Source of the DNA: Cladosporium halotolerans
Taxonomy: Eukaryota
Assembly: GCF_011745625.1 (NCBI RefSeq)
Contig: NW_027191453.1
Span: 806,001-870,000, forward strand
Direction of reading: 5' to 3'
DNA length: 64,000 nucleotides
Shown: piece by piece, positions 1-64,000 of the stretch
Layout: every line of letters starts with the position of its first letter
How positions within the stretch are numbered: the first letter of the stretch is position 1
Position numbers and translations under genes: made by a program
The notes under the pieces: model-generated
The model's database searches: none
The model's input: only the letters and a program-made list of their open reading frames with translations
Told to the model about the DNA's origin: nothing

Positions 1-793
1 TGCTCGTCACGCAGGCGAGCCGTCTGTGAATCGGCGAGTTCCCGGTCAAGATTTTGTCCCTGAGCGCGGCCCGCCGCACATGGCGGCGATCGCCGTTTCA
101 AACGCACAAAAGCGCAAGGCCGAGTCCCGACGAGTGAGGCGATTCGTGTTTCTGGAAGAGCATGTCTCTTTGCAACTCTATCGCGAAGGTGATACTTGCA
201 GTAGTCGTCACAGCTCGACAGCTAGTTGAAGATCTCTCATCCTCCTTATCTCCCTCCCACGTCCCTCCCATGCGCCACCAAGATCGATAAGCAGCCGTGC
301 TCGACAATCTCCACTAACGGCCCCCTGCGGCCGCGGAGGTCGGAGCGACGGCATTGCTCGTGTCCACACGAGGTCTATTTGCGTGTAAAGAACGACCACT
401 ATCGTCATCTAGCGACGCTCGACCATCACGCCGTTTCTTAATAGCACGGAGAACACACGTCACTGGAATTCTGGGGTCAATGAACGCATCCGTTGGCGAC
501 CAACACGGCGAAATCGGATTATGCTGCCGGAACAAATTTGCCGATGCGAAGGCAGCTGCGGTAAACAAGAGTCCACCCTATCTCCTGAAAACCGAAAAGA
601 GTATGCTTTGCACAACAAGGCACGGCAGAAACTCCGAGGTGACAATGGTCGAAAAAGGCGGCTCGCAGGTCACCCTTGCTAGCTGCCGCCAATCAATTGA
701 TGCTTTTTATACATACCGTTCTCTATCCAGGATGCGCCGAACTCCTCGCTAAAGCGCGTGCAACCTGTCAGTCCATTCGCCCACGCAGTGGCG

Positions 794-3388
794 TTAGTCA
801 TCGACAATATCATCATCCTCCAGCACCAACTTCTCGACCTGACTCTCTACCGGAATGCCGAGTCCTCCACCTTCGTATTTAGTGCCCGCGCCCGGCCTGC
901 GCTTCGCTTTCGTCCCTCTCAAACGGCCGGAGGCGTCCGCGTCCGGTTTATCCGTTGCCCACTGCTCTCCCGCCTGACCTTCTTGATCTCCAGCAGCGTC
1001 GAACTCCTCGTCGTTGTCATTCTCTGGAACAGCACTGGACGCAATGCGTGTTACGCTCAGAATCTGGTCGAGAGCTGATGGTGGCGCTTTAGAGGATTCC
1101 AGTATGCGGGCCATGTAAGGCAAGCGATCGATCAGCATCTCCGTTTTCGCGGACGGCATGGCTGTGCTGCCTCCTGAAGTACCGTCCGCTTCGCGCTTCC
1201 AGCTAGCCACACCGGAATCGGCGCCTCTCACCCGCGCTGGCCCATCACCGTCCAAACCGCCCTTTTGCACCTTGTCCGTGAGCAGCTGCAGCATATCTTC
1301 AATTTCCTCCCTTTTGCGCCATAGCTTGAGCGACTTCGGGTAAAACATGTGATGTGAATCTCCTCGCTTTCCATTAGCCGGCGTGCTCCTGTGCACTGGA
1401 CACGGAAGACTGAAAAGAACTCCGCGTACAGCAGCCTGGAAAGACATCTCGTCTTGCCTCAAGGTGTCGGTAGCCGAGCCGGAAAATGCGCGCGTGCCAA
1501 ACGAGAAGCGGTCGAGCGACAGCAGATCCGCATCGGAAATGCTGTCAATGCAGCCGTTAATGCTATCAAGGGTGTCTTCGGAGCTAGAACATGAACAGGA
1601 GAGCGCATAGTTCTCGTGCAGAGCGGCGATGTAGGTTGTAGGGTCAGTCCCCAGCTCGTCGATTAGTCGATCCACATCCGTCTCCGGTACCTTGCTGCGC
1701 CGATGTTGCGGCAACCAAGGTGGAGGTTGCGCAAGACTGGCTTCGTGATCTGGGGATTTCCGCTTGTTGTAAACGATTTTGCCCACCGAGTGAAAGATAC
1801 CTAAGCTGTTTTCGCGATTACTGATAAGTTTGAGAGCCTCTTCCTCTGCTTTCGTCAGGCTGGGCTCGCCCTTGGCCTTTTTCGGTTTGGTGAATGCCAC
1901 TCTTGAAGACCACGTATCTCCGTCGTCCCCGAGAAGACAGAGAAATTCCAATGACGAGACGGCACTGCGGATGTCTCCCGTTTCTGCAATGTGTTTGAGA
2001 ACAAGCGGACCGGGCGTTTTGCGTCTGCCGGACCGACGCGCTTCCTTCACGACTATCCCTTCGAGAGCCTTCGTCAAGATAGTCGGAGCTATGGCGTTGA
2101 ACTCGATGGTGTCGAGCCACGGATTGCTCAGAAGTTCGGGACCCAGCAATCGGTGTGCAGTGAAGCTATCCGCTGAAGCCGTGCTGGTTGAGAGCAGTGT
2201 CTCTGATACCACGAGTACGATAGGCGTCGGTGTGCCGTTCATCACAGGCTGTGATGCCAGGTATTGAGCGATGGCTGCACGGAATGATTGGAGAGCAGGG
2301 GAGGTTCTTGAGAAGGTGTTCGGAAATTCTTCGACGAGCAATAATTCTTTTCGGTCTGGGGAACTGTTGTCACCGAGTGTCTGCGAATCATCTGGTGCTT
2401 TCGACAGGCCAATGTTGTCGCTCGACACAAGATTGAGGCCTCCGGATTTCCCAGCGCGACCGATGAAGTCTTCGAATTGCGCGGATGCAGTCATCGAGCC
2501 CTCTGACGTGAGATCGTTGCCAGCAGGGTTCTTCCACTCCGTGATCTCCACATCCATGTCTTTAGCGAGCAGCTCGATCGTAGTCGTCTTCGCCGTGCCC
2601 GCAGCACCCTTCAACAGGAGGATCCTTTGTCGTTTGCCACTGTAAGCGGCATTTAGCCAATTTCGCACATCGGCGACCTTTCGCTTGTGGACTGCTAACT
2701 CATCAAGGTTGGTGGGACCGAATTGCACGACCCAGGGACGCTTGTCTTCATTGACAATGGAAATCGGAGCTGCACGTTGACCATCGCTTGTTTTGCGAAA
2801 TTTCTGAGAAGGCGGTAGATGTAAGCTAGCATCGTCCTGCAAGCCATTGTGACTCTTCCGTTTGCGCATCGCCAGTGCTACGCTGGAGCCTTTGGAAACG
2901 GTAAGCGACGAGCCATTGCCTTCGTCCGAGTCGATTGTCTCCGGGTCCTCGAGCGGCGTCGCAGATTTCGCGGGGCTTGCTGACCGCTGAGAGGATTGTT
3001 GCCGCTGAGTGGCTGCATTGAAGAAGGAATAAATTGGCTTGGACTTCGACTTCGTATCTTCTTGGGCGGATGCTTTCAGTTTGCTTTGTGCAGCTCTCGC
3101 TTTGCTGGGTGAGGCTTGTGGCTTGACCTCTGCATGCTTGCCCTTGCTGACTGCTTTCTTTTGGGGAGAGCTTTGGGGACCCGTAGCCGGCACAGAAGAG
3201 CTCTGTGCAGGTTCATGCTGCCTTGAAGACTTGCGTAGTGATCTCAATTTGCCCTTGACGGGCTTCATGATCTCGGCTTTCCCCTCAACATCATTGTTCG
3301 GGTTCGTGGCCAAATTCGCAGTGACATTCTCATCCTCATCTGAAGACACCTGCACGACCTTCCGCCTCGAAGCTCGAGGTTGGCCCAT
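794..3388 (-). CDS. RAD17: Cell cycle checkpoint clamp-loader subunit Rad17/Rad24 (AAA+)
   Basis: 864-aa single-exon ORF. It has the Rad17-typical PW..FGP.NLDELAVHKRKV.DVR.WL motif, P-loop LLLKGAAGTAKT, variant Walker B LLLVEEFPN, GDIRSA..SLEF and LGIFHSVGKIVYNKR. Confidence 0.93.
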   Translation of the reverse strand: MGQPRASRRKVVQVSSDEDENVTANLATNPNNDVEGKAEIMKPVKGKLRSLRKSSRQHEPAQSSSVPATGPQSSPQKKAVSKGKHAEVKPQASPSKARAAQSKLKASAQEDTKSKSKPIYSFFNAATQRQQSSQRSASPAKSATPLEDPETIDSDEGNGSSLTVSKGSSVALAMRKRKSHNGLQDDASLHLPPSQKFRKTSDGQRAAPISIVNEDKRPWVVQFGPTNLDELAVHKRKVADVRNWLNAAYSGKRQRILLLKGAAGTAKTTTIELLAKDMDVEITEWKNPAGNDLTSEGSMTASAQFEDFIGRAGKSGGLNLVSSDNIGLSKAPDDSQTLGDNSSPDRKELLLVEEFPNTFSRTSPALQSFRAAIAQYLASQPVMNGTPTPIVLVVSETLLSTSTASADSFTAHRLLGPELLSNPWLDTIEFNAIAPTILTKALEGIVVKEARRSGRRKTPGPLVLKHIAETGDIRSAVSSLEFLCLLGDDGDTWSSRVAFTKPKKAKGEPSLTKAEEEALKLISNRENSLGIFHSVGKIVYNKRKSPDHEASLAQPPPWLPQHRRSKVPETDVDRLIDELGTDPTTYIAALHENYALSCSCSSSEDTLDSINGCIDSISDADLLSLDRFSFGTRAFSGSATDTLRQDEMSFQAAVRGVLFSLPCPVHRSTPANGKRGDSHHMFYPKSLKLWRKREEIEDMLQLLTDKVQKGGLDGDGPARVRGADSGVASWKREADGTSGGSTAMPSAKTEMLIDRLPYMARILESSKAPPSALDQILSVTRIASSAVPENDNDEEFDAAGDQEGQAGEQWATDKPDADASGRLRGTKAKRRPGAGTKYEGGGLGIPVESQVEKLVLEDDDIVDD

Positions 3389-3510
3389 GCCGCATGCTGG
3401 AACCGCAGCAGTCGCTTGGCGGCATGAGTATCCGATGTGTGAGAGTCGAGTTCAGGTGATGAGACGAATAAGCAAAGCAGCCTAGCGGTACCGAAAGCTC
3501 GGTCGCCTTG

Positions 3511-3532
3511 ACGCGCGACTTCCCCCACGCGT
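3511..3532. promoter_or_regulatory. Putative MCB-like elements (ACGCGCG at 3511, ACGCGT at 3527) upstream of RAD17
   Basis: An exact ACGCGT lies about 140 bp upstream of the ATG of a DNA-damage checkpoint gene. MCB boxes are known MBF sites in ascomycete replication/repair genes. The motif is short and could be chance. Confidence 0.35.
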
Positions 3533-3955
3533 GATCATGTGACTGATAAAGTGCACCGAACAGCGAATCCCTGCCCGGTTCATGCGCCCAAGCGATCGTC
3601 GCAATATCCATACAGTATGAGTGCATAAGGTGGCAGCCCGTGGTACACTCTCTGGCGGAGAAATTGCGCCAATACTATTTCCAAGGCCAAAAGCTGCACG
3701 CCAAACCCGACACCCGACTTAGGACCTCCAATCGCCGCCAGCGACCCAAGCGCTGCGGCCCCCAATGCCCCGTGCCCTGGCGCCCGGAGCCAAGCTCCAG
3801 ATCTCCGGAACTCAATGACGATACCAGGAAACCCGCTATAGCTCTGTAGATCAAATCAACACCTCGTCGCATCGAAGCTCCTGAACAAAACCACCTCCCC
3901 TCCGAAGCTCCAACACCATCCACCAGCACAACACAACACATCAGCCTCGCCCACC

Positions 3956-4468
3956 ATGTCAACCGCCTCGCGCAACTTCTTCGCCAACCTCCCCCCGCCA
4001 GCCGAATGCCTCGCGATCCTCGTCGGCACCGCGGAAATCACCATCTTCGGCCTCGCCGGCTTCGCCGACCCGCCCTCCTTCGCCTCAGGCTTCGGCCTGC
4101 CCATCGCTCCCCCTCCCTCCTCAGACGCCAAGCTCGAAGCCAACACCGCATCCTCCTCCTCCTCCTCAACGACCCCAGCCGAAGAATCGACGGCGCAAAA
4201 GACGCAGCGCGGGCTGGTGCTCGCGCTCGCGGCGCGCAACCTGGAGAAAGGGCTGACGCTGCTGGCGTTTGCGTGCTACTGGCGGGACCGCAAGGCGCTG
4301 GGGACATGCGTGTTTGCGGGCTTGGTGACGACGGCGGCGGACTTTTTGGTCGTCAAGTGGTATGGTGTGCAGGACGCGGCGTTCGGGCATGTGATTGGGA
4401 TCGCGAACTGTGGGTTGATTGGTGGTGCGCTGCTGTATTGGGGTAGGGAGGGGCAGTGGTTTTCTTGA
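3956..4468 (+). CDS. Small membrane protein, DUF4267-like
   Basis: 170-aa ORF with good start context (cccaccATG) and several hydrophobic helices. The FGLP and LAARNL..GL.L...RKALG......AD pattern resembles DUF4267 proteins. Confidence 0.65.
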   Translation: MSTASRNFFANLPPPAECLAILVGTAEITIFGLAGFADPPSFASGFGLPIAPPPSSDAKLEANTASSSSSSTTPAEESTAQKTQRGLVLALAARNLEKGLTLLAFACYWRDRKALGTCVFAGLVTTAADFLVVKWYGVQDAAFGHVIGIANCGLIGGALLYWGREGQWFS

Positions 4469-4680
4469 GGGGGGTTGTAGGTTGGGAGTTGGCGCGCGGG
4501 GGTGGGCATGATGATCATCTGATGTTTGAGGAGGCGCACCGGGAGGGGGTTGATTTACAGGTGGATATTATGGTTGGTGGGCTATCTAGTTCATAACAGG
4601 GCTAAAAGATCAAATTGCTTGCTTTTTGATTGGAAGGCGTCACGCCAGAAGGAAACATCGTGAAGGTCGCGCGTACAAGC

Positions 4681-6458
4681 TTACACGTTGAGCTCGACGA
4701 CGTCGCCGTCGAGCTTGTCGTGGTACTTCTGGAGAGCGGCCTTGACCTTAGTGCTGATGAGTCTTTCAACGATTTCGGGCGAGCGACCGACGAAGCTGCT
4801 GGGGTCGGTGAGGCTGTCGATCTCGGAGAGGATGGGCTTGAAGAACTCTGCAACCTTGATGCGGTCGATCAGGTCGTTGTCCTTGCCCTCCTGCTTGACC
4901 ATGGCACCGGCCTGGTGGGAGAGGACACGGATCTCCTCGTGAGTGTCCTGGCGAGAGTAGCCCTTCTCGACCATAGCCATGATGATGTTCTCGGTTGCCA
5001 TCTGTGGGAAGAACATTAGTCGTGGATAATGTAGGCCAGAAAAACGCAGCGACTTACGAAAGGAAGCTCAGCCTCGACTCGCCTCTTGATGACGGCGGGG
5101 TAGACGACAAGGCCGGAAGAAATGTTGTTGAGCTGTAAGATAGAAGCGTCAGCCAAACTCCACGTCAATTTTGACTCTTTCTAAGATCAAAGACGTACCA
5201 GCATGATGCAAGCATCAGCGCAGAGGAAGCCCTCGGGAAGAGTGATACGCCTGATGGCAGAGTCGTCAAGCGAACGCTCAAGCCACTGGGAAGCGTAGGT
5301 CTGCTCAGCGTCGCCACCGAAGTTCCTCATCTTGCGGCCAAGCGAGCAGAGACGCTCACTCCTCATGGGGTTACGCTTGTAGGCCATGGCAGAAGAGCCG
5401 ATCTGGTCGGCCTCGAAAGGCTCCTCGATCTCCTTGAACATGGCAAGGTGCCTGATGTCACCACCGATGCGCTCGACAGTGCAGCCGAAAGAACCAATGG
5501 CGTGCAGAACGTCGACGTCGATCTTGCGAGAGTAGGTCTGAGAAGTGCTGATCTCAGCAGCGTTGAAGCCGGCCTTCTTGGTGACAAGCTCGTCGAGCTT
5601 CTCTACTTGGTCGTGGTCGCCCTTGAAGATGGCAAGGAAAGAACCTTGGGTACCAGTGGTTCCCTTGACACCACGGAACTCAGTGAGAAGATCATCGCGG
5701 ACACGCTCAAGGTTGCGCAGGTCGTAAAGCAGGTCAGTGATCCAGAGAGAAGCGCGCTTGCCGACCGTGACGAGCTGAGCGGGCTGACCGTGGGTGTAAC
5801 CGAGACAGGGCAGAGAACGGTGCTCCATGGCAAACTTGGACAGGCAGTGGATGACGTTGGCGAGCTTGGGAATGATCAGGTTCAGGGCATCCCTGAGGAA
5901 GATCTGCTATTGTTAGTGCTGTAACAAAACACCAGTCGTTTTCGCAAGCCTACCAGGTCGGCATTGTCGGTGACGTAGCTATAGGACATTAGCTTGATGG
6001 AACCCCCAATTCGAGCTGCGATTACAATTACTCACCAAGAAGTTGCACCCCAGTGGATGATGCCAGCAGCCTCCGGCGCCACAAGACCGTAAGTGTGAAC
6101 GTGGGCCATGACATCGTGGCGTCTGCGCTTCTCCTCGAGCGCCGCAGCGGCGAACTCGTCGTCCTCGATGTAGATGTGCTCCTTCAGCTGAGCAATAGCT
6201 TCCTCAGAGATATCGAGGCCAAGCTCGCGCTCCGACTCAGCGAGATAAACCCAGAGCTGTCTCCAGGTGCTGAAGCGGTTGCGCGGCGAGAAGATGTACT
6301 GCATCTCCTTCGAGGAGTACCTCGAGTTGAGGGGGCTGGCGTGCGGTCAGCATCGAGCCTTCCATTCGGATGCCAGTGCTGCGAGGCGATTTTTCCGGTG
6401 GGTTGTGAGACCCAATGGGTCAGACATACTTCGCATATGTGTCGAGGCTGGCCGACAT
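4681..6458 (-). CDS. ADE13: Adenylosuccinate lyase, 6 exons (6458-6430, 6335-6036, 5978-5954, 5903-5199, 5132-5058, 5001-4681)
   Basis: The spliced product reads [22 protein letters not shown]...RHDVMAHVH...[19 protein letters not shown]...GYTHGQPAQ...[11 protein letters not shown] (fumarate-lyase signature). All five introns are GT-AG and phase-compatible. Confidence 0.97.
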
Positions 6459-7309
6459 GATGTATGGCGTAGCTACCATGTTGGTTAATCGCGGGTACGG
6501 CCGGAAAAATAAGGTATTATGTAGAGAGCACGCACTGACTCAACGCGCTACGATTTTCTGGTGACGAGAAAACGAATGGTAGTAAGGTGGCGGGAGACAA
6601 GAAAGACGTGCGGTGGAAAGGAGCTGACACACACTGCAGCTGATATATATCACGATGCAGAGAACGGCCTAGAAAAGGATCGGATAGTGCATACAAGTGG
6701 CTGTGGAGTGGAGTCGCCTTGCTCACGCAGCGAATTCACAATTTTTTGTCTGGGATTCCAACGCTGAGGTGCGCGATCGGCGGCCACGGCGGGCGTGGGT
6801 GCTGAGTGCTGCGCCGTCGGTCCCCCGTATACGCAGCCGGCTCGCCCAAAGCCCCTCCAAACACCCTCCACCTCAACCCTGGTCTCGCGCCTCGGTCTTC
6901 TCCAAACCTCCCGCAATCGTGCAAGGGCCAGTTCCCCAAGCCCTCGCGCCCTTCTCCGTGGGATGCCAATTTTTTTCCACCTCACATGGCCGCAGCAGAG
7001 GCCACTATGCTCCCTCTCTCCCCAGACTCACGGCCTGCAGGCCATCCTAGCGCCGCCGAACACGGTACGGCATGGGGGCGGCTACGTGTCCGGCACGGCC
7101 AGACTGTTCGATCGTCGTGCGGTGTCGTTGTAAATAGAAGCCCGTTGCCGGCCTCGCACGCGTCAAATCTCCTGTCCGTCTCGTCGGTCGCTCGCTGCCC
7201 GCTGCTCGTGGACGTCGGGCTCAGGACCACGGCCGTGGTAACGGTCTGTTGCTTATCGCAACCTTGCCTCGTCAGTGGCATCCTTCACTCTCCCCTTCAT
7301 GCCTCACCC

Positions 7310-7543
7310 CTACTCCTCGCGCGGAGTTCCAAAGCCGAAGATGCTCTTGGCCGTCTCCTTCAGGGAGATGTCATTGAAGAGCCATTGGTTGGTGTGGCGG
7401 CCGCATTGCAGGAAAGTGCCTTGGCCCTTGTTGTCATCGCTTCGACGCTTGATGAAGCCCTCGCTGCGTACCGATGGGCTGCTGCTGCGGATCGACTGCG
7501 ATGAAGAAGAGTCCTTGCGCTCGATGTCGTTGTGACTGGACAT
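7310..7543 (-). CDS. Small (77 aa) conserved-looking fungal protein with CGRH.N.WLF motif
   Basis: ATG in strong context (accaaaATG), with TATAAAA on the minus strand at about 7680-7686 and a CA-rich leader. The Ser-rich N-terminus is followed by QCGRHTNQWLFNDIS, a motif type I recall from small Pezizomycotina hypothetical proteins. Confidence 0.6.
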   Translation of the reverse strand: MSSHNDIERKDSSSSQSIRSSSPSVRSEGFIKRRSDDNKGQGTFLQCGRHTNQWLFNDISLKETAKSIFGFGTPREE

Positions 7544-8507
7544 TTTGGTGTTGGTATGTCGTGCTGATCGTATGACTTGCTGTTGGCTAGTGCGTTGAAT
7601 CGTGTATTTGTGATAATTGCTAGTATGTTTGTATGCTATGGAGCTAATCAGGAACACTTCGAACGGGATCCTACCACCCTTTTATAACCCAATGCCACGT
7701 CAACCTGCACTCGACGATATGCATCACGGACATGGCACACGGAAGTGCCATGCCGTCGCCGATACATGGCCGCCTCGTCGCCTGATCCTGCGTAACCAGC
7801 AGCTTCATCTCATTGGGTCACAACGCGAGCGAACCGGTCAGCCCAGGAGTCAGCTGAACCTGTTCCCCACTGGGCTGCAGTAGCACGTTCTTTAGTCGGG
7901 TACGCTGCCGGTGACGCCAAGGGGAGCTGCGACGCTGATTTGGCAATGCCTCTGGCTGTAGGGCTGATCTAAGGTGTAATCTGTACTGGGGAATGCTGCT
8001 ATTCGAGGTGATGATGGCGTCTGATGAGGTGATGAGGCGACGCAACCGACACCACCCATGGTTCACCGCCATTGGCAAACAGAAACACTCCGTCAAACAC
8101 GCAACTCTACACACTGACCACCGCAGAACGAAAACCCACCGTCGCCGCAGTATCCTCGACTTCCGCATCCACGTCACCCTCCTCCGCCGGATGCCAAACC
8201 CCACCACCCCGGCTCCTTCAACCGACCGACCTTGGCAAGGCTGCATGCCCTGCCCCGGCACGCTCACATGACTGGCCGCAACAACGAGCAGCCCTGCAAC
8301 GAGCAGCGTCCGCCGAGCTCTAGGCTTCTGTCCCTATTGGCCACCCCATGCACTGGGACCTGATGTCGCCAGCCGCTACTGCATGGAAGCATGCATGGAA
8401 GCCCCTCGTGCGATCACATGACGGCCTGCACTGCCCGATTTGAATGACGGTGTTGCAGATGCGGCAGGTCGCCGGCGCTTTCATTGGTGTTTGATGCGTG
8501 GAAGGCG

Positions 8508-9031
8508 GCATGGAAGTATGCATTGAAGCTCACGTGCGGAGAGTTGGAGATTGCCCGGGGACGATGCGTTCACATGATAGAGAGATGCGGGCTGCGCTCG
8601 GGCCTTGATGCTGGGCGTACCTCTAGGCCTTATCGTCCCATTGGCGATTGTTGAGAGTCATGTGGACTACATGCAGCGAAGGCGGCATGGAACGATGGTG
8701 GAAGCTAGATGTGACGTGCCAGATTGCTCGGCGAGGCAACTTCAACACGTGCAATTGCAGGCGAGATCGGGCCTGTTCGCTGTGTCCAAACCTCGTAAGG
8801 CAAAGGCTGTCGTTGGATCCCTATGAACATATTGAAGGTAAGGTGCTCTCTCACTACTTGATCGCCAGGCTTCCTCCGAGCCTACTATCGCATCTCAAAA
8901 GTGCCAATCAATTCCCCAACCCCATCTCAGCCGCATCGATCAACGAACAGCAAGCGCTGCGCCTCGCCCTCTCCGATGATGCAGGAGTGCAGCCGCGCTA
9001 ATGCATGGAAGTCTGCACCGAAGCTCACGTG
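8508..9031 (+). repeat. Dispersed 29-bp duplicated element with E-box, within a GCATGGAA motif cluster
   Basis: gcatggaagtatgcattgaagctcacgtg (8508) matches gcatggaagtctgcaccgaagctcacgtg (9003). GCATGGAA also occurs at 8381, 8393 and 8685. Confidence 0.7.
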
Positions 9032-9337
9032 TCAGTCGCCTTGCAGTACCCCTGGGTGAAAGGCAAGGCAGGCGGGGGTTTGGTCATCTCAACTGTGTCA
9101 CGCGCGATTCCAGAAGTTGTGTGGTACATACATACAATACATGCGCGCACGGGCTCGTAAGGGATTGACGTGGCGATGGAAGGGAGAATGCCTCGCCTGA
9201 GCTGAGACGTCAAGAGGGAACAGCATGTGAAGAATGATGATCATACAGTCCAGGGTACATACTCGTGTCGTTCAGTAGCCATTCGATGTCGAAACACGTC
9301 CCTTGCAGTAAAGCCGCGGTTTTTCTCGAAAACCACT

Positions 9338-12027
9338 TCACCTGCCAGCCCCCAACCGGCCCAATCGTTCAGTAACAGCATCCACAAGCGCCGACTCCCT
9401 CTCCAACAACGCCATGACCTGCTGCAACCGTTGCTTCCTAAAGTCAGACGCCACGCCTCCGCTGGCCTGCTTCTTCTCCCGCGACTCCTCGCCCATGCGC
9501 TCGATCGCCTGATCCGCCTGCTTGACAAGCCGCTCCTGCAACTCATCGATCTCGCCGAACCGCGCCGTGAGCGTGCCCTGCGCCTTCTTCCCGCGACTGC
9601 CTCCCGCCGGACTATTAGCAATCTGCAGCAGAGCATTCGGCGACGTCGGCGCAGGCGCATCGTCGCTGAGCGGCGACTTCTCTTTGGCCAAACTCGCCTC
9701 CAGCCTGCCGACCTCGTCCGCGAACGCGCGCTCTTTGGCGCTCAGCTCTTTCCCGCCCAGCATCGCGACCTTTCGGCGCAAGATCTCGACGCGCTCGTTG
9801 AGGTTGCGCGTGTTGGAATTCGCGACCATGATGCGGTGGTCGAGCTTCTCGGTGCCGTACATCTGCGCGTCCTCGATGATCTCGCCTTGCACGCTGGCGC
9901 CGAGCGCGGCCTCGCCGTCGCGCTCGTCGTCGCCCGTCACGGCGTCGACGCGGGCCGCGATCTCGCGCACTTTGGCGACTTGGTCGTAGAGCTCGGAGCG
10001 CAGGCGTTCGCAGCGGCGGAAGAGGTCGGCAGCGGCGAGGTCGAGCTGGTGGGTTTCGTGGGACAGGATGCGGTGGGCGTCTGTGATGATCTGGAGAGTC
10101 TCCGTGGAGAAGCGGAGAGGGGCCTGCATGCTTGCGCGGGCGAGCTCGGACTGCTTGGGACCCAGCAGGTCCGTTATTTGCGAAGGGGTGAAAAACTCCT
10201 TCGGTGGTTGGTATGGCTCTCTGGGCGGAGGCTCTGGCAGTGAGAGCTGTTCGGGTTCGTAAGGGTTAGAAGGGGCCATGGGAATTTCGATGGTGGCGGC
10301 GTAGGGGCCAGAGGGTGTCGCCGTGAGAAGGAAGTAGTTGAGGGAGGTGTCGACGATTGCTGCCGCAGTAGTAGGGTTACTCGCCTCGTCCACGTGTGAC
10401 GACAGTTCGATAGGCTTTTCGATCAGAGTGTTGCCAGACTCAAGGATGACATCCAGCCTGAATTCAAAACCTGCATCGCTGGGGTTGGCTAGCTCGGCCT
10501 CTAGGTCGCCAATCCAGGAGGTGAAATCCAAGCTGTACACGCCGGATGGTGTGGTCGCAAATAGCTCGTAGCGGCCAGCTGGAGAGGACGTAAACGTTGG
10601 CCATGATGTCGCGCTGGCGGTGCCAGACGTGAGATCCAGACTCTCAAACAGGAGCAACTCCTTTCCATCTTCGAGATCATCCATGCCGTACGATCGACTG
10701 CGTTTGACAGGAAGCCATTCGGCCTCAACGCCTTCTAGATCGAGACAGACATGTACCTTGTCAGAGTTGGTCGCGAGGCAGACAATGCCGATGCTGAGCC
10801 CTTCTTCCCCTAGAGGAGCATCCTCCAAGTCCTCACCATACAGTTCTTCGCGGTCGATCGTAGGAGCAATTACATGGATGTCCGTGATCTCGCCGAAGTC
10901 AGGCTCAGGTGACAATGTGAATGGTCCCTGAAGTTTTGGAATGGCACCCAGCCTCTGAGGCCGAGAGTAGATTTCGACGGTGTCAAACTCCGTCGCGCCA
11001 GGCATTGTCAATGGATTCTGAGAGTCCAGCTCAGCAAGCCACTTCGTTTGTGCGTCTGCAGTCCTCTTCTCGGTTTCCGTGGCTTGCGGATCGTGCTGAA
11101 TCGCCCGCGTCTTCGCAACAACGGAAGTGCTGAGCCCTGGCAGCATTGTGCTGGGAACGCGGAATTGGCTGGGCAAGAACGGGCTCAACGCATAAGTGTC
11201 GCCCTCGGTCATGGCAAACCAAAGTGTCATGCTCGACCAGCCATCCTCGTCTTCACTGCCCGAACCACCAAATGCCGCAGCCGCAACTTGCATCTCGACC
11301 TCGTCTGGGGAGAAGCCTCTCTTCGCGCCGTACTTGCTTGCGCTGAAGTCTGCGTTTGTCGAGGTGGCGTTTGCAAGCTTCTTCAGATCGAACGCGATCG
11401 AGGGCTCGTCAAATGTATATCGGTTGTTGATGTCCAGTTCCCACTGGCGCACGCATGCGTCCTTCGTGATCGTAACCAGTGCCGGCGTACCGGGACGTGA
11501 GAGAGGGTGCCAAAGGGCTGTAGCCAGAGGTGCTTGCTCGAGGACGTGCGCAGCCGGTCCAACCTGGAATGATTTGAGGCGAATCTCAGAGTCGTCTCCG
11601 CTGCGGAGGTGCGCAGAGCTTGGGAGGACGCAGACATGGCAGGTGTGAGCCGTCAGAACAGCAAGGAGGCTACCATCCGGCGAGACAGAGAGTTGTGTGA
11701 CGTTCCAAGGCGAAGGCAACTTGAGGACCTGTAGTTTCGTTCAGTGGTTGTTAATTCCATAGCTCCTTATTCCATTCAACAACATACCCTGTATCCTTGC
11801 CCAAGCTGATTCGCGCGGCCATCCTTCTCAGCATCGCGCAATAGTCCCAAGTCACTCCATCGTAGCTCTTTTCCGACCGCGACAAAGACCTCTGTCCCTC
11901 GGTTTGCAACCGTCTTCCTTGCTCCCTCTTGTTGCTGTTTGGCGCCTTGCTGGTTTGGCTGGAAAAGCTTGAAGCCTGGCGATGGTCTCGAGAGCCACTC
12001 GGGCGTATATGAGACAACTTTTGGCAT
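9338..12027 (-). CDS. NUP82: Nucleoporin Nup82/Nup88-like; exons 12027-11788 and 11728-9338
   Basis: N-terminus MPKVVSYTPEWLSRPSPGF, a beta-propeller-like region (ALWHPL...LVTIT.DACVR.WE) and a C-terminal coiled coil. A 59-nt GTATGT...TACAG intron (11787-11729) joins GQGYR to VLKLPSPW. Confidence 0.85.
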
Positions 12028-12296
12028 GGTTCAATAGGCAGTCGGACGGTCCAGTACCTGCGGTGTCTAAGCACAAACGCAGTCGCTGAGATCGTGTCTG
12101 GCTGTTGTTTTTGCGGCCGAGTCGCAAAAGTTGCGGCGCGTAGCCAGCCAAAGCCACGCGCAGCTCACCAAGCAAGCTCCGAGCTTCAGCCTCATCACGT
12201 CGCTGGCTTTCACATGCGACAGCGTCGAGCTTTCCAACCTCACTCAAAGGAATACAACCACTTCGACTGGCGACAGTCAATCTACACCCATCCACC

Positions 12297-12881
12297 ATGC
12301 CTCAATTCCGCATGGGTAGCACCGTCGACCGGCTCGACCGGCCCAGTTCATACGCTATGTCTAAGGCACGCTCATCCTCGCACCACCAGCAACCGCGCGC
12401 AGCTCACTAACAATCCCACCAACAGTACAAGCGCAAGCGCCGCCACAGCAACTCCGAGCGCGCGCCCTCTCCCGACCCCATGGATAAGCTTGCGAACGCT
12501 ACAACTCTGTACGTTGGTAACCTCTCCTTCTACACCACCGAGGAGCAAATCCACGAGCTTTTTGGCAAATGTGGCGGCATCAAGCGTCTTATTATGGGGC
12601 TGGATCGTTTCCACAAGACGCCTTGCGGCTTTTGCTTCGTCGAGTACTACACGCACCAGGATGCATTGGACTGTATGAAATATGTCGGCGGGACGAAGCT
12701 GGACGAGCGCATTATCCGCTGCGACTTGGACGAGGGTTTTGCCGAGGGCAGGCAGTATGGTAGGGGCAAGAGCGGTGGACAAGTCAGAGATGAATACCGC
12801 GAAGAATTCGATCCCGGCCGAGGTGGCTTCGGCAAGAAGATCATGGAGGAGAGGGAGAGATATGCGGACGAATACGACTAA
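12297..12881 (+). CDS. CBC2: Nuclear cap-binding protein subunit 2 (CBP20); exons 12297-12365 and 12426-12881 with a GC-AG intron
   Basis: [23 protein letters not shown]...[18 protein letters not shown] and [18 protein letters not shown]. The upstream exon encodes the conserved [11 protein letters not shown]. Confidence 0.95.
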
Positions 12882-13166
12882 GGCGGCTTTGATCTAGAAG
12901 CTATGGTTGAGTGAATGAGGCGTTTTCTGGCGCGACAGACTGGTTTCTGCGGATTTGGGAGGGTTCTTATACCAGGTGCGGCCTCAAGCGTGGCCTCTGA
13001 GCTTGCCAAAATCGAAAGGCATGACTGTATGGCTTTGATCTCTGTCATTATACAGCAGCGCTATACCTAGGAACGGTAGCTGTATTCTCTATACTTGCGC
13101 TTGAACGCATACCAGTGTTTCCACGAACGCCTATAACCTGCTATGCTCAATCTGACATCCTTTCCT

Positions 13167-13973
13167 CTACGCCGCCTTTGCAGCCTTGATGACCTCCTCC
13201 ATCCACCACGCATGGATCCTTTCATCCCCAGTCAACTCCGGGTGGAAAGCCGCGCCAAAAACATTACCCTGCCTCACAGCAACAATGTCGCCATCCTCCC
13301 CAAGATCCTCCGCAGTAGTCGTCTGATCCCTCAGCGCCTTCGCCCTCCCAGGCAGCCTACCCATAATCTCCACCTCCGCCTTCTGCGCCCTCCTCGCCGG
13401 CGCAACCACCGTCCCCTCACCCTCCTCAACACCCTCCCCACCAACCCCAAGGACCTTCTCCACAACCGGCGCCCTGATAAAAACCGAGTGAAACGGCTCC
13501 TGCCCCTCCAAAAACTTCAATCTCAGCCCCGCCTCGAAACTCTCCACCTGCCTGCCGAAATAGTTCCTCTGCACCCGCACGTCCAAGCCTCCGATAAGCT
13601 CCTGGCCCGTCGCTTTGGACTTGTTCGCGCTCTCCGCGAGCAGGATCAGGCCCGCGCACGTGCCCCAGACCGGCCGCCGCTGGACTTTGACGAACTCGCG
13701 CAGGGGCTCGAGCAGGCCGCAGCGCTCGGCGATAAGGCTGATGGCTGTGCTTTCGCCGCCGGGGAGGATGAGGCCGGTGCAGGAGGCGAGTTCGGAGGGC
13801 GTGCGGACTTCGATGAAGGAGAGGGGTGTTCCGGGGTGTTTGGAGGTGACGGTGGCGGCGGCGCGTTGGAGGAGGGTGATGTGTTCGATGAAAGCGCCTT
13901 GGAGGGCTAGGACGCCGATTGTGATTGGAGTTTGTGCGGGGCCATTTGCCGGAGTGGCTGCGTCGGGCTGCAT
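13167..13973 (-). CDS. PDX2: Pyridoxal 5'-phosphate synthase glutaminase subunit (SNO/PdxT)
   Basis: Motifs GVLALQGAFIEH, LILPGGEST, WGTCAGLILL, RNYFGRQVESF, FIRAP and FHPEL (Cys-His-Glu triad). Confidence 0.96.
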   Translation of the reverse strand: MQPDAATPANGPAQTPITIGVLALQGAFIEHITLLQRAAATVTSKHPGTPLSFIEVRTPSELASCTGLILPGGESTAISLIAERCGLLEPLREFVKVQRRPVWGTCAGLILLAESANKSKATGQELIGGLDVRVQRNYFGRQVESFEAGLRLKFLEGQEPFHSVFIRAPVVEKVLGVGGEGVEEGEGTVVAPARRAQKAEVEIMGRLPGRAKALRDQTTTAEDLGEDGDIVAVRQGNVFGAAFHPELTGDERIHAWWMEEVIKAAKAA

Positions 13974-15011
13974 TTTTGTGATTTTGTTTTGAGTATATTG
14001 AGACGATTTACTTGGCTTGGTGATCTGGGCCCTTTGCGGGATCTTCGATGTGCGTGGCGAGTCAAGGGTGGGTGTTATTGCTGTGGGTAACGACTGGCTA
14101 TGCGATTCTGAGTTCCTTCCTCAAAGGCGGCAAGATGGTGATCCTGTACGATGTACGATGTGTCACAGCTCTTGCTCATTCACACAGAAGAGTGGTGGTA
14201 ACAAGAATATTGATAACAAAGTTATGACGCATCGGGATTGACCGGGGCTCAAAGTCTATGTACGCCGCAGGGACACGAGGGCTCCAAAAGTCTGTGGCAT
14301 ATCAGATCCGGAAAAGGCCGCTTGATCGTTCGAACCGATAGATTTTGACAGATGAGTAGCTAGGTCTGAAGGTCTGAGAGAGCGTGTAAGGTATTCCAAG
14401 CAATATATCCGTGTTGTATGTAATTTCAAAGTCACCCATTGGGAAACGTTTCATCGCTTTGCCACAAAATTTAGCACAAGGACCGACCGTCGATGTGCCG
14501 ACGACTTGCGCAGCGGACCCTTCCCCTTTGCACTGTCGCTGCGGATCATTTGCTTGCCATTCCATTGACGAGATACATTCGATCTCAATGACGACTTCAG
14601 TCCCGACCGAAGAGAATGACCAGTTGGTCAGAACATTAATGCGCCAAAACATTAATCGCCAGGACGCTCATAATCTGTCCCTGAATCACATGCTCAGAAC
14701 TCTCGAATTTGAAGATGCTGACAGTAAACGAGCATCCTCCGTCTCAACGGCCACTAGCTTGATGCGAAAATCGCACAGGATCTGCAACCTTTAGCAGTGG
14801 GTGACAGGTCCGCGACATCATCTATGTTGATACAGGGGACTATGCCACGCGCCATCAGATAACGGCTCTTAATAATCCCGGAGCGAGGATGCCCGGCTCC
14901 CCGGCTCATGCAACATGTGCTTCCTTTTCCCATAGAGAAGGCTGCGTCAGCTATTCTTAACACTTGCTCCAATTCTGGGTATCTAATTTGAGAACTGTTC
15001 ATCAGGAAACC

Positions 15012-16574
15012 ATGGATTCAAACTGGATTGCATATCAACCCAACGATCACCGCGGTACCGCCACGAACAAGAGGACCAGGAAACAAGTCAAATCCGCAGT
15101 CTCGAAGAATGTCCACGCTGCCAGGAGAGCAAAGTTGCGAGCGGAGCTGGAAGAGAAGCAGGCGAAGATGGAGTCAGTAGCCGCTGTAGTCCCGGCCTCT
15201 TCCATCGAGCAAAGTTTGTCAATCGCCATGAGGCCAACATTCGAACATTGCTGATGCCATTGGCCCCGCAGTGATTGGAAACCATGCCCTGGCGAGCTCG
15301 ACTGACCAAGCATTCCTCTGGGCACGAATACTCTACAATCCCGATCTCCACGCAGTGTCCCTATTCGCCCTCTCCACGGACGTGAACCTCTTAGGACTTG
15401 CTGGTAGATCTGGACCAGGTCGACCATGTGCCCTGCTGTTTCGCGGCCAAGCCTTGTTGTGTATCCAAAAAGTCTCGAAGTCGCCCCAACTATCTTACAC
15501 TAGAAATGGAACCTCGACGTTCACATTGTGCCTGCGCGTCTTGGCTGCGTGGGAAAAGGTCGAGCAAAATTTCTTCATGACGTTCTCTCTGCAGTTGCTC
15601 ATACATCCCAGGTCTACGGGAGTGACGCCGCATACGCCGCCCACACATCAGCTCTGCGCAATGTCGAAACAAATGAGGCTAGCTCAGACGGTGTTGATGA
15701 AAGACACATGATCACAGTAATGGAACACGTCGTCAGCACGATCCGCAAGCGATTCGACGACCTACCCAGGCTCATCTCCTCAGACGGCCAACTAGCCATC
15801 GCGCCACACCTAGACCAGATGTCGACTCGCCCCAGCGGATCTTTGGCTCTAAAAACACCCACCTTCGAAATGTTCAATCACTCCCGCTCCGAAACCAGAT
15901 CCTTACTCTTCCTCCTCTCCCGCCTCGCAAGCTACGACTTCAAGAGCCCCAAAGCCTGGCCCGCACTGCACGAAATGTGCCTGCTGATGTTCGCCTGGCG
16001 CCCCAAAAGTCGCCCACCAGGAAGCTGGAAACTCCTCGACAGCGCCAACGACCTCGAAGATCTAGCGCTATACCACTTGCGTGCCGGAATGGTGTCAATC
16101 CTAGGAACGTTGTAAGTCGCCCCGTTCTCGCCACCAGCACATCACGACCGCTGACCGAAACCCTTACCCCACAGCACCTTCGCCATCGGCACCGCGACCC
16201 GCGACGATGGGTACTTCCACGCTTCGGACGCGATGGACATCCACTACACGGAAATGCTCGGCTTGGAGACCGAAAACCTCACCGGCACGCGCTACGCCGA
16301 GCCCGCGCTCTGGGCGATTTTCATGGTGACGACGGCTGCGACGCCGCGGCTGCGCACGCCGCGGAGTCTGAATCTGATCCGCACGCTGCTGCGATGCGCG
16401 GGTGTTGAAAGTTTTGAGGGGCTGGAGAGTGTGCTGAGGAAGTATACGTACCGCGAGTTCGTGCATCGGAGTCTGGCGTGGGAGCTGTATCAGGCGGTGA
16501 ATGAGAGTGGGCCGAGTTATGGGAGTGGGGGGTTGAGGGAGCTGGAGATTTCACTGGCGGATTTGATGATATGA
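15012..16574 (+). CDS. Hypothetical fungal protein; 4 exons (15012-15213, 15272-15558, 15612-16111, 16175-16574)
   Basis: Three phase-compatible GT-AG introns join four ORF-track fragments into one frame. The basic N-terminal RKQVKSAVSKNVHAARR segment resembles the N-termini of fungal transcription-factor-associated helical proteins. Confidence 0.7.
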
Positions 16575-17182
16575 AAACGAAGGTTCAGGCTGGCATCTTC
16601 TTGGTTGCTGTGGAGGCGCCATACGACAGTGGCCGTGCCGCAGGGACGTGGCCTTGTTCCCGCAACTGGGTCGTCAATGCCAGTCGAAGTCAAACACCGA
16701 TTTTCTGGCCATACTGGTGTGACACTGTGCCGGACTGCCAGGCAGTTTTTTCAAGTCGTCACAGCAAGGCATTCTATGCAATCCATTAAGTCGGGAAGGC
16801 GATGGCATTTAATTGCTCCCTTCGCACTCTCGAGGGGATATGGATCAGCCCAGGCAGCACCGGATGAAGCCTTTTTGCTGTGCACATCGCCAGACAGACC
16901 ATCTTCCAAGACCTCGGTCACACGAAAATGGCGCCAATCTGCATGCAAGACGCCACAAGCGAGACGCGCTAAGCACGATCAGGCGGCATCCAGTATGCGC
17001 TGGCGGGGGATCCTCAGCCTCATTGCTGAAGATCCTCTGATGCCTTTACCTCTCTACTCGAAGTGCATGAGGACGTGATCCCAAGACGTGAGGCAAAGCG
17101 TCACGAAGGGCCATCTTTACCAGCATCTGCTAGTACCTTATTCTCCGTCCCGCCTAAGCGCCGGCGCGGGCGCCTGCTCGAC

Positions 17183-19783
17183 ATGGCCGCCGAGGGGTCG
17201 TCCTGGAGAACCGTCTCTGTCGCAGACAGCGCTCGTGCGCATTTGGGCCATAATTTCAGTGGGTTCCACGGCATTTTCGAGGTTTCCTGGAAATGCGAGG
17301 GCTTGGATGGCAGACGGCGCTGACAGCTACATGTGCATGTAGATCAATACGAGGCGAATCTCTCGGGCCAATTCCATGCGCTGACGGTCCAGGGCGACCA
17401 GCACAATTACTTGTGAGATTTTTGTTGTTGCCAGTCGCAGTGCATGAGTGAGATGCTTGAAGCTGACGTGAAAGTAATATCCAGTGGCGAAGGCCCTTCG
17501 CGCACCACCAACGCTCAGCCAGGGCGATGCTTCTCCGTGCCCGTCAGCAATGTGCCGAGCTATACGGAGAGGCCGCACTTGTCAAGAGAGCTGGAAGAGA
17601 AGTTGAAGAAATCGTACGGTGGAAACCCAGTAGCGCATGCTGTCGTGGTGGTTGGGCTAGGCGGCACTGGCAAGACGCAGTTGGTGCGGCGCTATATCGA
17701 ACATCACGAGGGAGAGTACTGCGCGGTTCTCTGGATCGATGTAAGGGACCAGAAGACGGCGAGAGCGAGCTACGTGCGATGCGCCGCTGAGCTGGGGTTG
17801 CCGTGCCAGCCTTCGGCGAGAGACGCGCCGGTGCAGCAGGAGCCTTCTGTTCAGGCGGTGCTGGCTCGGTTGCGGAGTGAGGATGGGGAGAAAGGGTGGT
17901 TGGCGGTCGTGGACAACGCGGACGATCTGTCGTGGAACGTGAGCGCGCTTGTGCCGAAGGGCAAAGCGGGGACGGTGATTGTGACGAGTCAGGATGGGAA
18001 TGCCTCGCGACTTTTTGGTGGACATGTTGCAGCTGTGAACGTAGACGCCATGGAGCCCGCGGAGGCGGTGAAGCTGATGTCCGACAGCATCGACGAGGCG
18101 GGATGCCTTCGGGACAACGGTCTGCAATTGCTGAACAGGATCACCGAAGAACTTGACCGATTGGCACTTGCGATCGATCTGGCCGCAGCCCAGATCCGGG
18201 CTGATCTGCTGAGTTCCGGAGGCGATGTTTACGAGGAGGCCGTTGTGGTGGATGCGCTCAATCGGTATATTTCTGACTACCAACGGAACCGAGAGCGCCT
18301 GCTGCGCGACGACGAGTTCGCGTACACGGCTACGTACAAGAAAACCGTGCGGACAGTGTGGGACACAAGTCTGGCGTCGATTCGACGAGTCGAGGAGCGG
18401 CAGCCGGGGGTCTATCCCATCGACCTGCTCAACTTCATGACATACTTCAATCGAGCGAACGTGCAGAACGAGCTCTTCCGACTCGCCAGTCTTGGCTTGG
18501 AAATAGGCTGCCGTCGAACACGAGCGGTCGTCCCGCCGTGGCTGCAGAGCCTCCTTTCTCGGGACGAAAATGACAACTGGGACGACCACACGTATCGGAA
18601 GACCGTGGAGGTGTTGGTACGGTACAGGCTCGTCCGGCCTGTGTCGGGGACTTGGCGAGGATTGACTATGCACGGGCTCGTGCAGTGGTGGGCAACACGG
18701 GAGCTGGACTCGCAGGAGTATTGGCCGGCGTACCTCACGTTTCTGGTTGCGGTCTGTTGCTGGGTGACCTCACACACCGACAACATGATATTTCGACGGC
18801 ACCTGACGGTTCACTTACCTTCTAGCGGGTCGCTGCTGAGTCAACGGCTGAGGCTCCTAACTGAATATTCGCTCGCTCAGGTGTGTATAGAATTCAGCAT
18901 CGTCTGGGCGCAGGAATTCAGAAACAGTGAAGCAACGCAGCTGCTAGAGGGAGCGGTGGAAATCTTGAAGACATGCATTGGTGAGAAAGACCCGATGACG
19001 CTTTGTGTCATGAATACACTCGCTCTAGCATACCATTCTATGGGCCGCTGGAATATTGCCAAGGATGTAATCGAATTCGTGATCCTGAACCAGGAAGAGA
19101 TCTTGGGCGTCAGTGGTCAAGATACACTGACCAGCAAAGAGACCCTAGCTAAGGTTTTGCTACGGCAAGGCAATGCTCCCGGCGCACTGGCTCTCGAGAA
19201 GGATGTATTGCGTGCCCGGAAGGAAGCGGTAGGGGAGGATCACCCTGACGTCCTGAGCAGCATCCAGATCATGGCGGCAATTCACGAGGAACTAGGGCAG
19301 CCCAAGAAAGCGGCAATGTTCAGGACGCAAGCCGTGGATCTACAGAGAAGACTTCATGGCGATGAGTCTAAAGGCAGAGTCATCATCGCAAGGGAGATGG
19401 CAAGAGTGTTTTCAGATCAAGGCAGGTGGAAGGAGGCAGAAGATGTCTACACGGAGGCAATTGCGGCAACGACCGAGATAGTCGGAGACTATCACCCGGA
19501 AACGCTGAGAATGTTGGTGGGCCTAGCACTGACATACTCGAGGCAAGAGCGGCGGAAGGAGGCGAGCGACTTGATGGGAGAAGTTGTGGAAAGAGCCTTA
19601 AGCTCGCTTGGAATTGAGAATTCATTCACGTTGGCCACCGTGAATCTCCTGGCACAGGTGATGTCCAAGCAAGGGCGCTGGGAGGAGGCGAAAGTGCTGC
19701 AAGTTAAGGTAGCAGAGGCGAGGTCGACGTTACGGGGAGAGAAGCACCCGAGCACGATCGAAGATTATGTTGACCTTGCCTAG
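17183..19783 (+). CDS. Fungal NLR (STAND NB-ARC + TPR) with N-terminal HET-s-like amyloid motif; exons 17183-17258, 17343-17412, 17485-19783
   Basis: P-loop GLGGTGKTQL, Walker B WLAVVDNADD, VIVTS, LALAIDLAAA, MHGLVQ and kinesin-light-chain-type TPRs (GEDHPDVL, GDYHPETL, GRWEEA). Two phase-compatible introns (GTGGGT..GCTGAC..TAG; GTGAGA..GCTGAC..CAG) add the N-terminus MAAEGSSWRTVSVADSARAHLGHNFNQYEANLSGQFHALTVQGDQHNYFG. Confidence 0.88.
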
Positions 19784-20193
19784 ATTAAGGTGGTCTTTGT
19801 CTGAAGCGAGAGGGCTCTCCGCAAAGGAATGAGAGGCAAAGGCACGGGCAACGTGACTGGGTGGCGAGGCATCAAATCGATACACCTCTTCCGCCTTCCG
19901 CCTTTACTCTGAGAACAAATACCGCGCGAAAGTGGTTCTTTGAAACGACCCTACAGTCACGCCGTGGAATCAATCAACCAAACCCTACATCGTCTGGGTC
20001 TGTCATTCGTTCGCAATACCTGCATCCGCCGTGCCTTCTTCCTTGTTCCGAACGCCCAACGCTTGCTGCTGCGAACAGGCCAAGCGCAACTTTTGACATT
20101 ACTCGGACAGACCGATCGCATCCTCTGGTGATCATACTTGCGCAAGAATGATAGTTTCGAAATGGGTCTAGTTGCATAATGGCTCGTCGGAGT

Positions 20194-20359
20194 CTAAGGT
20201 AAATGGCCAGATTGTCCCTTGCGATCGTGTTGGAAAGCACTAGGCCCTGTCTGATTGACAAATGCCTTCAATCCCAGCCTGAGGTACATGGCCAAACTGA
20301 CCCTCTGCGATCGAGTTGAAAAGCACTAGGCCCCGTCCGATTGACAAATGTCTCCAATG
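20194..20359 (+). repeat. Imperfect tandem duplication, 2 x ~85-86 bp
   Basis: The unit ctaaggtaaatggccag...gcgatcgtgttggaaagcactaggccctgtctgattgacaaatg at 20194 is repeated as ctgaggtacatggccaa...gcgatcgagttgaaaagcactaggccccgtccgattgacaaatg at 20279. Confidence 0.85.
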
Positions 20360-21448
20360 GCATCGCTCCTCGTCCAAGAACAACCACTTTCCTTACGTCA
20401 GGCGGATCGGCTTCTGCAAATGTACAACATGGCTAGCGCTGGATGAGATCAGCACTCGGAACGGCTGACGTCTAAGATGTAGGCTTCAGCCGTGCAGGTG
20501 GGCTTTCACCCCGGTGATGATATCTCGATCGGTCTCACATTAATACGAAGATCTGTAGACAGGCAGTAGCGGCTGCGACAGCGCGGGCTGGTGTCGATGA
20601 GCGCGATGTGACATCCCCTGCCGGGCTGGTATTCTGGTCGGATATGTCTATCATGAGCGTTCGTATAGGCGAAAGGAGCGCTCGTGACCGTGATGACGTC
20701 CAGGACCAACCATGCCGTTTTCAGACGGAGGAATACGGGCGGCAGATCGCTGGGGATGCAGTCAATGACATGCGCGAGGGCGTGGGCGCAGGGTGGTATC
20801 AATGAGACATGGACGTTGGAGAGCCGAAGCGGGGAGTTCGCGAATGGCTTGAGCAAGCAACGCCCTGCGCGGGTGAAGACCAATGCGCGCGCTGGACGAC
20901 GGCGGAACGGGCGGTAGCGCATACGGCGTGAGGATGGGGCGCCGAGAATAGGCACAACCCGCCCTGCCGCATGTCGATCCAGCAGCCGACCCGGGGTGGT
21001 TTGCGCGCAGTTGCGCTGGCCAGCGCTGTCGATGCGAGATCCAGACGCTGTGATGCCTGTCAGCACGCTGCATCCCTCGATCGTCCGGTGCGTGTTGGGC
21101 CCTAGGAGTTTAGGGATGGTCTAGCAAGACGGCAAGGACGGCAGCACGCACTGCGCTCCGTACTGCGCCTGTGCGATAAGAATAACAACGTCCGCCTGCC
21201 TCGCATCCCACTGCTGCACCGCCGTCTCACGTTATCCGTCTCACCGTGTTCGTCTCACGCCGCAGGCCCATACAGGAGACAGGCCCACTGCCGAAACGCA
21301 CCCCAGCAACGCCTGCGCCCGCCTGCGCCCGCCTGCGCCTATCTCTGCTATACTTGGCACAGCGCCCAAGGCCCGCGTCTATTAGACTGCTCCGCCCCGG
21401 CTTTCGCATGTCCTCACGCGCCGGCCAGCCCAGCGCTCTCCTCCCACC

Positions 21449-22624
21449 ATGTTGATCGACACCACCCTCAGCGCCATGGTCCATGGACTGCCCACGCCGC
21501 CCGACAGCGCTGGCAGCAGCAGCTCTGGCGCGCCCACCGTCACAACATGGCTCATGGACACCCGCACCATGTGGCCCGGCGACAACATCTTCTCCGCCGA
21601 CGGCGCCGCCAAGGCCATGGCCCTCGTCTCGACCGCCGAGCAGACGGTCATCACCTCGAAAATGTTCATCGCCGACGCCCGCATGAGCCTGGCCTCCGCC
21701 CTGCTCAAGCGCCTGTTTATCAGCAAGACTCTCGGCATCCCGTGGAAAGAGGTGAACATCGGAAGGAAGGGAGACCCCAAACACGGCAAGCCCTGCGCCG
21801 TCGACTCCTCCAACGTCCCCATAGACGGCATTGACTTTAACATCTCTCACCAGAACGGTCTGGTTGCTCTGATCGGTTTCGACGGAAGGAACCACGGACC
21901 ACCTCGGACATTCAACAACCCTCTCGGCTACCCTTCGCCCGGCGCCGCAGTCAGCGACCAGGTCACCGTCGGCGTGGACATTGTCTGCGTCAACGAGCGC
22001 GACGACTACCGCACCATTGAGGAGGAGGGCCTGGACGGCTGGGTCGACATCTACGACATCATTTTCAGCGACGAGGAGCGCTGGAGCATGAAGTACGACG
22101 TCGACTATGTTACCCAGCTGGACGGCACACACCTGACCGCTGAGGACCTCGGCCGCCACGACCGCTGTATCGCTCGTAACAAAAACCTCCTCTTCCGCAC
22201 ACCCAGCGGCAACCAGGTCTCTCTCAACTCCGAGCAGCTGATCGAGGCCAAGCTCCGCCGCTTTTACACATACTTCTGCTACAAGGAGGCCTTCATCAAG
22301 CTGTCCGGTGAGGCTCTTCTGGCACCCTGGATCAAGTGTCTTGAATTCTTCGGCGTGCGCTCTCCCAAACCTGGCGTCCAGGCCCGCTGCTCCACCCACG
22401 GCACCTGGGGCGAGGAAGTCGAGGATGTCGAGGTGCACCTGCACAAGAAGGAAGTCAGCGATGTGAAGATGAAGATCCAGGCTTTCGAAGAAGACTTCAT
22501 GATCTCCACTGCCATGCAAGGCGACGTCGAGGGCTTGAAGGTCCCCGGCTTCACCACTCTGGACCTGAACGGCGATGTCATGAACTACGCCGAGAACAAC
22601 CTTAACATCAAGCAGAAGCCTTGA
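21449..22624 (+). CDS. PPT1: Sfp-type 4'-phosphopantetheinyl transferase (NpgA/Ppt1/Lys5 family)
   Basis: Motifs DARMSLASALLKR, HGKP, FNISHQNGLVAL, VGVDIVCVNER and FY.YFCYKEAFIKLSGEALLA. The start could alternatively be the second Met (MVHGLPTPP). Confidence 0.92.
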   Translation: MLIDTTLSAMVHGLPTPPDSAGSSSSGAPTVTTWLMDTRTMWPGDNIFSADGAAKAMALVSTAEQTVITSKMFIADARMSLASALLKRLFISKTLGIPWKEVNIGRKGDPKHGKPCAVDSSNVPIDGIDFNISHQNGLVALIGFDGRNHGPPRTFNNPLGYPSPGAAVSDQVTVGVDIVCVNERDDYRTIEEEGLDGWVDIYDIIFSDEERWSMKYDVDYVTQLDGTHLTAEDLGRHDRCIARNKNLLFRTPSGNQVSLNSEQLIEAKLRRFYTYFCYKEAFIKLSGEALLAPWIKCLEFFGVRSPKPGVQARCSTHGTWGEEVEDVEVHLHKKEVSDVKMKIQAFEEDFMISTAMQGDVEGLKVPGFTTLDLNGDVMNYAENNLNIKQKP

Positions 22625-22937
22625 ACCACTCGCCACAGTAGAACCTCGTGCAATCCACTGCACTGGTTCCTCGCGCACACAAACAAACCAAGACTGGATC
22701 CCGTCAGACGACATATGCGTCTAGCCACACCATCCCCTAGTGTCTAGTACTTCGCCGAGAGCTCGCGAAGTCCGAGCCGGCTCACAAAGAAGACGCACAC
22801 ATGAGACAGCGCATGTCTCAGTCACCTCGACGCCGCAGGCACGACAGTGAAGTCCACCTGCCGCGCAGACGGTGCAAAGCGCTCAGCGCTCGCACTTCAT
22901 CCTGCGCTTGACGACACCGGACCGCGCAAAAAGCACA

Positions 22938-23381
22938 ATGTCGCCACCACAGGAGTCCCCCACCAGCCTGCTCGACCGGACAATCCGCAACCTCGAGCAA
23001 GCGCAAAGCTCCACCCGGCAACACGCAACAGCGCGCGACGTCCTGCGCCCAGCCAGCGACGCAGAAGACCCTCCCGCAGCCTCAGCCATGGCCAGCCCAC
23101 CAGCCCCCACAAACCTAACAACCGACTTAATACGCTCCACCGCCCTCCTTCACAACCTGCGCGCTCGCAACGCGATCCTATCCGCCGACCTCGCTCGTGC
23201 CTCAGACTCCATGGCTCAGCGCGAGAGCAAAGCGGATGCAGCGAAGCGCTGCAAGACGAGGTGGGCGGTCACGGCGCTGTGCTCGTTTGGGTTGTGGGCG
23301 GTTTATCTGGTTTGGTGCTGGTATATGAGGGTCGAATTTGAGTATATTCGGCGGAGGAGGGGGGAGATGTTTGGGTTGTGA
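22938..23381 (+). CDS. Hypothetical coiled-coil protein with a near-C-terminal transmembrane helix (tail-anchored-like)
   Basis: ATG in cacaATG context. A heptad-like segment (LLHNLRARNAILSADLARAS) is followed by hydrophobic WAVTALCSFGLWAVYLVWCWY and a basic tail (EFEYIRRRR). Confidence 0.6.
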   Translation: MSPPQESPTSLLDRTIRNLEQAQSSTRQHATARDVLRPASDAEDPPAASAMASPPAPTNLTTDLIRSTALLHNLRARNAILSADLARASDSMAQRESKADAAKRCKTRWAVTALCSFGLWAVYLVWCWYMRVEFEYIRRRRGEMFGL

Positions 23382-23746
23382 GGGGGAGGCTTTTGGAGTT
23401 TTGGAGGGGAAGACGGGAGGGAATTGGGGTTGGAGTTTGAGGGGTTTGAGAGGGATTGGGATTTTCAGGGGGATGGAGTTGGGGTGAGGGTGATTGTAGG
23501 GATAGTTTGGAATGAAGAAAACTCGGGAACCGCACTCGCTCTTTCTCACTCTTTTCATTTCTGTGTTCAAGACGTCCGAATCCATGACAGTGAAGTCAGT
23601 TTAGGTCTCAGCTGGCTCAAATTGCTTGACGCTCGCATTGCGCTTTTATGATACTATGCCAATAGCCCTTCCTCGCCATACACTATACAATCACAACCTC
23701 CCCTATAATCCAAGTTGCCCTCCCCCCCAACGCAACGCACATCCAC

Positions 23747-26410
23747 TTAATCCTCAGTCAAATCGCCATACTCCCACATACCCCTCCTCTCCTCCTTCGC
23801 CACGCGCTCCCTCTCCTTCAGATCCTGCAGCACGCTCGCGTTCCCCCTCTCGAACGCCTTCAGCTTCTTCGGCACCATCGCCAACCCCTCGCCGACAACC
23901 TCCGCGTTCAAGCTCTCGCTCTGGTTCCGCGCCTGCGGGTCCAGCAGCGTGACCCACATCAGATTCTCGCGCGTGTCGTTGAAATCGACATTAGCCACCA
24001 GCGCCCTGTCCAGCGCCAGGTCGTTCAGGAACGAAACCGAATCGGCGAGGTACTCCGGGTTGGTGGTGGGGAACTGCGCGAAAGACAGCGCGGCGTCGAC
24101 GGCCTGCGCGCGCAGCCTCTGCACGCCGAACTTCTCGGCGGCGAGCACGCGCAGCGCGCTCCACGGCTGCGTCTCGCTGTTGCCGTAGTCGATGTAGACG
24201 ACCTCGGAGGTCTTGGCGTCGCGGTCGTTGCGGCGCACGCGCGCGCGGTACCACTGGCCGTCCTGGGTGAATTTCGCGGAGACGATGTCGCCGGCCTTCG
24301 GGGGGCCGGGGAGCGGCTGCGAGGAGCCCGGGGAGAGGTGGAAGGAGGCGAAGTCTTTCATGAGGGTGTCGAGGGAGGACTTGCTGGAGCCGAGGAGCTG
24401 GAGCTTGAGGCGGGCGGTGGTGGGGTCGACGTGGGTGACGGTCACGTCTTTGTAGTCGCGCTTGGGGGGAGTGGCGGCGTCGCCGTTGGTGGGCTCGGCG
24501 GCGGGGGTGTCGTCGTAGTCGTCGCCGTTTTCGGCGGCGTCTTGCGAGGGGTCCCAGTTCTGCCAGAGGCCCTTGCGGAGGTCTTTGGCCTTCTGCTCGG
24601 CGGCGAAGAGCTCGGCGGCGTTGCCGGTCTTTTCAGCGCTGTAGGCGTGCACGGAGGCCAGGCCTTCTTCGACGAGGAGCTTGGCGAAGTTCTCGCGGTT
24701 GACGTAGAGGGTGCCGATGAAGCCGCCGACCTTGTCGTTGTCCTCGACGTCGACCTCGACGTCGCGCTGCATGCAACGCTTGATGGCGAAGTCGTGGGCT
24801 TCCTGGCCGAAAGGCTCCGCGGTGTCCTGAGGGCCGCGGGCAGAGCGAGGGGCACGGATGCCGCCGAGGACGAAGGTGAGCTTGGAGTTCTCGCGGGGAA
24901 TGAGGATGGTGAATCTGCTGCCGCTCTTCACGAAGTCGACGATGGCGGGGACGCGCTTCTGTCTTGAGAGAAGGCTCATCTGGCGCTTCGCCTTCTCGAG
25001 GGATTCGCTGTGGTCGACGTACGTCTGGGGCTTGGGAGACTTGGGGTTCCACATGCCCTTGCCCTCCTTCTGTGCAGCCTCCTCAGCCGCAAGGAGCTCG
25101 TCGTAGATAGGGCTGCGGTCGGTGTCGTCCATGCGGTGGCGGATGACGGAGCAGTAGCCGCTCTCGACCATCATGAGACCAACGTTCTTACCGTTGTAAG
25201 AAACAGTGGCCATCTCACGCTCGTCGTAGCCCTCGGTAGCGGGACGCTTGCCATCGATCACAACCTTGACATGCTTGCCGATGAGCCTCTTGCGCAGGAG
25301 GTCCTTGGCTTCAGCGCCGAAGGGCGATTGCTTAGGGTCGGTGGGCTTCGGCTGGCGGACGCTGGAAAGGTTGATGCGCTTCTCAGCGCCAGCCTTGTTG
25401 CGAACGAACAGTGTGTCGGCGGAGAAAACACGTGAAACGACAGCATCGATCTCGCCGCCAGTAGCCTTCTTCTGTGTAACGTTGTTCGTGAAGACACCCG
25501 CCTGGCGCTCCCTGGCCGAGCGCTCAGCCTGTCTCAGCTTACCCATCTCCGCACCGAGCCATGTTGAGTGATGGTCGACGCAGCGAGCAAGACCCTCCTT
25601 GAGCAAGAATTCCGCAATGTTTCCAACAGGGTGTCTAACCTCACCAACCAGGAGCTGGTTGGGCGAGATGCCCAATATCCGCACAGAGACGCCTCTTTGC
25701 AGTATCCTGTCCTCGACGAACGACTGACTCTCGTTACCCCAGGGCTCTGCGGGCTGCGTGGTGCCGTCTGAAGGGTTCGTTCTCGCGGTCGTGGGTGCCT
25801 TGATGCCAGCTACGAGGACGGTCGTTTGGATGTGTTGCGTGGGCGTGACCATGAGCCTGCAGATCAGCCTGTCGCCGCTCAGGACACGCTCGACAATCGC
25901 ATCGATCGGCTGGCCCTTGTGCGTCTCGGAGAAAGCCTTGGTGTCCGGCATTTCCCTCGCATTTTGAATCTCGGGCAGCTTCGACGCCCACAGACCCTTC
26001 TCGTCGGCTCTTGCGTGTGCCTCCAGCGCTTCTAATCTCTCGAGCAGCTCGGTCGCCTGCGGGCTCTCGGCCTTCCTGTCCGCATCGTCTCTGAGCTTCG
26101 CCCAGCCCTCGCTGACGATGGCGTCGGGGAGCAGCTGGCCATTCTGGAGCAAGACGATGCCGTAGTCACGCGGGGCGCCGCCAGACTTCTGCGGGATGCT
26201 GTAGAGGACGGAGAAGCGCACGAACTTGCCGACGCACAGCTTGCGGATGAAATCGCGGGACTGGAAGGAGCCGGGCTCGTCGTTGTTCAGGCGGGGCGCA
26301 TTGATGAATGCGAGGCTGAGCGTGCGTTCCTGCTTATTCTTGTTCTGTAGGATCAGAGTGTCGCCGGAGAGCACGCTCTTCACCTTGGCTTCCATCTGCG
26401 GCGCGGACAT
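23747..26410 (-). CDS. SND1: Tudor staphylococcal nuclease (Tudor-SN/p100)
   Basis: Repeated SNase domains (AKVKSVLSGDTL; AIVERVLSGDRL; AVVSRVFSADTL; AIVDFVKSGSRF), Tudor WYRARV...VVYIDYGNSE and C-terminal RGMWEYGD. The ATG is at 26410; the ORF track's 5' extension starts at a non-ATG codon. Confidence 0.95.
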   Translation of the reverse strand: MSAPQMEAKVKSVLSGDTLILQNKNKQERTLSLAFINAPRLNNDEPGSFQSRDFIRKLCVGKFVRFSVLYSIPQKSGGAPRDYGIVLLQNGQLLPDAIVSEGWAKLRDDADRKAESPQATELLERLEALEAHARADEKGLWASKLPEIQNAREMPDTKAFSETHKGQPIDAIVERVLSGDRLICRLMVTPTQHIQTTVLVAGIKAPTTARTNPSDGTTQPAEPWGNESQSFVEDRILQRGVSVRILGISPNQLLVGEVRHPVGNIAEFLLKEGLARCVDHHSTWLGAEMGKLRQAERSARERQAGVFTNNVTQKKATGGEIDAVVSRVFSADTLFVRNKAGAEKRINLSSVRQPKPTDPKQSPFGAEAKDLLRKRLIGKHVKVVIDGKRPATEGYDEREMATVSYNGKNVGLMMVESGYCSVIRHRMDDTDRSPIYDELLAAEEAAQKEGKGMWNPKSPKPQTYVDHSESLEKAKRQMSLLSRQKRVPAIVDFVKSGSRFTILIPRENSKLTFVLGGIRAPRSARGPQDTAEPFGQEAHDFAIKRCMQRDVEVDVEDNDKVGGFIGTLYVNRENFAKLLVEEGLASVHAYSAEKTGNAAELFAAEQKAKDLRKGLWQNWDPSQDAAENGDDYDDTPAAEPTNGDAATPPKRDYKDVTVTHVDPTTARLKLQLLGSSKSSLDTLMKDFASFHLSPGSSQPLPGPPKAGDIVSAKFTQDGQWYRARVRRNDRDAKTSEVVYIDYGNSETQPWSALRVLAAEKFGVQRLRAQAVDAALSFAQFPTTNPEYLADSVSFLNDLALDRALVANVDFNDTRENLMWVTLLDPQARNQSESLNAEVVGEGLAMVPKKLKAFERGNASVLQDLKERERVAKEERRGMWEYGDLTED

Positions 26411-27604
26411 GGCGGGCGAATTGGCGGTTCGTGGGTATTTATCGATGTGGGGGAAGCTCGTGAGTGATGGGCCGATCTGATGGGATGGAGGAGGATTGGT
26501 GTCGCCAGGGGTTGATGGCAGTTGTGAATGAGATGCTCTGGCTTTACAGAGGAGCTTTAATGAAGTTGGGAAAATGCAATTGAGCTGTATTGTGTGAAAG
26601 AGGTGATGTTGTTTGGTCGTGTGCCCATCGAACTTTTGCTGCAACCACCGAGCCACCTGGCATTCACCCGTCGAAACGTGGGGTCGGGGAAAGAACAAAG
26701 CATGGGCGAGCAGCGGACCCCACCGCTAGGGTTGTGAATGTGTGAAGGTACCTTACTGTGTACTACATTTCCGAAGGTCTCAACTCGTCATCCAATGATT
26801 GATATTTTGTGCCGCCACAGCTGTCCCAGATTCAATAAGGTCTGGATGGTCAAAGGAGATGGAAGTACGTCAACTCGTTTTGGAGGGTCAGACAAGCTCT
26901 CGCATGGGGTTTCATGAGCCTCTCGAACATCACAAAGTGAGGTAATGCAATGCAACGGTCTTCGAATAAAGGAAAGTTGTTGCGACACGTGAAAGACCAG
27001 CTCCCCATCACCAAAAAATCAGATGTAAAAAGCCAGGGTATACTGACATGTCGAAGAGATAGTGCCCTATCTAGGCACCATCACATTTGGAGTAAACAAC
27101 CACCAATTCTGCGAATTCGAAGACTGTGGCACGCCGGCTCCCATTTCCAAGGATAAACTTGAGTTGTATGACAGAAGAGGAGCACGTATTTCTCACGCCG
27201 CTGCTCCGATGCCCGCCTTCTAATTAAACCGACAAACAACAACCTTTCTCAGCAGCCTGCCTCTCCGAGCCCGGACGGCACTCTGACTAGGTGTCTTCTC
27301 ATCAGGGCCTCGGTTTGTACCAATGTGTCTAGCGGAACGAAATCCTCACTCACCGTTCCTGCTTTCAGCATTACCAACAACGATGCCATCAACGCCAAGG
27401 GTCTACGCCCCACTGCTCCCCATCCCAGTGCGATGCACCACCAACCATGCCGACAATGCCGCTGCGTCCTGACTTGCAGCTCCTGCCGCCAACGTCCCCG
27501 TCAACCGATGCCTGACTTGAACGTGTGTGGACATTGGTAGTTGTGAGTGGACTGCAAAGGCATTCGCAGCAGGGTATCGCCCACAATGGAGGCAGCGTGA
27601 GGTG

Positions 27605-28805
27605 AGCTGGCAGCTCTCATAAAGCAGTGAGGCTTGCGATCGGAGACGGGCTACGGAGGCTACGATGCGCTCGGAACCCTATTGTCGTTGTTGCCTCTGG
27701 TACGCTTGTGAGATGGCGGAGTGGCGGGCGGCGGCATCGGACTGTCGAGCGTTTCGTTGCTGCGGTGTAGTTTGGCTTCCTATTAAAGATTGAGGCGTGG
27801 GCGGTGGTGGAACTGTTGGCGGCAGTGGACGTACTCCGACCATGCTGAGACAAGCTGCGGAGGATACGGGCCGTGGCTGGTTTTCTCATCTATTACTGCC
27901 TCTCATCTCCAACGAACGGATTTTCAAACCTGCTAAGATCCGGAAACTCAGCTGAAGTGGTGATCATTTCTCCTCTCCAGCCAAAGACCCTCCAAATCTT
28001 CCCGAAATCAATATCTCAGGCACGAGAGAAGGTACGGTATGCCGAATGATTATCGTATTTTGTTCCGACCATGAGGAAGCCGGTACGTTGCGTGCTTCGG
28101 ATGAGGGCGTGGGCGCTTGTTTGGTCCCGAGAGTATGGTTGTACCTTACCGTACTTGCTGGCATCCAGGATGCTAATCAGACTGTATCAGAGAAGCCTCT
28201 CTGCATACGCGCTGGTCACTTCCCTCTCGTACCACCGGCGACTCTGCTCAGGGGAAGTTTACCTCAGAAGTCCTTCAAGAAACCATCTACCGGCGTACTA
28301 GGTAGCCGCTGCCACTTCCAGCAGGCGGTCTCGCAAGCTTGCCAGAGGCGACTTTGATGAGCGCACCTTCACAGGCGGTCTATGTGTGATGTCGCAAGAT
28401 GCTGGAAGTCGGTAGATTGGCACCTGGCGTGCCGTCGTCCCTATCGACGGCCTTTCTCTTTCCCTGAGCGCTGCTGGAGAGCTGGTCGGCCGGCGGCGCG
28501 AGGTTCAGGGGCGCGAGCGTCTTGGATCTGCTGGTGGTCTTGCGAAACCTGGCTGGTGATGGTGCCCATTGTTGCCGGAGTTGGATTCAGAGATGCCGTT
28601 GGGCTCATCGGTGGGCTAGGCATATAGCTCTTCAAAGCTGAGACCGCGGGCCTGGATGAGGGCAGCAAGTCTGGCGTTGACGGTGTTGACGGCGTTTTTG
28701 TTTGGGCCTTTGTTGGGTCGTTGTTGGGGGTTTCGACAGGCACGTCGAGATTCGGGTCACGGAGGGAGGAGGCCGCACCATGGGTGGCAAGGCCAGCGAG
28801 TGAGA
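27605..28805 (-). pseudogene. Degenerate, rearranged fragments paralogous to the ORP1-like gene at 29372-32257
   Basis: Minus-strand conceptual translations match the neighbouring gene: SLAGLATHGAASSL; GPNKNAVNTVNARLAALIQARGLSFEELYA*PTDEP versus GPNNNPVNARLAAVNQARGLTFEQLYVQDAVEP; RKTTSRSKTLAPLNLA..AQGKRKAVDRDDGTP versus RKTTGRSKGIPAPLSTA..AQSKGKGRAINRDDGVP. Bases 27608-27671 align without gaps to 31147-31210. Frameshifts and TAG stops are present. Confidence 0.85.
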
Positions 28806-28851
28806 GAAATGGCTTCCCCGGAGTGAAAATCAGATGCGGGTGATCATAGGG

Positions 28852-29190
28852 ATTGGTAGCGCCACGATCAGTGTCCTTGGTATCGGCACGGGCTTTCGAG
28901 GACGTTTCTTAGGCGTGAATCATCAGGGGAGATGGTAGCACCTTCATCCATTTTTAATGGTATTGAGAGGATCCTTTACGAATGCTTATCGAGCGTGTAT
29001 GAATACGGGCGATGGTAGCACCTTGAGTCGTATTGGAGGGACGGATGGAGTCTTTCCGCGATACGTGTCAGGTGTGAGAAGTCACAGAGGATGGTAGCAC
29101 GTCCAGTGATATTGCAAACATAGAGAGGCCTCTTTCACACGATTTTGTCGGCATCTCGAGAATAAAAATGTCACATGAGGTACTACCATC
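28852..29190. repeat. Degenerate ~79-80 bp periodic array with (GA)TGGTAGCAC core, plus one inverted core
   Basis: TGGTAGC occurs at 28854, 28933, 29013 and 29092 (spacing 79, 80, 79). Each unit also has CTTT about 40 bp downstream of the core. An inverted copy, aggtactaccatc, lies at 29178-29190. Confidence 0.75.
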
Positions 29191-29371
29191 AACTCCCGAC
29201 CCAAGAAGCAGCAATGATCCAAGGAGATAAAGGGGAAAAGGGAGTCACATCACAGCACATGAAATCAGTGTTCCCACGACCAATGAGTGCATACGGCTAT
29301 GGTATCTATCTACTGACGCTCTCACCGGCGATGGGTCATGCCCGGCGCTGGGCGTGTCGACCGCAGCGACC

Positions 29372-32257
29372 TCAGTCGTTGCGCGCATTGTAATTGGATG
29401 CCACGGCGAAGCCGTGGAGGATGCGCATCAACGACATGGGGTCGTTGCGATCGACCGGGAGGGGGAACTGCGGAGGCGTGACAGCCTCCCCCTCCGCACC
29501 GGACATGACCACATCGCCGTCGTGGTCGCTCTCCTCGTCCTCCTCCTCGGCCTCCTCCTCGGCCTCCTCGTCCTCCTCGTCGTCGGCGGCGGCGGCGACG
29601 ACCGCAGCAGGAGCAGGAGCCGCCGCCCGAGCCGCACCCTGCGCCGCCGCCTGCACGGCGGCCAGGGCGGCGACGGCGCGGGCGGCGGCAACCTGCGGCG
29701 CCTGCGCGATCAGAGCCGCACCCTGCGCCGCCGCCTGCCTGGCGACCAGGGCGGCGGCGGCGCGGGTGGCGGCGACCTGCGGCGCCTGCGCGGCCAGCGC
29801 CTCCTCCGCCCTGTGGATGGGAACCCACATGGCGAAGTTGGCGCCGACCGCGCTGACCGGCTCGCCCCACTGAGTGTTGTTGATGAGGAACTCAGCGGGG
29901 ACGAAGACGGTGCTGCGGCCGGCCCGGATCTGGGCCTCTGACCAGCCGATGGCGGCTTCGACGTCGTCGTAGGTGGCGGTCTCGCCGGCGGTGGTGTAGA
30001 GGTCGCCGAAGAGCTCAGCGAGCAAGGCCGGGAACGCCTCCTCGGGCGTGGGCTTGTTGGGGTCCTTGGGACCCGGCAAGGCAGCAGCAGCATCGGTCTC
30101 ATTGTTGCCATTCCGACGGAGGATGGACTGAAATTCCGCGACACGGTCGGCAGCGCCCTTGGTGAGCTTGATCTGGAAGCGCGCATGCGGACGCCAGAGC
30201 CGGAGGCGAGTGAGCTGGTCGCGGAGATATTGAATGGTCTGGTCAGCGAGGGCGTTGGCGCCGGCGCGCTCAGCGGCGTATCTACTACGCTGGTAGTCCT
30301 TACGGCAGAAAATGTGCCAGACGTCGTTGGGGATGGTCTTGGTGGCACCCTTGTTGCGACCGAAGAACTGGCTGATGACCTTGCGACCATTGGGTCCCCT
30401 GCCTGTGGTGCGATCCCTGATGTCGCGAGGATCCCAGGTCATGCCCGTGTCGCACTGGAGGTTGCCGCAGTGCCATGGCTGGGCAAGGATAGCATTCTGC
30501 GGACGCTGGAGCGAGTGGCCCATGCCGGTGGGCGAGCCGTGGAAGTCCCGCTCGACAGCGAGCTCGGGCGTCTTCTTGACCTTGCCGGTCTTGGTGATGA
30601 CCTGCTTCTTGACTTGAGCAGGCTGGGCCTGGGCTGCCGCGATGTTCAGAGGCGCGGGCACCTTCCTGGATCTTCCAGCGGTCTTGACGCGCTTGGCAAT
30701 GGGCGGCGTCGGGCTGTCGTCAGCGTCGTTGTCGCTGTCGTCGTCACTGGGCGCGCCATCGTCCCTGTTGATGGCCCTGCCCTTGCCCTTGCTCTGAGCG
30801 GGCTGGGCCTGGGCTGCCGCGATGTTCAGAGGCGCGGGCACCTTCCTGGATCTGCCAGCAGTCTTGACGCGCTTGGCAATCGGCGGCGTCGGTATGTCGT
30901 CAGCGTTGTTGTCGCTGTCGTTGTCGCTGGGCACGCCATCGTCCCTGTTGATGGCCCTGCCCTTGCCCTTGCTCTGAGCGGGCTGGGCCTGCGGTGCCGC
31001 GGTGCTCAGAGGCGCTGGGATCCCCTTAGATCTGCCGGTGGTCTTGCGACGCTTGGTCGGTGGCAACGTCTGGTTGTCGACGGCGTTGTCGCTGGGGTTG
31101 CTCTCAGGCATGCCAGCGGCAGCGAGAGCATTGGCAGCAGAGGCATTGGTAGCTCTCGTCATACTGCGAAGCCTGCGGTCGGAGACGGGCTGCGGCGGGG
31201 ACGATGCGCTGTTGCCCTCATCTTCGTTCACTCTCGCACGCTTGCGAGAGGCGGTTGGAGTCTTGACAGACTTCTGAGGTAGATTGGGCTGCTGAGTAGT
31301 ATTGGCGACGCGGGGCTCGACAGCGTCCTGGACATACAGCTGCTCGAAGGTGAGACCGCGGGCCTGATTGACGGCGGCAAGCCTGGCGTTGACAGGGTTG
31401 TTGTTCGGGCCGTCGGCTGAGTCGTCGACGAGTGATCTTGGAGCCGGACCGGCGAGCGAACGCGGAGCAGTATAGGCAGGCAGGCCAGCGAGTGACTGTG
31501 GCGTATTGTAGGCGGCCGGAGCAGCGAGCGACGGCGGCGAATTGTAGGCAGCCGGACCAGCGAGCGAGCGCCGCGCAGTGTAGACAGGCAGGTCATCGAG
31601 CGACTGCTGCGAAGTGTAGGCAGCCGGACGAGCGAGCGAGCGCCGCGCAGTGTAGACAGGCAGGCCATCGAGCGAGTCATCGAGCGACTGCTGCGAAGTG
31701 TAGGCAGCCGGACGAGCGAGCGAGCGCGGAGCAGTGTAGACAGGCAGACCGCCGAGCGACGGCGGCGTGGTGTGGGCAGGCAGGCCGGCGAGCGACGGCG
31801 GCGTAGTGTGGGCAGGCAGGCCGGCGAGCGAAGAGGCCGCGGCATTGGACTGAGACTGCGAGGCACGCGCAGCCCTAAGCCTCGCCCTCATGGCGGCACC
31901 GGTGAGGGTGATGGAGCGCAGGGGACGAGCCGGAGCGTCGTTGGCGGGCATGTTGGAATTGGTGCTTGGGTCAGCGATGTTGGCGGACCCGGTCATGTTG
32001 GAAGTGGTAGTCGGGTTGGTGGTGTTGGCGGACCCGATCATGTTAGAAGTGGTAGTCGGGTTGGTGGTGTTGGCGGACCCGGTCATGTTGGAAGTGGTAG
32101 TCGGGTCAGTGATGTTGGCAGACCCGGAGGTGGTATTGCCGTTGGCGTTGACGCGCGGAGTCTGGACGGCGTTGCCGTTGTTGGTGGTGTTGCCAGTGGT
32201 AGAGTTGGCAGAGGCCTTGGAGGCAGAAGTGTTGCTGCGAGTGACACGAGGGGCCAT
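29372..32257 (-). CDS. ORP1-like fungal protein (961 aa) with a long repeat-expanded disordered N-terminal region
   Basis: The C-terminal domain WHCGNLQC...RKVISQFFGRNKGATKTIPNDVWHIFCRKDYQRSRY matches the RK.IS..FGRNK..T..IP..VW...CRK.YQR.RY signature of ORP1-like Pezizomycotina proteins. ATG is in ttcaccATGg context; there are several KRxK NLS-like motifs and an acidic tail. Confidence 0.8.
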   Translation of the reverse strand: MAPRVTRSNTSASKASANSTTGNTTNNGNAVQTPRVNANGNTTSGSANITDPTTTSNMTGSANTTNPTTTSNMIGSANTTNPTTTSNMTGSANIADPSTNSNMPANDAPARPLRSITLTGAAMRARLRAARASQSQSNAAASSLAGLPAHTTPPSLAGLPAHTTPPSLGGLPVYTAPRSLARPAAYTSQQSLDDSLDGLPVYTARRSLARPAAYTSQQSLDDLPVYTARRSLAGPAAYNSPPSLAAPAAYNTPQSLAGLPAYTAPRSLAGPAPRSLVDDSADGPNNNPVNARLAAVNQARGLTFEQLYVQDAVEPRVANTTQQPNLPQKSVKTPTASRKRARVNEDEGNSASSPPQPVSDRRLRSMTRATNASAANALAAAGMPESNPSDNAVDNQTLPPTKRRKTTGRSKGIPAPLSTAAPQAQPAQSKGKGRAINRDDGVPSDNDSDNNADDIPTPPIAKRVKTAGRSRKVPAPLNIAAAQAQPAQSKGKGRAINRDDGAPSDDDSDNDADDSPTPPIAKRVKTAGRSRKVPAPLNIAAAQAQPAQVKKQVITKTGKVKKTPELAVERDFHGSPTGMGHSLQRPQNAILAQPWHCGNLQCDTGMTWDPRDIRDRTTGRGPNGRKVISQFFGRNKGATKTIPNDVWHIFCRKDYQRSRYAAERAGANALADQTIQYLRDQLTRLRLWRPHARFQIKLTKGAADRVAEFQSILRRNGNNETDAAAALPGPKDPNKPTPEEAFPALLAELFGDLYTTAGETATYDDVEAAIGWSEAQIRAGRSTVFVPAEFLINNTQWGEPVSAVGANFAMWVPIHRAEEALAAQAPQVAATRAAAALVARQAAAQGAALIAQAPQVAAARAVAALAAVQAAAQGAARAAAPAPAAVVAAAADDEEDEEAEEEAEEEDEESDHDGDVVMSGAEGEAVTPPQFPLPVDRNDPMSLMRILHGFAVASNYNARND
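29630..32130 (-). repeat. Four families of in-frame coding tandem repeats inside the ORP1-like gene (approximate bounds)
   Basis: 45-bp unit (GSANxTxPTTTSNMT, about 4 copies, ~31950-32130); ~36-bp unit (SLAGLPAHTTPP-like, about 11 copies, ~31440-31830); 180-bp unit (PPIAKRVKTAGRSRKVPAPLNIAAAQAQPAQ..., about 2.5 copies, ~30615-31070); and an Ala-rich duplication (AQAPQVAA.RA.AAL, 2 copies, ~29630-29800). Confidence 0.9.
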
Positions 32258-32334
32258 GGTGAATGCTTCTGGTAAGTGGAGGAAGTTTGGTGAAGGTAGT
32301 TGTGGATGATCTGTTGTCTGAGAGTTGACCGGAA

Positions 32335-32753
32335 AAGTGACCAGCACTTTGGAGTCACTTTTGTGGATGGTAGGCAGATGGGAAGATTCCGTTGGTTTAG
32401 CAGAAGTGACTTGCACTTCGAGTGTGATGTCGAAAGAGGCTGCAATGCTTTGGTGGTTGGAGGCAGAGAGGTAAGTGACCTGCACTTCAAGAGTGATGTC
32501 GAAAGATGTTGAAGTGCCTTGGTGGTTGGAGGCAGAGAAGGAAGTGACCTGCACTTCGAGTGTGATGTGAAGTTGTTGAAGTGCCTTGGTGGTTGGAGGC
32601 AGAGAGGGAAGTGACCTGCACTTCGAGTGTGGTGTCGAAAGTTGTTGAAGTGCCTTGGTGGTTGGAGGCAGGAAGGGAAGTGACCAGCACTTGATTGGTG
32701 TTTGGTGGATGTGAATGGATGGAAGTGGGTAGAGGGAGAAGTGACCAGCACTT
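32335..32753. repeat. Seven-unit ~69-bp tandem array with conserved dyad AAGTG-N5-CACTT in the leader of the ORP1-like gene
   Basis: Cores start at 32335, 32404, 32473, 32542, 32609, 32678 and 32739 (spacing 69, 69, 69, 67, 69, 61). The core is AAGTGAC(C/T)(A/T)GCACTT in every unit. Confidence 0.95.
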
Positions 32754-32859
32754 GAAGAAGTTGTGTGGGTGGATGTGTGTGGAAGGTGGGTAGTGAATTT
32801 GGAAGAAAGTGGATGTCGTGGGAGGGAGATTCTGGTCCAATCGTGTCGGGGACGAGGAA

Positions 32860-32865
32860 TTTATA
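32860..32865 (-). promoter_or_regulatory. Putative TATA box of the ORP1-like gene
   Basis: TATAAA on the minus strand is followed by an ATG-free, C-rich stretch of about 600 nt down to the ATG at 32257. Confidence 0.5.
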
Positions 32866-35226
32866 GGCAGCCCTTTCGCCACAGCGGTCAATAGGACAAT
32901 AGCAAAGAGCACATTGTCGCCGTATGACTGGACATGAAACGCATTGACTAGGCCAGACGACCCCTGGTTTGCTCGACACCGCCGAGAGCAGCCACTCACA
33001 GGCCGCCAGGGACGACGACAATAGGATGATTCTGCCGGCTCGTGAGCAAGTTCACGGCGATTCCGTTGCGCGCAGGACCTTTCGCGTTTCAGATGTTGAG
33101 CGGAGCCCGCTGATTGGCTGGCTCCAGCCCAGCTGGGGAGCTGTGAAGTGAGGTTAGATCCAGGTTCGCAGGCCCGCGCTGAGCTGCGCCCCATTCCGCC
33201 ATCGCCTGAAACAGCGACATGTGAATGCAACCTGAGGCAGGGTGTCCATTTGGACGGTCCCAATCGTGCTGTATAGCAAGCCAAACGACAGGTGTGAGCG
33301 GTCTGCCGTCAGGCATCAAGGCTGCGATATTCACAAACATGACCGAGGGCATAAGGCCGCCATTGATCATGTTCAAGAGGATTGTTCGGCGCAGCTGTTC
33401 CGCACAACTCTCTCGTGCAATTGTCCCGCGCAATGTCTTGCGGAGCTGTCCAAACCGTGTAGATCGATCGTTGGCGCGTTCGTCGACCTCGTTGTCTGGT
33501 GAACGGTCCGCAGCGCTCCTTCTCATGGCTGGGCGTTGTTGAGCATATCGTTGTAAATAGAGCGCTCGAATGATCAGAACACCGTGAGATTGAATATATC
33601 TTATCAAAACAGCCCGTCCTATGCGAGTGTTAGCCATTGCTCCCCTCGGTTTCGTTCGAATCTGCATCTGCAAGGCCCTAACCATATCTCTGGTATCTTC
33701 CATTAAAGTTTGTGGCAACACGTCTCCAACAAATGTTGCGCTACCTCCGACACGGCCATTCGCTCGTACATGGCATCAATGCGAGAATCGACAGGAGGAT
33801 TGCATGGCCTCTCAGTACCTGAAAAAGATGGGATAGCAGAACGATTATGGTTGCAAGGCCAGAGCGACCACGCAGCAAGAGATACAGCTACTGGAAGGAC
33901 ATGTGACCAGCGACGGCTACAAATACATATGAAGCGCACTCACTGTCTTCACGGTCTCCAATTGCAATCATGCTGCCCGTACCTGAGCAACCGAAAGGCT
34001 TGACCTGGCCACTCACGCTGTCTGCGATACGGACATGGACCATCGTCTCGCAAACACAGGAAGGGCCGAGGCCGCTGGAGGTCGTATGGCTTTCGGTTCT
34101 GCGTCCGGATAGCTTGTGCTTCGGATTCGGCACGCCAGTGTTGCACGGCCGAGGATGGGGTGCAGTTGGAAGTGAGTTGCTGCAGCCCTTGGCGCCACGC
34201 GGATGGCCCGGGGAGGCGAAGGTGGCCATAGACGTGGGACGGGCATGGGATGGGCCTGGGATACGCCTATTAGCGAGCATACGCGAGCCAATAACGCCGG
34301 TACAGACCCAAACCATGGGTCCCACGGCATGCACACACGCGGGATGGGCGTGCAAGGTACGGGGAGATCAGACGTCCACCTCAACACCGCAGCAAAGGCA
34401 GCCTCTCATATGTGCGTTTCCCACCGTACCATGACCTCGGACCGGGCACCGCCGCCGTGGACGTCCAGGAAAGGCAAAAGTGCAGACGGCATTACGAGCT
34501 GAGCGATGTCAGCAAGCCCTGGCGACACGGGGGGCGATAGAGGGATGGAGGCCACCCAACGACGAGTGACCGACTCGCTCCCTGCAAGAAGAGACGGCCG
34601 AGCACACCGCTCCTGACCTCCGCACTGCCGTCGCTATCGCCTGCGCGTGCTGGGACGGGGCCGGGATGTAAACGAGGACAGCAGCAGCGGCGCTGGATGC
34701 CTGTGTGCCTGTGTGCCTGCCTGCCTCACGCCTCCTTGGGCGGCGCGCGGCGAGCACAACACACAAAGACTGCATTGTCAGCCCACGCGCTGCTGTTGTC
34801 CTCCACCTCGTCTCGCCAGCTTCTTTGACCTCACCTGCAGTATCCGCTAGCCAGTCCTTCTGGGCCCTTCGAGCCTCGCAATCGCAATAGTCGCCCTTGT
34901 CTTATCGCCAAACCCCGACGCTGCTCCACTCTCGACGCCGACTCCGACGTGTGCGTGCGCCCTCCGCCGGCGGCACATTGACCGAGCCGCCTGCTGGCTT
35001 GCCAGCAACACACGTCACAGGGCAGACTCTCTCTCAGCGCCCCACCATTGTCATCGTCCTCGCCCGCCCCTCGAGAGCAAAGACTCGACTCGCCTATCGA
35101 TCCCGCCTCGAACTCGTCTTCTCATACCGAGCCTGAAATTTTCTCCCACCTACCTCACATTGACAGAATCTCGCCAACTCGCTGCCCAGAGCAGAAGTAC
35201 CGTACCTGCAGGTCGCCAATAAGAGC

Positions 35227-37869
35227 ATGAGCTCGCAGAAATCGGATATCCCGATCCGTAGCAACGGACACGCTACCCCTCATACCGCCGGTGCAGTCGC
35301 AGTCGACGATGCTCCAACGGACCAGCAGGGCCCGAAGCCAGACCGTACCAACAACAGGCAGCAGAGCGTAGAACTTGACCCGTATGCCACTCCTGCCGTG
35401 TACTATGGTGAGAGCCATGCGCCCAGGAAGCCCACCAAGACCCGCACACTTTCTTCGGTAAGCCCGCCAATCCGTTCAACACACATATCGCGCACCGCGC
35501 AATGCCCGCACGATCGTGAGAAGAGATGACCGTTACCCGACGAGACAGTAATGCTGACATGATACCGTGCGCAGATCGATGGAAAGAGAGACCCGACGGC
35601 CTACAACGCGCCTAGCAGGCGGACAAGTCTGGACGCACAGGGTGCCCTGCCTCGAAAGTTCCTAGTCAATGTTCAACAGACATTAGATACGCTGCTCTCC
35701 AGAGAAGATACCGACAGGAACTTCCAGATCACAGTTGAAGATCAAGGACCCAAGGTCATTTCGCTGGGCACTGCCGCCTCTGGAGGATACCGGTCGCAAG
35801 ATGTGCGCGGCACATACATGCTGAGCAACTTGCTGCAAGAGCTCACATTGGCACAACACTACAACCGCAAGCAGATTGTTCTCGATGAGGCTAGACTCAA
35901 CGAGAACCCCGTGAACAGACTCTCCCGTCTCATCAAGGACTCTTTCTGGGACAACCTGACCCGCCGCATCGATGGCTCCAACGTTGCAAAGGTCGGCAGA
36001 GACCCCAAGGACTGGACTGATGACCCCCACCCTAGAATCTACATTCCTCGGGGTGCACCAGAGCAGCACCAATACTACACTCGCATTGCCAAGGAGCACC
36101 CGGAGATGCGCTTGGAGGTCATCTGGCTTCCGGAGAAGTGCGACGACCCCAACTACGTCCGTGATCTAAACGAAGCACCCGGTCTGCTTGCTATTGAGAT
36201 GGAGCGAGTCCCGGATACTCCTGCAGGCGAACCCGACTTCAAGGGACTGCCGTTCGTTGTTCCAGGTGGGCGCTTCAACGAGTTGTACGGATGGGACAGC
36301 TACATGGAGACTCTCGGTCTCTTGGTAAACGATCGCGCGGATCTAGGCGAGGCCATGGTCAGGCATTTCTGCTTCTGCATCAAGCACTACGGGAAAATCT
36401 TGAACGCCAACCGCACTTATTACCTCTGCCGATCGCAGCCGCCCTTCTTGACCGACATGGCTCTCCGCGTCTACGAGCACATCAGAGATAAGCCGCATGC
36501 GCTGGGTTTCCTTCGCGACTCCATGTTGGCGGCCATCAAGGACTACTACAATACCTGGATGTCCCACCCGCGCTACGATGAAGAGTCTGGCTTCACCACC
36601 TACCACGCTGACGGCATGGGTGTGCCTCCTGAGACTGAAGCATCCCACTTCGAGCACGTGCTCAACCCATACGCTGAGAAGTACGGCATGACCTTCAAGG
36701 AATTTGTCAAGGCCTATAACTATGGCAAGGTCCAGGAGCCCGAGCTTGACGCCTACTTCATTCACGACCGTGCTGTGCGCGAGTCTGGCCACGACACATC
36801 CTACCGCCTCGAGAACAAGGCCGCTGATATTGCCACTGTTGACCTGAACAGCTGTCTGTACAAGTACGAGACAGACATCGGGCGCACGATCCGCATCTTC
36901 TTTGGCGACAAGCTCGAGATTCCCGCCGACTGGCGCGGTGACAAGCAAAAAGATCTCGCGTACGAGACCTCTTCCACCTGGGACCGCAGAGCTCGCAGGA
37001 GACGTCAGCTTATGGAGAAGCACATGTGGGACGAAGGAAAGGGAATGTACTTTGACTACGATGTCAGGAAAAAGGAAGCAACCGGATACGAGTCTGCGAC
37101 CACTTTCTGGGCCATGTGGGCGGGCGTCTGCACACCCAGGCAAGCGGCTATCATGGTGGAGAAGGCACTGCCCAAGTTCGAGTCTCACGGTGGCCTCACT
37201 TCAGGCACCGAGGAGTCTCGTGGCGCCGTTGGCCTCTCTCGGCCAAACCGCCAGTGGGATTACCCCTTCGGCTGGGCGCCACAGCAGATTCTGGCGTGGA
37301 CTGGTCTGTTGAGGTACAACTTCGACGAGGATGCGCAGCGGCTGGCATACCGCTGGATCTACATGATCACCAAGGCCTTTGTTGACTTCAACGGCGTCGT
37401 TGTCGAAAAGTACGATGTCACCCGCCAGCTGGATCCTCACCGCGTTACTGCCGAGTACGGAAACCAGGGCGCTGACTTCAAGGGCGTTGCTACGGAAGGG
37501 TAAGTCGTCGCATTGCCGCTCACGATCAAACGTATAGCTTTGCTAACGCTGCTGCGCAGTTTTGGCTGGGTCAACGCCTCCTACGTCTACGGCCTTCAGA
37601 TGCTCAATTCCCACATGAAGCGCGCGCTCGGCGCCATCATCCCCTGGGGCACCTTTGCGAAGGGCACAGCCGGCGACAGCGCAATGGAAGACAGCTCACA
37701 AGCCGCCGCCAACGCCGTCCGCGCCGGCGCCGCTTTCCGCCGCATGTCGCTACTCCAAGCTCGTCCCTCGCCCGGCCAGCTAAGAAAAGACTCCTCCGAG
37801 CGCTCAAACAGCACAGTGCTCGACGCACACCTGGGTCCTCACCCGTCGAGCGATCACGCGAGCGGTTAG
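35227..37869 (+). CDS. NTH1: Neutral trehalase (GH37); exons 35227-35457, 35575-37499, 37560-37869
   Basis: Ca-binding [13 protein letters not shown] motif, [47 protein letters not shown] and EGFGWVNAS across intron 2. An RRTS PKA-like site is near the N-terminus. Confidence 0.97.
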
Positions 37870-38567
37870 GAAGCGCACATGGCTGCTTCGGCGGCCCACG
37901 GCTTGGAGGCCGCTTCTCTCGAGCAACAGATGCTTGCACAACACGCGGGAGGTGCTCAGGGACCGAAGTCGGGAGCGCATGGCGGATTGGCCATTCCTCC
38001 TCGCGGCTCTGCCGGACAGCAGACCACGGCTATTCCGCAGACGCCCTGAACGGCACAGCACCACTCGCACTACGGCCAGCAGCGCGCGAGTGTCGTGGAG
38101 CGGAGGAACTCGCACTAGAGCATTGTTCTGACTTGTCTCCGTCACAATTGTCCCTGGGTCTCCCTTGGCTTTCTTGCCCTTGTCCGCCCCTGAGACCACA
38201 TTCTTGAACGGGCCATCACCACAAAATACAACGATCGCGATAGAACCCCTTTCCTATGATATATCTCCCGAAAGTACGAACATAGACATCAGATCGATTC
38301 CTGAGACCTTTGATTTGGTTGTTCTGTCTGGGCGTTTCTTTAGTCGTCCTCTAGATTGCATACAGGCCGTAGAAAACAAATTCGCATTCACATCCCTTGA
38401 ATCCTTTCACGCGTGACGGGATGCCTAAAGATAGACGCGCACACACACAGGTTCATTCTGTCCGTCTTTCCCATCCCCGTCCGAAACATCACGCTGCATT
38501 CCACACGTTCCCGCCGCTCGCTTCTTCCTCTCTTCGCGCCCTCTCGAACATCGTTCATGTCTTTCCT

Positions 38568-39588
38568 TCAACTCCCACCCATGCTCCTCTCAAGCTCCCG
38601 CACCCTCCTCCCCACCAACCCTCCGCCTCTGCGCTTGCTCTTCCCTTCCACTGCTCCGCTTCCACCGGTCCCAGCCTCCTTCCCACCGCTGCCCTTCCCG
38701 CCGTCAAGCCCCAGATCAAACGTTACGCTCCGCTTCCGCCTCATCTCCTTCCCCGACGACCCTGGCGTTTTGATCGAGGCCCGCAGCGCGGAGGCTTTTG
38801 TGGGGCTTTGATAGTGGGGAAGCATTGCTGCGGAGGGTTTTGTCGGGGAGTGCGGTGGGAGGGGAGGAGCGGGCGGGGCGGCGGATTGGAGGGTTGGCCA
38901 TGGTGGTGGGGAGGGCGAAGGGGAGGGGGTTCGAGGTAGTGGGGTGATTGTTGGTTTGAGGTCACTTTGGGAGAAGCTGAGGGAGATTGTTGATGTGGTG
39001 AGGGAGGGGGGTTTGGAGGTGGGCGGGGTTGAGGGTTTGCTGTTGGAGGTCGAGTGGGGTTTTGGGGTGTGGGTGTGGATGTCTATGGAGTGTTAGTTTG
39101 GTGATTGGGAGGATGGGTTGGTTAAGAAGGGGAGAGGACTGACGAGTTGTGATTGCTTCGCGGGTGAGTCTCAGTAGCGGATCTGTTAGATCTTGGATGG
39201 ACTGTGGTAGGCTCCAGCTGTCGAGCATGTTGACGCAGATGAGGTTGCAGAAAGCCGATATCAGAAGCCAGAGGTTGCGGACGAGCGCGCTCCGAACGAT
39301 GCTCGCGGTGATTTCCTCGTTTGCGTACTTGATGACCATATTCCGGGCTTCGAGAGCTGCGACCGTGTTTCCTGTTATGAGACCGAAAGCCATTAAAATG
39401 ACGAACAGTTGGAGGAGCTCCAGAGCGAAGGCATGCTGCTTGTACAGCCGGATCAGACGTTTCTCGTCGCCGTCACCGATCGCTCGCTCTCGGAGCATGG
39501 AGGTGAAGCAAAGAGTGAGGGTGCTTGGTAGAGCTAGTGACTGAAGTGCCATGGCATGGTGCAGTTCGACTGGTGGTGTAAGATCCAT
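38568..39588 (-). CDS. Hypothetical protein; exons 39588-39144 and 39082-38568 (helical N-terminus, Pro/Ser-rich linker, basic C-terminus)
   Basis: A 61-nt GTCAGT...CTAAC...TAG intron (39143-39083) joins ORF 38962-39588 in frame to ORF 38568-38825. Confidence 0.65.
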
Positions 39589-40440
39589 ATTGGCGTGTGG
39601 GCCGGCTCAAGGCCAGGTCGATGTCGAAAGCATGGAGATGAGATATGGACGACGGTAAAGTAAAAGAGCTAGAGCTCGATGGTGTCTTACCTTGGTGCAA
39701 GACATGCTGAAGGTGTAGTCTTCGCAATGTGAGAGTGAAGGTGTTGGCATGTCCGACTGACAGTACGGCAGCATGCACATCTGTCTCAGACCTGCGACGG
39801 CGTGACTGGAGCGGCAAACGCGATCACGTTGATACCCACGTGCTTGATACGTATGTGATCGCACACCTGTAGAAGGAAAGAAAATGTGACACGGCAGGAT
39901 GTCCTTATACTGATCTTCTGGCTTCGGACGGGGTCAAGTTGACCTAAAAGTAATGGTGATGTCGATGCTAGCAACCAACGTGATATCACAGGTCACAAAT
40001 GAACAAGAAGTGTAGCCAAATTTGCAGTCATTTGATCATCCTGTTACAGCTTGATATTTTATCCTGGTGGACACGCAGTACCGGCCAAAGAAAAAGCCGT
40101 ACTTTCATAGATTCAGTCGTTGATTGATGGATACAGTATGCCTCGCGTGCAGATCACATGGGCGCGGTGCTTTGGCCAGCGGAAACAAGCGACTCTGACG
40201 TCGGCGAGAAAAGGGACGGACTGCGACGCGGATGGCCTTCAGATCTTGAGCTTGACCCGAGCTCGGACGCAATTGGACATTTCCTGGCAGCCGTCCATCG
40301 CCATCAACACCACCCAACACACACCCTACACCACCTCCCTCTCTCACTACCCCCACCCTCCATCTCCCGCGCAGATACACCTCGTCATCGTATCTGCAGC
40401 CAGGCGCTGACACCTGTATCCGGCCATCCCCGAGCCCGCC

Positions 40441-42489
40441 ATGGCTTCAGCCCGTGCCACCACTGCTGCCGTCGAGGATGCTGCGACTCACGTCGCCAGC
40501 GCAAGCACCTCCACATGGGATCGCATCTCAAACTGGGCCTCAGACAACAAGGCCGCCGCCTGGACGATCGCAGGTGTGACCGTCGTTGTTGCTGGTGGCT
40601 CCGTATACTACCTGACGCGCCCGGCCTCGGCGCAAGAGTCGTCATCGGAGAAGAAGCCGGCCAAGAAGTCCAAGAAGAAGTCCGCGAAGAAGGATGCTGA
40701 GAAGGCCGCAGAGGAGGGCGCGGCACAGGCCAAGTCTGGTGAGTAGAGGATAGGAGGACGCATTGAATGCGCAAACGCTTACGGAAGGACAGCACCTAAA
40801 GCCGCCGCCGTGGAAGAGCAGTCTGATGACCTTCCTGAGATCACCGAGGAGAGCGTGGGCTCATTGAGCGAGCAGCAGAGGAAAGACTATGCCGCGAAGC
40901 TCAAGGCGGCTGGCAACAAGGCCTACGGAAGCAAGGACTACAACCGTGCCATTGACCTGTACGGCCAAGCCATTCTCTGCAAAGCCGACGCTGTCTTCTA
41001 CTCCAACCGTGCCGCCTGCTGGAACGCCATGAGCAACTGGACCAAGGTCATTGAGGACACCACTGCCGCTATTTCCATCGACCCCGAATACATCAAGGCC
41101 CTTAACCGACGAGCAAACGCCTACGAGCAGGAGGGCCGCTTCAGCGAAGCCCTCCTCGACTACACTGCCAGCTGCATCATCGACCAGTTCCGCAACGACG
41201 CCTCTGCGCAGGCCGTAGAGCGTTTGCTTAAGAAGGTTGCTGAGGTCAAGGCCAAGTCTATCATGGAGGGCAAGGACAAGAAGCTCCCGTCGCCCACTTT
41301 CGTCTCCAACTACCTGCAATCTTTCCGCGACAACGGTCTTCCCGAAGGTCTCGAAGAGACCGCTGACCTCCCCGAGGGCAGCGGTAAGGATCTCCTGCGC
41401 AAGGGTCTCAAGGCTATCAAGCTCCGTACAGGCGAGGGTTACACCGAGGCTGCGGAGTCCTTCGAGAAGGCCATTGAGGCAGGCGGCCTTGACAAGAGCG
41501 AAGCATTGGCGTACAACATGCGCGGTACTTTCCGCTACCTCAGAGGCGACGGCGACTCTGCTCTTGCGGATCTCAACAAATCTTTGGAGCTTGACCCGGC
41601 GCTTGTTCAGTCTTACGTGAAGCGCGCCAGCATGCACCTCGAGCAAAGTAAGTCAATTCGCCATGAACAACCCAACATGAGGAGGGTACTAACGCACAAC
41701 TTGCAGCCAAGCGCGACGAGGCCGCGCGCGACTTCGAGCTTGCCATCGAGCACAACCCCAACGACCCCGACATCTTCTACCACCGCGCTCAGCTTCACTT
41801 CATCCTTTCCGAGTTCTCCATGGCCGCAACCGACTACCAGAAGTCCATCGACCTCGACTCCCAGTTCATCTTCTCGCACATCCAGCTTGGCGTCACACAA
41901 TACAAGATGGGCTCCATTGCTTCTTCCATGGCCACCTTCCGCCGCTGCATTAAGAACTTCGGCGACAAGAGCGACGTCTACAACTACTATGGTGAGCTTC
42001 TGCTCGACCAGCAGAAGTACCAGGAGGCTGTCGAGAAGTTCGAGACTGCCGTCGAGATGGAGAAGAAGATTGTCGGCGAGAAGGGCGGCGGAATGAACGT
42101 CCTCCCGCTCATCAACAAGGCGCTCGCCCTCTTCCAGTGGAAGCAGGACTTCTCCGCTGCCGAGGATCTGTGCCAGAAGGCTCTCATAAGTAAGTTTACC
42201 AAAGATGCACTGGTCATACATCTTTTCCTAACAGGCATCCCCAGTCGACCCGGAGTGCGACATCGCCGTCGCCACCATGGCCCAGCTCCTCTTGCAGCAG
42301 GGCAAGGTCACCGACGCCCTCAAGTACTTCGAGCGCGCCGCCGAGCTCTCCCGCACCGAGGGCGAGATCGTCAACGCCCTCTCGTACGCCGAGGCTACCC
42401 GCACCCAGCTCGAGGTCCAGGAGAAGTACCCGCAGCTCGCGAGCAGGCTCCAGGGCATGGGCGGCCCGCCGCCTCCCGGCATGAGGTAA
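40441..42489 (+). CDS. TOM70: Mitochondrial import receptor Tom70; introns 40739-40792, 41648-41706, 42190-42244
   Basis: N-terminal anchor [12 protein letters not shown]...[19 protein letters not shown] clamp [14 protein letters not shown]...[23 protein letters not shown] and [19 protein letters not shown]. Confidence 0.96.
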
Positions 42490-42938
42490 AGCTCATGCCG
42501 CACTGATCTCGGAGGATTTGTACGTTTTTTAGTTGGTTGGCGAGAGGTGGATTGCATGAGTGGGAAGAATGCCCGTGGATGAGGTTATCATTGACGCTTT
42601 GCTCCTCCTCTTTTAATTTCCTGCCCATCTGCGTGTGGGAGGCTTGGGTTCCTTTCTTGAGCATGGGAAATGAAAGGAAGAAGGTGAGGGGAAAAGCCGC
42701 AATTGTACTATATAAGTTTTTTGTTGAGACTTCCTCTCCGTCAATACGTCGCCGGCGTCTCGGCTTCGATATATACACCGCTTTTTTTCCGGCCGCTTTT
42801 GCTGTAACAATTTTGGATACGTCTTTACAGGTACAGGTATTATTACTGTGATGGGAATTATTCAGTTGCCCTACATGTATACGTCTAGATTCGTCACTCG
42901 TCACTTCCCAACCCAGCCTCCCATCCTTCCCACCCCTC

Positions 42939-45026
42939 TTACCCTTTCAAGAAGCTCCACACATGCACCCCGTTCGCCACAGCAAGCAAGCCCAACACAG
43001 GCAACACATCCTCCATCCCGTGCGCGCGCGGACGCAAGACATCGAAAACTTCGCTCCCACTAACATACACCACCGCCACCGCCAACAGCACCCCGCGGAA
43101 AAGCAGATCGAGCGCCGTGACCAGCACCGGCAAGCCGAGCGCGAACCGCTGCGCGAGGAACAGTTTCGTGCACGTCCGCCTGTAGCTCGCGCCGTCTGCG
43201 CTCTGGTGCCGCGCGAAAGCGTCGAGTTCGGAGCGCGGGAAGGCGCGGATGTCGACTGCGATGGTCGAGGGGTCGGGGTGCGTGGATGGGTAGGCGGGTT
43301 CGGCGGGCGGGCAGCGGAGGGAGCGCAGGAGGGCCCAGCGGGCTGTGTCGAGGAAGTTTGAGGAGGAGGGCGATGGCGAAGCAGGGGGAGTCGCGTGTTT
43401 GATGGCGTCGAGGAGGGTGGGGAGCAGGTGCGGCGGCTCGATGAGCAGAGTGCGGTTCTTCTCGTCTGTCGCTAGGCATTCGCGGTCGAACGCTTCTTTA
43501 GCGTGCGCGTAGTGCACGAAGCGGCTGTAGAAAGCGGGCGAGAGGATTTTGACGCTGAGCGTGCGCTCGTGCTCTTTCTCGCGCAGGTAGCCGGAGCTGT
43601 AGAGCACGAGCTCGGAGTCGGAGTGGTGCGCTGCTTGGTAGATGACGCGCAGGGAGCGGTCGGATCCTTCGACGGCGTGGGTGAGGAAGGCGCGGAAGAA
43701 GGCTTCCAGTTCGTACTCTTCGGCGTCGTAGCTGCGGCCGATGCTCGTGGGCGTCACTTCGGGGCGGAACCAGACGTGCAGCTTCTTCTTGAAGAAGAGT
43801 TGGCCGGCTTGGGCTACGATTCGCGGGAAGGTGACGAAGCCGACCCACCACCAGGAGAGGATGAATCGCACGAGCTGGAGGTTGCCGACGTCCATTGCTG
43901 ATGTCGGCTGGTCGGTGGAGAAGACCCGGGCGACGAGTTTCGGGTGGCCTTTGTCTGATCGCAGGACGATGTTGTTGTCGACCCTGACGTGCCCGAACTC
44001 CTCGAAGGCGGCCAAAGGATCGATTGCACGCAACGAGTAAGAGCCCTTGCGGCTGTTGAAAGGTGAGACGTGAAAGTCCTTTTGCCAGGTCTCCTTGAAG
44101 TAAAGCGCGTTGTCCGTCTTCTCTTCATCTTCAGGATCCATTTCGTCATCGCCACTTCCGGGTCGCAGGAGATAGATGCGTCTCTCGTCGAATGTGTTGT
44201 TGACCTCAAGGATCATGTATTTGAGCTCGGCATCACCGTTGTATATGTACCAAAACGAGACTGGGTTGAAGCTGTACCCCATGAAGCGTGGCGCGGTGAC
44301 TAGATATGCGAAGGAATAATGTTGATCCGATACGCCCTGCTTCTCAAGGTAGATTCTGAGCTTTTCCGCGAGGCTAGTGTTTCCAGCATCGCGGAAGAGA
44401 TAGTCTGATGACCTAATGTTGAACCACGAAGACGGTGAGCCATCGACGGAAAGTGCCTGGCTGGTGCGCCCCGTCATACCCACCGGCACACCCACAAACA
44501 AGTAGGAATAAGCAAAGCTGTGCTTTTGAGGGAACATTCGCGAATGCGTTGTCTTGCTTGGTATGAGCAGTGGAGGTAGCAAGGCTTCCTCAATAGCCGC
44601 CGTGCGGGCGGGACCGTGAAAGTGTTGTTCATCCAGCTGGTTGCCTCGATGAGTGATACCGCCAGCACAGATCCCACATACTCCCAGCATAGAGAATACC
44701 AGAATGTATATTTGCATGGCGTCATCCCAGTAGCTTGATGATATCCAGCCGTAGATACGAGGGATAGACCAATATCCGGCCCATGCCGTGTAACATGCAT
44801 GGCTAAGCAACAGCAGCGTCAAGTCCTGCAGCCAGGTGCCATCCCCTGTATAGATCCTGGCCGCCCATGCTGGTTGCAGTAGCAACAGCCTGGCTGCAAA
44901 GGTCTTGTGAGGGGGTGTGAAGATGCTCCACCACAAAGTCGAGAATGCCCAGGTCCAGATCAGAAGCTTCTTCGTCGGCACAGTGGCGCCATCGCCGGCA
45001 TTCGTAACAGACGCAGGCTCGCGCAT
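42939..45026 (-). CDS. DUF1365 family membrane-associated protein
   Basis: Motifs HSRMFPQKHSFAYSYL, LVTAPRFMGYSFNPVSFWY, ILEVNNTFDERRIYLL, KDFHVSPFN and TFPRIVAQAGQL. The N- and C-termini are hydrophobic; the exact start is uncertain. Confidence 0.85.
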   Translation of the reverse strand: MREPASVTNAGDGATVPTKKLLIWTWAFSTLWWSIFTPPHKTFAARLLLLQPAWAARIYTGDGTWLQDLTLLLLSHACYTAWAGYWSIPRIYGWISSSYWDDAMQIYILVFSMLGVCGICAGGITHRGNQLDEQHFHGPARTAAIEEALLPPLLIPSKTTHSRMFPQKHSFAYSYLFVGVPVGMTGRTSQALSVDGSPSSWFNIRSSDYLFRDAGNTSLAEKLRIYLEKQGVSDQHYSFAYLVTAPRFMGYSFNPVSFWYIYNGDAELKYMILEVNNTFDERRIYLLRPGSGDDEMDPEDEEKTDNALYFKETWQKDFHVSPFNSRKGSYSLRAIDPLAAFEEFGHVRVDNNIVLRSDKGHPKLVARVFSTDQPTSAMDVGNLQLVRFILSWWWVGFVTFPRIVAQAGQLFFKKKLHVWFRPEVTPTSIGRSYDAEEYELEAFFRAFLTHAVEGSDRSLRVIYQAAHHSDSELVLYSSGYLREKEHERTLSVKILSPAFYSRFVHYAHAKEAFDRECLATDEKNRTLLIEPPHLLPTLLDAIKHATPPASPSPSSSNFLDTARWALLRSLRCPPAEPAYPSTHPDPSTIAVDIRAFPRSELDAFARHQSADGASYRRTCTKLFLAQRFALGLPVLVTALDLLFRGVLLAVAVVYVSGSEVFDVLRPRAHGMEDVLPVLGLLAVANGVHVWSFLKG

Positions 45027-45363
45027 GGAAGCCTCCACGGATGACTAGCACCGAGCAAAAGTATCTCCTTGATCTTCCTTGAGAAACAATCTGGATACGG
45101 CCACCCGGTGAGGTCTATGCGGTGAGTCGAGACCACACGGGTGCGGCCGGGGCATGCCAAGGGATTCAGCGTTTGACCCCATCGCTCATCCTTTTGATGA
45201 CTTTTGTGCAATTACATCAACAGTGTTCAAAAAGCATCGGCAATGCCCATCAAATATCTTCGACAAGTCATTCTTTTTTATTCTGTCTAAAAACAACATA
45301 TTCCATTCCCTCTCTTCTTCAATATAGATTTCTGGGTTACGAAGCTTTGCTGGCTGGTCTAGC

Positions 45364-46164
45364 ATGTCGACAATGAAAAGTCCAACCCGGTTACCAGTTC
45401 CGGCGGAAAAGGATTTTCACGTATTCACGACTTTCAGGCTTGACAGTGGCCTCAATTCCAACGACTCTCAAATTGACGTTTGTGGGGGTAGAAGATCGAA
45501 TATCTATCTGTTGCCGTATCATGTTGATCGGCTCAGGGATGCCGCAGCAACGATGACTGGTTTCAACGTCTCCGAATCATTGAAAGACTTGGGTTCTTTC
45601 GAACGCCAGATTTTGAATGCTATAGGACATTTTACGAGAAATGATGATGGAGAAGCTGTTCCTCAAGTCTTCAGGGGGAAGTTCTCGATGTGGCCGGATG
45701 GACGCATCGACGTGTCGTTGGTCCCTGTCCCTCGGACTTCCCCAATTCTCTTCCCTACAACTCTCAATAGTTACTCAAACCCAACATGGACTGTCATTTT
45801 GGATATCCAAGCTACGGAGACAAGCCTTTTCACCGAGGTCAAGACATCAAATCGGATAGATTACGATCGAGCGCGGAAAGCGGCCGGTCTCACGCCGAGC
45901 TCCACCACAGAAGTTCTGCTCTACAATTACTTGGGAGAAGTGATGGACGGATCGATCACTTCAGTCTATTTCTACAGGGACAATGAATGGGTCACGCCGC
46001 ATCACGGAGGCCTTGAAGGAGTGACGAGGAAATTCGCTCTGGATCGCGAGGTGTGCTCTATTGCTTGGTCTGCTGTGATGAAGGAGTCTCTCAGACGTGG
46101 TGAGGTCGTCTGGCTAAGTAATGCTTTCCGTGGCTTCTTCCCTGCTGTCTTTGAATTGAGATGA
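45364..46164 (+). CDS. ABZ2: Aminodeoxychorismate lyase-like, PLP fold-type IV aminotransferase family
   Basis: Motifs FHVFTTFR.D, YLLPYHVDRLRDAA, KTSNR..YDRAR, EVLLYN..GEVMDGSITSVYF, GGLEGVTRKFAL and WLSNAFRGF. Confidence 0.82.
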   Translation: MSTMKSPTRLPVPAEKDFHVFTTFRLDSGLNSNDSQIDVCGGRRSNIYLLPYHVDRLRDAAATMTGFNVSESLKDLGSFERQILNAIGHFTRNDDGEAVPQVFRGKFSMWPDGRIDVSLVPVPRTSPILFPTTLNSYSNPTWTVILDIQATETSLFTEVKTSNRIDYDRARKAAGLTPSSTTEVLLYNYLGEVMDGSITSVYFYRDNEWVTPHHGGLEGVTRKFALDREVCSIAWSAVMKESLRRGEVVWLSNAFRGFFPAVFELR

Positions 46165-49100
46165 TCTGGCCTTTGGACCAAACTGGGGTTTTCTGCTTCT
46201 ATGTGCGGTCTCGCTTTCCGCAAGAATCTTGCCTGTCGCCAAAGCATCGAGCGACTGAATGCTGGACAAAAGTAAGACTCATCTCAAGCCCGTTCACCGA
46301 CAGCGCCCTTTGGCTTCTTTGAGAATTGCGGACCAGCGCTGCCAATGGACACAGCAACAGCGGCATCGACTCTTGCCTCCAGCGTGGCCAAGGAACCCTC
46401 TTGGAGACCTAGGTGCCTCATCACACGCTTGCTTTCCCAAGGGCGAGGATCACTCGCGGTGCTCAAAATCGCAAATCGTTGCATTGGCGTCATCTCGCTT
46501 GGCACCTCCGGTCGATAAAGCTTCGAAATATCGGCGCTGTCAAGTTTTGCAGGCGGTACGTGATAGCTGTCATGGCCGACGAGAAAATGAGCAGCTGTGG
46601 TACGCTCATGAAACTGCGAGGCCTCAGAGCGGATTAGGTTGACTGTCATGTTGGAGTCTGGCTGTATACGAGTCAGGCTTGTCTGAAGTCTTATTGCTGG
46701 GAGGAGGCCTGAGCGTAGCTACGTACAGCTTCCGGCCCTGCATCGAGGCGATGCAAATTGGATTTGGACAATGAAGTAAGCGCGACAGGCCTTGCGCTCA
46801 AGTCGCCCTTTTGATGAGATGTGACGTCGGGCTGCATTGCAACTCTCTGGCGAACAATCGGTAAAGACTGAGGGGCGAGATGAGAGGGCATTCACACTTA
46901 GATGTTCCACATCCCTCAGCTTGTACATGACGAGAAAGAGCCACGTCTGTCTGCGTGTATGCAGAGACGAAGTTCCCATAGTACCTGTCGGTAATCATCT
47001 CAAAGGCAGCCATCAATCTTCACCTGGCCAGGTAAAGAAGACACCACATGTACCAGCAGACGCATCTGGTGAGGCAAAATGGGTCTGCCGGCACCAGAGA
47101 CCCGAAGATCTGGATAACAACCACGCACTACCGATTGGAAGCCGTCCCATGTAAACTGTCGGCAAATCGTTCATGGGCAGCCTCCCGTCTTCATCTGGCC
47201 TCGTCCAGGGTGCGCCATGCATTGGCTGGCGGAAGTGATCGAGTCGAGCGGACCGGATCACCCGCTCCAAGAAATCTGAGCATTTGGGCAGGAATCCCAC
47301 TCCAGCTGCATGCAGTCGCTCCGATTACCGCGTCGCCACCAGAACGAGCCGGCACATGAGCACATTCGAGTGGTACACATGCAATCCTGCCGCCGGCCCA
47401 CGCTTCCGCATCGCAAGTACCGAAGATCGGCACTGTGTGGTGCGTCGGGGCAAGCGGATGCAAGATAATGCTCGTGGCCTATTCAGCCATGAGCCACCTA
47501 GGTGACAGCGGGGCTTCGGAAGCATGCATAAAGCCCACAATGCTTGCAGGACGTGTGCTGCCGGGAGGGTCGCGAATAGGCTCACGTCGCGGACCACAGC
47601 TATGGGCCGCGTTCCGCGGCCTCTGCCTCGCACGGCAGTCTTGCATGTCAACCATGTCAGCACGGTATTTGCAGATGCCTGTTGTTCCGAATTGTCGGTA
47701 GCCGAGGACGAAAGAAGGCAGCACGAGTGAGCGTGCGCTGCCATGCTGCGGCACGATGTGGGATGTCGCCTCGCGGCGAGGCTGAAACGACGCAGCGGTG
47801 AGCCGATCGCGTTCATCGGCGGCCAGGCCTCGCTAACGAGATCTCTGCAACCGAAGAGTCGGATCGTAGCAGAAATGGTTTGCTGCATGATGACTCACGC
47901 AGAACATCATGGCGTGATGTCTTCAAACTTCCACCCTCACAACAAAGGTCGCAGGGCGAAATCGGGTCTCATCGACCTCTAGCCCCTATTTGACCTCGAT
48001 CGTTTGCGTCGAGAATTGCACGCGCGCCCGGCATAGCACCAAGCCTTTCACGACGCGGTCCTCGCGTCATTACACTGCAAACCGCCTTCCCGCATGCCGA
48101 GGCGGGACGGTGATACCGGGAGTGGCACTGCTAGGAACGGGGCAAGGCCGCAACACTGCTTGAGGCTACTTGCATGGGAGTTAGGATACGGCGCCCAACG
48201 CATGAAGATTACTCGAGGGTTGGCAACAGTTCTCTAGATTCCCTGGAAATGAGGTGAAAGTATCAAATTGTTGTGCGCGGCGCGAGTAGCAGGGTACCGT
48301 TCGTTGCCCACAGCTGGCCTGGCGTTCGTCTCGCCGTACATGGAGTTGCTCAAATGAGCGCTCCAACGAAATGGCGATGTTTTGAACTATACGGTCTCAG
48401 TATCAGATTCTGTCAACCAGCTCGCCGGTATTAGCCATGCTGGTAATTTCCAATATTCGCGCTGTATCGCGTACATGCGGAGCAGTTTTTGTCGCTGTGT
48501 ATGCAATATCATGTGAATCTGGAGCCCTCTGAACGACCTACACATCGTATCTACGTACCGTCAGGCTCCAACAAGACTGCTCGAATGTTACTATAGAGGC
48601 TCAACAGCACAGTAACGATATCGACAAGGCTCCGTAGTTGCGCAGCTGAAGTGAGGTCCCTCGGTGGGAAGTCCCGACAGCATTCGCTACGTGCGGCTGA
48701 TCGACACACAAGCAAGGTCCTTGGTCGCGTAACAAGAACACCGAGTGAAGTGGTTCACTTGGCAAACCATTAGCCTTCGAAGAGAGTTTCCTGGCTGGGA
48801 CCCTGACAGTGGCGCAGCGCCAATACATCCAAGCGTTGATTCAGCGCAGCCAGAGGAACAATGTGGAAATCCTCCAAGGTGTCCCAAGAGAAAAAACGAA
48901 GAAAAAAAACGTTGGCGCGGAAATCGGTCGGGCTCGTCGTCGTTTCTTCGCCACCAATCTTGCTGATCGCCGTTCAATGAAGAATGCCAATGCCGCTGCC
49001 ACGGTCGAGATGAGATATCAGGGGATATCCGTTTGTCAAACATTAGTAGGCCTCCCTACTGTAGTCTGTATGCAGGGTGGTCAATCAATTAGCCTTCCGT

Positions 49101-50734
49101 TAGCTTGAGGCGCATGCCAACTGATCAGCCCTTTGGTTAGGCTTTTCGGTGACGGTTTAGCCAAGACGACTAGCGGGTTGGGTACAGAATGAGCGTTGTG
49201 ATGCTCAGAGCTCTCTACCGCGCTAGGTGCGGAGAAAGGCGTGGTGTGACGATTCTTTTGTGAGATGAGGAGTGAGGGTAGAGCTCTGGTCGTGCTGTTT
49301 GAGCTTGCAGCTTCAACATCGAGCTGCGAAAATAGCATCGCCTCAATGTGAGAGTGTTGACCGTAAGGCGGCCACCTCCTGAACGAACGACATCAACATC
49401 AAGAAAATCCATCGCGATCAATTCCGCACTCTGCCAAGGGCGCTGTCGTACGTGGCGGTTCATTTCCACTCCCTTCCCACAAGATGAACGATGCGGATCT
49501 TGCGCAGCAAACGTCCGCCGCAGGAACAAAGTCACCCCGCCTCAAGTCTGGAGATGAGATCAGAAGTCTGCGCCGGTCTGGACTTGGGCGCTGGGCATGG
49601 GAGCAGCGCAGTCCGCCTAGCGCTCGTCTTACAACGCCGCGATATCATCTGACCCAACCTAGAGCGACAGACCAATCTTCCAAGTCGTCCGCAGAGCTCC
49701 GCAACAGTCGAAGGCCATCCAGGCCAAGCACCGCCAGGTTTAAAATTGGATCCCGGAGGCTGATCGTGCTTGCTGCAAGCACGCACCTTGTCTGGCGGCC
49801 TGCACGGCTCTTGAAGTCGCCGAGCAAGCCCAAATGGCGTCTTGCTCTTGGTGTGCCGGCGAGGCTTTACCAGGAACCACGGGCGGCGGCGCAGTGGTCA
49901 TTGGCCGAGTGTATTTGACATCTGGGAGTCTATAAGACACAAGGAATGCCATGCAATTGGGCGCAGCCTATTCGAGACCGGGCGTTACCCAGAACGGATG
50001 ATCGACACGTCCCGTCGGAGAAAAAGGATGGCGCCGCTTTCGCTAGGCATGCTGTCTTGAAAGAGGTGATATTGATGAAGTCGGAGGCGATCAGAGTAAT
50101 GTACGCGGTTATTGTCGAGTAAAAGTGTGAGAGGGGGTGATGCACTGCAAAATCTTGTAATATCATCTCGAAAGTCAGATTTACGTCGAGAAATGAATCG
50201 GCGACATTGACATCAAAGGAATGCTACTGTGCAGTCATTCTCACTACTTCCAAGAAACCCGCAGGAGATCGCCCTCCCAAAATCTGGAGAAGCGTCCCAA
50301 AGCGGCGGCTCCCAAGACCTCAAGACACTTGGGGGATCGTCTGGGGTCTTGGTCTTAGCAAACGTGCCCCCGAACTCTAACACGCAACAACACACCACGC
50401 GCACGCTCTCTCCCCTCAGACACCCCAAAGTCACGCACGCTTGCGGAGAGTAGGGGCCGTTAGGCGGCGACGGGGGAATGTCACTCGCGCCTCTCTTTGG
50501 AATCGGCCGCCGTGGCGCTGGCCGTGCGGGAGGACGTTTGACGTGAGCCAAGTGGGCGGCGAGAATGCGCAGCTTGATGCTGTTTATGGTGCACGGTTCT
50601 GGTGAAGAAGGTATATATCACGTCGTTCGCGGCGGTCGAGGTTGTCGTTTGTTCATCCCATCACAGTCGCTCACCAACCAAATCAGACCAGTCTTTTCAC
50701 CGACCAACAACACCAACACCACACATCAGTCAAG

Positions 50735-51388
50735 ATGAAGTTCTCTCTCGCCGTCGCCGCGTCCATGGCCGCTTCCGCCATGGCCACTCCCATCTGGGGC
50801 CAGCACTGGGGCCAGAAGTGGGGCAACAAGCAGGAGGAGGGTGAGTTCTTCCACCAACACCCCCAATCAACCTCCCACACAACGATACTAACACCCTCTC
50901 CAGTCGCCAAGAAGGGCCCCTTCAAGTTCACCTCCACCTACGAGGTCAAGGCCACCCCCGACCAGGTCGTCAACGCCACCAACGCCTACACCGGCGGTCT
51001 CGCCGGCGCCTCCGGCCTGTACAAGTTCGGCCTCAACAGCGACGAGAACGTGATCTGCTACAACATCACGCTCTACAACTTCCGCGGCGACTACCAGTCC
51101 CCGGCCTCGACCGCGACGCACATCCACGAGGCCGCCAAGGGCAAGTCCGGCCCGCCGCGCATCGCCTTCCCCAACCCGCAGCCCATCTGCGACGGCGTCC
51201 GCCGCTCCATCGGCTGCATCCAGGGCACCAAGGACGGCTTCGTCACCGGCGTCAAGAACATGACCACCGGCATCGACGCCGGCTTCGGCTTCCAGGTCAA
51301 GCGCATCGAGGACAACCCCGCCGGCTTCTTCGCCGACGTGCACTCTTCGCTCGCCGTCCCTGGTGCCGTCCGTGGCCAGATTGCTTAG
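50735..51388 (+). CDS. Secreted CHRD-domain protein; probable 63-nt intron 50841-50903
   Basis: Signal peptide MKFSLAVAASMAASAMA, ICYNITL...ATHIHEAAKGKSGPPRIAFPNP and FFADVHSS....GAVRGQI (CHRD signature). TATATA lies upstream at about 50612. Confidence 0.88.
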   Translation: MKFSLAVAASMAASAMATPIWGQHWGQKWGNKQEEGEFFHQHPQSTSHTTILTPSPVAKKGPFKFTSTYEVKATPDQVVNATNAYTGGLAGASGLYKFGLNSDENVICYNITLYNFRGDYQSPASTATHIHEAAKGKSGPPRIAFPNPQPICDGVRRSIGCIQGTKDGFVTGVKNMTTGIDAGFGFQVKRIEDNPAGFFADVHSSLAVPGAVRGQIA

Positions 51389-52310
51389 ATGCTTCCTTGA
51401 ATGAAGAGGGGAAGGGGTTTGTTGACGACAAATTGATCAAGACCGCCGCTGAGTGGGGAGCCTGACCTGGAAGGAATGGGTTCCAGGCGAACTAATACTT
51501 TTCGTATCTCTCTCGTACACGCTGCGCTGCTTTCCGCAAGCGTTAATCAGGATGTTCATTAATTCAAATCGAAACGGGCCTTGGGCTTGCAGATTTTTGA
51601 TGAACGTGCTCTTTCTTCCAATCAATTTTTCAATGGTTCAGTTGCTCCTGTCATTGGATTGTTACCTGGCCAGCGCGTCGTTTTGTGAAATGCTGCGGAG
51701 GATTGAATCGTTCCCTCTCCCGCAGAGCTCTTGCACGCTTCGTAGTTCCGGTCCACAACGTCGCGGACTTCGCGTTGCGGGCTTCGCCCGCGCAGATGCC
51801 ATGCGATCTTTTGAAACGATGGGATAAAGAACGACGTGCAGAGAAAATCAACAGGAGAGTCGATGTTGAAACAAAAACAATATCGAATTCGTGCATACAT
51901 TAATAATATCAGCCCTCAACTGAGGTCCTTTGTCCGAAGCTATGTACATAATCACAAGACAATCAAGGAAAAACTAGTAGGTGGTATTGACATGCGACGA
52001 CAAGGAGATATGTGGCGATGAGCCGGGTGATGCAAAAAGCAGATGATGCAAACGATGCAATAGAAAAAGGAAAGAGAATTAAGAGACGATTCTGTGCGCT
52101 CGAAAGCGCAGCAGCCGCTTGCCAACGCCGTGCTTTCGGGTGTGGGTATGCCGATGCCGAAAACAGAAATCAGTAATGACTAAAGGGAAGGAAATAGCGG
52201 TATGTTTGGGTGTCGTCGACCGGATGAGAGAGATAAGCAAGTGATGGCCCATCGTGAAGCCGTCCCTGCGTGACTTTTTTGAAACCAAGGAGATAGAAGT
52301 CATCATCCGC

Positions 52311-54215
52311 TCACAGGATAGGAGACTCGTCGTAATCAGCATCGATCGCCTTCGGCTCGACGACCTCGTATCCATCGCGCGAAGTCTCTTCTGGGAATCG
52401 CTCCTCGATCGAGGTGCGCGGAGGGAGCGACTGCACTTCTTTGGCGTCCTTGAAAACGGCGTCGTCGTCTTGAGGGTCCTCGCGAGCGGTTACTTCCGCG
52501 TGCGCTTCGCCTTCGGGGTCCTCTTCGAGAACGCCGTCGACGCCGGACGCCTTGGATTTGCCCTTGTTGGTGAAAGAGGAGTTACGGCTTGGTTCAGCCG
52601 GGGGGTTCTCGGGTGCGGTTATGTAGAGTTCTCCGTCTCGTTCGGTTCCCGGAGTGCTCTTCTTCCTGACGCTCTTGGCTTTCGAGCTTGAGGTGGCCGC
52701 CGTGACGTATCCGCTCGCGTCGGTCTCGCTGCTGTGTTGCTGCTCTCGGCGGTCATCGTGTTCAGGGTGATCGTGTAGATCCGGTGCAGGCTGTGTGTGG
52801 TGCTGTTTGCTTCGGAAGGAATCCTCTTCGTGTCCTGGGGACGCTGGGTCCAGTCCTTGCCACCTCGTGGGGTTCCAGTGGTCGTTGTCGGTGGCGTGCA
52901 GCGTCTCGCCACGTCGAGCCATGCTCTTGATATCTGACCAGTACTCCAGGCGCTTGACTTGCTCGTCTGCTGCTTCGACAGCTTTAAGGAGGTTGTCCGC
53001 TTGTTTTGCTGCAGCTTCGTGTTTCTTCTTCGTCGCTTCGTCTGAATGCATGTGATCGGACAGACTTTCTTTGCGTGCTTTTGTTTGGTCGAAGTGTTGG
53101 ATCAGCTCTGCCAGGAGGTGTCGGCGTGACGATTGGTAAACCAAGAGAGACATAATATCAGGCATGCGCTCTGACAGGTAGTAGAGATCATCTCCGCCCT
53201 GGTCGACGAATTTCCGGACAGCGACCAATTTCTCGCGATCAACTGCTGCTTTACGCACCAGGCGAAGGAGGGTCCCAATGTCTGCGATCTCAGCATCATT
53301 CACTTCGGGCTCCTCGTCCTGAAAGCCTCGGGCTCGAAGTGCAGAGTAGGCGAGGCTGCCGTTGGGAGAACGTCCACTTAGGGTCTTGGGGTGGATTGTA
53401 AAGTAGTCGGAATTCAGCTCGTGACCTCGCTCCTTGGTTTTGTGTGAGGTATGCTTTCGCACTCTTTTCCGCAACCATCTTCTGCGCCGTACGAACGAGT
53501 GGAACCAAGGGTGGCTGCCGTGCCAGGCGACGGTCTTCTGGAACGAAAAGCTGTACTCCCAACCTTCCTCATCCACGTCGCGACTCATGTCGACATACCA
53601 ACTTTTCCACGCCCACTCCCAGCTAGGATCCGGTACTTGGGCGTTTCGAATGTCGGAGGGTGATGTTCGGAATGCAGCATTTTGCCAGGGTTTCGGGTCG
53701 AAGTTCAAGAGGGAGCTGCTGCTGAACATGGGTATGCCGAAGAGGAAAGCACCGCGCTGGTTCTCGTACAGTATGTCGATCACAGAGTCGTCCTCCTCTC
53801 CACGTCCCAGCGTTCGCTTGCGATTCAGGACCTTCTTCGCCCTTGCTTTCCCCCGCTCGATGTAGCCTTTCTGTGTAGGGATTGCCTCTTGGCTGTTTTG
53901 AGGATCGGCACTGGGTTCTCTAGCAGGGGTCGATTCTCCATTGCTGTAACGGTGCTGCTGGAAGCGGCGGTACTTTTGGCGATTGACTTGGTGTCGCACG
54001 GAGTTCTGCACGGAAGTGCGACTGACTTTATGAAAGAGCGGCTCGGTAGATGAAGTGTCTACTCGTTCGGCGTCGCTTAGTCCATCCTCGGATGTTCCAG
54101 CAGAGGTGCGATCGGGTGTGGTGTTGTCAAGGAGCGTAACTTGGTTCTGGGCTTTGAGCGTCGCGGCATCTGGGGTGCTGCTGACGAGGTGCCGCAGAGA
54201 AGAGGGGCCCGACAT
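52311..54215 (-). CDS. Dysferlin (DysF)-domain protein, Mug65/Spo73-like
   Basis: DILYENQRG...FGIP.FS...LL..DP..W...VPDPSWEWAW..WYVDM..DVDEEGWEYS...FVRRRRWLRKR forms a DysF domain with disordered flanks. Confidence 0.85.
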   Translation of the reverse strand: MSGPSSLRHLVSSTPDAATLKAQNQVTLLDNTTPDRTSAGTSEDGLSDAERVDTSSTEPLFHKVSRTSVQNSVRHQVNRQKYRRFQQHRYSNGESTPAREPSADPQNSQEAIPTQKGYIERGKARAKKVLNRKRTLGRGEEDDSVIDILYENQRGAFLFGIPMFSSSSLLNFDPKPWQNAAFRTSPSDIRNAQVPDPSWEWAWKSWYVDMSRDVDEEGWEYSFSFQKTVAWHGSHPWFHSFVRRRRWLRKRVRKHTSHKTKERGHELNSDYFTIHPKTLSGRSPNGSLAYSALRARGFQDEEPEVNDAEIADIGTLLRLVRKAAVDREKLVAVRKFVDQGGDDLYYLSERMPDIMSLLVYQSSRRHLLAELIQHFDQTKARKESLSDHMHSDEATKKKHEAAAKQADNLLKAVEAADEQVKRLEYWSDIKSMARRGETLHATDNDHWNPTRWQGLDPASPGHEEDSFRSKQHHTQPAPDLHDHPEHDDRREQQHSSETDASGYVTAATSSSKAKSVRKKSTPGTERDGELYITAPENPPAEPSRNSSFTNKGKSKASGVDGVLEEDPEGEAHAEVTAREDPQDDDAVFKDAKEVQSLPPRTSIEERFPEETSRDGYEVVEPKAIDADYDESPIL

Positions 54216-54980
54216 GGCGGCGGTGAGGCATTAAGGGTGGTCGCAAAGGAAAGACGTGTAGGGCTGAAGAGTGGATGTGATCGCTCTCCAAGTGGGCAGA
54301 CCGAGGTGGGCACCGTGGTGCGACGGTTTGCGATGGCGGCTGGGGCAGCTGCTACGGTACAAGGTACGCTGCAGCTTCGTGCCGTGTCTTGTCGCTGCGG
54401 TCGCCGGTAGGAGTCACGCCGACGAAGGCACTCATGACTTCCGCGCAGGCGACGACATGAGATGTTGGAGTGCAGGCTGCAGGAAGCGTTGGGTCTCGTC
54501 ACGGCAGACGGCAGACGGCAACAGCAAACAACGGGCAGCGCTTGGCCTCAGGTCTCCCGCGTGAGGCTGTTGCGGGCGGTTGCTGCGCAAAAGCGCGGGT
54601 CGCTTGAGATGGCGATCTGCTCCTGAGGTCATGGCGCTTTGGCTAGCTCCGGGATCACCCTCTAGCGCGCGCTCCTCGTGGGCCAATCTCGGCGGTGATC
54701 GGGGCCGGCCGATTGGGCGGTGGCGCGAGCGCAGCCAGCGGTCCAGACGAGGCCCGCGCCTGTCAGCTCCCCGCATGAGGTACGTCACCGGCGCGTGGTC
54801 TCGCATCGCATCCAAGGAACACGGGAACCAGCCTACGAGGCTAGGAGCTGCCTACAAAACACCTCGCCCCTTCAGTCCTGCAGTTCCTGCTGACCAGTCA
54901 CACTAAAAACACAAAACAAGCATTGAGCTCCTCTTATCCCTACCATCCCCCGAAGAGCCCACACAACTCCATCAACAAGC

Positions 54981-55510
54981 ATGTCCAGAGCTCTGAAGAT
55001 CGGTGGTGGTATTGCCGCGGTCGGCGCCGGCTACTACTTCTACCAGGCCGGCGGTGACCCCAAGGCCGCCCAGAAGAGATTTGAGGGTATGGTAGCTCTC
55101 ATGATTTCGTGTGCAACATCAGCTGACCCCTTCTCGCAGCCGACGCCGCCAAGCTCAAGCACGACGCGAAGAACGACGCTCCCAGCAAAGGCACCGAGAT
55201 TCGCAAGGACGCCGAGGTGCTCGCCGCCGACGCTGGCAAGGAGGCCGACAGACTCGCTGCGCAGGCCCGCGATGGCACCCACAAGGTGGATCAGAAGCTG
55301 GAGGAGTACCGCGCGAGGGCCGAGAAGGGCATCGACCAGAGTCTTAAGACGACGGGCACCGAGCTGAACAAGGCCGTGGACGCGTTCGACAAGAACGTAG
55401 AAAAGGTGAGTTAGCCCGGCTTCAGCCATACTGAAATGATTCTGACGGGCGTCTAGGGCGCCGAGAAGGCCAAGAGCGGCATCTCCAGCTGGTTCGGTGG
55501 CAGCAAGTAG
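54981..55510 (+). CDS. Small LEA-like helical protein with N-terminal membrane anchor (type often annotated as 'calcofluor white hypersensitive protein'); exons 54981-55086, 55140-55405, 55457-55510
   Basis: The spliced product is MSRALKIGGGIAAVGAGYYFYQAGGDPKAAQKRFEADAAKLKH...ELNKAVDAFDKNVEKGAEKAKSGISSWFGGSK. Both introns are canonical. Confidence 0.85.
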
Positions 55511-55972
55511 CCGTGTCCTAGGACTGACTGGCGCGTTTGTCACGAGGCTCAGAATGGACGAGTGTAACGATATTACTATTAATTGAAATCTGGTTTCTCT
55601 CCCATTGCAAGGATTGTCTTAACTGCGGCTCAGTGAGGTCTCCAAACATCCCATGCTCTCATATCGCAGGATTAGGTCACATCGAATCAGACCTGTGTTC
55701 ACACCTGGCTCTCAGTCACGTCACGAGGGAAGGTCTGATTTTGCAGTGAGTAAGGGTCTGCGCAAAACACATGCGTTGCTCTTCATGGCTTGAGCGAACA
55801 CATGCTCGCTGCGATCCCATCATCATTCCTTTCCCGTGCTTATGTGTGCCAAAACACCTAGGACTACTTCTTCTACATGCCAGTAAAGCTTACACTACAG
55901 GCCCACAACAACCCAGTCAAATCAGTTGACAAGGAAGTCGCCAATCTATCCAAAATTGCCGATAAGCCCACC

Positions 55973-57404
55973 ATGCCACTCAACAGATGGCTCGCAGCAC
56001 TGTTCATCCAGCAGCTGTTTATCCACGCCATTGCGACAGGCGCCGGATCTGGATCTGAGCCGCCAGCCCCTACTTCGACCAGCATCCCTTCACCGCCGTC
56101 CTGCCGCCCGAGCACCACCTGGTCGGGCGGGGCCCATTGCGCTCCATCGCCGAGTTCTGGTTACGTTTGGTCAAACGAGCTTCGGGTCAGAATCAGTTGC
56201 GAGTGAGGGGGCCACGGGAGTGACTTCGGAAAACCAGCCAAAATCGAGCACCAGCAACTCGACGAATGCGACCATGCCATCCGACTCCACTGCCATTTCC
56301 GTGACAAAAACGAGCCCAGAGTCAGCCACAACTTCTGACCATGGAACAACACACAGCGAGCCTACACAGGAGGAAACTTCATGTAGCACTACATCTTTGA
56401 CGTCGAGTACTACTATGAGCGCCGGATCAATTTTGTCGGAATCTTCGGATGGGCTGAGGCTCACCTCTAGACTCTCGGACCTCTTTCATCGTGTTAATGA
56501 TGGAAAAGCATTACTACGGCGCTTGGTCGAGGGCTGGGACCTTGGACAGTGAGGGAATGGCGGGTATTCAGATCAAGGCAGCTTTGCGATGAGGGACTCA
56601 GATGCAGCTTGTGAATCGTCGAAGATCACAGCAGAGGCTCATGATCATAATGAACGTTTTGCACGAGACGACTCGACCACAATCAGTAGCCCAATCCACC
56701 TACTCACACCATCTCGCAACATCACGAGCTCGAAGACCGTGACGCAGACTTTCATTGTCTCTCCCGTACCGCCGTCACGAAGCGAGAACTTATCCTCGAC
56801 TTCTTTGGAAGGAAGCCCAGCCATCGCCGCTGCGACGGATGGTACAACGGATGACGATGTGAAGAGTTGCACTCGAGCGTTCATTGAAGGGAGAGCAGCA
56901 TCTGTTACTATTCCGTCGTCGTGCTTTGCGTATGAGCCGCTCTCCAGCGATGGACTAGCCGGCAAGGGCTCAACTGCTACGTCTGCAACCTCTCAAGAAG
57001 CACAACCGCTTCCGCTCACCACAGCTTCGACCAAAGACACGTCAACGACACCCCACAACACCCTACCAACACCAACTGGAACCCAAGAAAATCATGACAA
57101 GCCACTTTCTCAGCCCACAGCAGAACGATCGCAGCCAAGCTCCCCAACTGAAGGCATCTCCAACCTACTTGGCATCAATTCAACAGCCTCAAGGAGCTCG
57201 CCCTCATCCTCCCCACCAACCCATTTCGTAACCCTCCTCGCAACAGCGAAGACGACAGCCAACCCGACACCGACCTCGATCACTCAGTCGCGTCGCGGCG
57301 ATAACAATAGAGTGCAAGCCGCCGGCTGCGCGATGCCTTCTGGATTGATTGAAGGACGGTTCTGCAGAGTACAGGCGGGGAATGCAGGGCGCGGAGGACC
57401 GTGA
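55973..57404 (+). pseudogene. Disrupted Ser/Thr-rich secreted-like protein (frameshift near 56150 and in-frame TGA at 56550-56552)
   Basis: A signal-peptide-like start (MPLNRWLAALFIQQLFIHAIA) is followed by three Ser/Thr-rich ORF pieces. The second and third are in the same frame, separated by one TGA. I found no convincing introns. Confidence 0.45.
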
Positions 57405-57623
57405 CTGTGACGAAAAGACTTTGTCCTGCTCAGGGCTTTGTCTGAAGGCAGCTTTCTTGATTTGTTCTACGTCGATCCCCTTTGGATAGGAAACGATAGG
57501 GCCAGTGACACAGGCAATACTATGGCGAGAAGGGTATACATAGAGCTCGCGAGGCAGACACTATTCTAGCTACACCAAACCTCCAACCACCCATCCATCC
57601 CAAACCCATCACATCCCCACACC

Positions 57624-59327
57624 TCAAACATGCACCCTCCACACCGCCCTCCGATGACACCGGTTCTTCACCCTATACCCCGCCTCCTCCATCCTCTGCC
57701 TCACAGTCCAATGCATGACGGGCTCCAGGTCCTGCACAGCCCTGTACCGCCCCAGATTCATCGTCAGCCGCTTCGTCCAGTCGTCGCTGCGCAGGTTCTG
57801 CACCCGGATCTTCACCGGCCACAGCTCCCCCAGCCACCAGCCGCGCGCCTGCACCAGCTGGTCGTTCATTGGCGCCAGCGCGTCGAAGTAGTCCTCCACC
57901 TGCTCCGGCAGCAGGTCCGCCTCGCCCGCGGACGCGGGGTAGTCGAGGTCGCCGTGCGCCGTGAAGTGCTTGAGCGCGGCGGGGCGGCGGTGCAGCGCGG
58001 GGAGGTCGGCGTGCTTCGCGAGCTCGAGGACGGCGGGCGAGGGCCCGACGGAGGGCCGGTGGCGGGGCTCGAGGATCGGCCAGAGGCTCGGGACGTCGAG
58101 GCCGGTTTCGGCGAGCGCGTCGCGCTTGAACAGGATGCCCGTGTTGCACTTGAAGGCCTCGCGGATCATCCAGCGCAGCGGGATGCGCGCGAGGACGTGC
58201 CGGGTTTCGTTGCGCACGGCGCCGCCGCCGACGTCCGCGTGCGCGCCGGCGAACCAGACTTCGAGGACGTCGGCGGGCGGTCGCTCGGCGTCGTCGGAGC
58301 GCGCCTCGGCTTCGTAGTCGATGTCGTCGTGGGAGGGGGTGGCGGGGTCGGAGAAGGGGTTGTTGGAGGAGGGGGAGCGGCCGGCGATGGTGGAGGAGGA
58401 GGCGCTGGAGGGCTTTCGGCTGCTGCGGTGGCGGAGATGGCTGAGCTCGAGGTCTTTGGCCTGTTCGGAGCGGTGGGTGCGGCGGAGGGTGTTGCGAAAG
58501 TGGCGGAGTTTGCTTTCGGTGTGCGCTTCGTGAGACTTGTCCTGGCGGACCCAGCGGCAGACTTTGAATTTGGCGCGATGCTCATCGAGGGCCATGGCGT
58601 GGCGGAAGTAGTCGATTTTGTTGCTGGAGGTCTTGGTGAAGGGGAGCCTCCGGGGTATCATGCCGACGCTGGCTACGCAGTCCCACAGGCCCAGGAAGTA
58701 GACGTTGACTTCGATGCAGAAGGTCTTCTTGAAGCCTTGGCTCATCTTCCAACCGACTTCTGAATCGTCTTTGAAGAAGTTGTAGGCGAAGTGGACTTGA
58801 GCGGTGTTGTGCGCTGGCAGCAGGCCAACTTTGTTGAGCATGCCAGCCAAACACCGAGCAGTGTAGGCGCCTCGTGAGAAACCGAACAGACAGATGCGGT
58901 CGCCTTCGTGATAGTTTTGCATGAGGAATTCGTACGCGTCTCTCACGTGAACACCCAGAGAGCTGCCCACGGCCATGTCCATAGCAGCGGTGAATCCACC
59001 GCTGAGGCCTTGGCCATCGTAGGTGCCAATGCCACTCTGGTAGTAGACGACTTGGTTTGGATCATCTTTCTTCAAGGTGGAGACGAAGTGCACGACATTG
59101 CTGTTGTCGTGGTCGAATTGATCTCCAGTTCCGTCCAGGCAAACCACGAGCGTCCTGCCTTTGGGTGGCAAATAGCGAGAGTCCTCCACCGCGTGGATAT
59201 CGACAGGGAGTTTCGGAGGCTTGCTGGCGGCGGTGTATGCCTTGGCTTCCTCATACGCAGACAGACATTCAGGGTGCTTTTGCGCAGGATACCTCCGCGG
59301 CGTCCAGTGCTCGTCGACCGATGACAT
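57624..59327 (-). CDS. DUF2235 (Tle1-like phospholipase catalytic domain) alpha/beta hydrolase
   Basis: Motifs LVVCLDGTG...NSNVV, YYQSGIGTY, nucleophile elbow LFGFSRGAYTAR.LAGM, LGLWDCVASVG, FRHAMALDEHR and EVWFAGAHADVGGG. The start is uncertain and an upstream exon is possible. Confidence 0.9.
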   Translation of the reverse strand: MSSVDEHWTPRRYPAQKHPECLSAYEEAKAYTAASKPPKLPVDIHAVEDSRYLPPKGRTLVVCLDGTGDQFDHDNSNVVHFVSTLKKDDPNQVVYYQSGIGTYDGQGLSGGFTAAMDMAVGSSLGVHVRDAYEFLMQNYHEGDRICLFGFSRGAYTARCLAGMLNKVGLLPAHNTAQVHFAYNFFKDDSEVGWKMSQGFKKTFCIEVNVYFLGLWDCVASVGMIPRRLPFTKTSSNKIDYFRHAMALDEHRAKFKVCRWVRQDKSHEAHTESKLRHFRNTLRRTHRSEQAKDLELSHLRHRSSRKPSSASSSTIAGRSPSSNNPFSDPATPSHDDIDYEAEARSDDAERPPADVLEVWFAGAHADVGGGAVRNETRHVLARIPLRWMIREAFKCNTGILFKRDALAETGLDVPSLWPILEPRHRPSVGPSPAVLELAKHADLPALHRRPAALKHFTAHGDLDYPASAGEADLLPEQVEDYFDALAPMNDQLVQARGWWLGELWPVKIRVQNLRSDDWTKRLTMNLGRYRAVQDLEPVMHWTVRQRMEEAGYRVKNRCHRRAVWRVHV

Positions 59328-60945
59328 TCTGTTGAATGGTCCCGAATATTGATCCAACGGTGAAAGTGGCTGAGAATTGCCGAAGACGTGTGGGAAAGGG
59401 CGACTTGATCATGTAGCGCCTGTCATCTGTCTATACAACGAGCCATCGGACGAGCAGCCAGCAGATCCCAGCCTGTCGCACATGTTGCACGGATCTGCAC
59501 TCGGGTAGGCTTAGACTAAATCACGCGTCCGCAGGCCAATAGGGCCGGGGCTAAGACCCCATGCGTTGTCGACATCGCGGAAGCGATCTGCCGATGCTCG
59601 ATGACATTAGGATGACTGGCATGGTATCAGCTGATGCATGCTGCGTCAATGGCCATGGCTCAACGAAGGGCGTCGACATAAGAGCGATGCATCAATACAA
59701 TCGGACGCGCTGGGTCCGCAGCCTGGACGGGTACAGCAGCAAGATGCGCTGGCAGGGCAGTAAGCAGACTGCCGTGCTTCGCTAGGTGCGCCGATGAGAA
59801 AGCTGACGATCGTCGCCGGAGTGATGGGAGCCACGCCAGCTCGCAGCGTTAGTAGCAGAGTCGTTCCTTAACGGTGTCGACGGTTGGAGGTTGGCGTCTA
59901 TAGCGCGCTGAATATGCGGGCCCGCGGGATCACCAGCCGGCCCATTCCTCACCCACACGATCGCCCGCGCTGGCCACGTCTTCGGGAATTTGTGTGGCCC
60001 AGTCGGGAAATGTTCGACGTCTCTCCTGCGGCCCTGGCCTAGCACCGGGTCTCTGGCGCCGACAGTCCGCCCCACTGAGCCATGCTGGATTGGGAATATG
60101 CGCGTGGATACTGGTCAGCACGCCCGCGGTGTATGCATATTGACGAGCAGCACCACTAATGCCCGGCGCTTGACTGGGTGCTGCTTGACCGCACCTGCCG
60201 CACACACCCCGTCTGCCACTTATATACCAGGGTGCCAGGACGGAGAATGCTCCACTGGTCGTTGTTCCGCCGCAAACCTTTCAGGGCACACACCACCCAC
60301 GCAGCCACGCGCACATCTCGACAGAAACTGTCCAAGCGATCCCTGAGGATATCATATCTGTTGCCCTGACGCGGCGTGTCCCCGCGCATGAAGCGCACAC
60401 GCTGCCCCACCACGATTGATTCTGTCCATTCTCTTTCTAGGCAATGGAGGCAAAAGACATTGATGATGACGCATTCGATGGGCGTGGGACATGCATGCGT
60501 TTCGTCTAACCGACGCCTTACTGCTTAGCTTCGTGAGTCCCTGCGCCTCTCAACAACCATGTCATTGGGTCAGCACCCCGTGTCCGCGATGCATCGCGAT
60601 CCCTGGCCTCCCACGTCAAGGCCCGGGACGAACGATAGGCGCACTCGGCCCGCATGGCGACGCCGATCACCTGAACGATGCGACACTATCGTGTTGTAGC
60701 TTATGCGCATTGCGTAGCTATGTAGACCTGTGGTGTGTCCCGCGCAGATGCGTGTTTGGTTGTCTTTTCATTCTGCTCTCATCCTCTACTGCCCTCTCAT
60801 TGTGCTCTCTACCTAGCAATTTTCTCACACGACCAATTACTATCACGACCACTCACCTCTACCAACGGAGAGTATCTTCAAACTCGGTTTGGGCAAGCTT
60901 GGAGACGAATCTTGATTGTCTTCTCGCGGAAGAGCAACTTTCACA

Positions 60946-63900
60946 ATGGCTGTTGAACAGCTGAGGAGCCTTATTAGCGCCATCCGCAAGGATCCTGCAC
61001 GCGCTCCCGATGGCAAGTACGATCAGGTCTCCGACGACAAGACCTCTGTGGTAGCGGATATGTACAACCTTGACTTCAAGGACAAGAAGATGTTACTGGA
61101 GGTAAGCTATCCGAAAACACTTCCGCTAGCCAAAGAGCCTCCACTCCATTTCCGGATCCCAAACTGCTCTGGTTTCTTGTGAAGGCCTCACGCTGCCGAA
61201 CCATATGCTGACCACCGGTCCAAGGCCATTCCTACCATCGCCTCCGGTGCACCAATGGACGACAAGGACCTGATGCTGGAACATGGCGTCTCAATCCTTC
61301 AAGGGCTTCCTAGCAACAGTGGTTTGGGCGAGACAGTTGCGAACAAATTCATCGGCATGCTGTGGAATGACCTTCCTCATCCTCCTCCGACTCTGGCAAG
61401 TCCCGAAAGCAGATACAGACGACATGATGGTGGAGGCAACAGCCCTTGGGACCCTGAGATGGGCAAAGCTGGGTCGCCATACGCGCGCAACGTGCCACCT
61501 TCGAAAACTAAGGGCCCCAACCTGCCCGACCCAGAGCTCGTGTACGAACAGCTCATGAAGCGCAAGGGACCCTTCCGCGAGCATCCATCTGGCTTGAACC
61601 GCCTCTTCTTCTCCTTCGCTACCGTTGTCATCCACGAGTGTTTTCAGACTAGCCACATGCCCGGGAAGTCTCACATCAATGAGACTTCTAGCTATGTCGA
61701 TCTCAGCACACTGTACGGCAACACTGGGGAGGATCAGAAGAAGGTCAGGACGTACGAGCAGGGACTCATCTTCCCCGACTCAATTGCTTCAGAGAGAATC
61801 ATGATGATGCCTCCTGGTGTCGTTGCCGTGCTGTTGATGTTCTCACGAAACCACAACCAAATCGCCGAGTCTCTGTTCTCTATCAACGAGGAAGGGAAGT
61901 ACCGTCCTTTGGAAACATTGAGCGCTGACGAGAAGACTTGGTGAGTTATCATCATCTCGACAAAAGACCAAACAGATCTGACAAAGCGTAATTACAGGCA
62001 AGACAACGACATTTTCCAGCTCGCTCGCAACATCAATGTCGGCTTTTTCGCTACCGTGGTTCTGAAAGACTACGTTGCTGCAATCCTCAACACACCACGC
62101 GCCGACTCCGAGTGGTGGCTCAACCTTGGAAAGGAGATTCCTCAGCCTGGCGGCCAGCGCCTTGAGCGTGGCACCGGCAACGTGGTATCCACTGAGTTTG
62201 CCGTTCTCTACCACTGGCATGCTGCTCTCAGTGCCGCTGATGACCAGTGGATGGAGGATGTCATCAGAGAAGCCATTCCTGAGCTGGGAGACATCAATGA
62301 CATGACGCCTGAAATGATGACCAAGGTCTACAGGCTGTTCGGCACAAAGTACCACACGACACCCGCCAAAGAATGGACCTTTGGCGGCCTTGAGAGAGGC
62401 GAGGACGGTAAATTTAGCGACTTCGATCTGGCCGAAGTTATCAAGGACTGCATTGAGGAGCCCGCGCACGCTTTCGGTGCTCATGGCACACCTGCTAGTC
62501 TGAGGTGCGTTGATATCATGGGTATGCTGCAGGCACGCAACCAGTTCAACGTTTGCACTATGAACGAGTAAGTCAGATCTCCCGGTTTCAAGGGAACATG
62601 AAATGCTAACCTCGACAGATTCCGCAAATATCTGAATCTGAAAACTTACGAGAGCTTTGATGAGTGGAACGAGGACAAGGAGACTGCCAGAGCTGCCGAG
62701 CTTCTGTACGGCCACATCGACAACCTCGAGTTGTACCCTGGGTTGATGGCGGAGTGCACTAAGCCCGCAATGCCTGGTAGTGGTGTCTGCCCCGGACAGA
62801 CCACGGGACGTGGTATTCTTGATGATGCTGTCGCGCTGGTCCGCGGTGATCGTTTCCTGAGCTACGACTTCAACAGCAGCACCCTCACCAACTGGGGTGC
62901 GGCGAAGATTTCCGAGGCCGCGCCTGGAGCGTACGGCGGGATGCTTCCCACCCTTCTCATGAACGCGCTTCCTGGTGGCTGGACCGGCACTTCTTCCTAC
63001 GCCTTACTTCCGTTTTACACTCCTCGTGCGGCACGTGGAATTCTGAGAGACAACGGTGTCATCGACAAGTACGACACTGAGCGTCCTCCTAGCGGCAGAG
63101 AGATTGTCGGTATCCACACTCAGGCTGGCTGCAAGGCTGTCTTCGAGGACCGCCAGAACTTCCGCGTCATGTACCAGCATGCCATCAGGAAGTGCACCGA
63201 CGGGCACGACTTCATGATCGGCTGGGACGAGGCCAAAAGGCACGATGACCGCTCCAAATTCCTCCACGACGTGTTCTTCGAGCAAGGCTTCGAAGCCAAC
63301 GTCACCAAGTTCTTCCGTAGCACGGTCGCCGACCTCATCAAGAAGAAGTCACTCTCGTACAAGGGCACCCGCCGATCGCTGAACGTCGTCCGTGACGTCT
63401 GCAACGTCACTCCCATCATGTGGCTCGCCAACCGCTTCTCCATCCCCCTCAAGACCGAAGACACACCTCGCGGTCTGCTCACCATCCCGCAGCTCTTTGA
63501 CTGCTACCTCGTCCTCTTCATATACCAGAGCTTCAATATCCTCCCCATGAGCGAATGGAAGCTCCGCGAGGGCGCCAGCAAAGTCTCCCCCCTCCTGCGC
63601 AAGATCTTCGAGACCCACCTGCGCACGCAATCCGGCCTCACGGAGCACTTCGTCGACTGGATGGCCAAAGGCAGCGCCTTCGAAGTCAAGCCCGAAGCCG
63701 ACCGCCTCTACAAGGCGCTCAACGACTCCGACCTCCCCGTCGGCGACCTCGTCGGCGACTGCATCGGCATGGGCGCCCCCGTCGCCGGCAACATCACGCA
63801 GCAGGCCTCGCTGCTCATCGACCTCTTCCTGTCCCCCGACTACGAGCAGTACAAGAACCGCATCGTCGAGCTCGCGCACATGGACGAGGCCATCTCCGAG

Positions 63901-64000
63901 CGCGAGCTGCAGGGCTTCGTGTTCGAGGGCATGCGCCACGCCGGCGTCGTGCCGGGCCTGCCGCGCGTGGCAGCCAAGGACGTCGTCGTCAACGACGGCG
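60946..64000 (+). CDS. Ppo/linoleate diol synthase-type fatty acid dioxygenase (heme peroxidase)-P450 fusion, 3' end beyond the window; introns 61102-61224, 61941-61997, 62568-62618
   Basis: Motifs LWNDLPHPP, G.AGSPYARNV, distal His VVIHECFQT, SSYVDLSTLYG, FQLARNIN, GNVVSTEFAVLYHWHA (Tyr and proximal His), LYGHIDNLELYPGL and DDAVALVRGDRF. A P450 ExxR motif (FVFEGMRH) lies near the window end. Confidence 0.93.

Follow-up and report, generated by a model that had tools for sequence, protein, structure and literature searches.

A mis-annotated NB-ARC/TPR NOD-like receptor gene of Cladosporium halotolerans with two putative amyloid-signalling motifs on tandem mini-exons

Introduction

In fungi, the counterpart of necroptosis signalling is amyloid templating from NOD-like receptors (NLRs) to pore-forming proteins. 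The described systems closest to the locus analysed here are NWD2/HET-S of Podospora anserina and the HRAM1 pairs, for example the HET-s homologue and NLR of Fusarium graminearum, in which the motif on the receptor is a single 21-residue r0-type unit (PMC4518210). The HRAM unit is 21 residues long; its glycine at position 19 does not vary, positions 5, 8, 10, 16 and 18 are hydrophobic and position 15 is R or K. The repeat pairs of the effectors are separated by a loop of 6-18 residues (PMC4518210). In the same survey 98 of the 155 HRAM effectors adjoin an NLR, so adjacency is common and not obligatory. HRAMs on NLRs mostly begin at positions 5-9, and NLR/effector pairs that are not adjacent have been reported for HRAM-type motifs (PMC9815663). 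Among the other families, the PP motif (HELLP/PNT1) is defined by a GxQxG core (PMC5485727) and PUASM by the pattern FxGxGxQxxGxGxF together with its association with PNP_UDP (PMC9815663), and the motif families catalogued to date number just four or five (PMC12261475).

Here we describe an NLR gene within a window of 64,000 nucleotides, the whole stretch of C. halotolerans DNA that was analysed. A sequence-only reading had proposed that a hidden first exon gives this receptor a HET-s-like R0 motif, with which it would signal by amyloid templating; the HET-s R1 and R2 strings used for that comparison agree with the supplementary table of PMC4518210.

Results

Gene structure and transcript evidence

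The gene occupies positions 17183-19783 of the forward strand, and its three exons join into an open frame of 2445 nt. Its features are the following.

17032..17182, forward strand: 5' untranslated leader, reaching back at least to 17032, where record 20 of the X3 contigs starts, preceded by adapter letters
17183..17258, forward strand: exon 1, start codon and motif A, phase 1 at its end (from translation and the X3 splice joint of 17258 to 17343)
17259..17342, forward strand: intron 1, 84 nt, with donor GTGGGT, a CTGAC branch box and a TAG acceptor
17343..17412, forward strand: exon 2, a divergent copy of motif B, phase 2 at its end, followed by donor GTGAGA
17413..17484, forward strand: intron 2, 72 nt, with donor GTGAGA, CTGAC and a CAG acceptor
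17485..19783, forward strand: exon 3, short linker, NB-ARC, helical arm and TPR_10/TPR_12 repeats, stop codon at 19781-19783
19784..20751, forward strand: probable 3' untranslated region, X3 record 22 continuing to 20751 at unchanged depth

The first exon lies outside the long ORF, as had been claimed, and positions 17183-17257 give the 25-residue peptide proposed for it, the exon running one base further. In the spliced message 17183 is the earliest ATG in frame with the NLR body, with G at -3 and G at +4, and the leader ahead of it carries a short upstream ORF (ATG at about 17040, in-frame ATG at about 17067, TGA at about 17076). The first 49 residues thus come from two mini-exons with one short motif each, the in-frame part of exon 2 (17345-17410) translating as QYEANLSGQFHALTVQGDQHNY. 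Behind them, a Pfam NB-ARC match covers approximately 17591-18100 (E 1.7e-6), with the P-loop GLGGTGKT at 17654-17677, and TPR repeats follow at approximately 18926-19699 (TPR_12, E 7e-38; TPR_10, E 1.9e-32). This order, a P-loop NB-ARC NTPase and then TPR repeats, is that of a fungal NB-ARC/TPR NOD-like receptor of the STAND class, and 202 homologues of the NLR were found at E<=1e-3. The Pfam search returned no effector domain ahead of the P-loop, in agreement with the earlier description of a receptor lacking one, and no Pfam match in any ORF of 19784..20751.

Both proposed introns have GT..AG joints at their exact borders in contigs of the run X3. We presume from its contigs that this run is RNA, since they show unequal gene depths (36/194/81), intergenic holes and adapter letters at contig ends. 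It comes from a close relative and not from the same strain (for example, 143 letters differ across 17485-19708), and the evidence consists of assembled contigs. One contig joins 17258 to 17343, skipping 84 letters with a shorter side of 70 letters, and another joins 17412 to 17485, skipping 72 with a side of 30 and flagged 'between: not known'; in addition, the first letter of X3 record 22 falls exactly at 17485. A third contig (17383-17514) retains intron 2, at a depth of 23.4 versus 16.6 for the spliced joint. An in-frame stop lies in this intron right behind exon 2, followed by an in-frame ATG at 17444, and retention would truncate the motif-bearing protein. The automatic models P0003 and P0004, of the window gene and of its 88% orthologue, both begin with MSEMLEAD at that ATG, inside intron 2. 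The intron position and phase are common to the window gene and locus L001, where the donor context of exon 2, TACTT followed by GTGAGAT, is identical.

Motif A, a probable HRAM r0-type unit on exon 1

The 21-residue unit of motif A corresponds to codons 4-24 (17192-17254) and carries the HRAM skeleton throughout, with W5, V8, V10, R15, A16, L18 and G19 (W8, V11, V13, R18, A19, L21 and G22 of the peptide). It is rich in S and H and has few D, E or K, which matches the description of r0 motifs, and it is a single N-terminal copy, the P-loop of the NB-ARC domain lying some 80 residues further on. With a curated Fusarium r0 (SSNSVASVFASDSSRVHIGNN) it has eight of 21 residues in common, and with the r0 of NWD2 (MANQVRSIHAEGQARVHVGNS) five of 21; the string ARAHIG occurs in two curated r0 motifs. 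The subfamily signature of N, Q or H at position 3, and likewise the N or D after G19, is absent from the window copy, which has S3 and H20, and among the homologues P0011 has N at position 3 and L023 has D at position 20. The V8/D12 coupling described for r0 is present in just two of six motif-A members.

Five more distinct homologues open with motif A, namely P0011, L001/L002, L014/L015, L023 and the second NLR of L009/L010, with NB-ARC domains 40-57% identical. In the six aligned sequences R15, H17 and G19 are invariant, and the hydrophobic positions are kept except for T10 in P0011. P0207 is a further copy, with its Met 19 residues before the G versus mostly 21 elsewhere. Of the 127,996 six-frame positions in the window, 10 carry the skeleton h..h.[hT]....[RK]h.hG. 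This rate, about 8e-5 for each position, equals the expectation from composition, and at such rarity it is unlikely that the skeleton falls by chance among the opening few residues of an NLR.

The HET-s-like character claimed for this peptide is thus borne out by its fit to the HRAM definition and to curated r0 motifs, and it does not extend to profile or structure matches. A Pfam search, part of the profile scoring proposed with that claim, returned zero families at E<=10 for the window peptide, and so neither PF17108 (HET-S) nor PF11558 (HET-s_218-289). Among the six members only L023 matches these models, with E 3.4e-4 and E 8.9e-4 respectively, both below the gathering scores. HET-s was not recovered at E<=10 in PDB searches with the window peptide, the L023 peptide or a six-sequence profile (A2), which matched only bL35 and a viral glycoprotein, at E of about 1. 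Furthermore, a motif-A profile (A6) run against 5.8 billion proteins returned, among longer proteins at E<=10, only P0011/P0078 and P0207 and no motif-A effector. In that search only a near-identical 21-residue match can reach E<=10, and the lack of an effector among the results therefore says little about its absence.

Like NWD2, the window gene carries its unit right at the N-terminus of a repeat-bearing STAND NTPase that has no other effector domain; its architecture is NB-ARC/TPR and not NACHT/WD. Unlike NWD2 and the HRAM1 pairs, it has S3 and H20 and no Pfam match for its own copy, it has no adjoining HeLo gene with r1/r2 repeats, and its motif A sits on a mini-exon of its own and is followed by a second, different motif.

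Motif B on exon 2 and its pairing with HeLo genes in relatives

The second mini-exon, and the motif that it shares with neighbouring HeLo genes of related loci, had been overlooked in the sequence-only reading. On NLR N-termini the core of motif B reads I-x-N-Q ... Q-x-I-x-G-G-Q-H. Exon 2 of the window can be aligned with no gap to motif B from 16 sequences of the loci and from annotated proteins, and keeps the Q and L-T-V-x-G-D-Q-H-N-Y, with N for R/K and G for the N of NQ. It is the most divergent of the 17 aligned copies, and its identity to the HeLo copy is 23%.

Of the 35 related loci, 17 have motif B ahead of the NLR body, and 9 have a HeLo gene (PF14479, E 7.7e-37 and 1.8e-38) divergently upstream of the NLR. 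All seven HeLo genes with their 3' end on the contig terminate in motif B. In Hortaea, the annotated neighbours KC345_g4599/g4600 and KC343_g2333/g2332 likewise have it at the NLR N-terminus and the HeLo C-terminus. These motif-B NLR/HeLo pairs are from Dothideomycetes. Most of 60 HeLo gene models run through the last intron and lose the motif. NLRs with only motif B occur in 15 of the 35 loci (the majority), and L023 has only motif A and no B exon; A and B can therefore stand alone. In L009/L010 a HeLo gene with motif B and an NLR with both motifs are some 4 kb apart, and the B half of this NLR (IYGGQH) resembles that HeLo more closely than does the B half of the neighbouring B-only NLR. In the NB-ARC tree, whose backbone is unresolved and in which the stops within L023, L030, L011 and L021 were entered as X, the A-bearing genes are not one clade, and the window gene stands with its 96% identical orthologue on a long branch.

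Motif B appears to be a narrow, HeLo-paired family. In a search of 1.84 billion representatives its profile retrieves 25 proteins at E<=1e-3, and it has no match to any Pfam model at E<=10. Typical motif-B strings are missing from the table of 155 HRAM proteins (PMC4518210) and from the searchable supplementary files of PMC9815663, to which that search was confined. One bearer, P0042 (taxid 1507870, length 957, NB-ARC/TPR/CHAT domains), is probably OQN96102.1, judging by species, length and domains; the sole bearer traced in the 2022 census is a 957-aa NB-ARC/TPR/CHAT protein of that species, labelled 'noasm'.

Like the HELLF/FNT1-type HRAM (the Pa_3_9900 row, HRAM4 in PMC4518210), motif B has a polar residue at 18 (Q in the window) before G19, hydrophobic residues at 17 and 8 and N or Q at 3; unlike it, motif B is not hydrophobic at 5 or 10 and not basic at 15, ends in GGQH and is present on the HeLo protein as a single copy and not as a double repeat. 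With PP, sigma and PUASM it shares the form of a short N/Q/G-rich motif common to an NLR N-terminus and an effector C-terminus, single-copy on the effector, although it goes with HeLo and not with PNP_UDP as PUASM does. Membership in these three families was considered and rejected, since neither GxQxG nor FxGxGxQxxGxGxF occurs in exons 1 and 2 and there is no Pfam match at E<=10. The Pfam models of the sigma motif are NACHT_sigma and Ses_B, and they are among those without a match. In having two unlike amyloid-like motifs in tandem on a short N-terminus, the window gene resembles the Tuber melanosporum NLRs with NLR19 and NLR34 (PMC9815663); the motifs and the lineage are different, and the Tuber motifs have no known effector partner, whereas motif B has HeLo partners in relatives.

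Search for a partner

No HeLo, HeLo-like, SesA, SesB, PNP_UDP or patatin domain was found in the window ORFs searched (75 flanking ORFs; 80 of the 122 ORFs of at least 130 aa). The 64-kb window contains neither the RxxRWG hallmark, nor an adjacent divergent HeLo gene ending in motif B, nor a HeLo, HeLo-like or sesA protein with two C-terminal repeats of the kind that defines an HRAM cognate. Outside the window, no motif-A effector was seen in the 35 loci or in the last 70 residues of 60 HeLo homologues, and two HRAM-like cores 18-50 residues apart occur neither in any of the loci nor in the window.

Discussion

We consider it probable, at roughly 60%, that this gene is a three-exon NB-ARC/TPR NLR whose two mini-exons each carry an amyloid-signalling-type motif, A of HRAM r0 type and B of a narrow family. 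It would thus be a mis-annotated NLR with tandem amyloid-signalling motifs; the kind is known, and its orphan form with two motifs on mini-exons is unusual.

It is highly improbable that motif A, a short peptide at the N-terminus, resembles the HRAM pattern by chance. The skeleton is loose, its ten occurrences in the window come at the rate expected from composition and the window peptide has no profile match; against this, the motif recurs in homologues with R, H and G invariant, L023 matches two HET-s Pfam models and the position of the motif is exactly that of r0 motifs. Protein synthesis from the ATG at 17444, which would make the upstream exons a leader or upstream ORF and the product an NLR without an amyloid motif, is suggested by the two automatic models and by the deeper contig with intron 2. 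The joint of 17412 to 17485 takes out that very ATG, however, and on a message that begins at 17032 or earlier ribosomes reach 17183 first. Furthermore, P0011, an independently annotated homologue, has A and B in frame, both peptides are conserved across paralogues with NB-ARC domains only 40-57% identical, and L001 shares the intron position, phase and donor context, all of which makes a start at 17444 very unlikely.

An orphaned relic, in which the motifs descend from a paired NLR/HeLo ancestor and the copy moved away from its partner, is decaying and has lost signalling, fits the lack of an effector in 64 kb (versus a HeLo gene beside the NLR in 9 of 35 related loci), the divergence of the window motif B, the long branch shared with the 96% identical orthologue and the decay seen elsewhere in the family, with in-frame stops in the motif-B exons of the L011 NLR and the L031 HeLo gene. 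We nevertheless regard it as unlikely, as every skeleton position of motif A is kept, the three-exon frame is intact and the relative behind X3 still splices. The changes found in relatives within the two mini-exons, in a list that is incomplete (17211, 17344 and 17375), are one synonymous and two outside the skeleton, and non-adjacent HRAM-type pairs are on record (PMC9815663). It is a possible, though somewhat doubtful, alternative that A and B form one two-rung unit like r1-loop-r2 of HET-s and serve only the motif-B HeLo pathway. In L001 and P0011 about seven residues separate A (residues 4-24) from B, within the loop range of 6-18 residues (PMC4518210), neither the 35 loci, the 60 HeLo homologues nor the profile search yielded a motif-A effector, and the A+B NLR of L009/L010, some 4 kb from a motif-B HeLo, has a B half better matched to it than that of its B-only neighbour. 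Yet A-only (L023) and B-only NLRs exist, a profile-profile comparison of A with B finds no likeness (probability 0.5%), and in the window B follows A directly, without a loop. A complex prediction for four copies of residues 1-70 of P0011 scored 0.02 versus a mark of 0.32 and counts neither way.

If the receptor has two amyloid-signalling motifs, as we prefer, a ligand would drive oligomerisation of the NB-ARC/TPR body and bring the N-terminal motifs close together, the clustered motifs could stack into a cross-beta nucleus, and this nucleus would template the matching motif on a HeLo-type executioner encoded beyond the window, with membrane attack and cell death as the expected outcome. The exon structure with its splicing and frame, the motif patterns, their conservation in paralogues and the NLR/HeLo pairing of relatives are observed. 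No effector with a matching motif lies in the 64-kb window, so templating of a partner is inferred, as are amyloid formation, the existence and identity of that partner here and the cell-death outcome. A further proposal, which we hold as speculative and rather unlikely, is that the N-terminus is a modular, exon-encoded 'address label' of two independent amyloid units, an HRAM1-like A and a HeLo-paired B, the latter perhaps a fifth or sixth family in fungi that the catalogues lack, or else a new branch of the HRAMs. If this were true, receptors with A, with B or with both would arise as mini-exons are gained and lost, and a single NLR could either signal to two executioners or hold a self-contained two-rung nucleus. 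Keeping intron 2, which has a stop and then an ATG, could toggle between a signalling-competent and a motif-less receptor.

More generally, gene callers can overlook amyloid motifs that sit on mini-exons. Gene models skip such exons or lose the motif of the HeLo protein, so that censuses which start from predicted proteins count too few cases of amyloid signalling, above all in Dothideomycetes. In addition, motif B offers a concrete, testable HeLo/NLR motif pair, and the natural A-only, B-only and A+B receptors are useful for studying the evolution of specificity and cross-seeding barriers.

Gene structure and splicing

The NLR gene is composed of three exons which, joined together, give an open frame of 2445 nt:

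17183-17258, + strand, exon 1, encoding motif A; donor GTGGGT after it
17343-17412, + strand, exon 2, encoding a putative motif-B unit; donor GTGAGA after it
17485-19783, + strand, exon 3

Translation of 17183-17257 gives MAAEGSSWRTVSVADSARAHLGHNF, the same peptide that the sequence-only reading had assigned to exon 1. A CTGAC branch box is present in both introns, and the acceptors are TAG (intron 1) and CAG (intron 2). The downstream long frame (17417-19783) codes for an NB-ARC NTPase with the P-loop GLGGTGKT, followed by TPR_10/TPR_12 repeats (Pfam: NB-ARC, E 1.7e-6; TPR_12, E 7e-38).

Four sequencing runs (X1, X2, X3 and X22) were compared over 16800-26700 as assembled contigs, not reads; all of them diverge by a few percent from the window sequence and come from relatives, not from the same strain. 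X1, X2 and X22 continue across the introns and are DNA-like. X3 behaves like RNA, with uneven depth (36 on the NLR gene, 194 on the next gene and 81 on the one after), holes between genes and Illumina adapter letters at contig ends. One X3 contig fuses 17032-17258 to 17343-17412, skipping 84 nt (GT..AG, shorter side 70 letters), and a second joint goes from 17412 to 17485, skipping 72 nt (GT..AG, side 30, flagged 'between: not known'); the long X3 contig has its first base exactly at 17485 and its last at 20751. These joints indicate that both introns predicted from the sequence, 17259-17342 and 17413-17484, are removed at their exact borders in this relative. Additionally, the X3 contig that begins at 17032 covers a leader containing a 12-codon upstream ORF (17040-17078), within which lies another in-frame ATG.

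Beside the spliced form, X3 has one that keeps intron 2, in a single 132-nt contig (17383-17514). Intron 2 holds a stop immediately 3' of exon 2 and, downstream of it, ATG 17444, the sole other in-frame ATG upstream of the P-loop. Because of these elements and the retaining contig, a motif-less isoform is conceivable through intron-2 retention and this ATG. The automatic models of both the window gene (P0003) and its 88% identical orthologue (P0004) start at 17444; this position lies within an intron that is spliced out in X3, and we consider it highly unlikely that translation starts from there.

Motif A and the HRAM definition

In PMC4518210, the HET-s-related amyloid motif (HRAM) is defined as a 21-residue unit with an invariant G19 and hydrophobic residues at 5, 8, 10, 16 and 18, usually R or K at position 15, and N, Q or H at position 3; on NLRs it is a single N-terminal copy (r0) with few D, E or K residues and many S and H. 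Taking G22 of the window peptide as position 19, motif A has W5, V8, V10, R15, A16, L18 and G19, together with four S and two H, and departs from HRAM usage at position 3 (S instead of N/Q/H) and position 20 (H instead of N/D). It is identical at 8 of 21 residues to the curated Fusarium r0 SSNSVASVFASDSSRVHIGNN of the PMC4518210 table, and at 5 of 21 to the NWD2 r0 MANQVRSIHAEGQARVHVGNS as well as to each HET-s repeat; the repeat sequences given in the sequence-only reading agree with the same table. The string ARAHIG is found in two of its curated r0 motifs. The r0 coupling V8/D12 holds in the window peptide, yet in just two of the six motif-A members, and was not taken as support.

Across the six frames of the window (127,996 positions) the bare HRAM skeleton turns up 10 times, which is the rate expected from composition, and therefore a skeleton match taken by itself is weak evidence; weight comes from the place of motif A right after the NLR start codon. 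Profile tests gave no support for the exon 1 peptide: no Pfam family, HET-s models included, was found at E<=10. There was also no PDB match to the peptide, and a profile built from six motif-A sequences did not reach HET-s in the PDB.

Motif A was also found in homologues. The annotated protein P0011 (Cladosporium sp. NU13) begins MAPEHNHFERIFTGGNSRAHIG, and among 35 metagenome loci with related NLRs (NB-ARC 26-58% identical, 40-58% in 34 of them) motif A opens the NLR genes of L001/L002, L014/L015 and L023, and in L009/L010 it opens a second NLR that lies in the opposite orientation. A further copy, in the protein P0207, has its Met two residues nearer the G. In the six-sequence alignment M1, A2, R18, H20 and G22 (peptide numbering) are invariant, the five core positions are hydrophobic in all sequences save for a T at position 10 of P0011, and the other positions are variable. 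A Pfam search of 13 peptides matched that of L023 to PF17108 (HET-S, NLR-side model; E 3.4e-4, 20.9 bits vs a cut-off of 24.3) and to PF11558 (HET-s_218-289; E 8.9e-4, aligned to the second repeat), and returned nothing for the other twelve. Pattern, position and family context, not profile score, point to motif A as a putative member of the HRAM theme. Set against the skeleton rate on one side and the recurrence in front of related NLRs on the other, a chance resemblance appears extremely improbable.

A second motif shared with HeLo genes

The sequence-only reading placed the borders of exon 2 correctly and overlooked the motif encoded there. The in-frame part of this exon reads QYEANLSGQFHALTVQGDQHNY, which aligns gap-free to motif B (consensus F-x-N-x-x-S-x-I-x-N-Q-x-x-Q-Q-x-I-x-G-G-Q-H). 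On the NLR side, 17 of the 35 loci carry motif B (15 B only, 2 A plus B), as do the annotated NLRs P0015, P0021, P0042, P0054 and P0093. Three loci (L014, L015 and L023) have motif A with a shortened B-like exon or none, neither motif was detected in 11 by the patterns used, and in 4 the upstream sequence was too short for motif scoring.

Nine loci (L004, L006, L007, L009, L010, L011, L012, L027 and L031) have a HeLo gene (PF14479; in L010, E 7.7e-37) upstream of the NLR in divergent orientation, and in all seven with its 3' end on the contig this gene finishes with a last mini-exon carrying motif B, for example TTFNNHDNTKIMNQNDSQTIYGGQHVSF followed by the stop. This copy is single, C-terminal and missed by most gene models: motif B is visible in 7 of 60 HeLo homologues, and most of the others look like intron read-through at the end or truncation. 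Divergent HeLo/NLR pairs with a common I-x-N-Q ... I-x-G-G-Q-H motif are L004, L006, L009/L010, L011, L012 and L031, and the protein pairs P0141/P0015 and P0143/P0021. Furthermore, NLR and HeLo genes have neighbouring tags in Hortaea werneckii (KC345_g4599 and KC345_g4600; KC343_g2333 and KC343_g2332, respectively), both HeLo proteins ending in motif B. In-frame stops interrupt the NLR-side motif-B exon of L011 (about 1692, +) and, internally, the HeLo motif-B exon of L031 (about 1100, -), possibly by decay of the signalling label or by sequence error. In L010, two receptors flank one executioner within 2362-12772, with a transposon between:

2362-4649, - strand, A+B NLR
within 2362-12772, ORF of 472 aa with no assigned function
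7079-8215, - strand, DDE_3/Tc1-type transposase
8562-9396, - strand, motif-B HeLo gene
from about 9800, + strand, B-only NLR

Run against 1.84 billion representatives, a 17-sequence motif-B profile retrieved 25 proteins with E<=1e-3, most of them ORF calls of 29-160 residues spanning the mini-exon, indicating that the family is narrow. P0205 (218 residues, six FHSYASRIGSK copies) scored E 2.4e-4 in this search and is probably a repeat-driven false positive.

With HRAM, motif B has in common N3, G19 and a hydrophobic position 8 (HRAM numbering), and its hydrophobic-then-polar pair at 17-18 resembles the HELLF-type row of the PMC4518210 table; unlike HRAM, it is not hydrophobic at 5 and 10, nor basic at 15. 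Its strings were not found in the 155-protein HRAM table of that paper, and profile-profile comparison of motifs A and B gave a probability of 0.5%. Other identities were ruled out: PP for want of a GxQxG core, sigma because motif B has no Pfam match whatsoever and hence none to sigma models, and PUASM because its pattern is absent. In a 2022 census (PMC9815663, supplementary file 2), a 957-residue NB-ARC/TPR/CHAT protein (taxid 1507870) is marked 'noasm'; P0042, which starts with motif B, agrees with it in species, length and domains and may be this protein. Another row gives a partial HRAM (NLR13) match at 18-31 of a sister species' 624-residue TPR NLR, so HRAM-like labels on NB-ARC/TPR-type receptors of this group are already on record there. 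Motif B may belong to an amyloid signalling family that is not yet catalogued, or form a new branch within HRAM.

Genomic context and evolution

No HeLo, HeLo-like, SesA, SesB, PNP_UDP or patatin domain was found in 75 ORFs within about 3 kb either side of the NLR, nor in 80 of the 122 ORFs of at least 130 residues in the rest of the window (the 42 dropped were alternatives that overlapped or were shorter). The window likewise lacks the HeLo hallmark RxxRWG and further copies of motifs A and B, and the NLR is therefore an orphan within these 64 kb. It is surrounded by housekeeping genes (SNO amidotransferase, an unassigned gene, phosphopantetheinyl transferase and Tudor-SN); the gene directly upstream (15504-16571, +) has two long ORFs with no Pfam match at E<=0.05 and no assigned function. 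An ORF 38 kb away (57627-59408, -) encodes a Tle1-like phospholipase catalytic domain (DUF2235) with a strong score (E 4.2e-84), with no amyloid-like motif seen at its end.

N-termini in the family are A-only, B-only or A+B, with one mini-exon per motif; L023 is the A-only case, with a single intron. In both the window gene and L001, the A exon is followed by a phase-1 junction and the B exon by the donor context TACTT|GTGAGAT. In the NB-ARC tree, for which the stops in four rows (L011, L021, L023 and L030) were replaced by X, the A-bearing genes do not group together, though with an unresolved backbone; the window gene and P0004 occupy their own long branch (mutually 96% identical over 443 columns). 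Strains differ at the repeat end of the receptor: in X1 and X3, 82 other letters stand in place of the last 77 bases around the stop codon (19708-19786), parts of the TPR region (18786-19447) are missing or replaced in X2 and X22, and P0004 ends 18 residues later than the window protein.

Weighing the orphan position against the open frame and the splicing in X3, we consider it unlikely that the window NLR is a decaying orphan. A slightly better case, still a tentative one, can be made for motifs A and B working jointly and solely in the motif-B pathway, a possibility that overlaps our main reading; A-only and B-only genes are both present in the family. The reading we favour, with a probability of roughly 0.6, is a real NLR that bears two amyloid-signalling units at its N-terminus and works by templating a HeLo-type executioner encoded outside the window; motif B would link this Cladosporium receptor to the HeLo-paired family. 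By analogy with the NWD2/HET-S paradigm (PMC4518210, PMC5485727), these units would form amyloid and template the executioner, leading to cell death.
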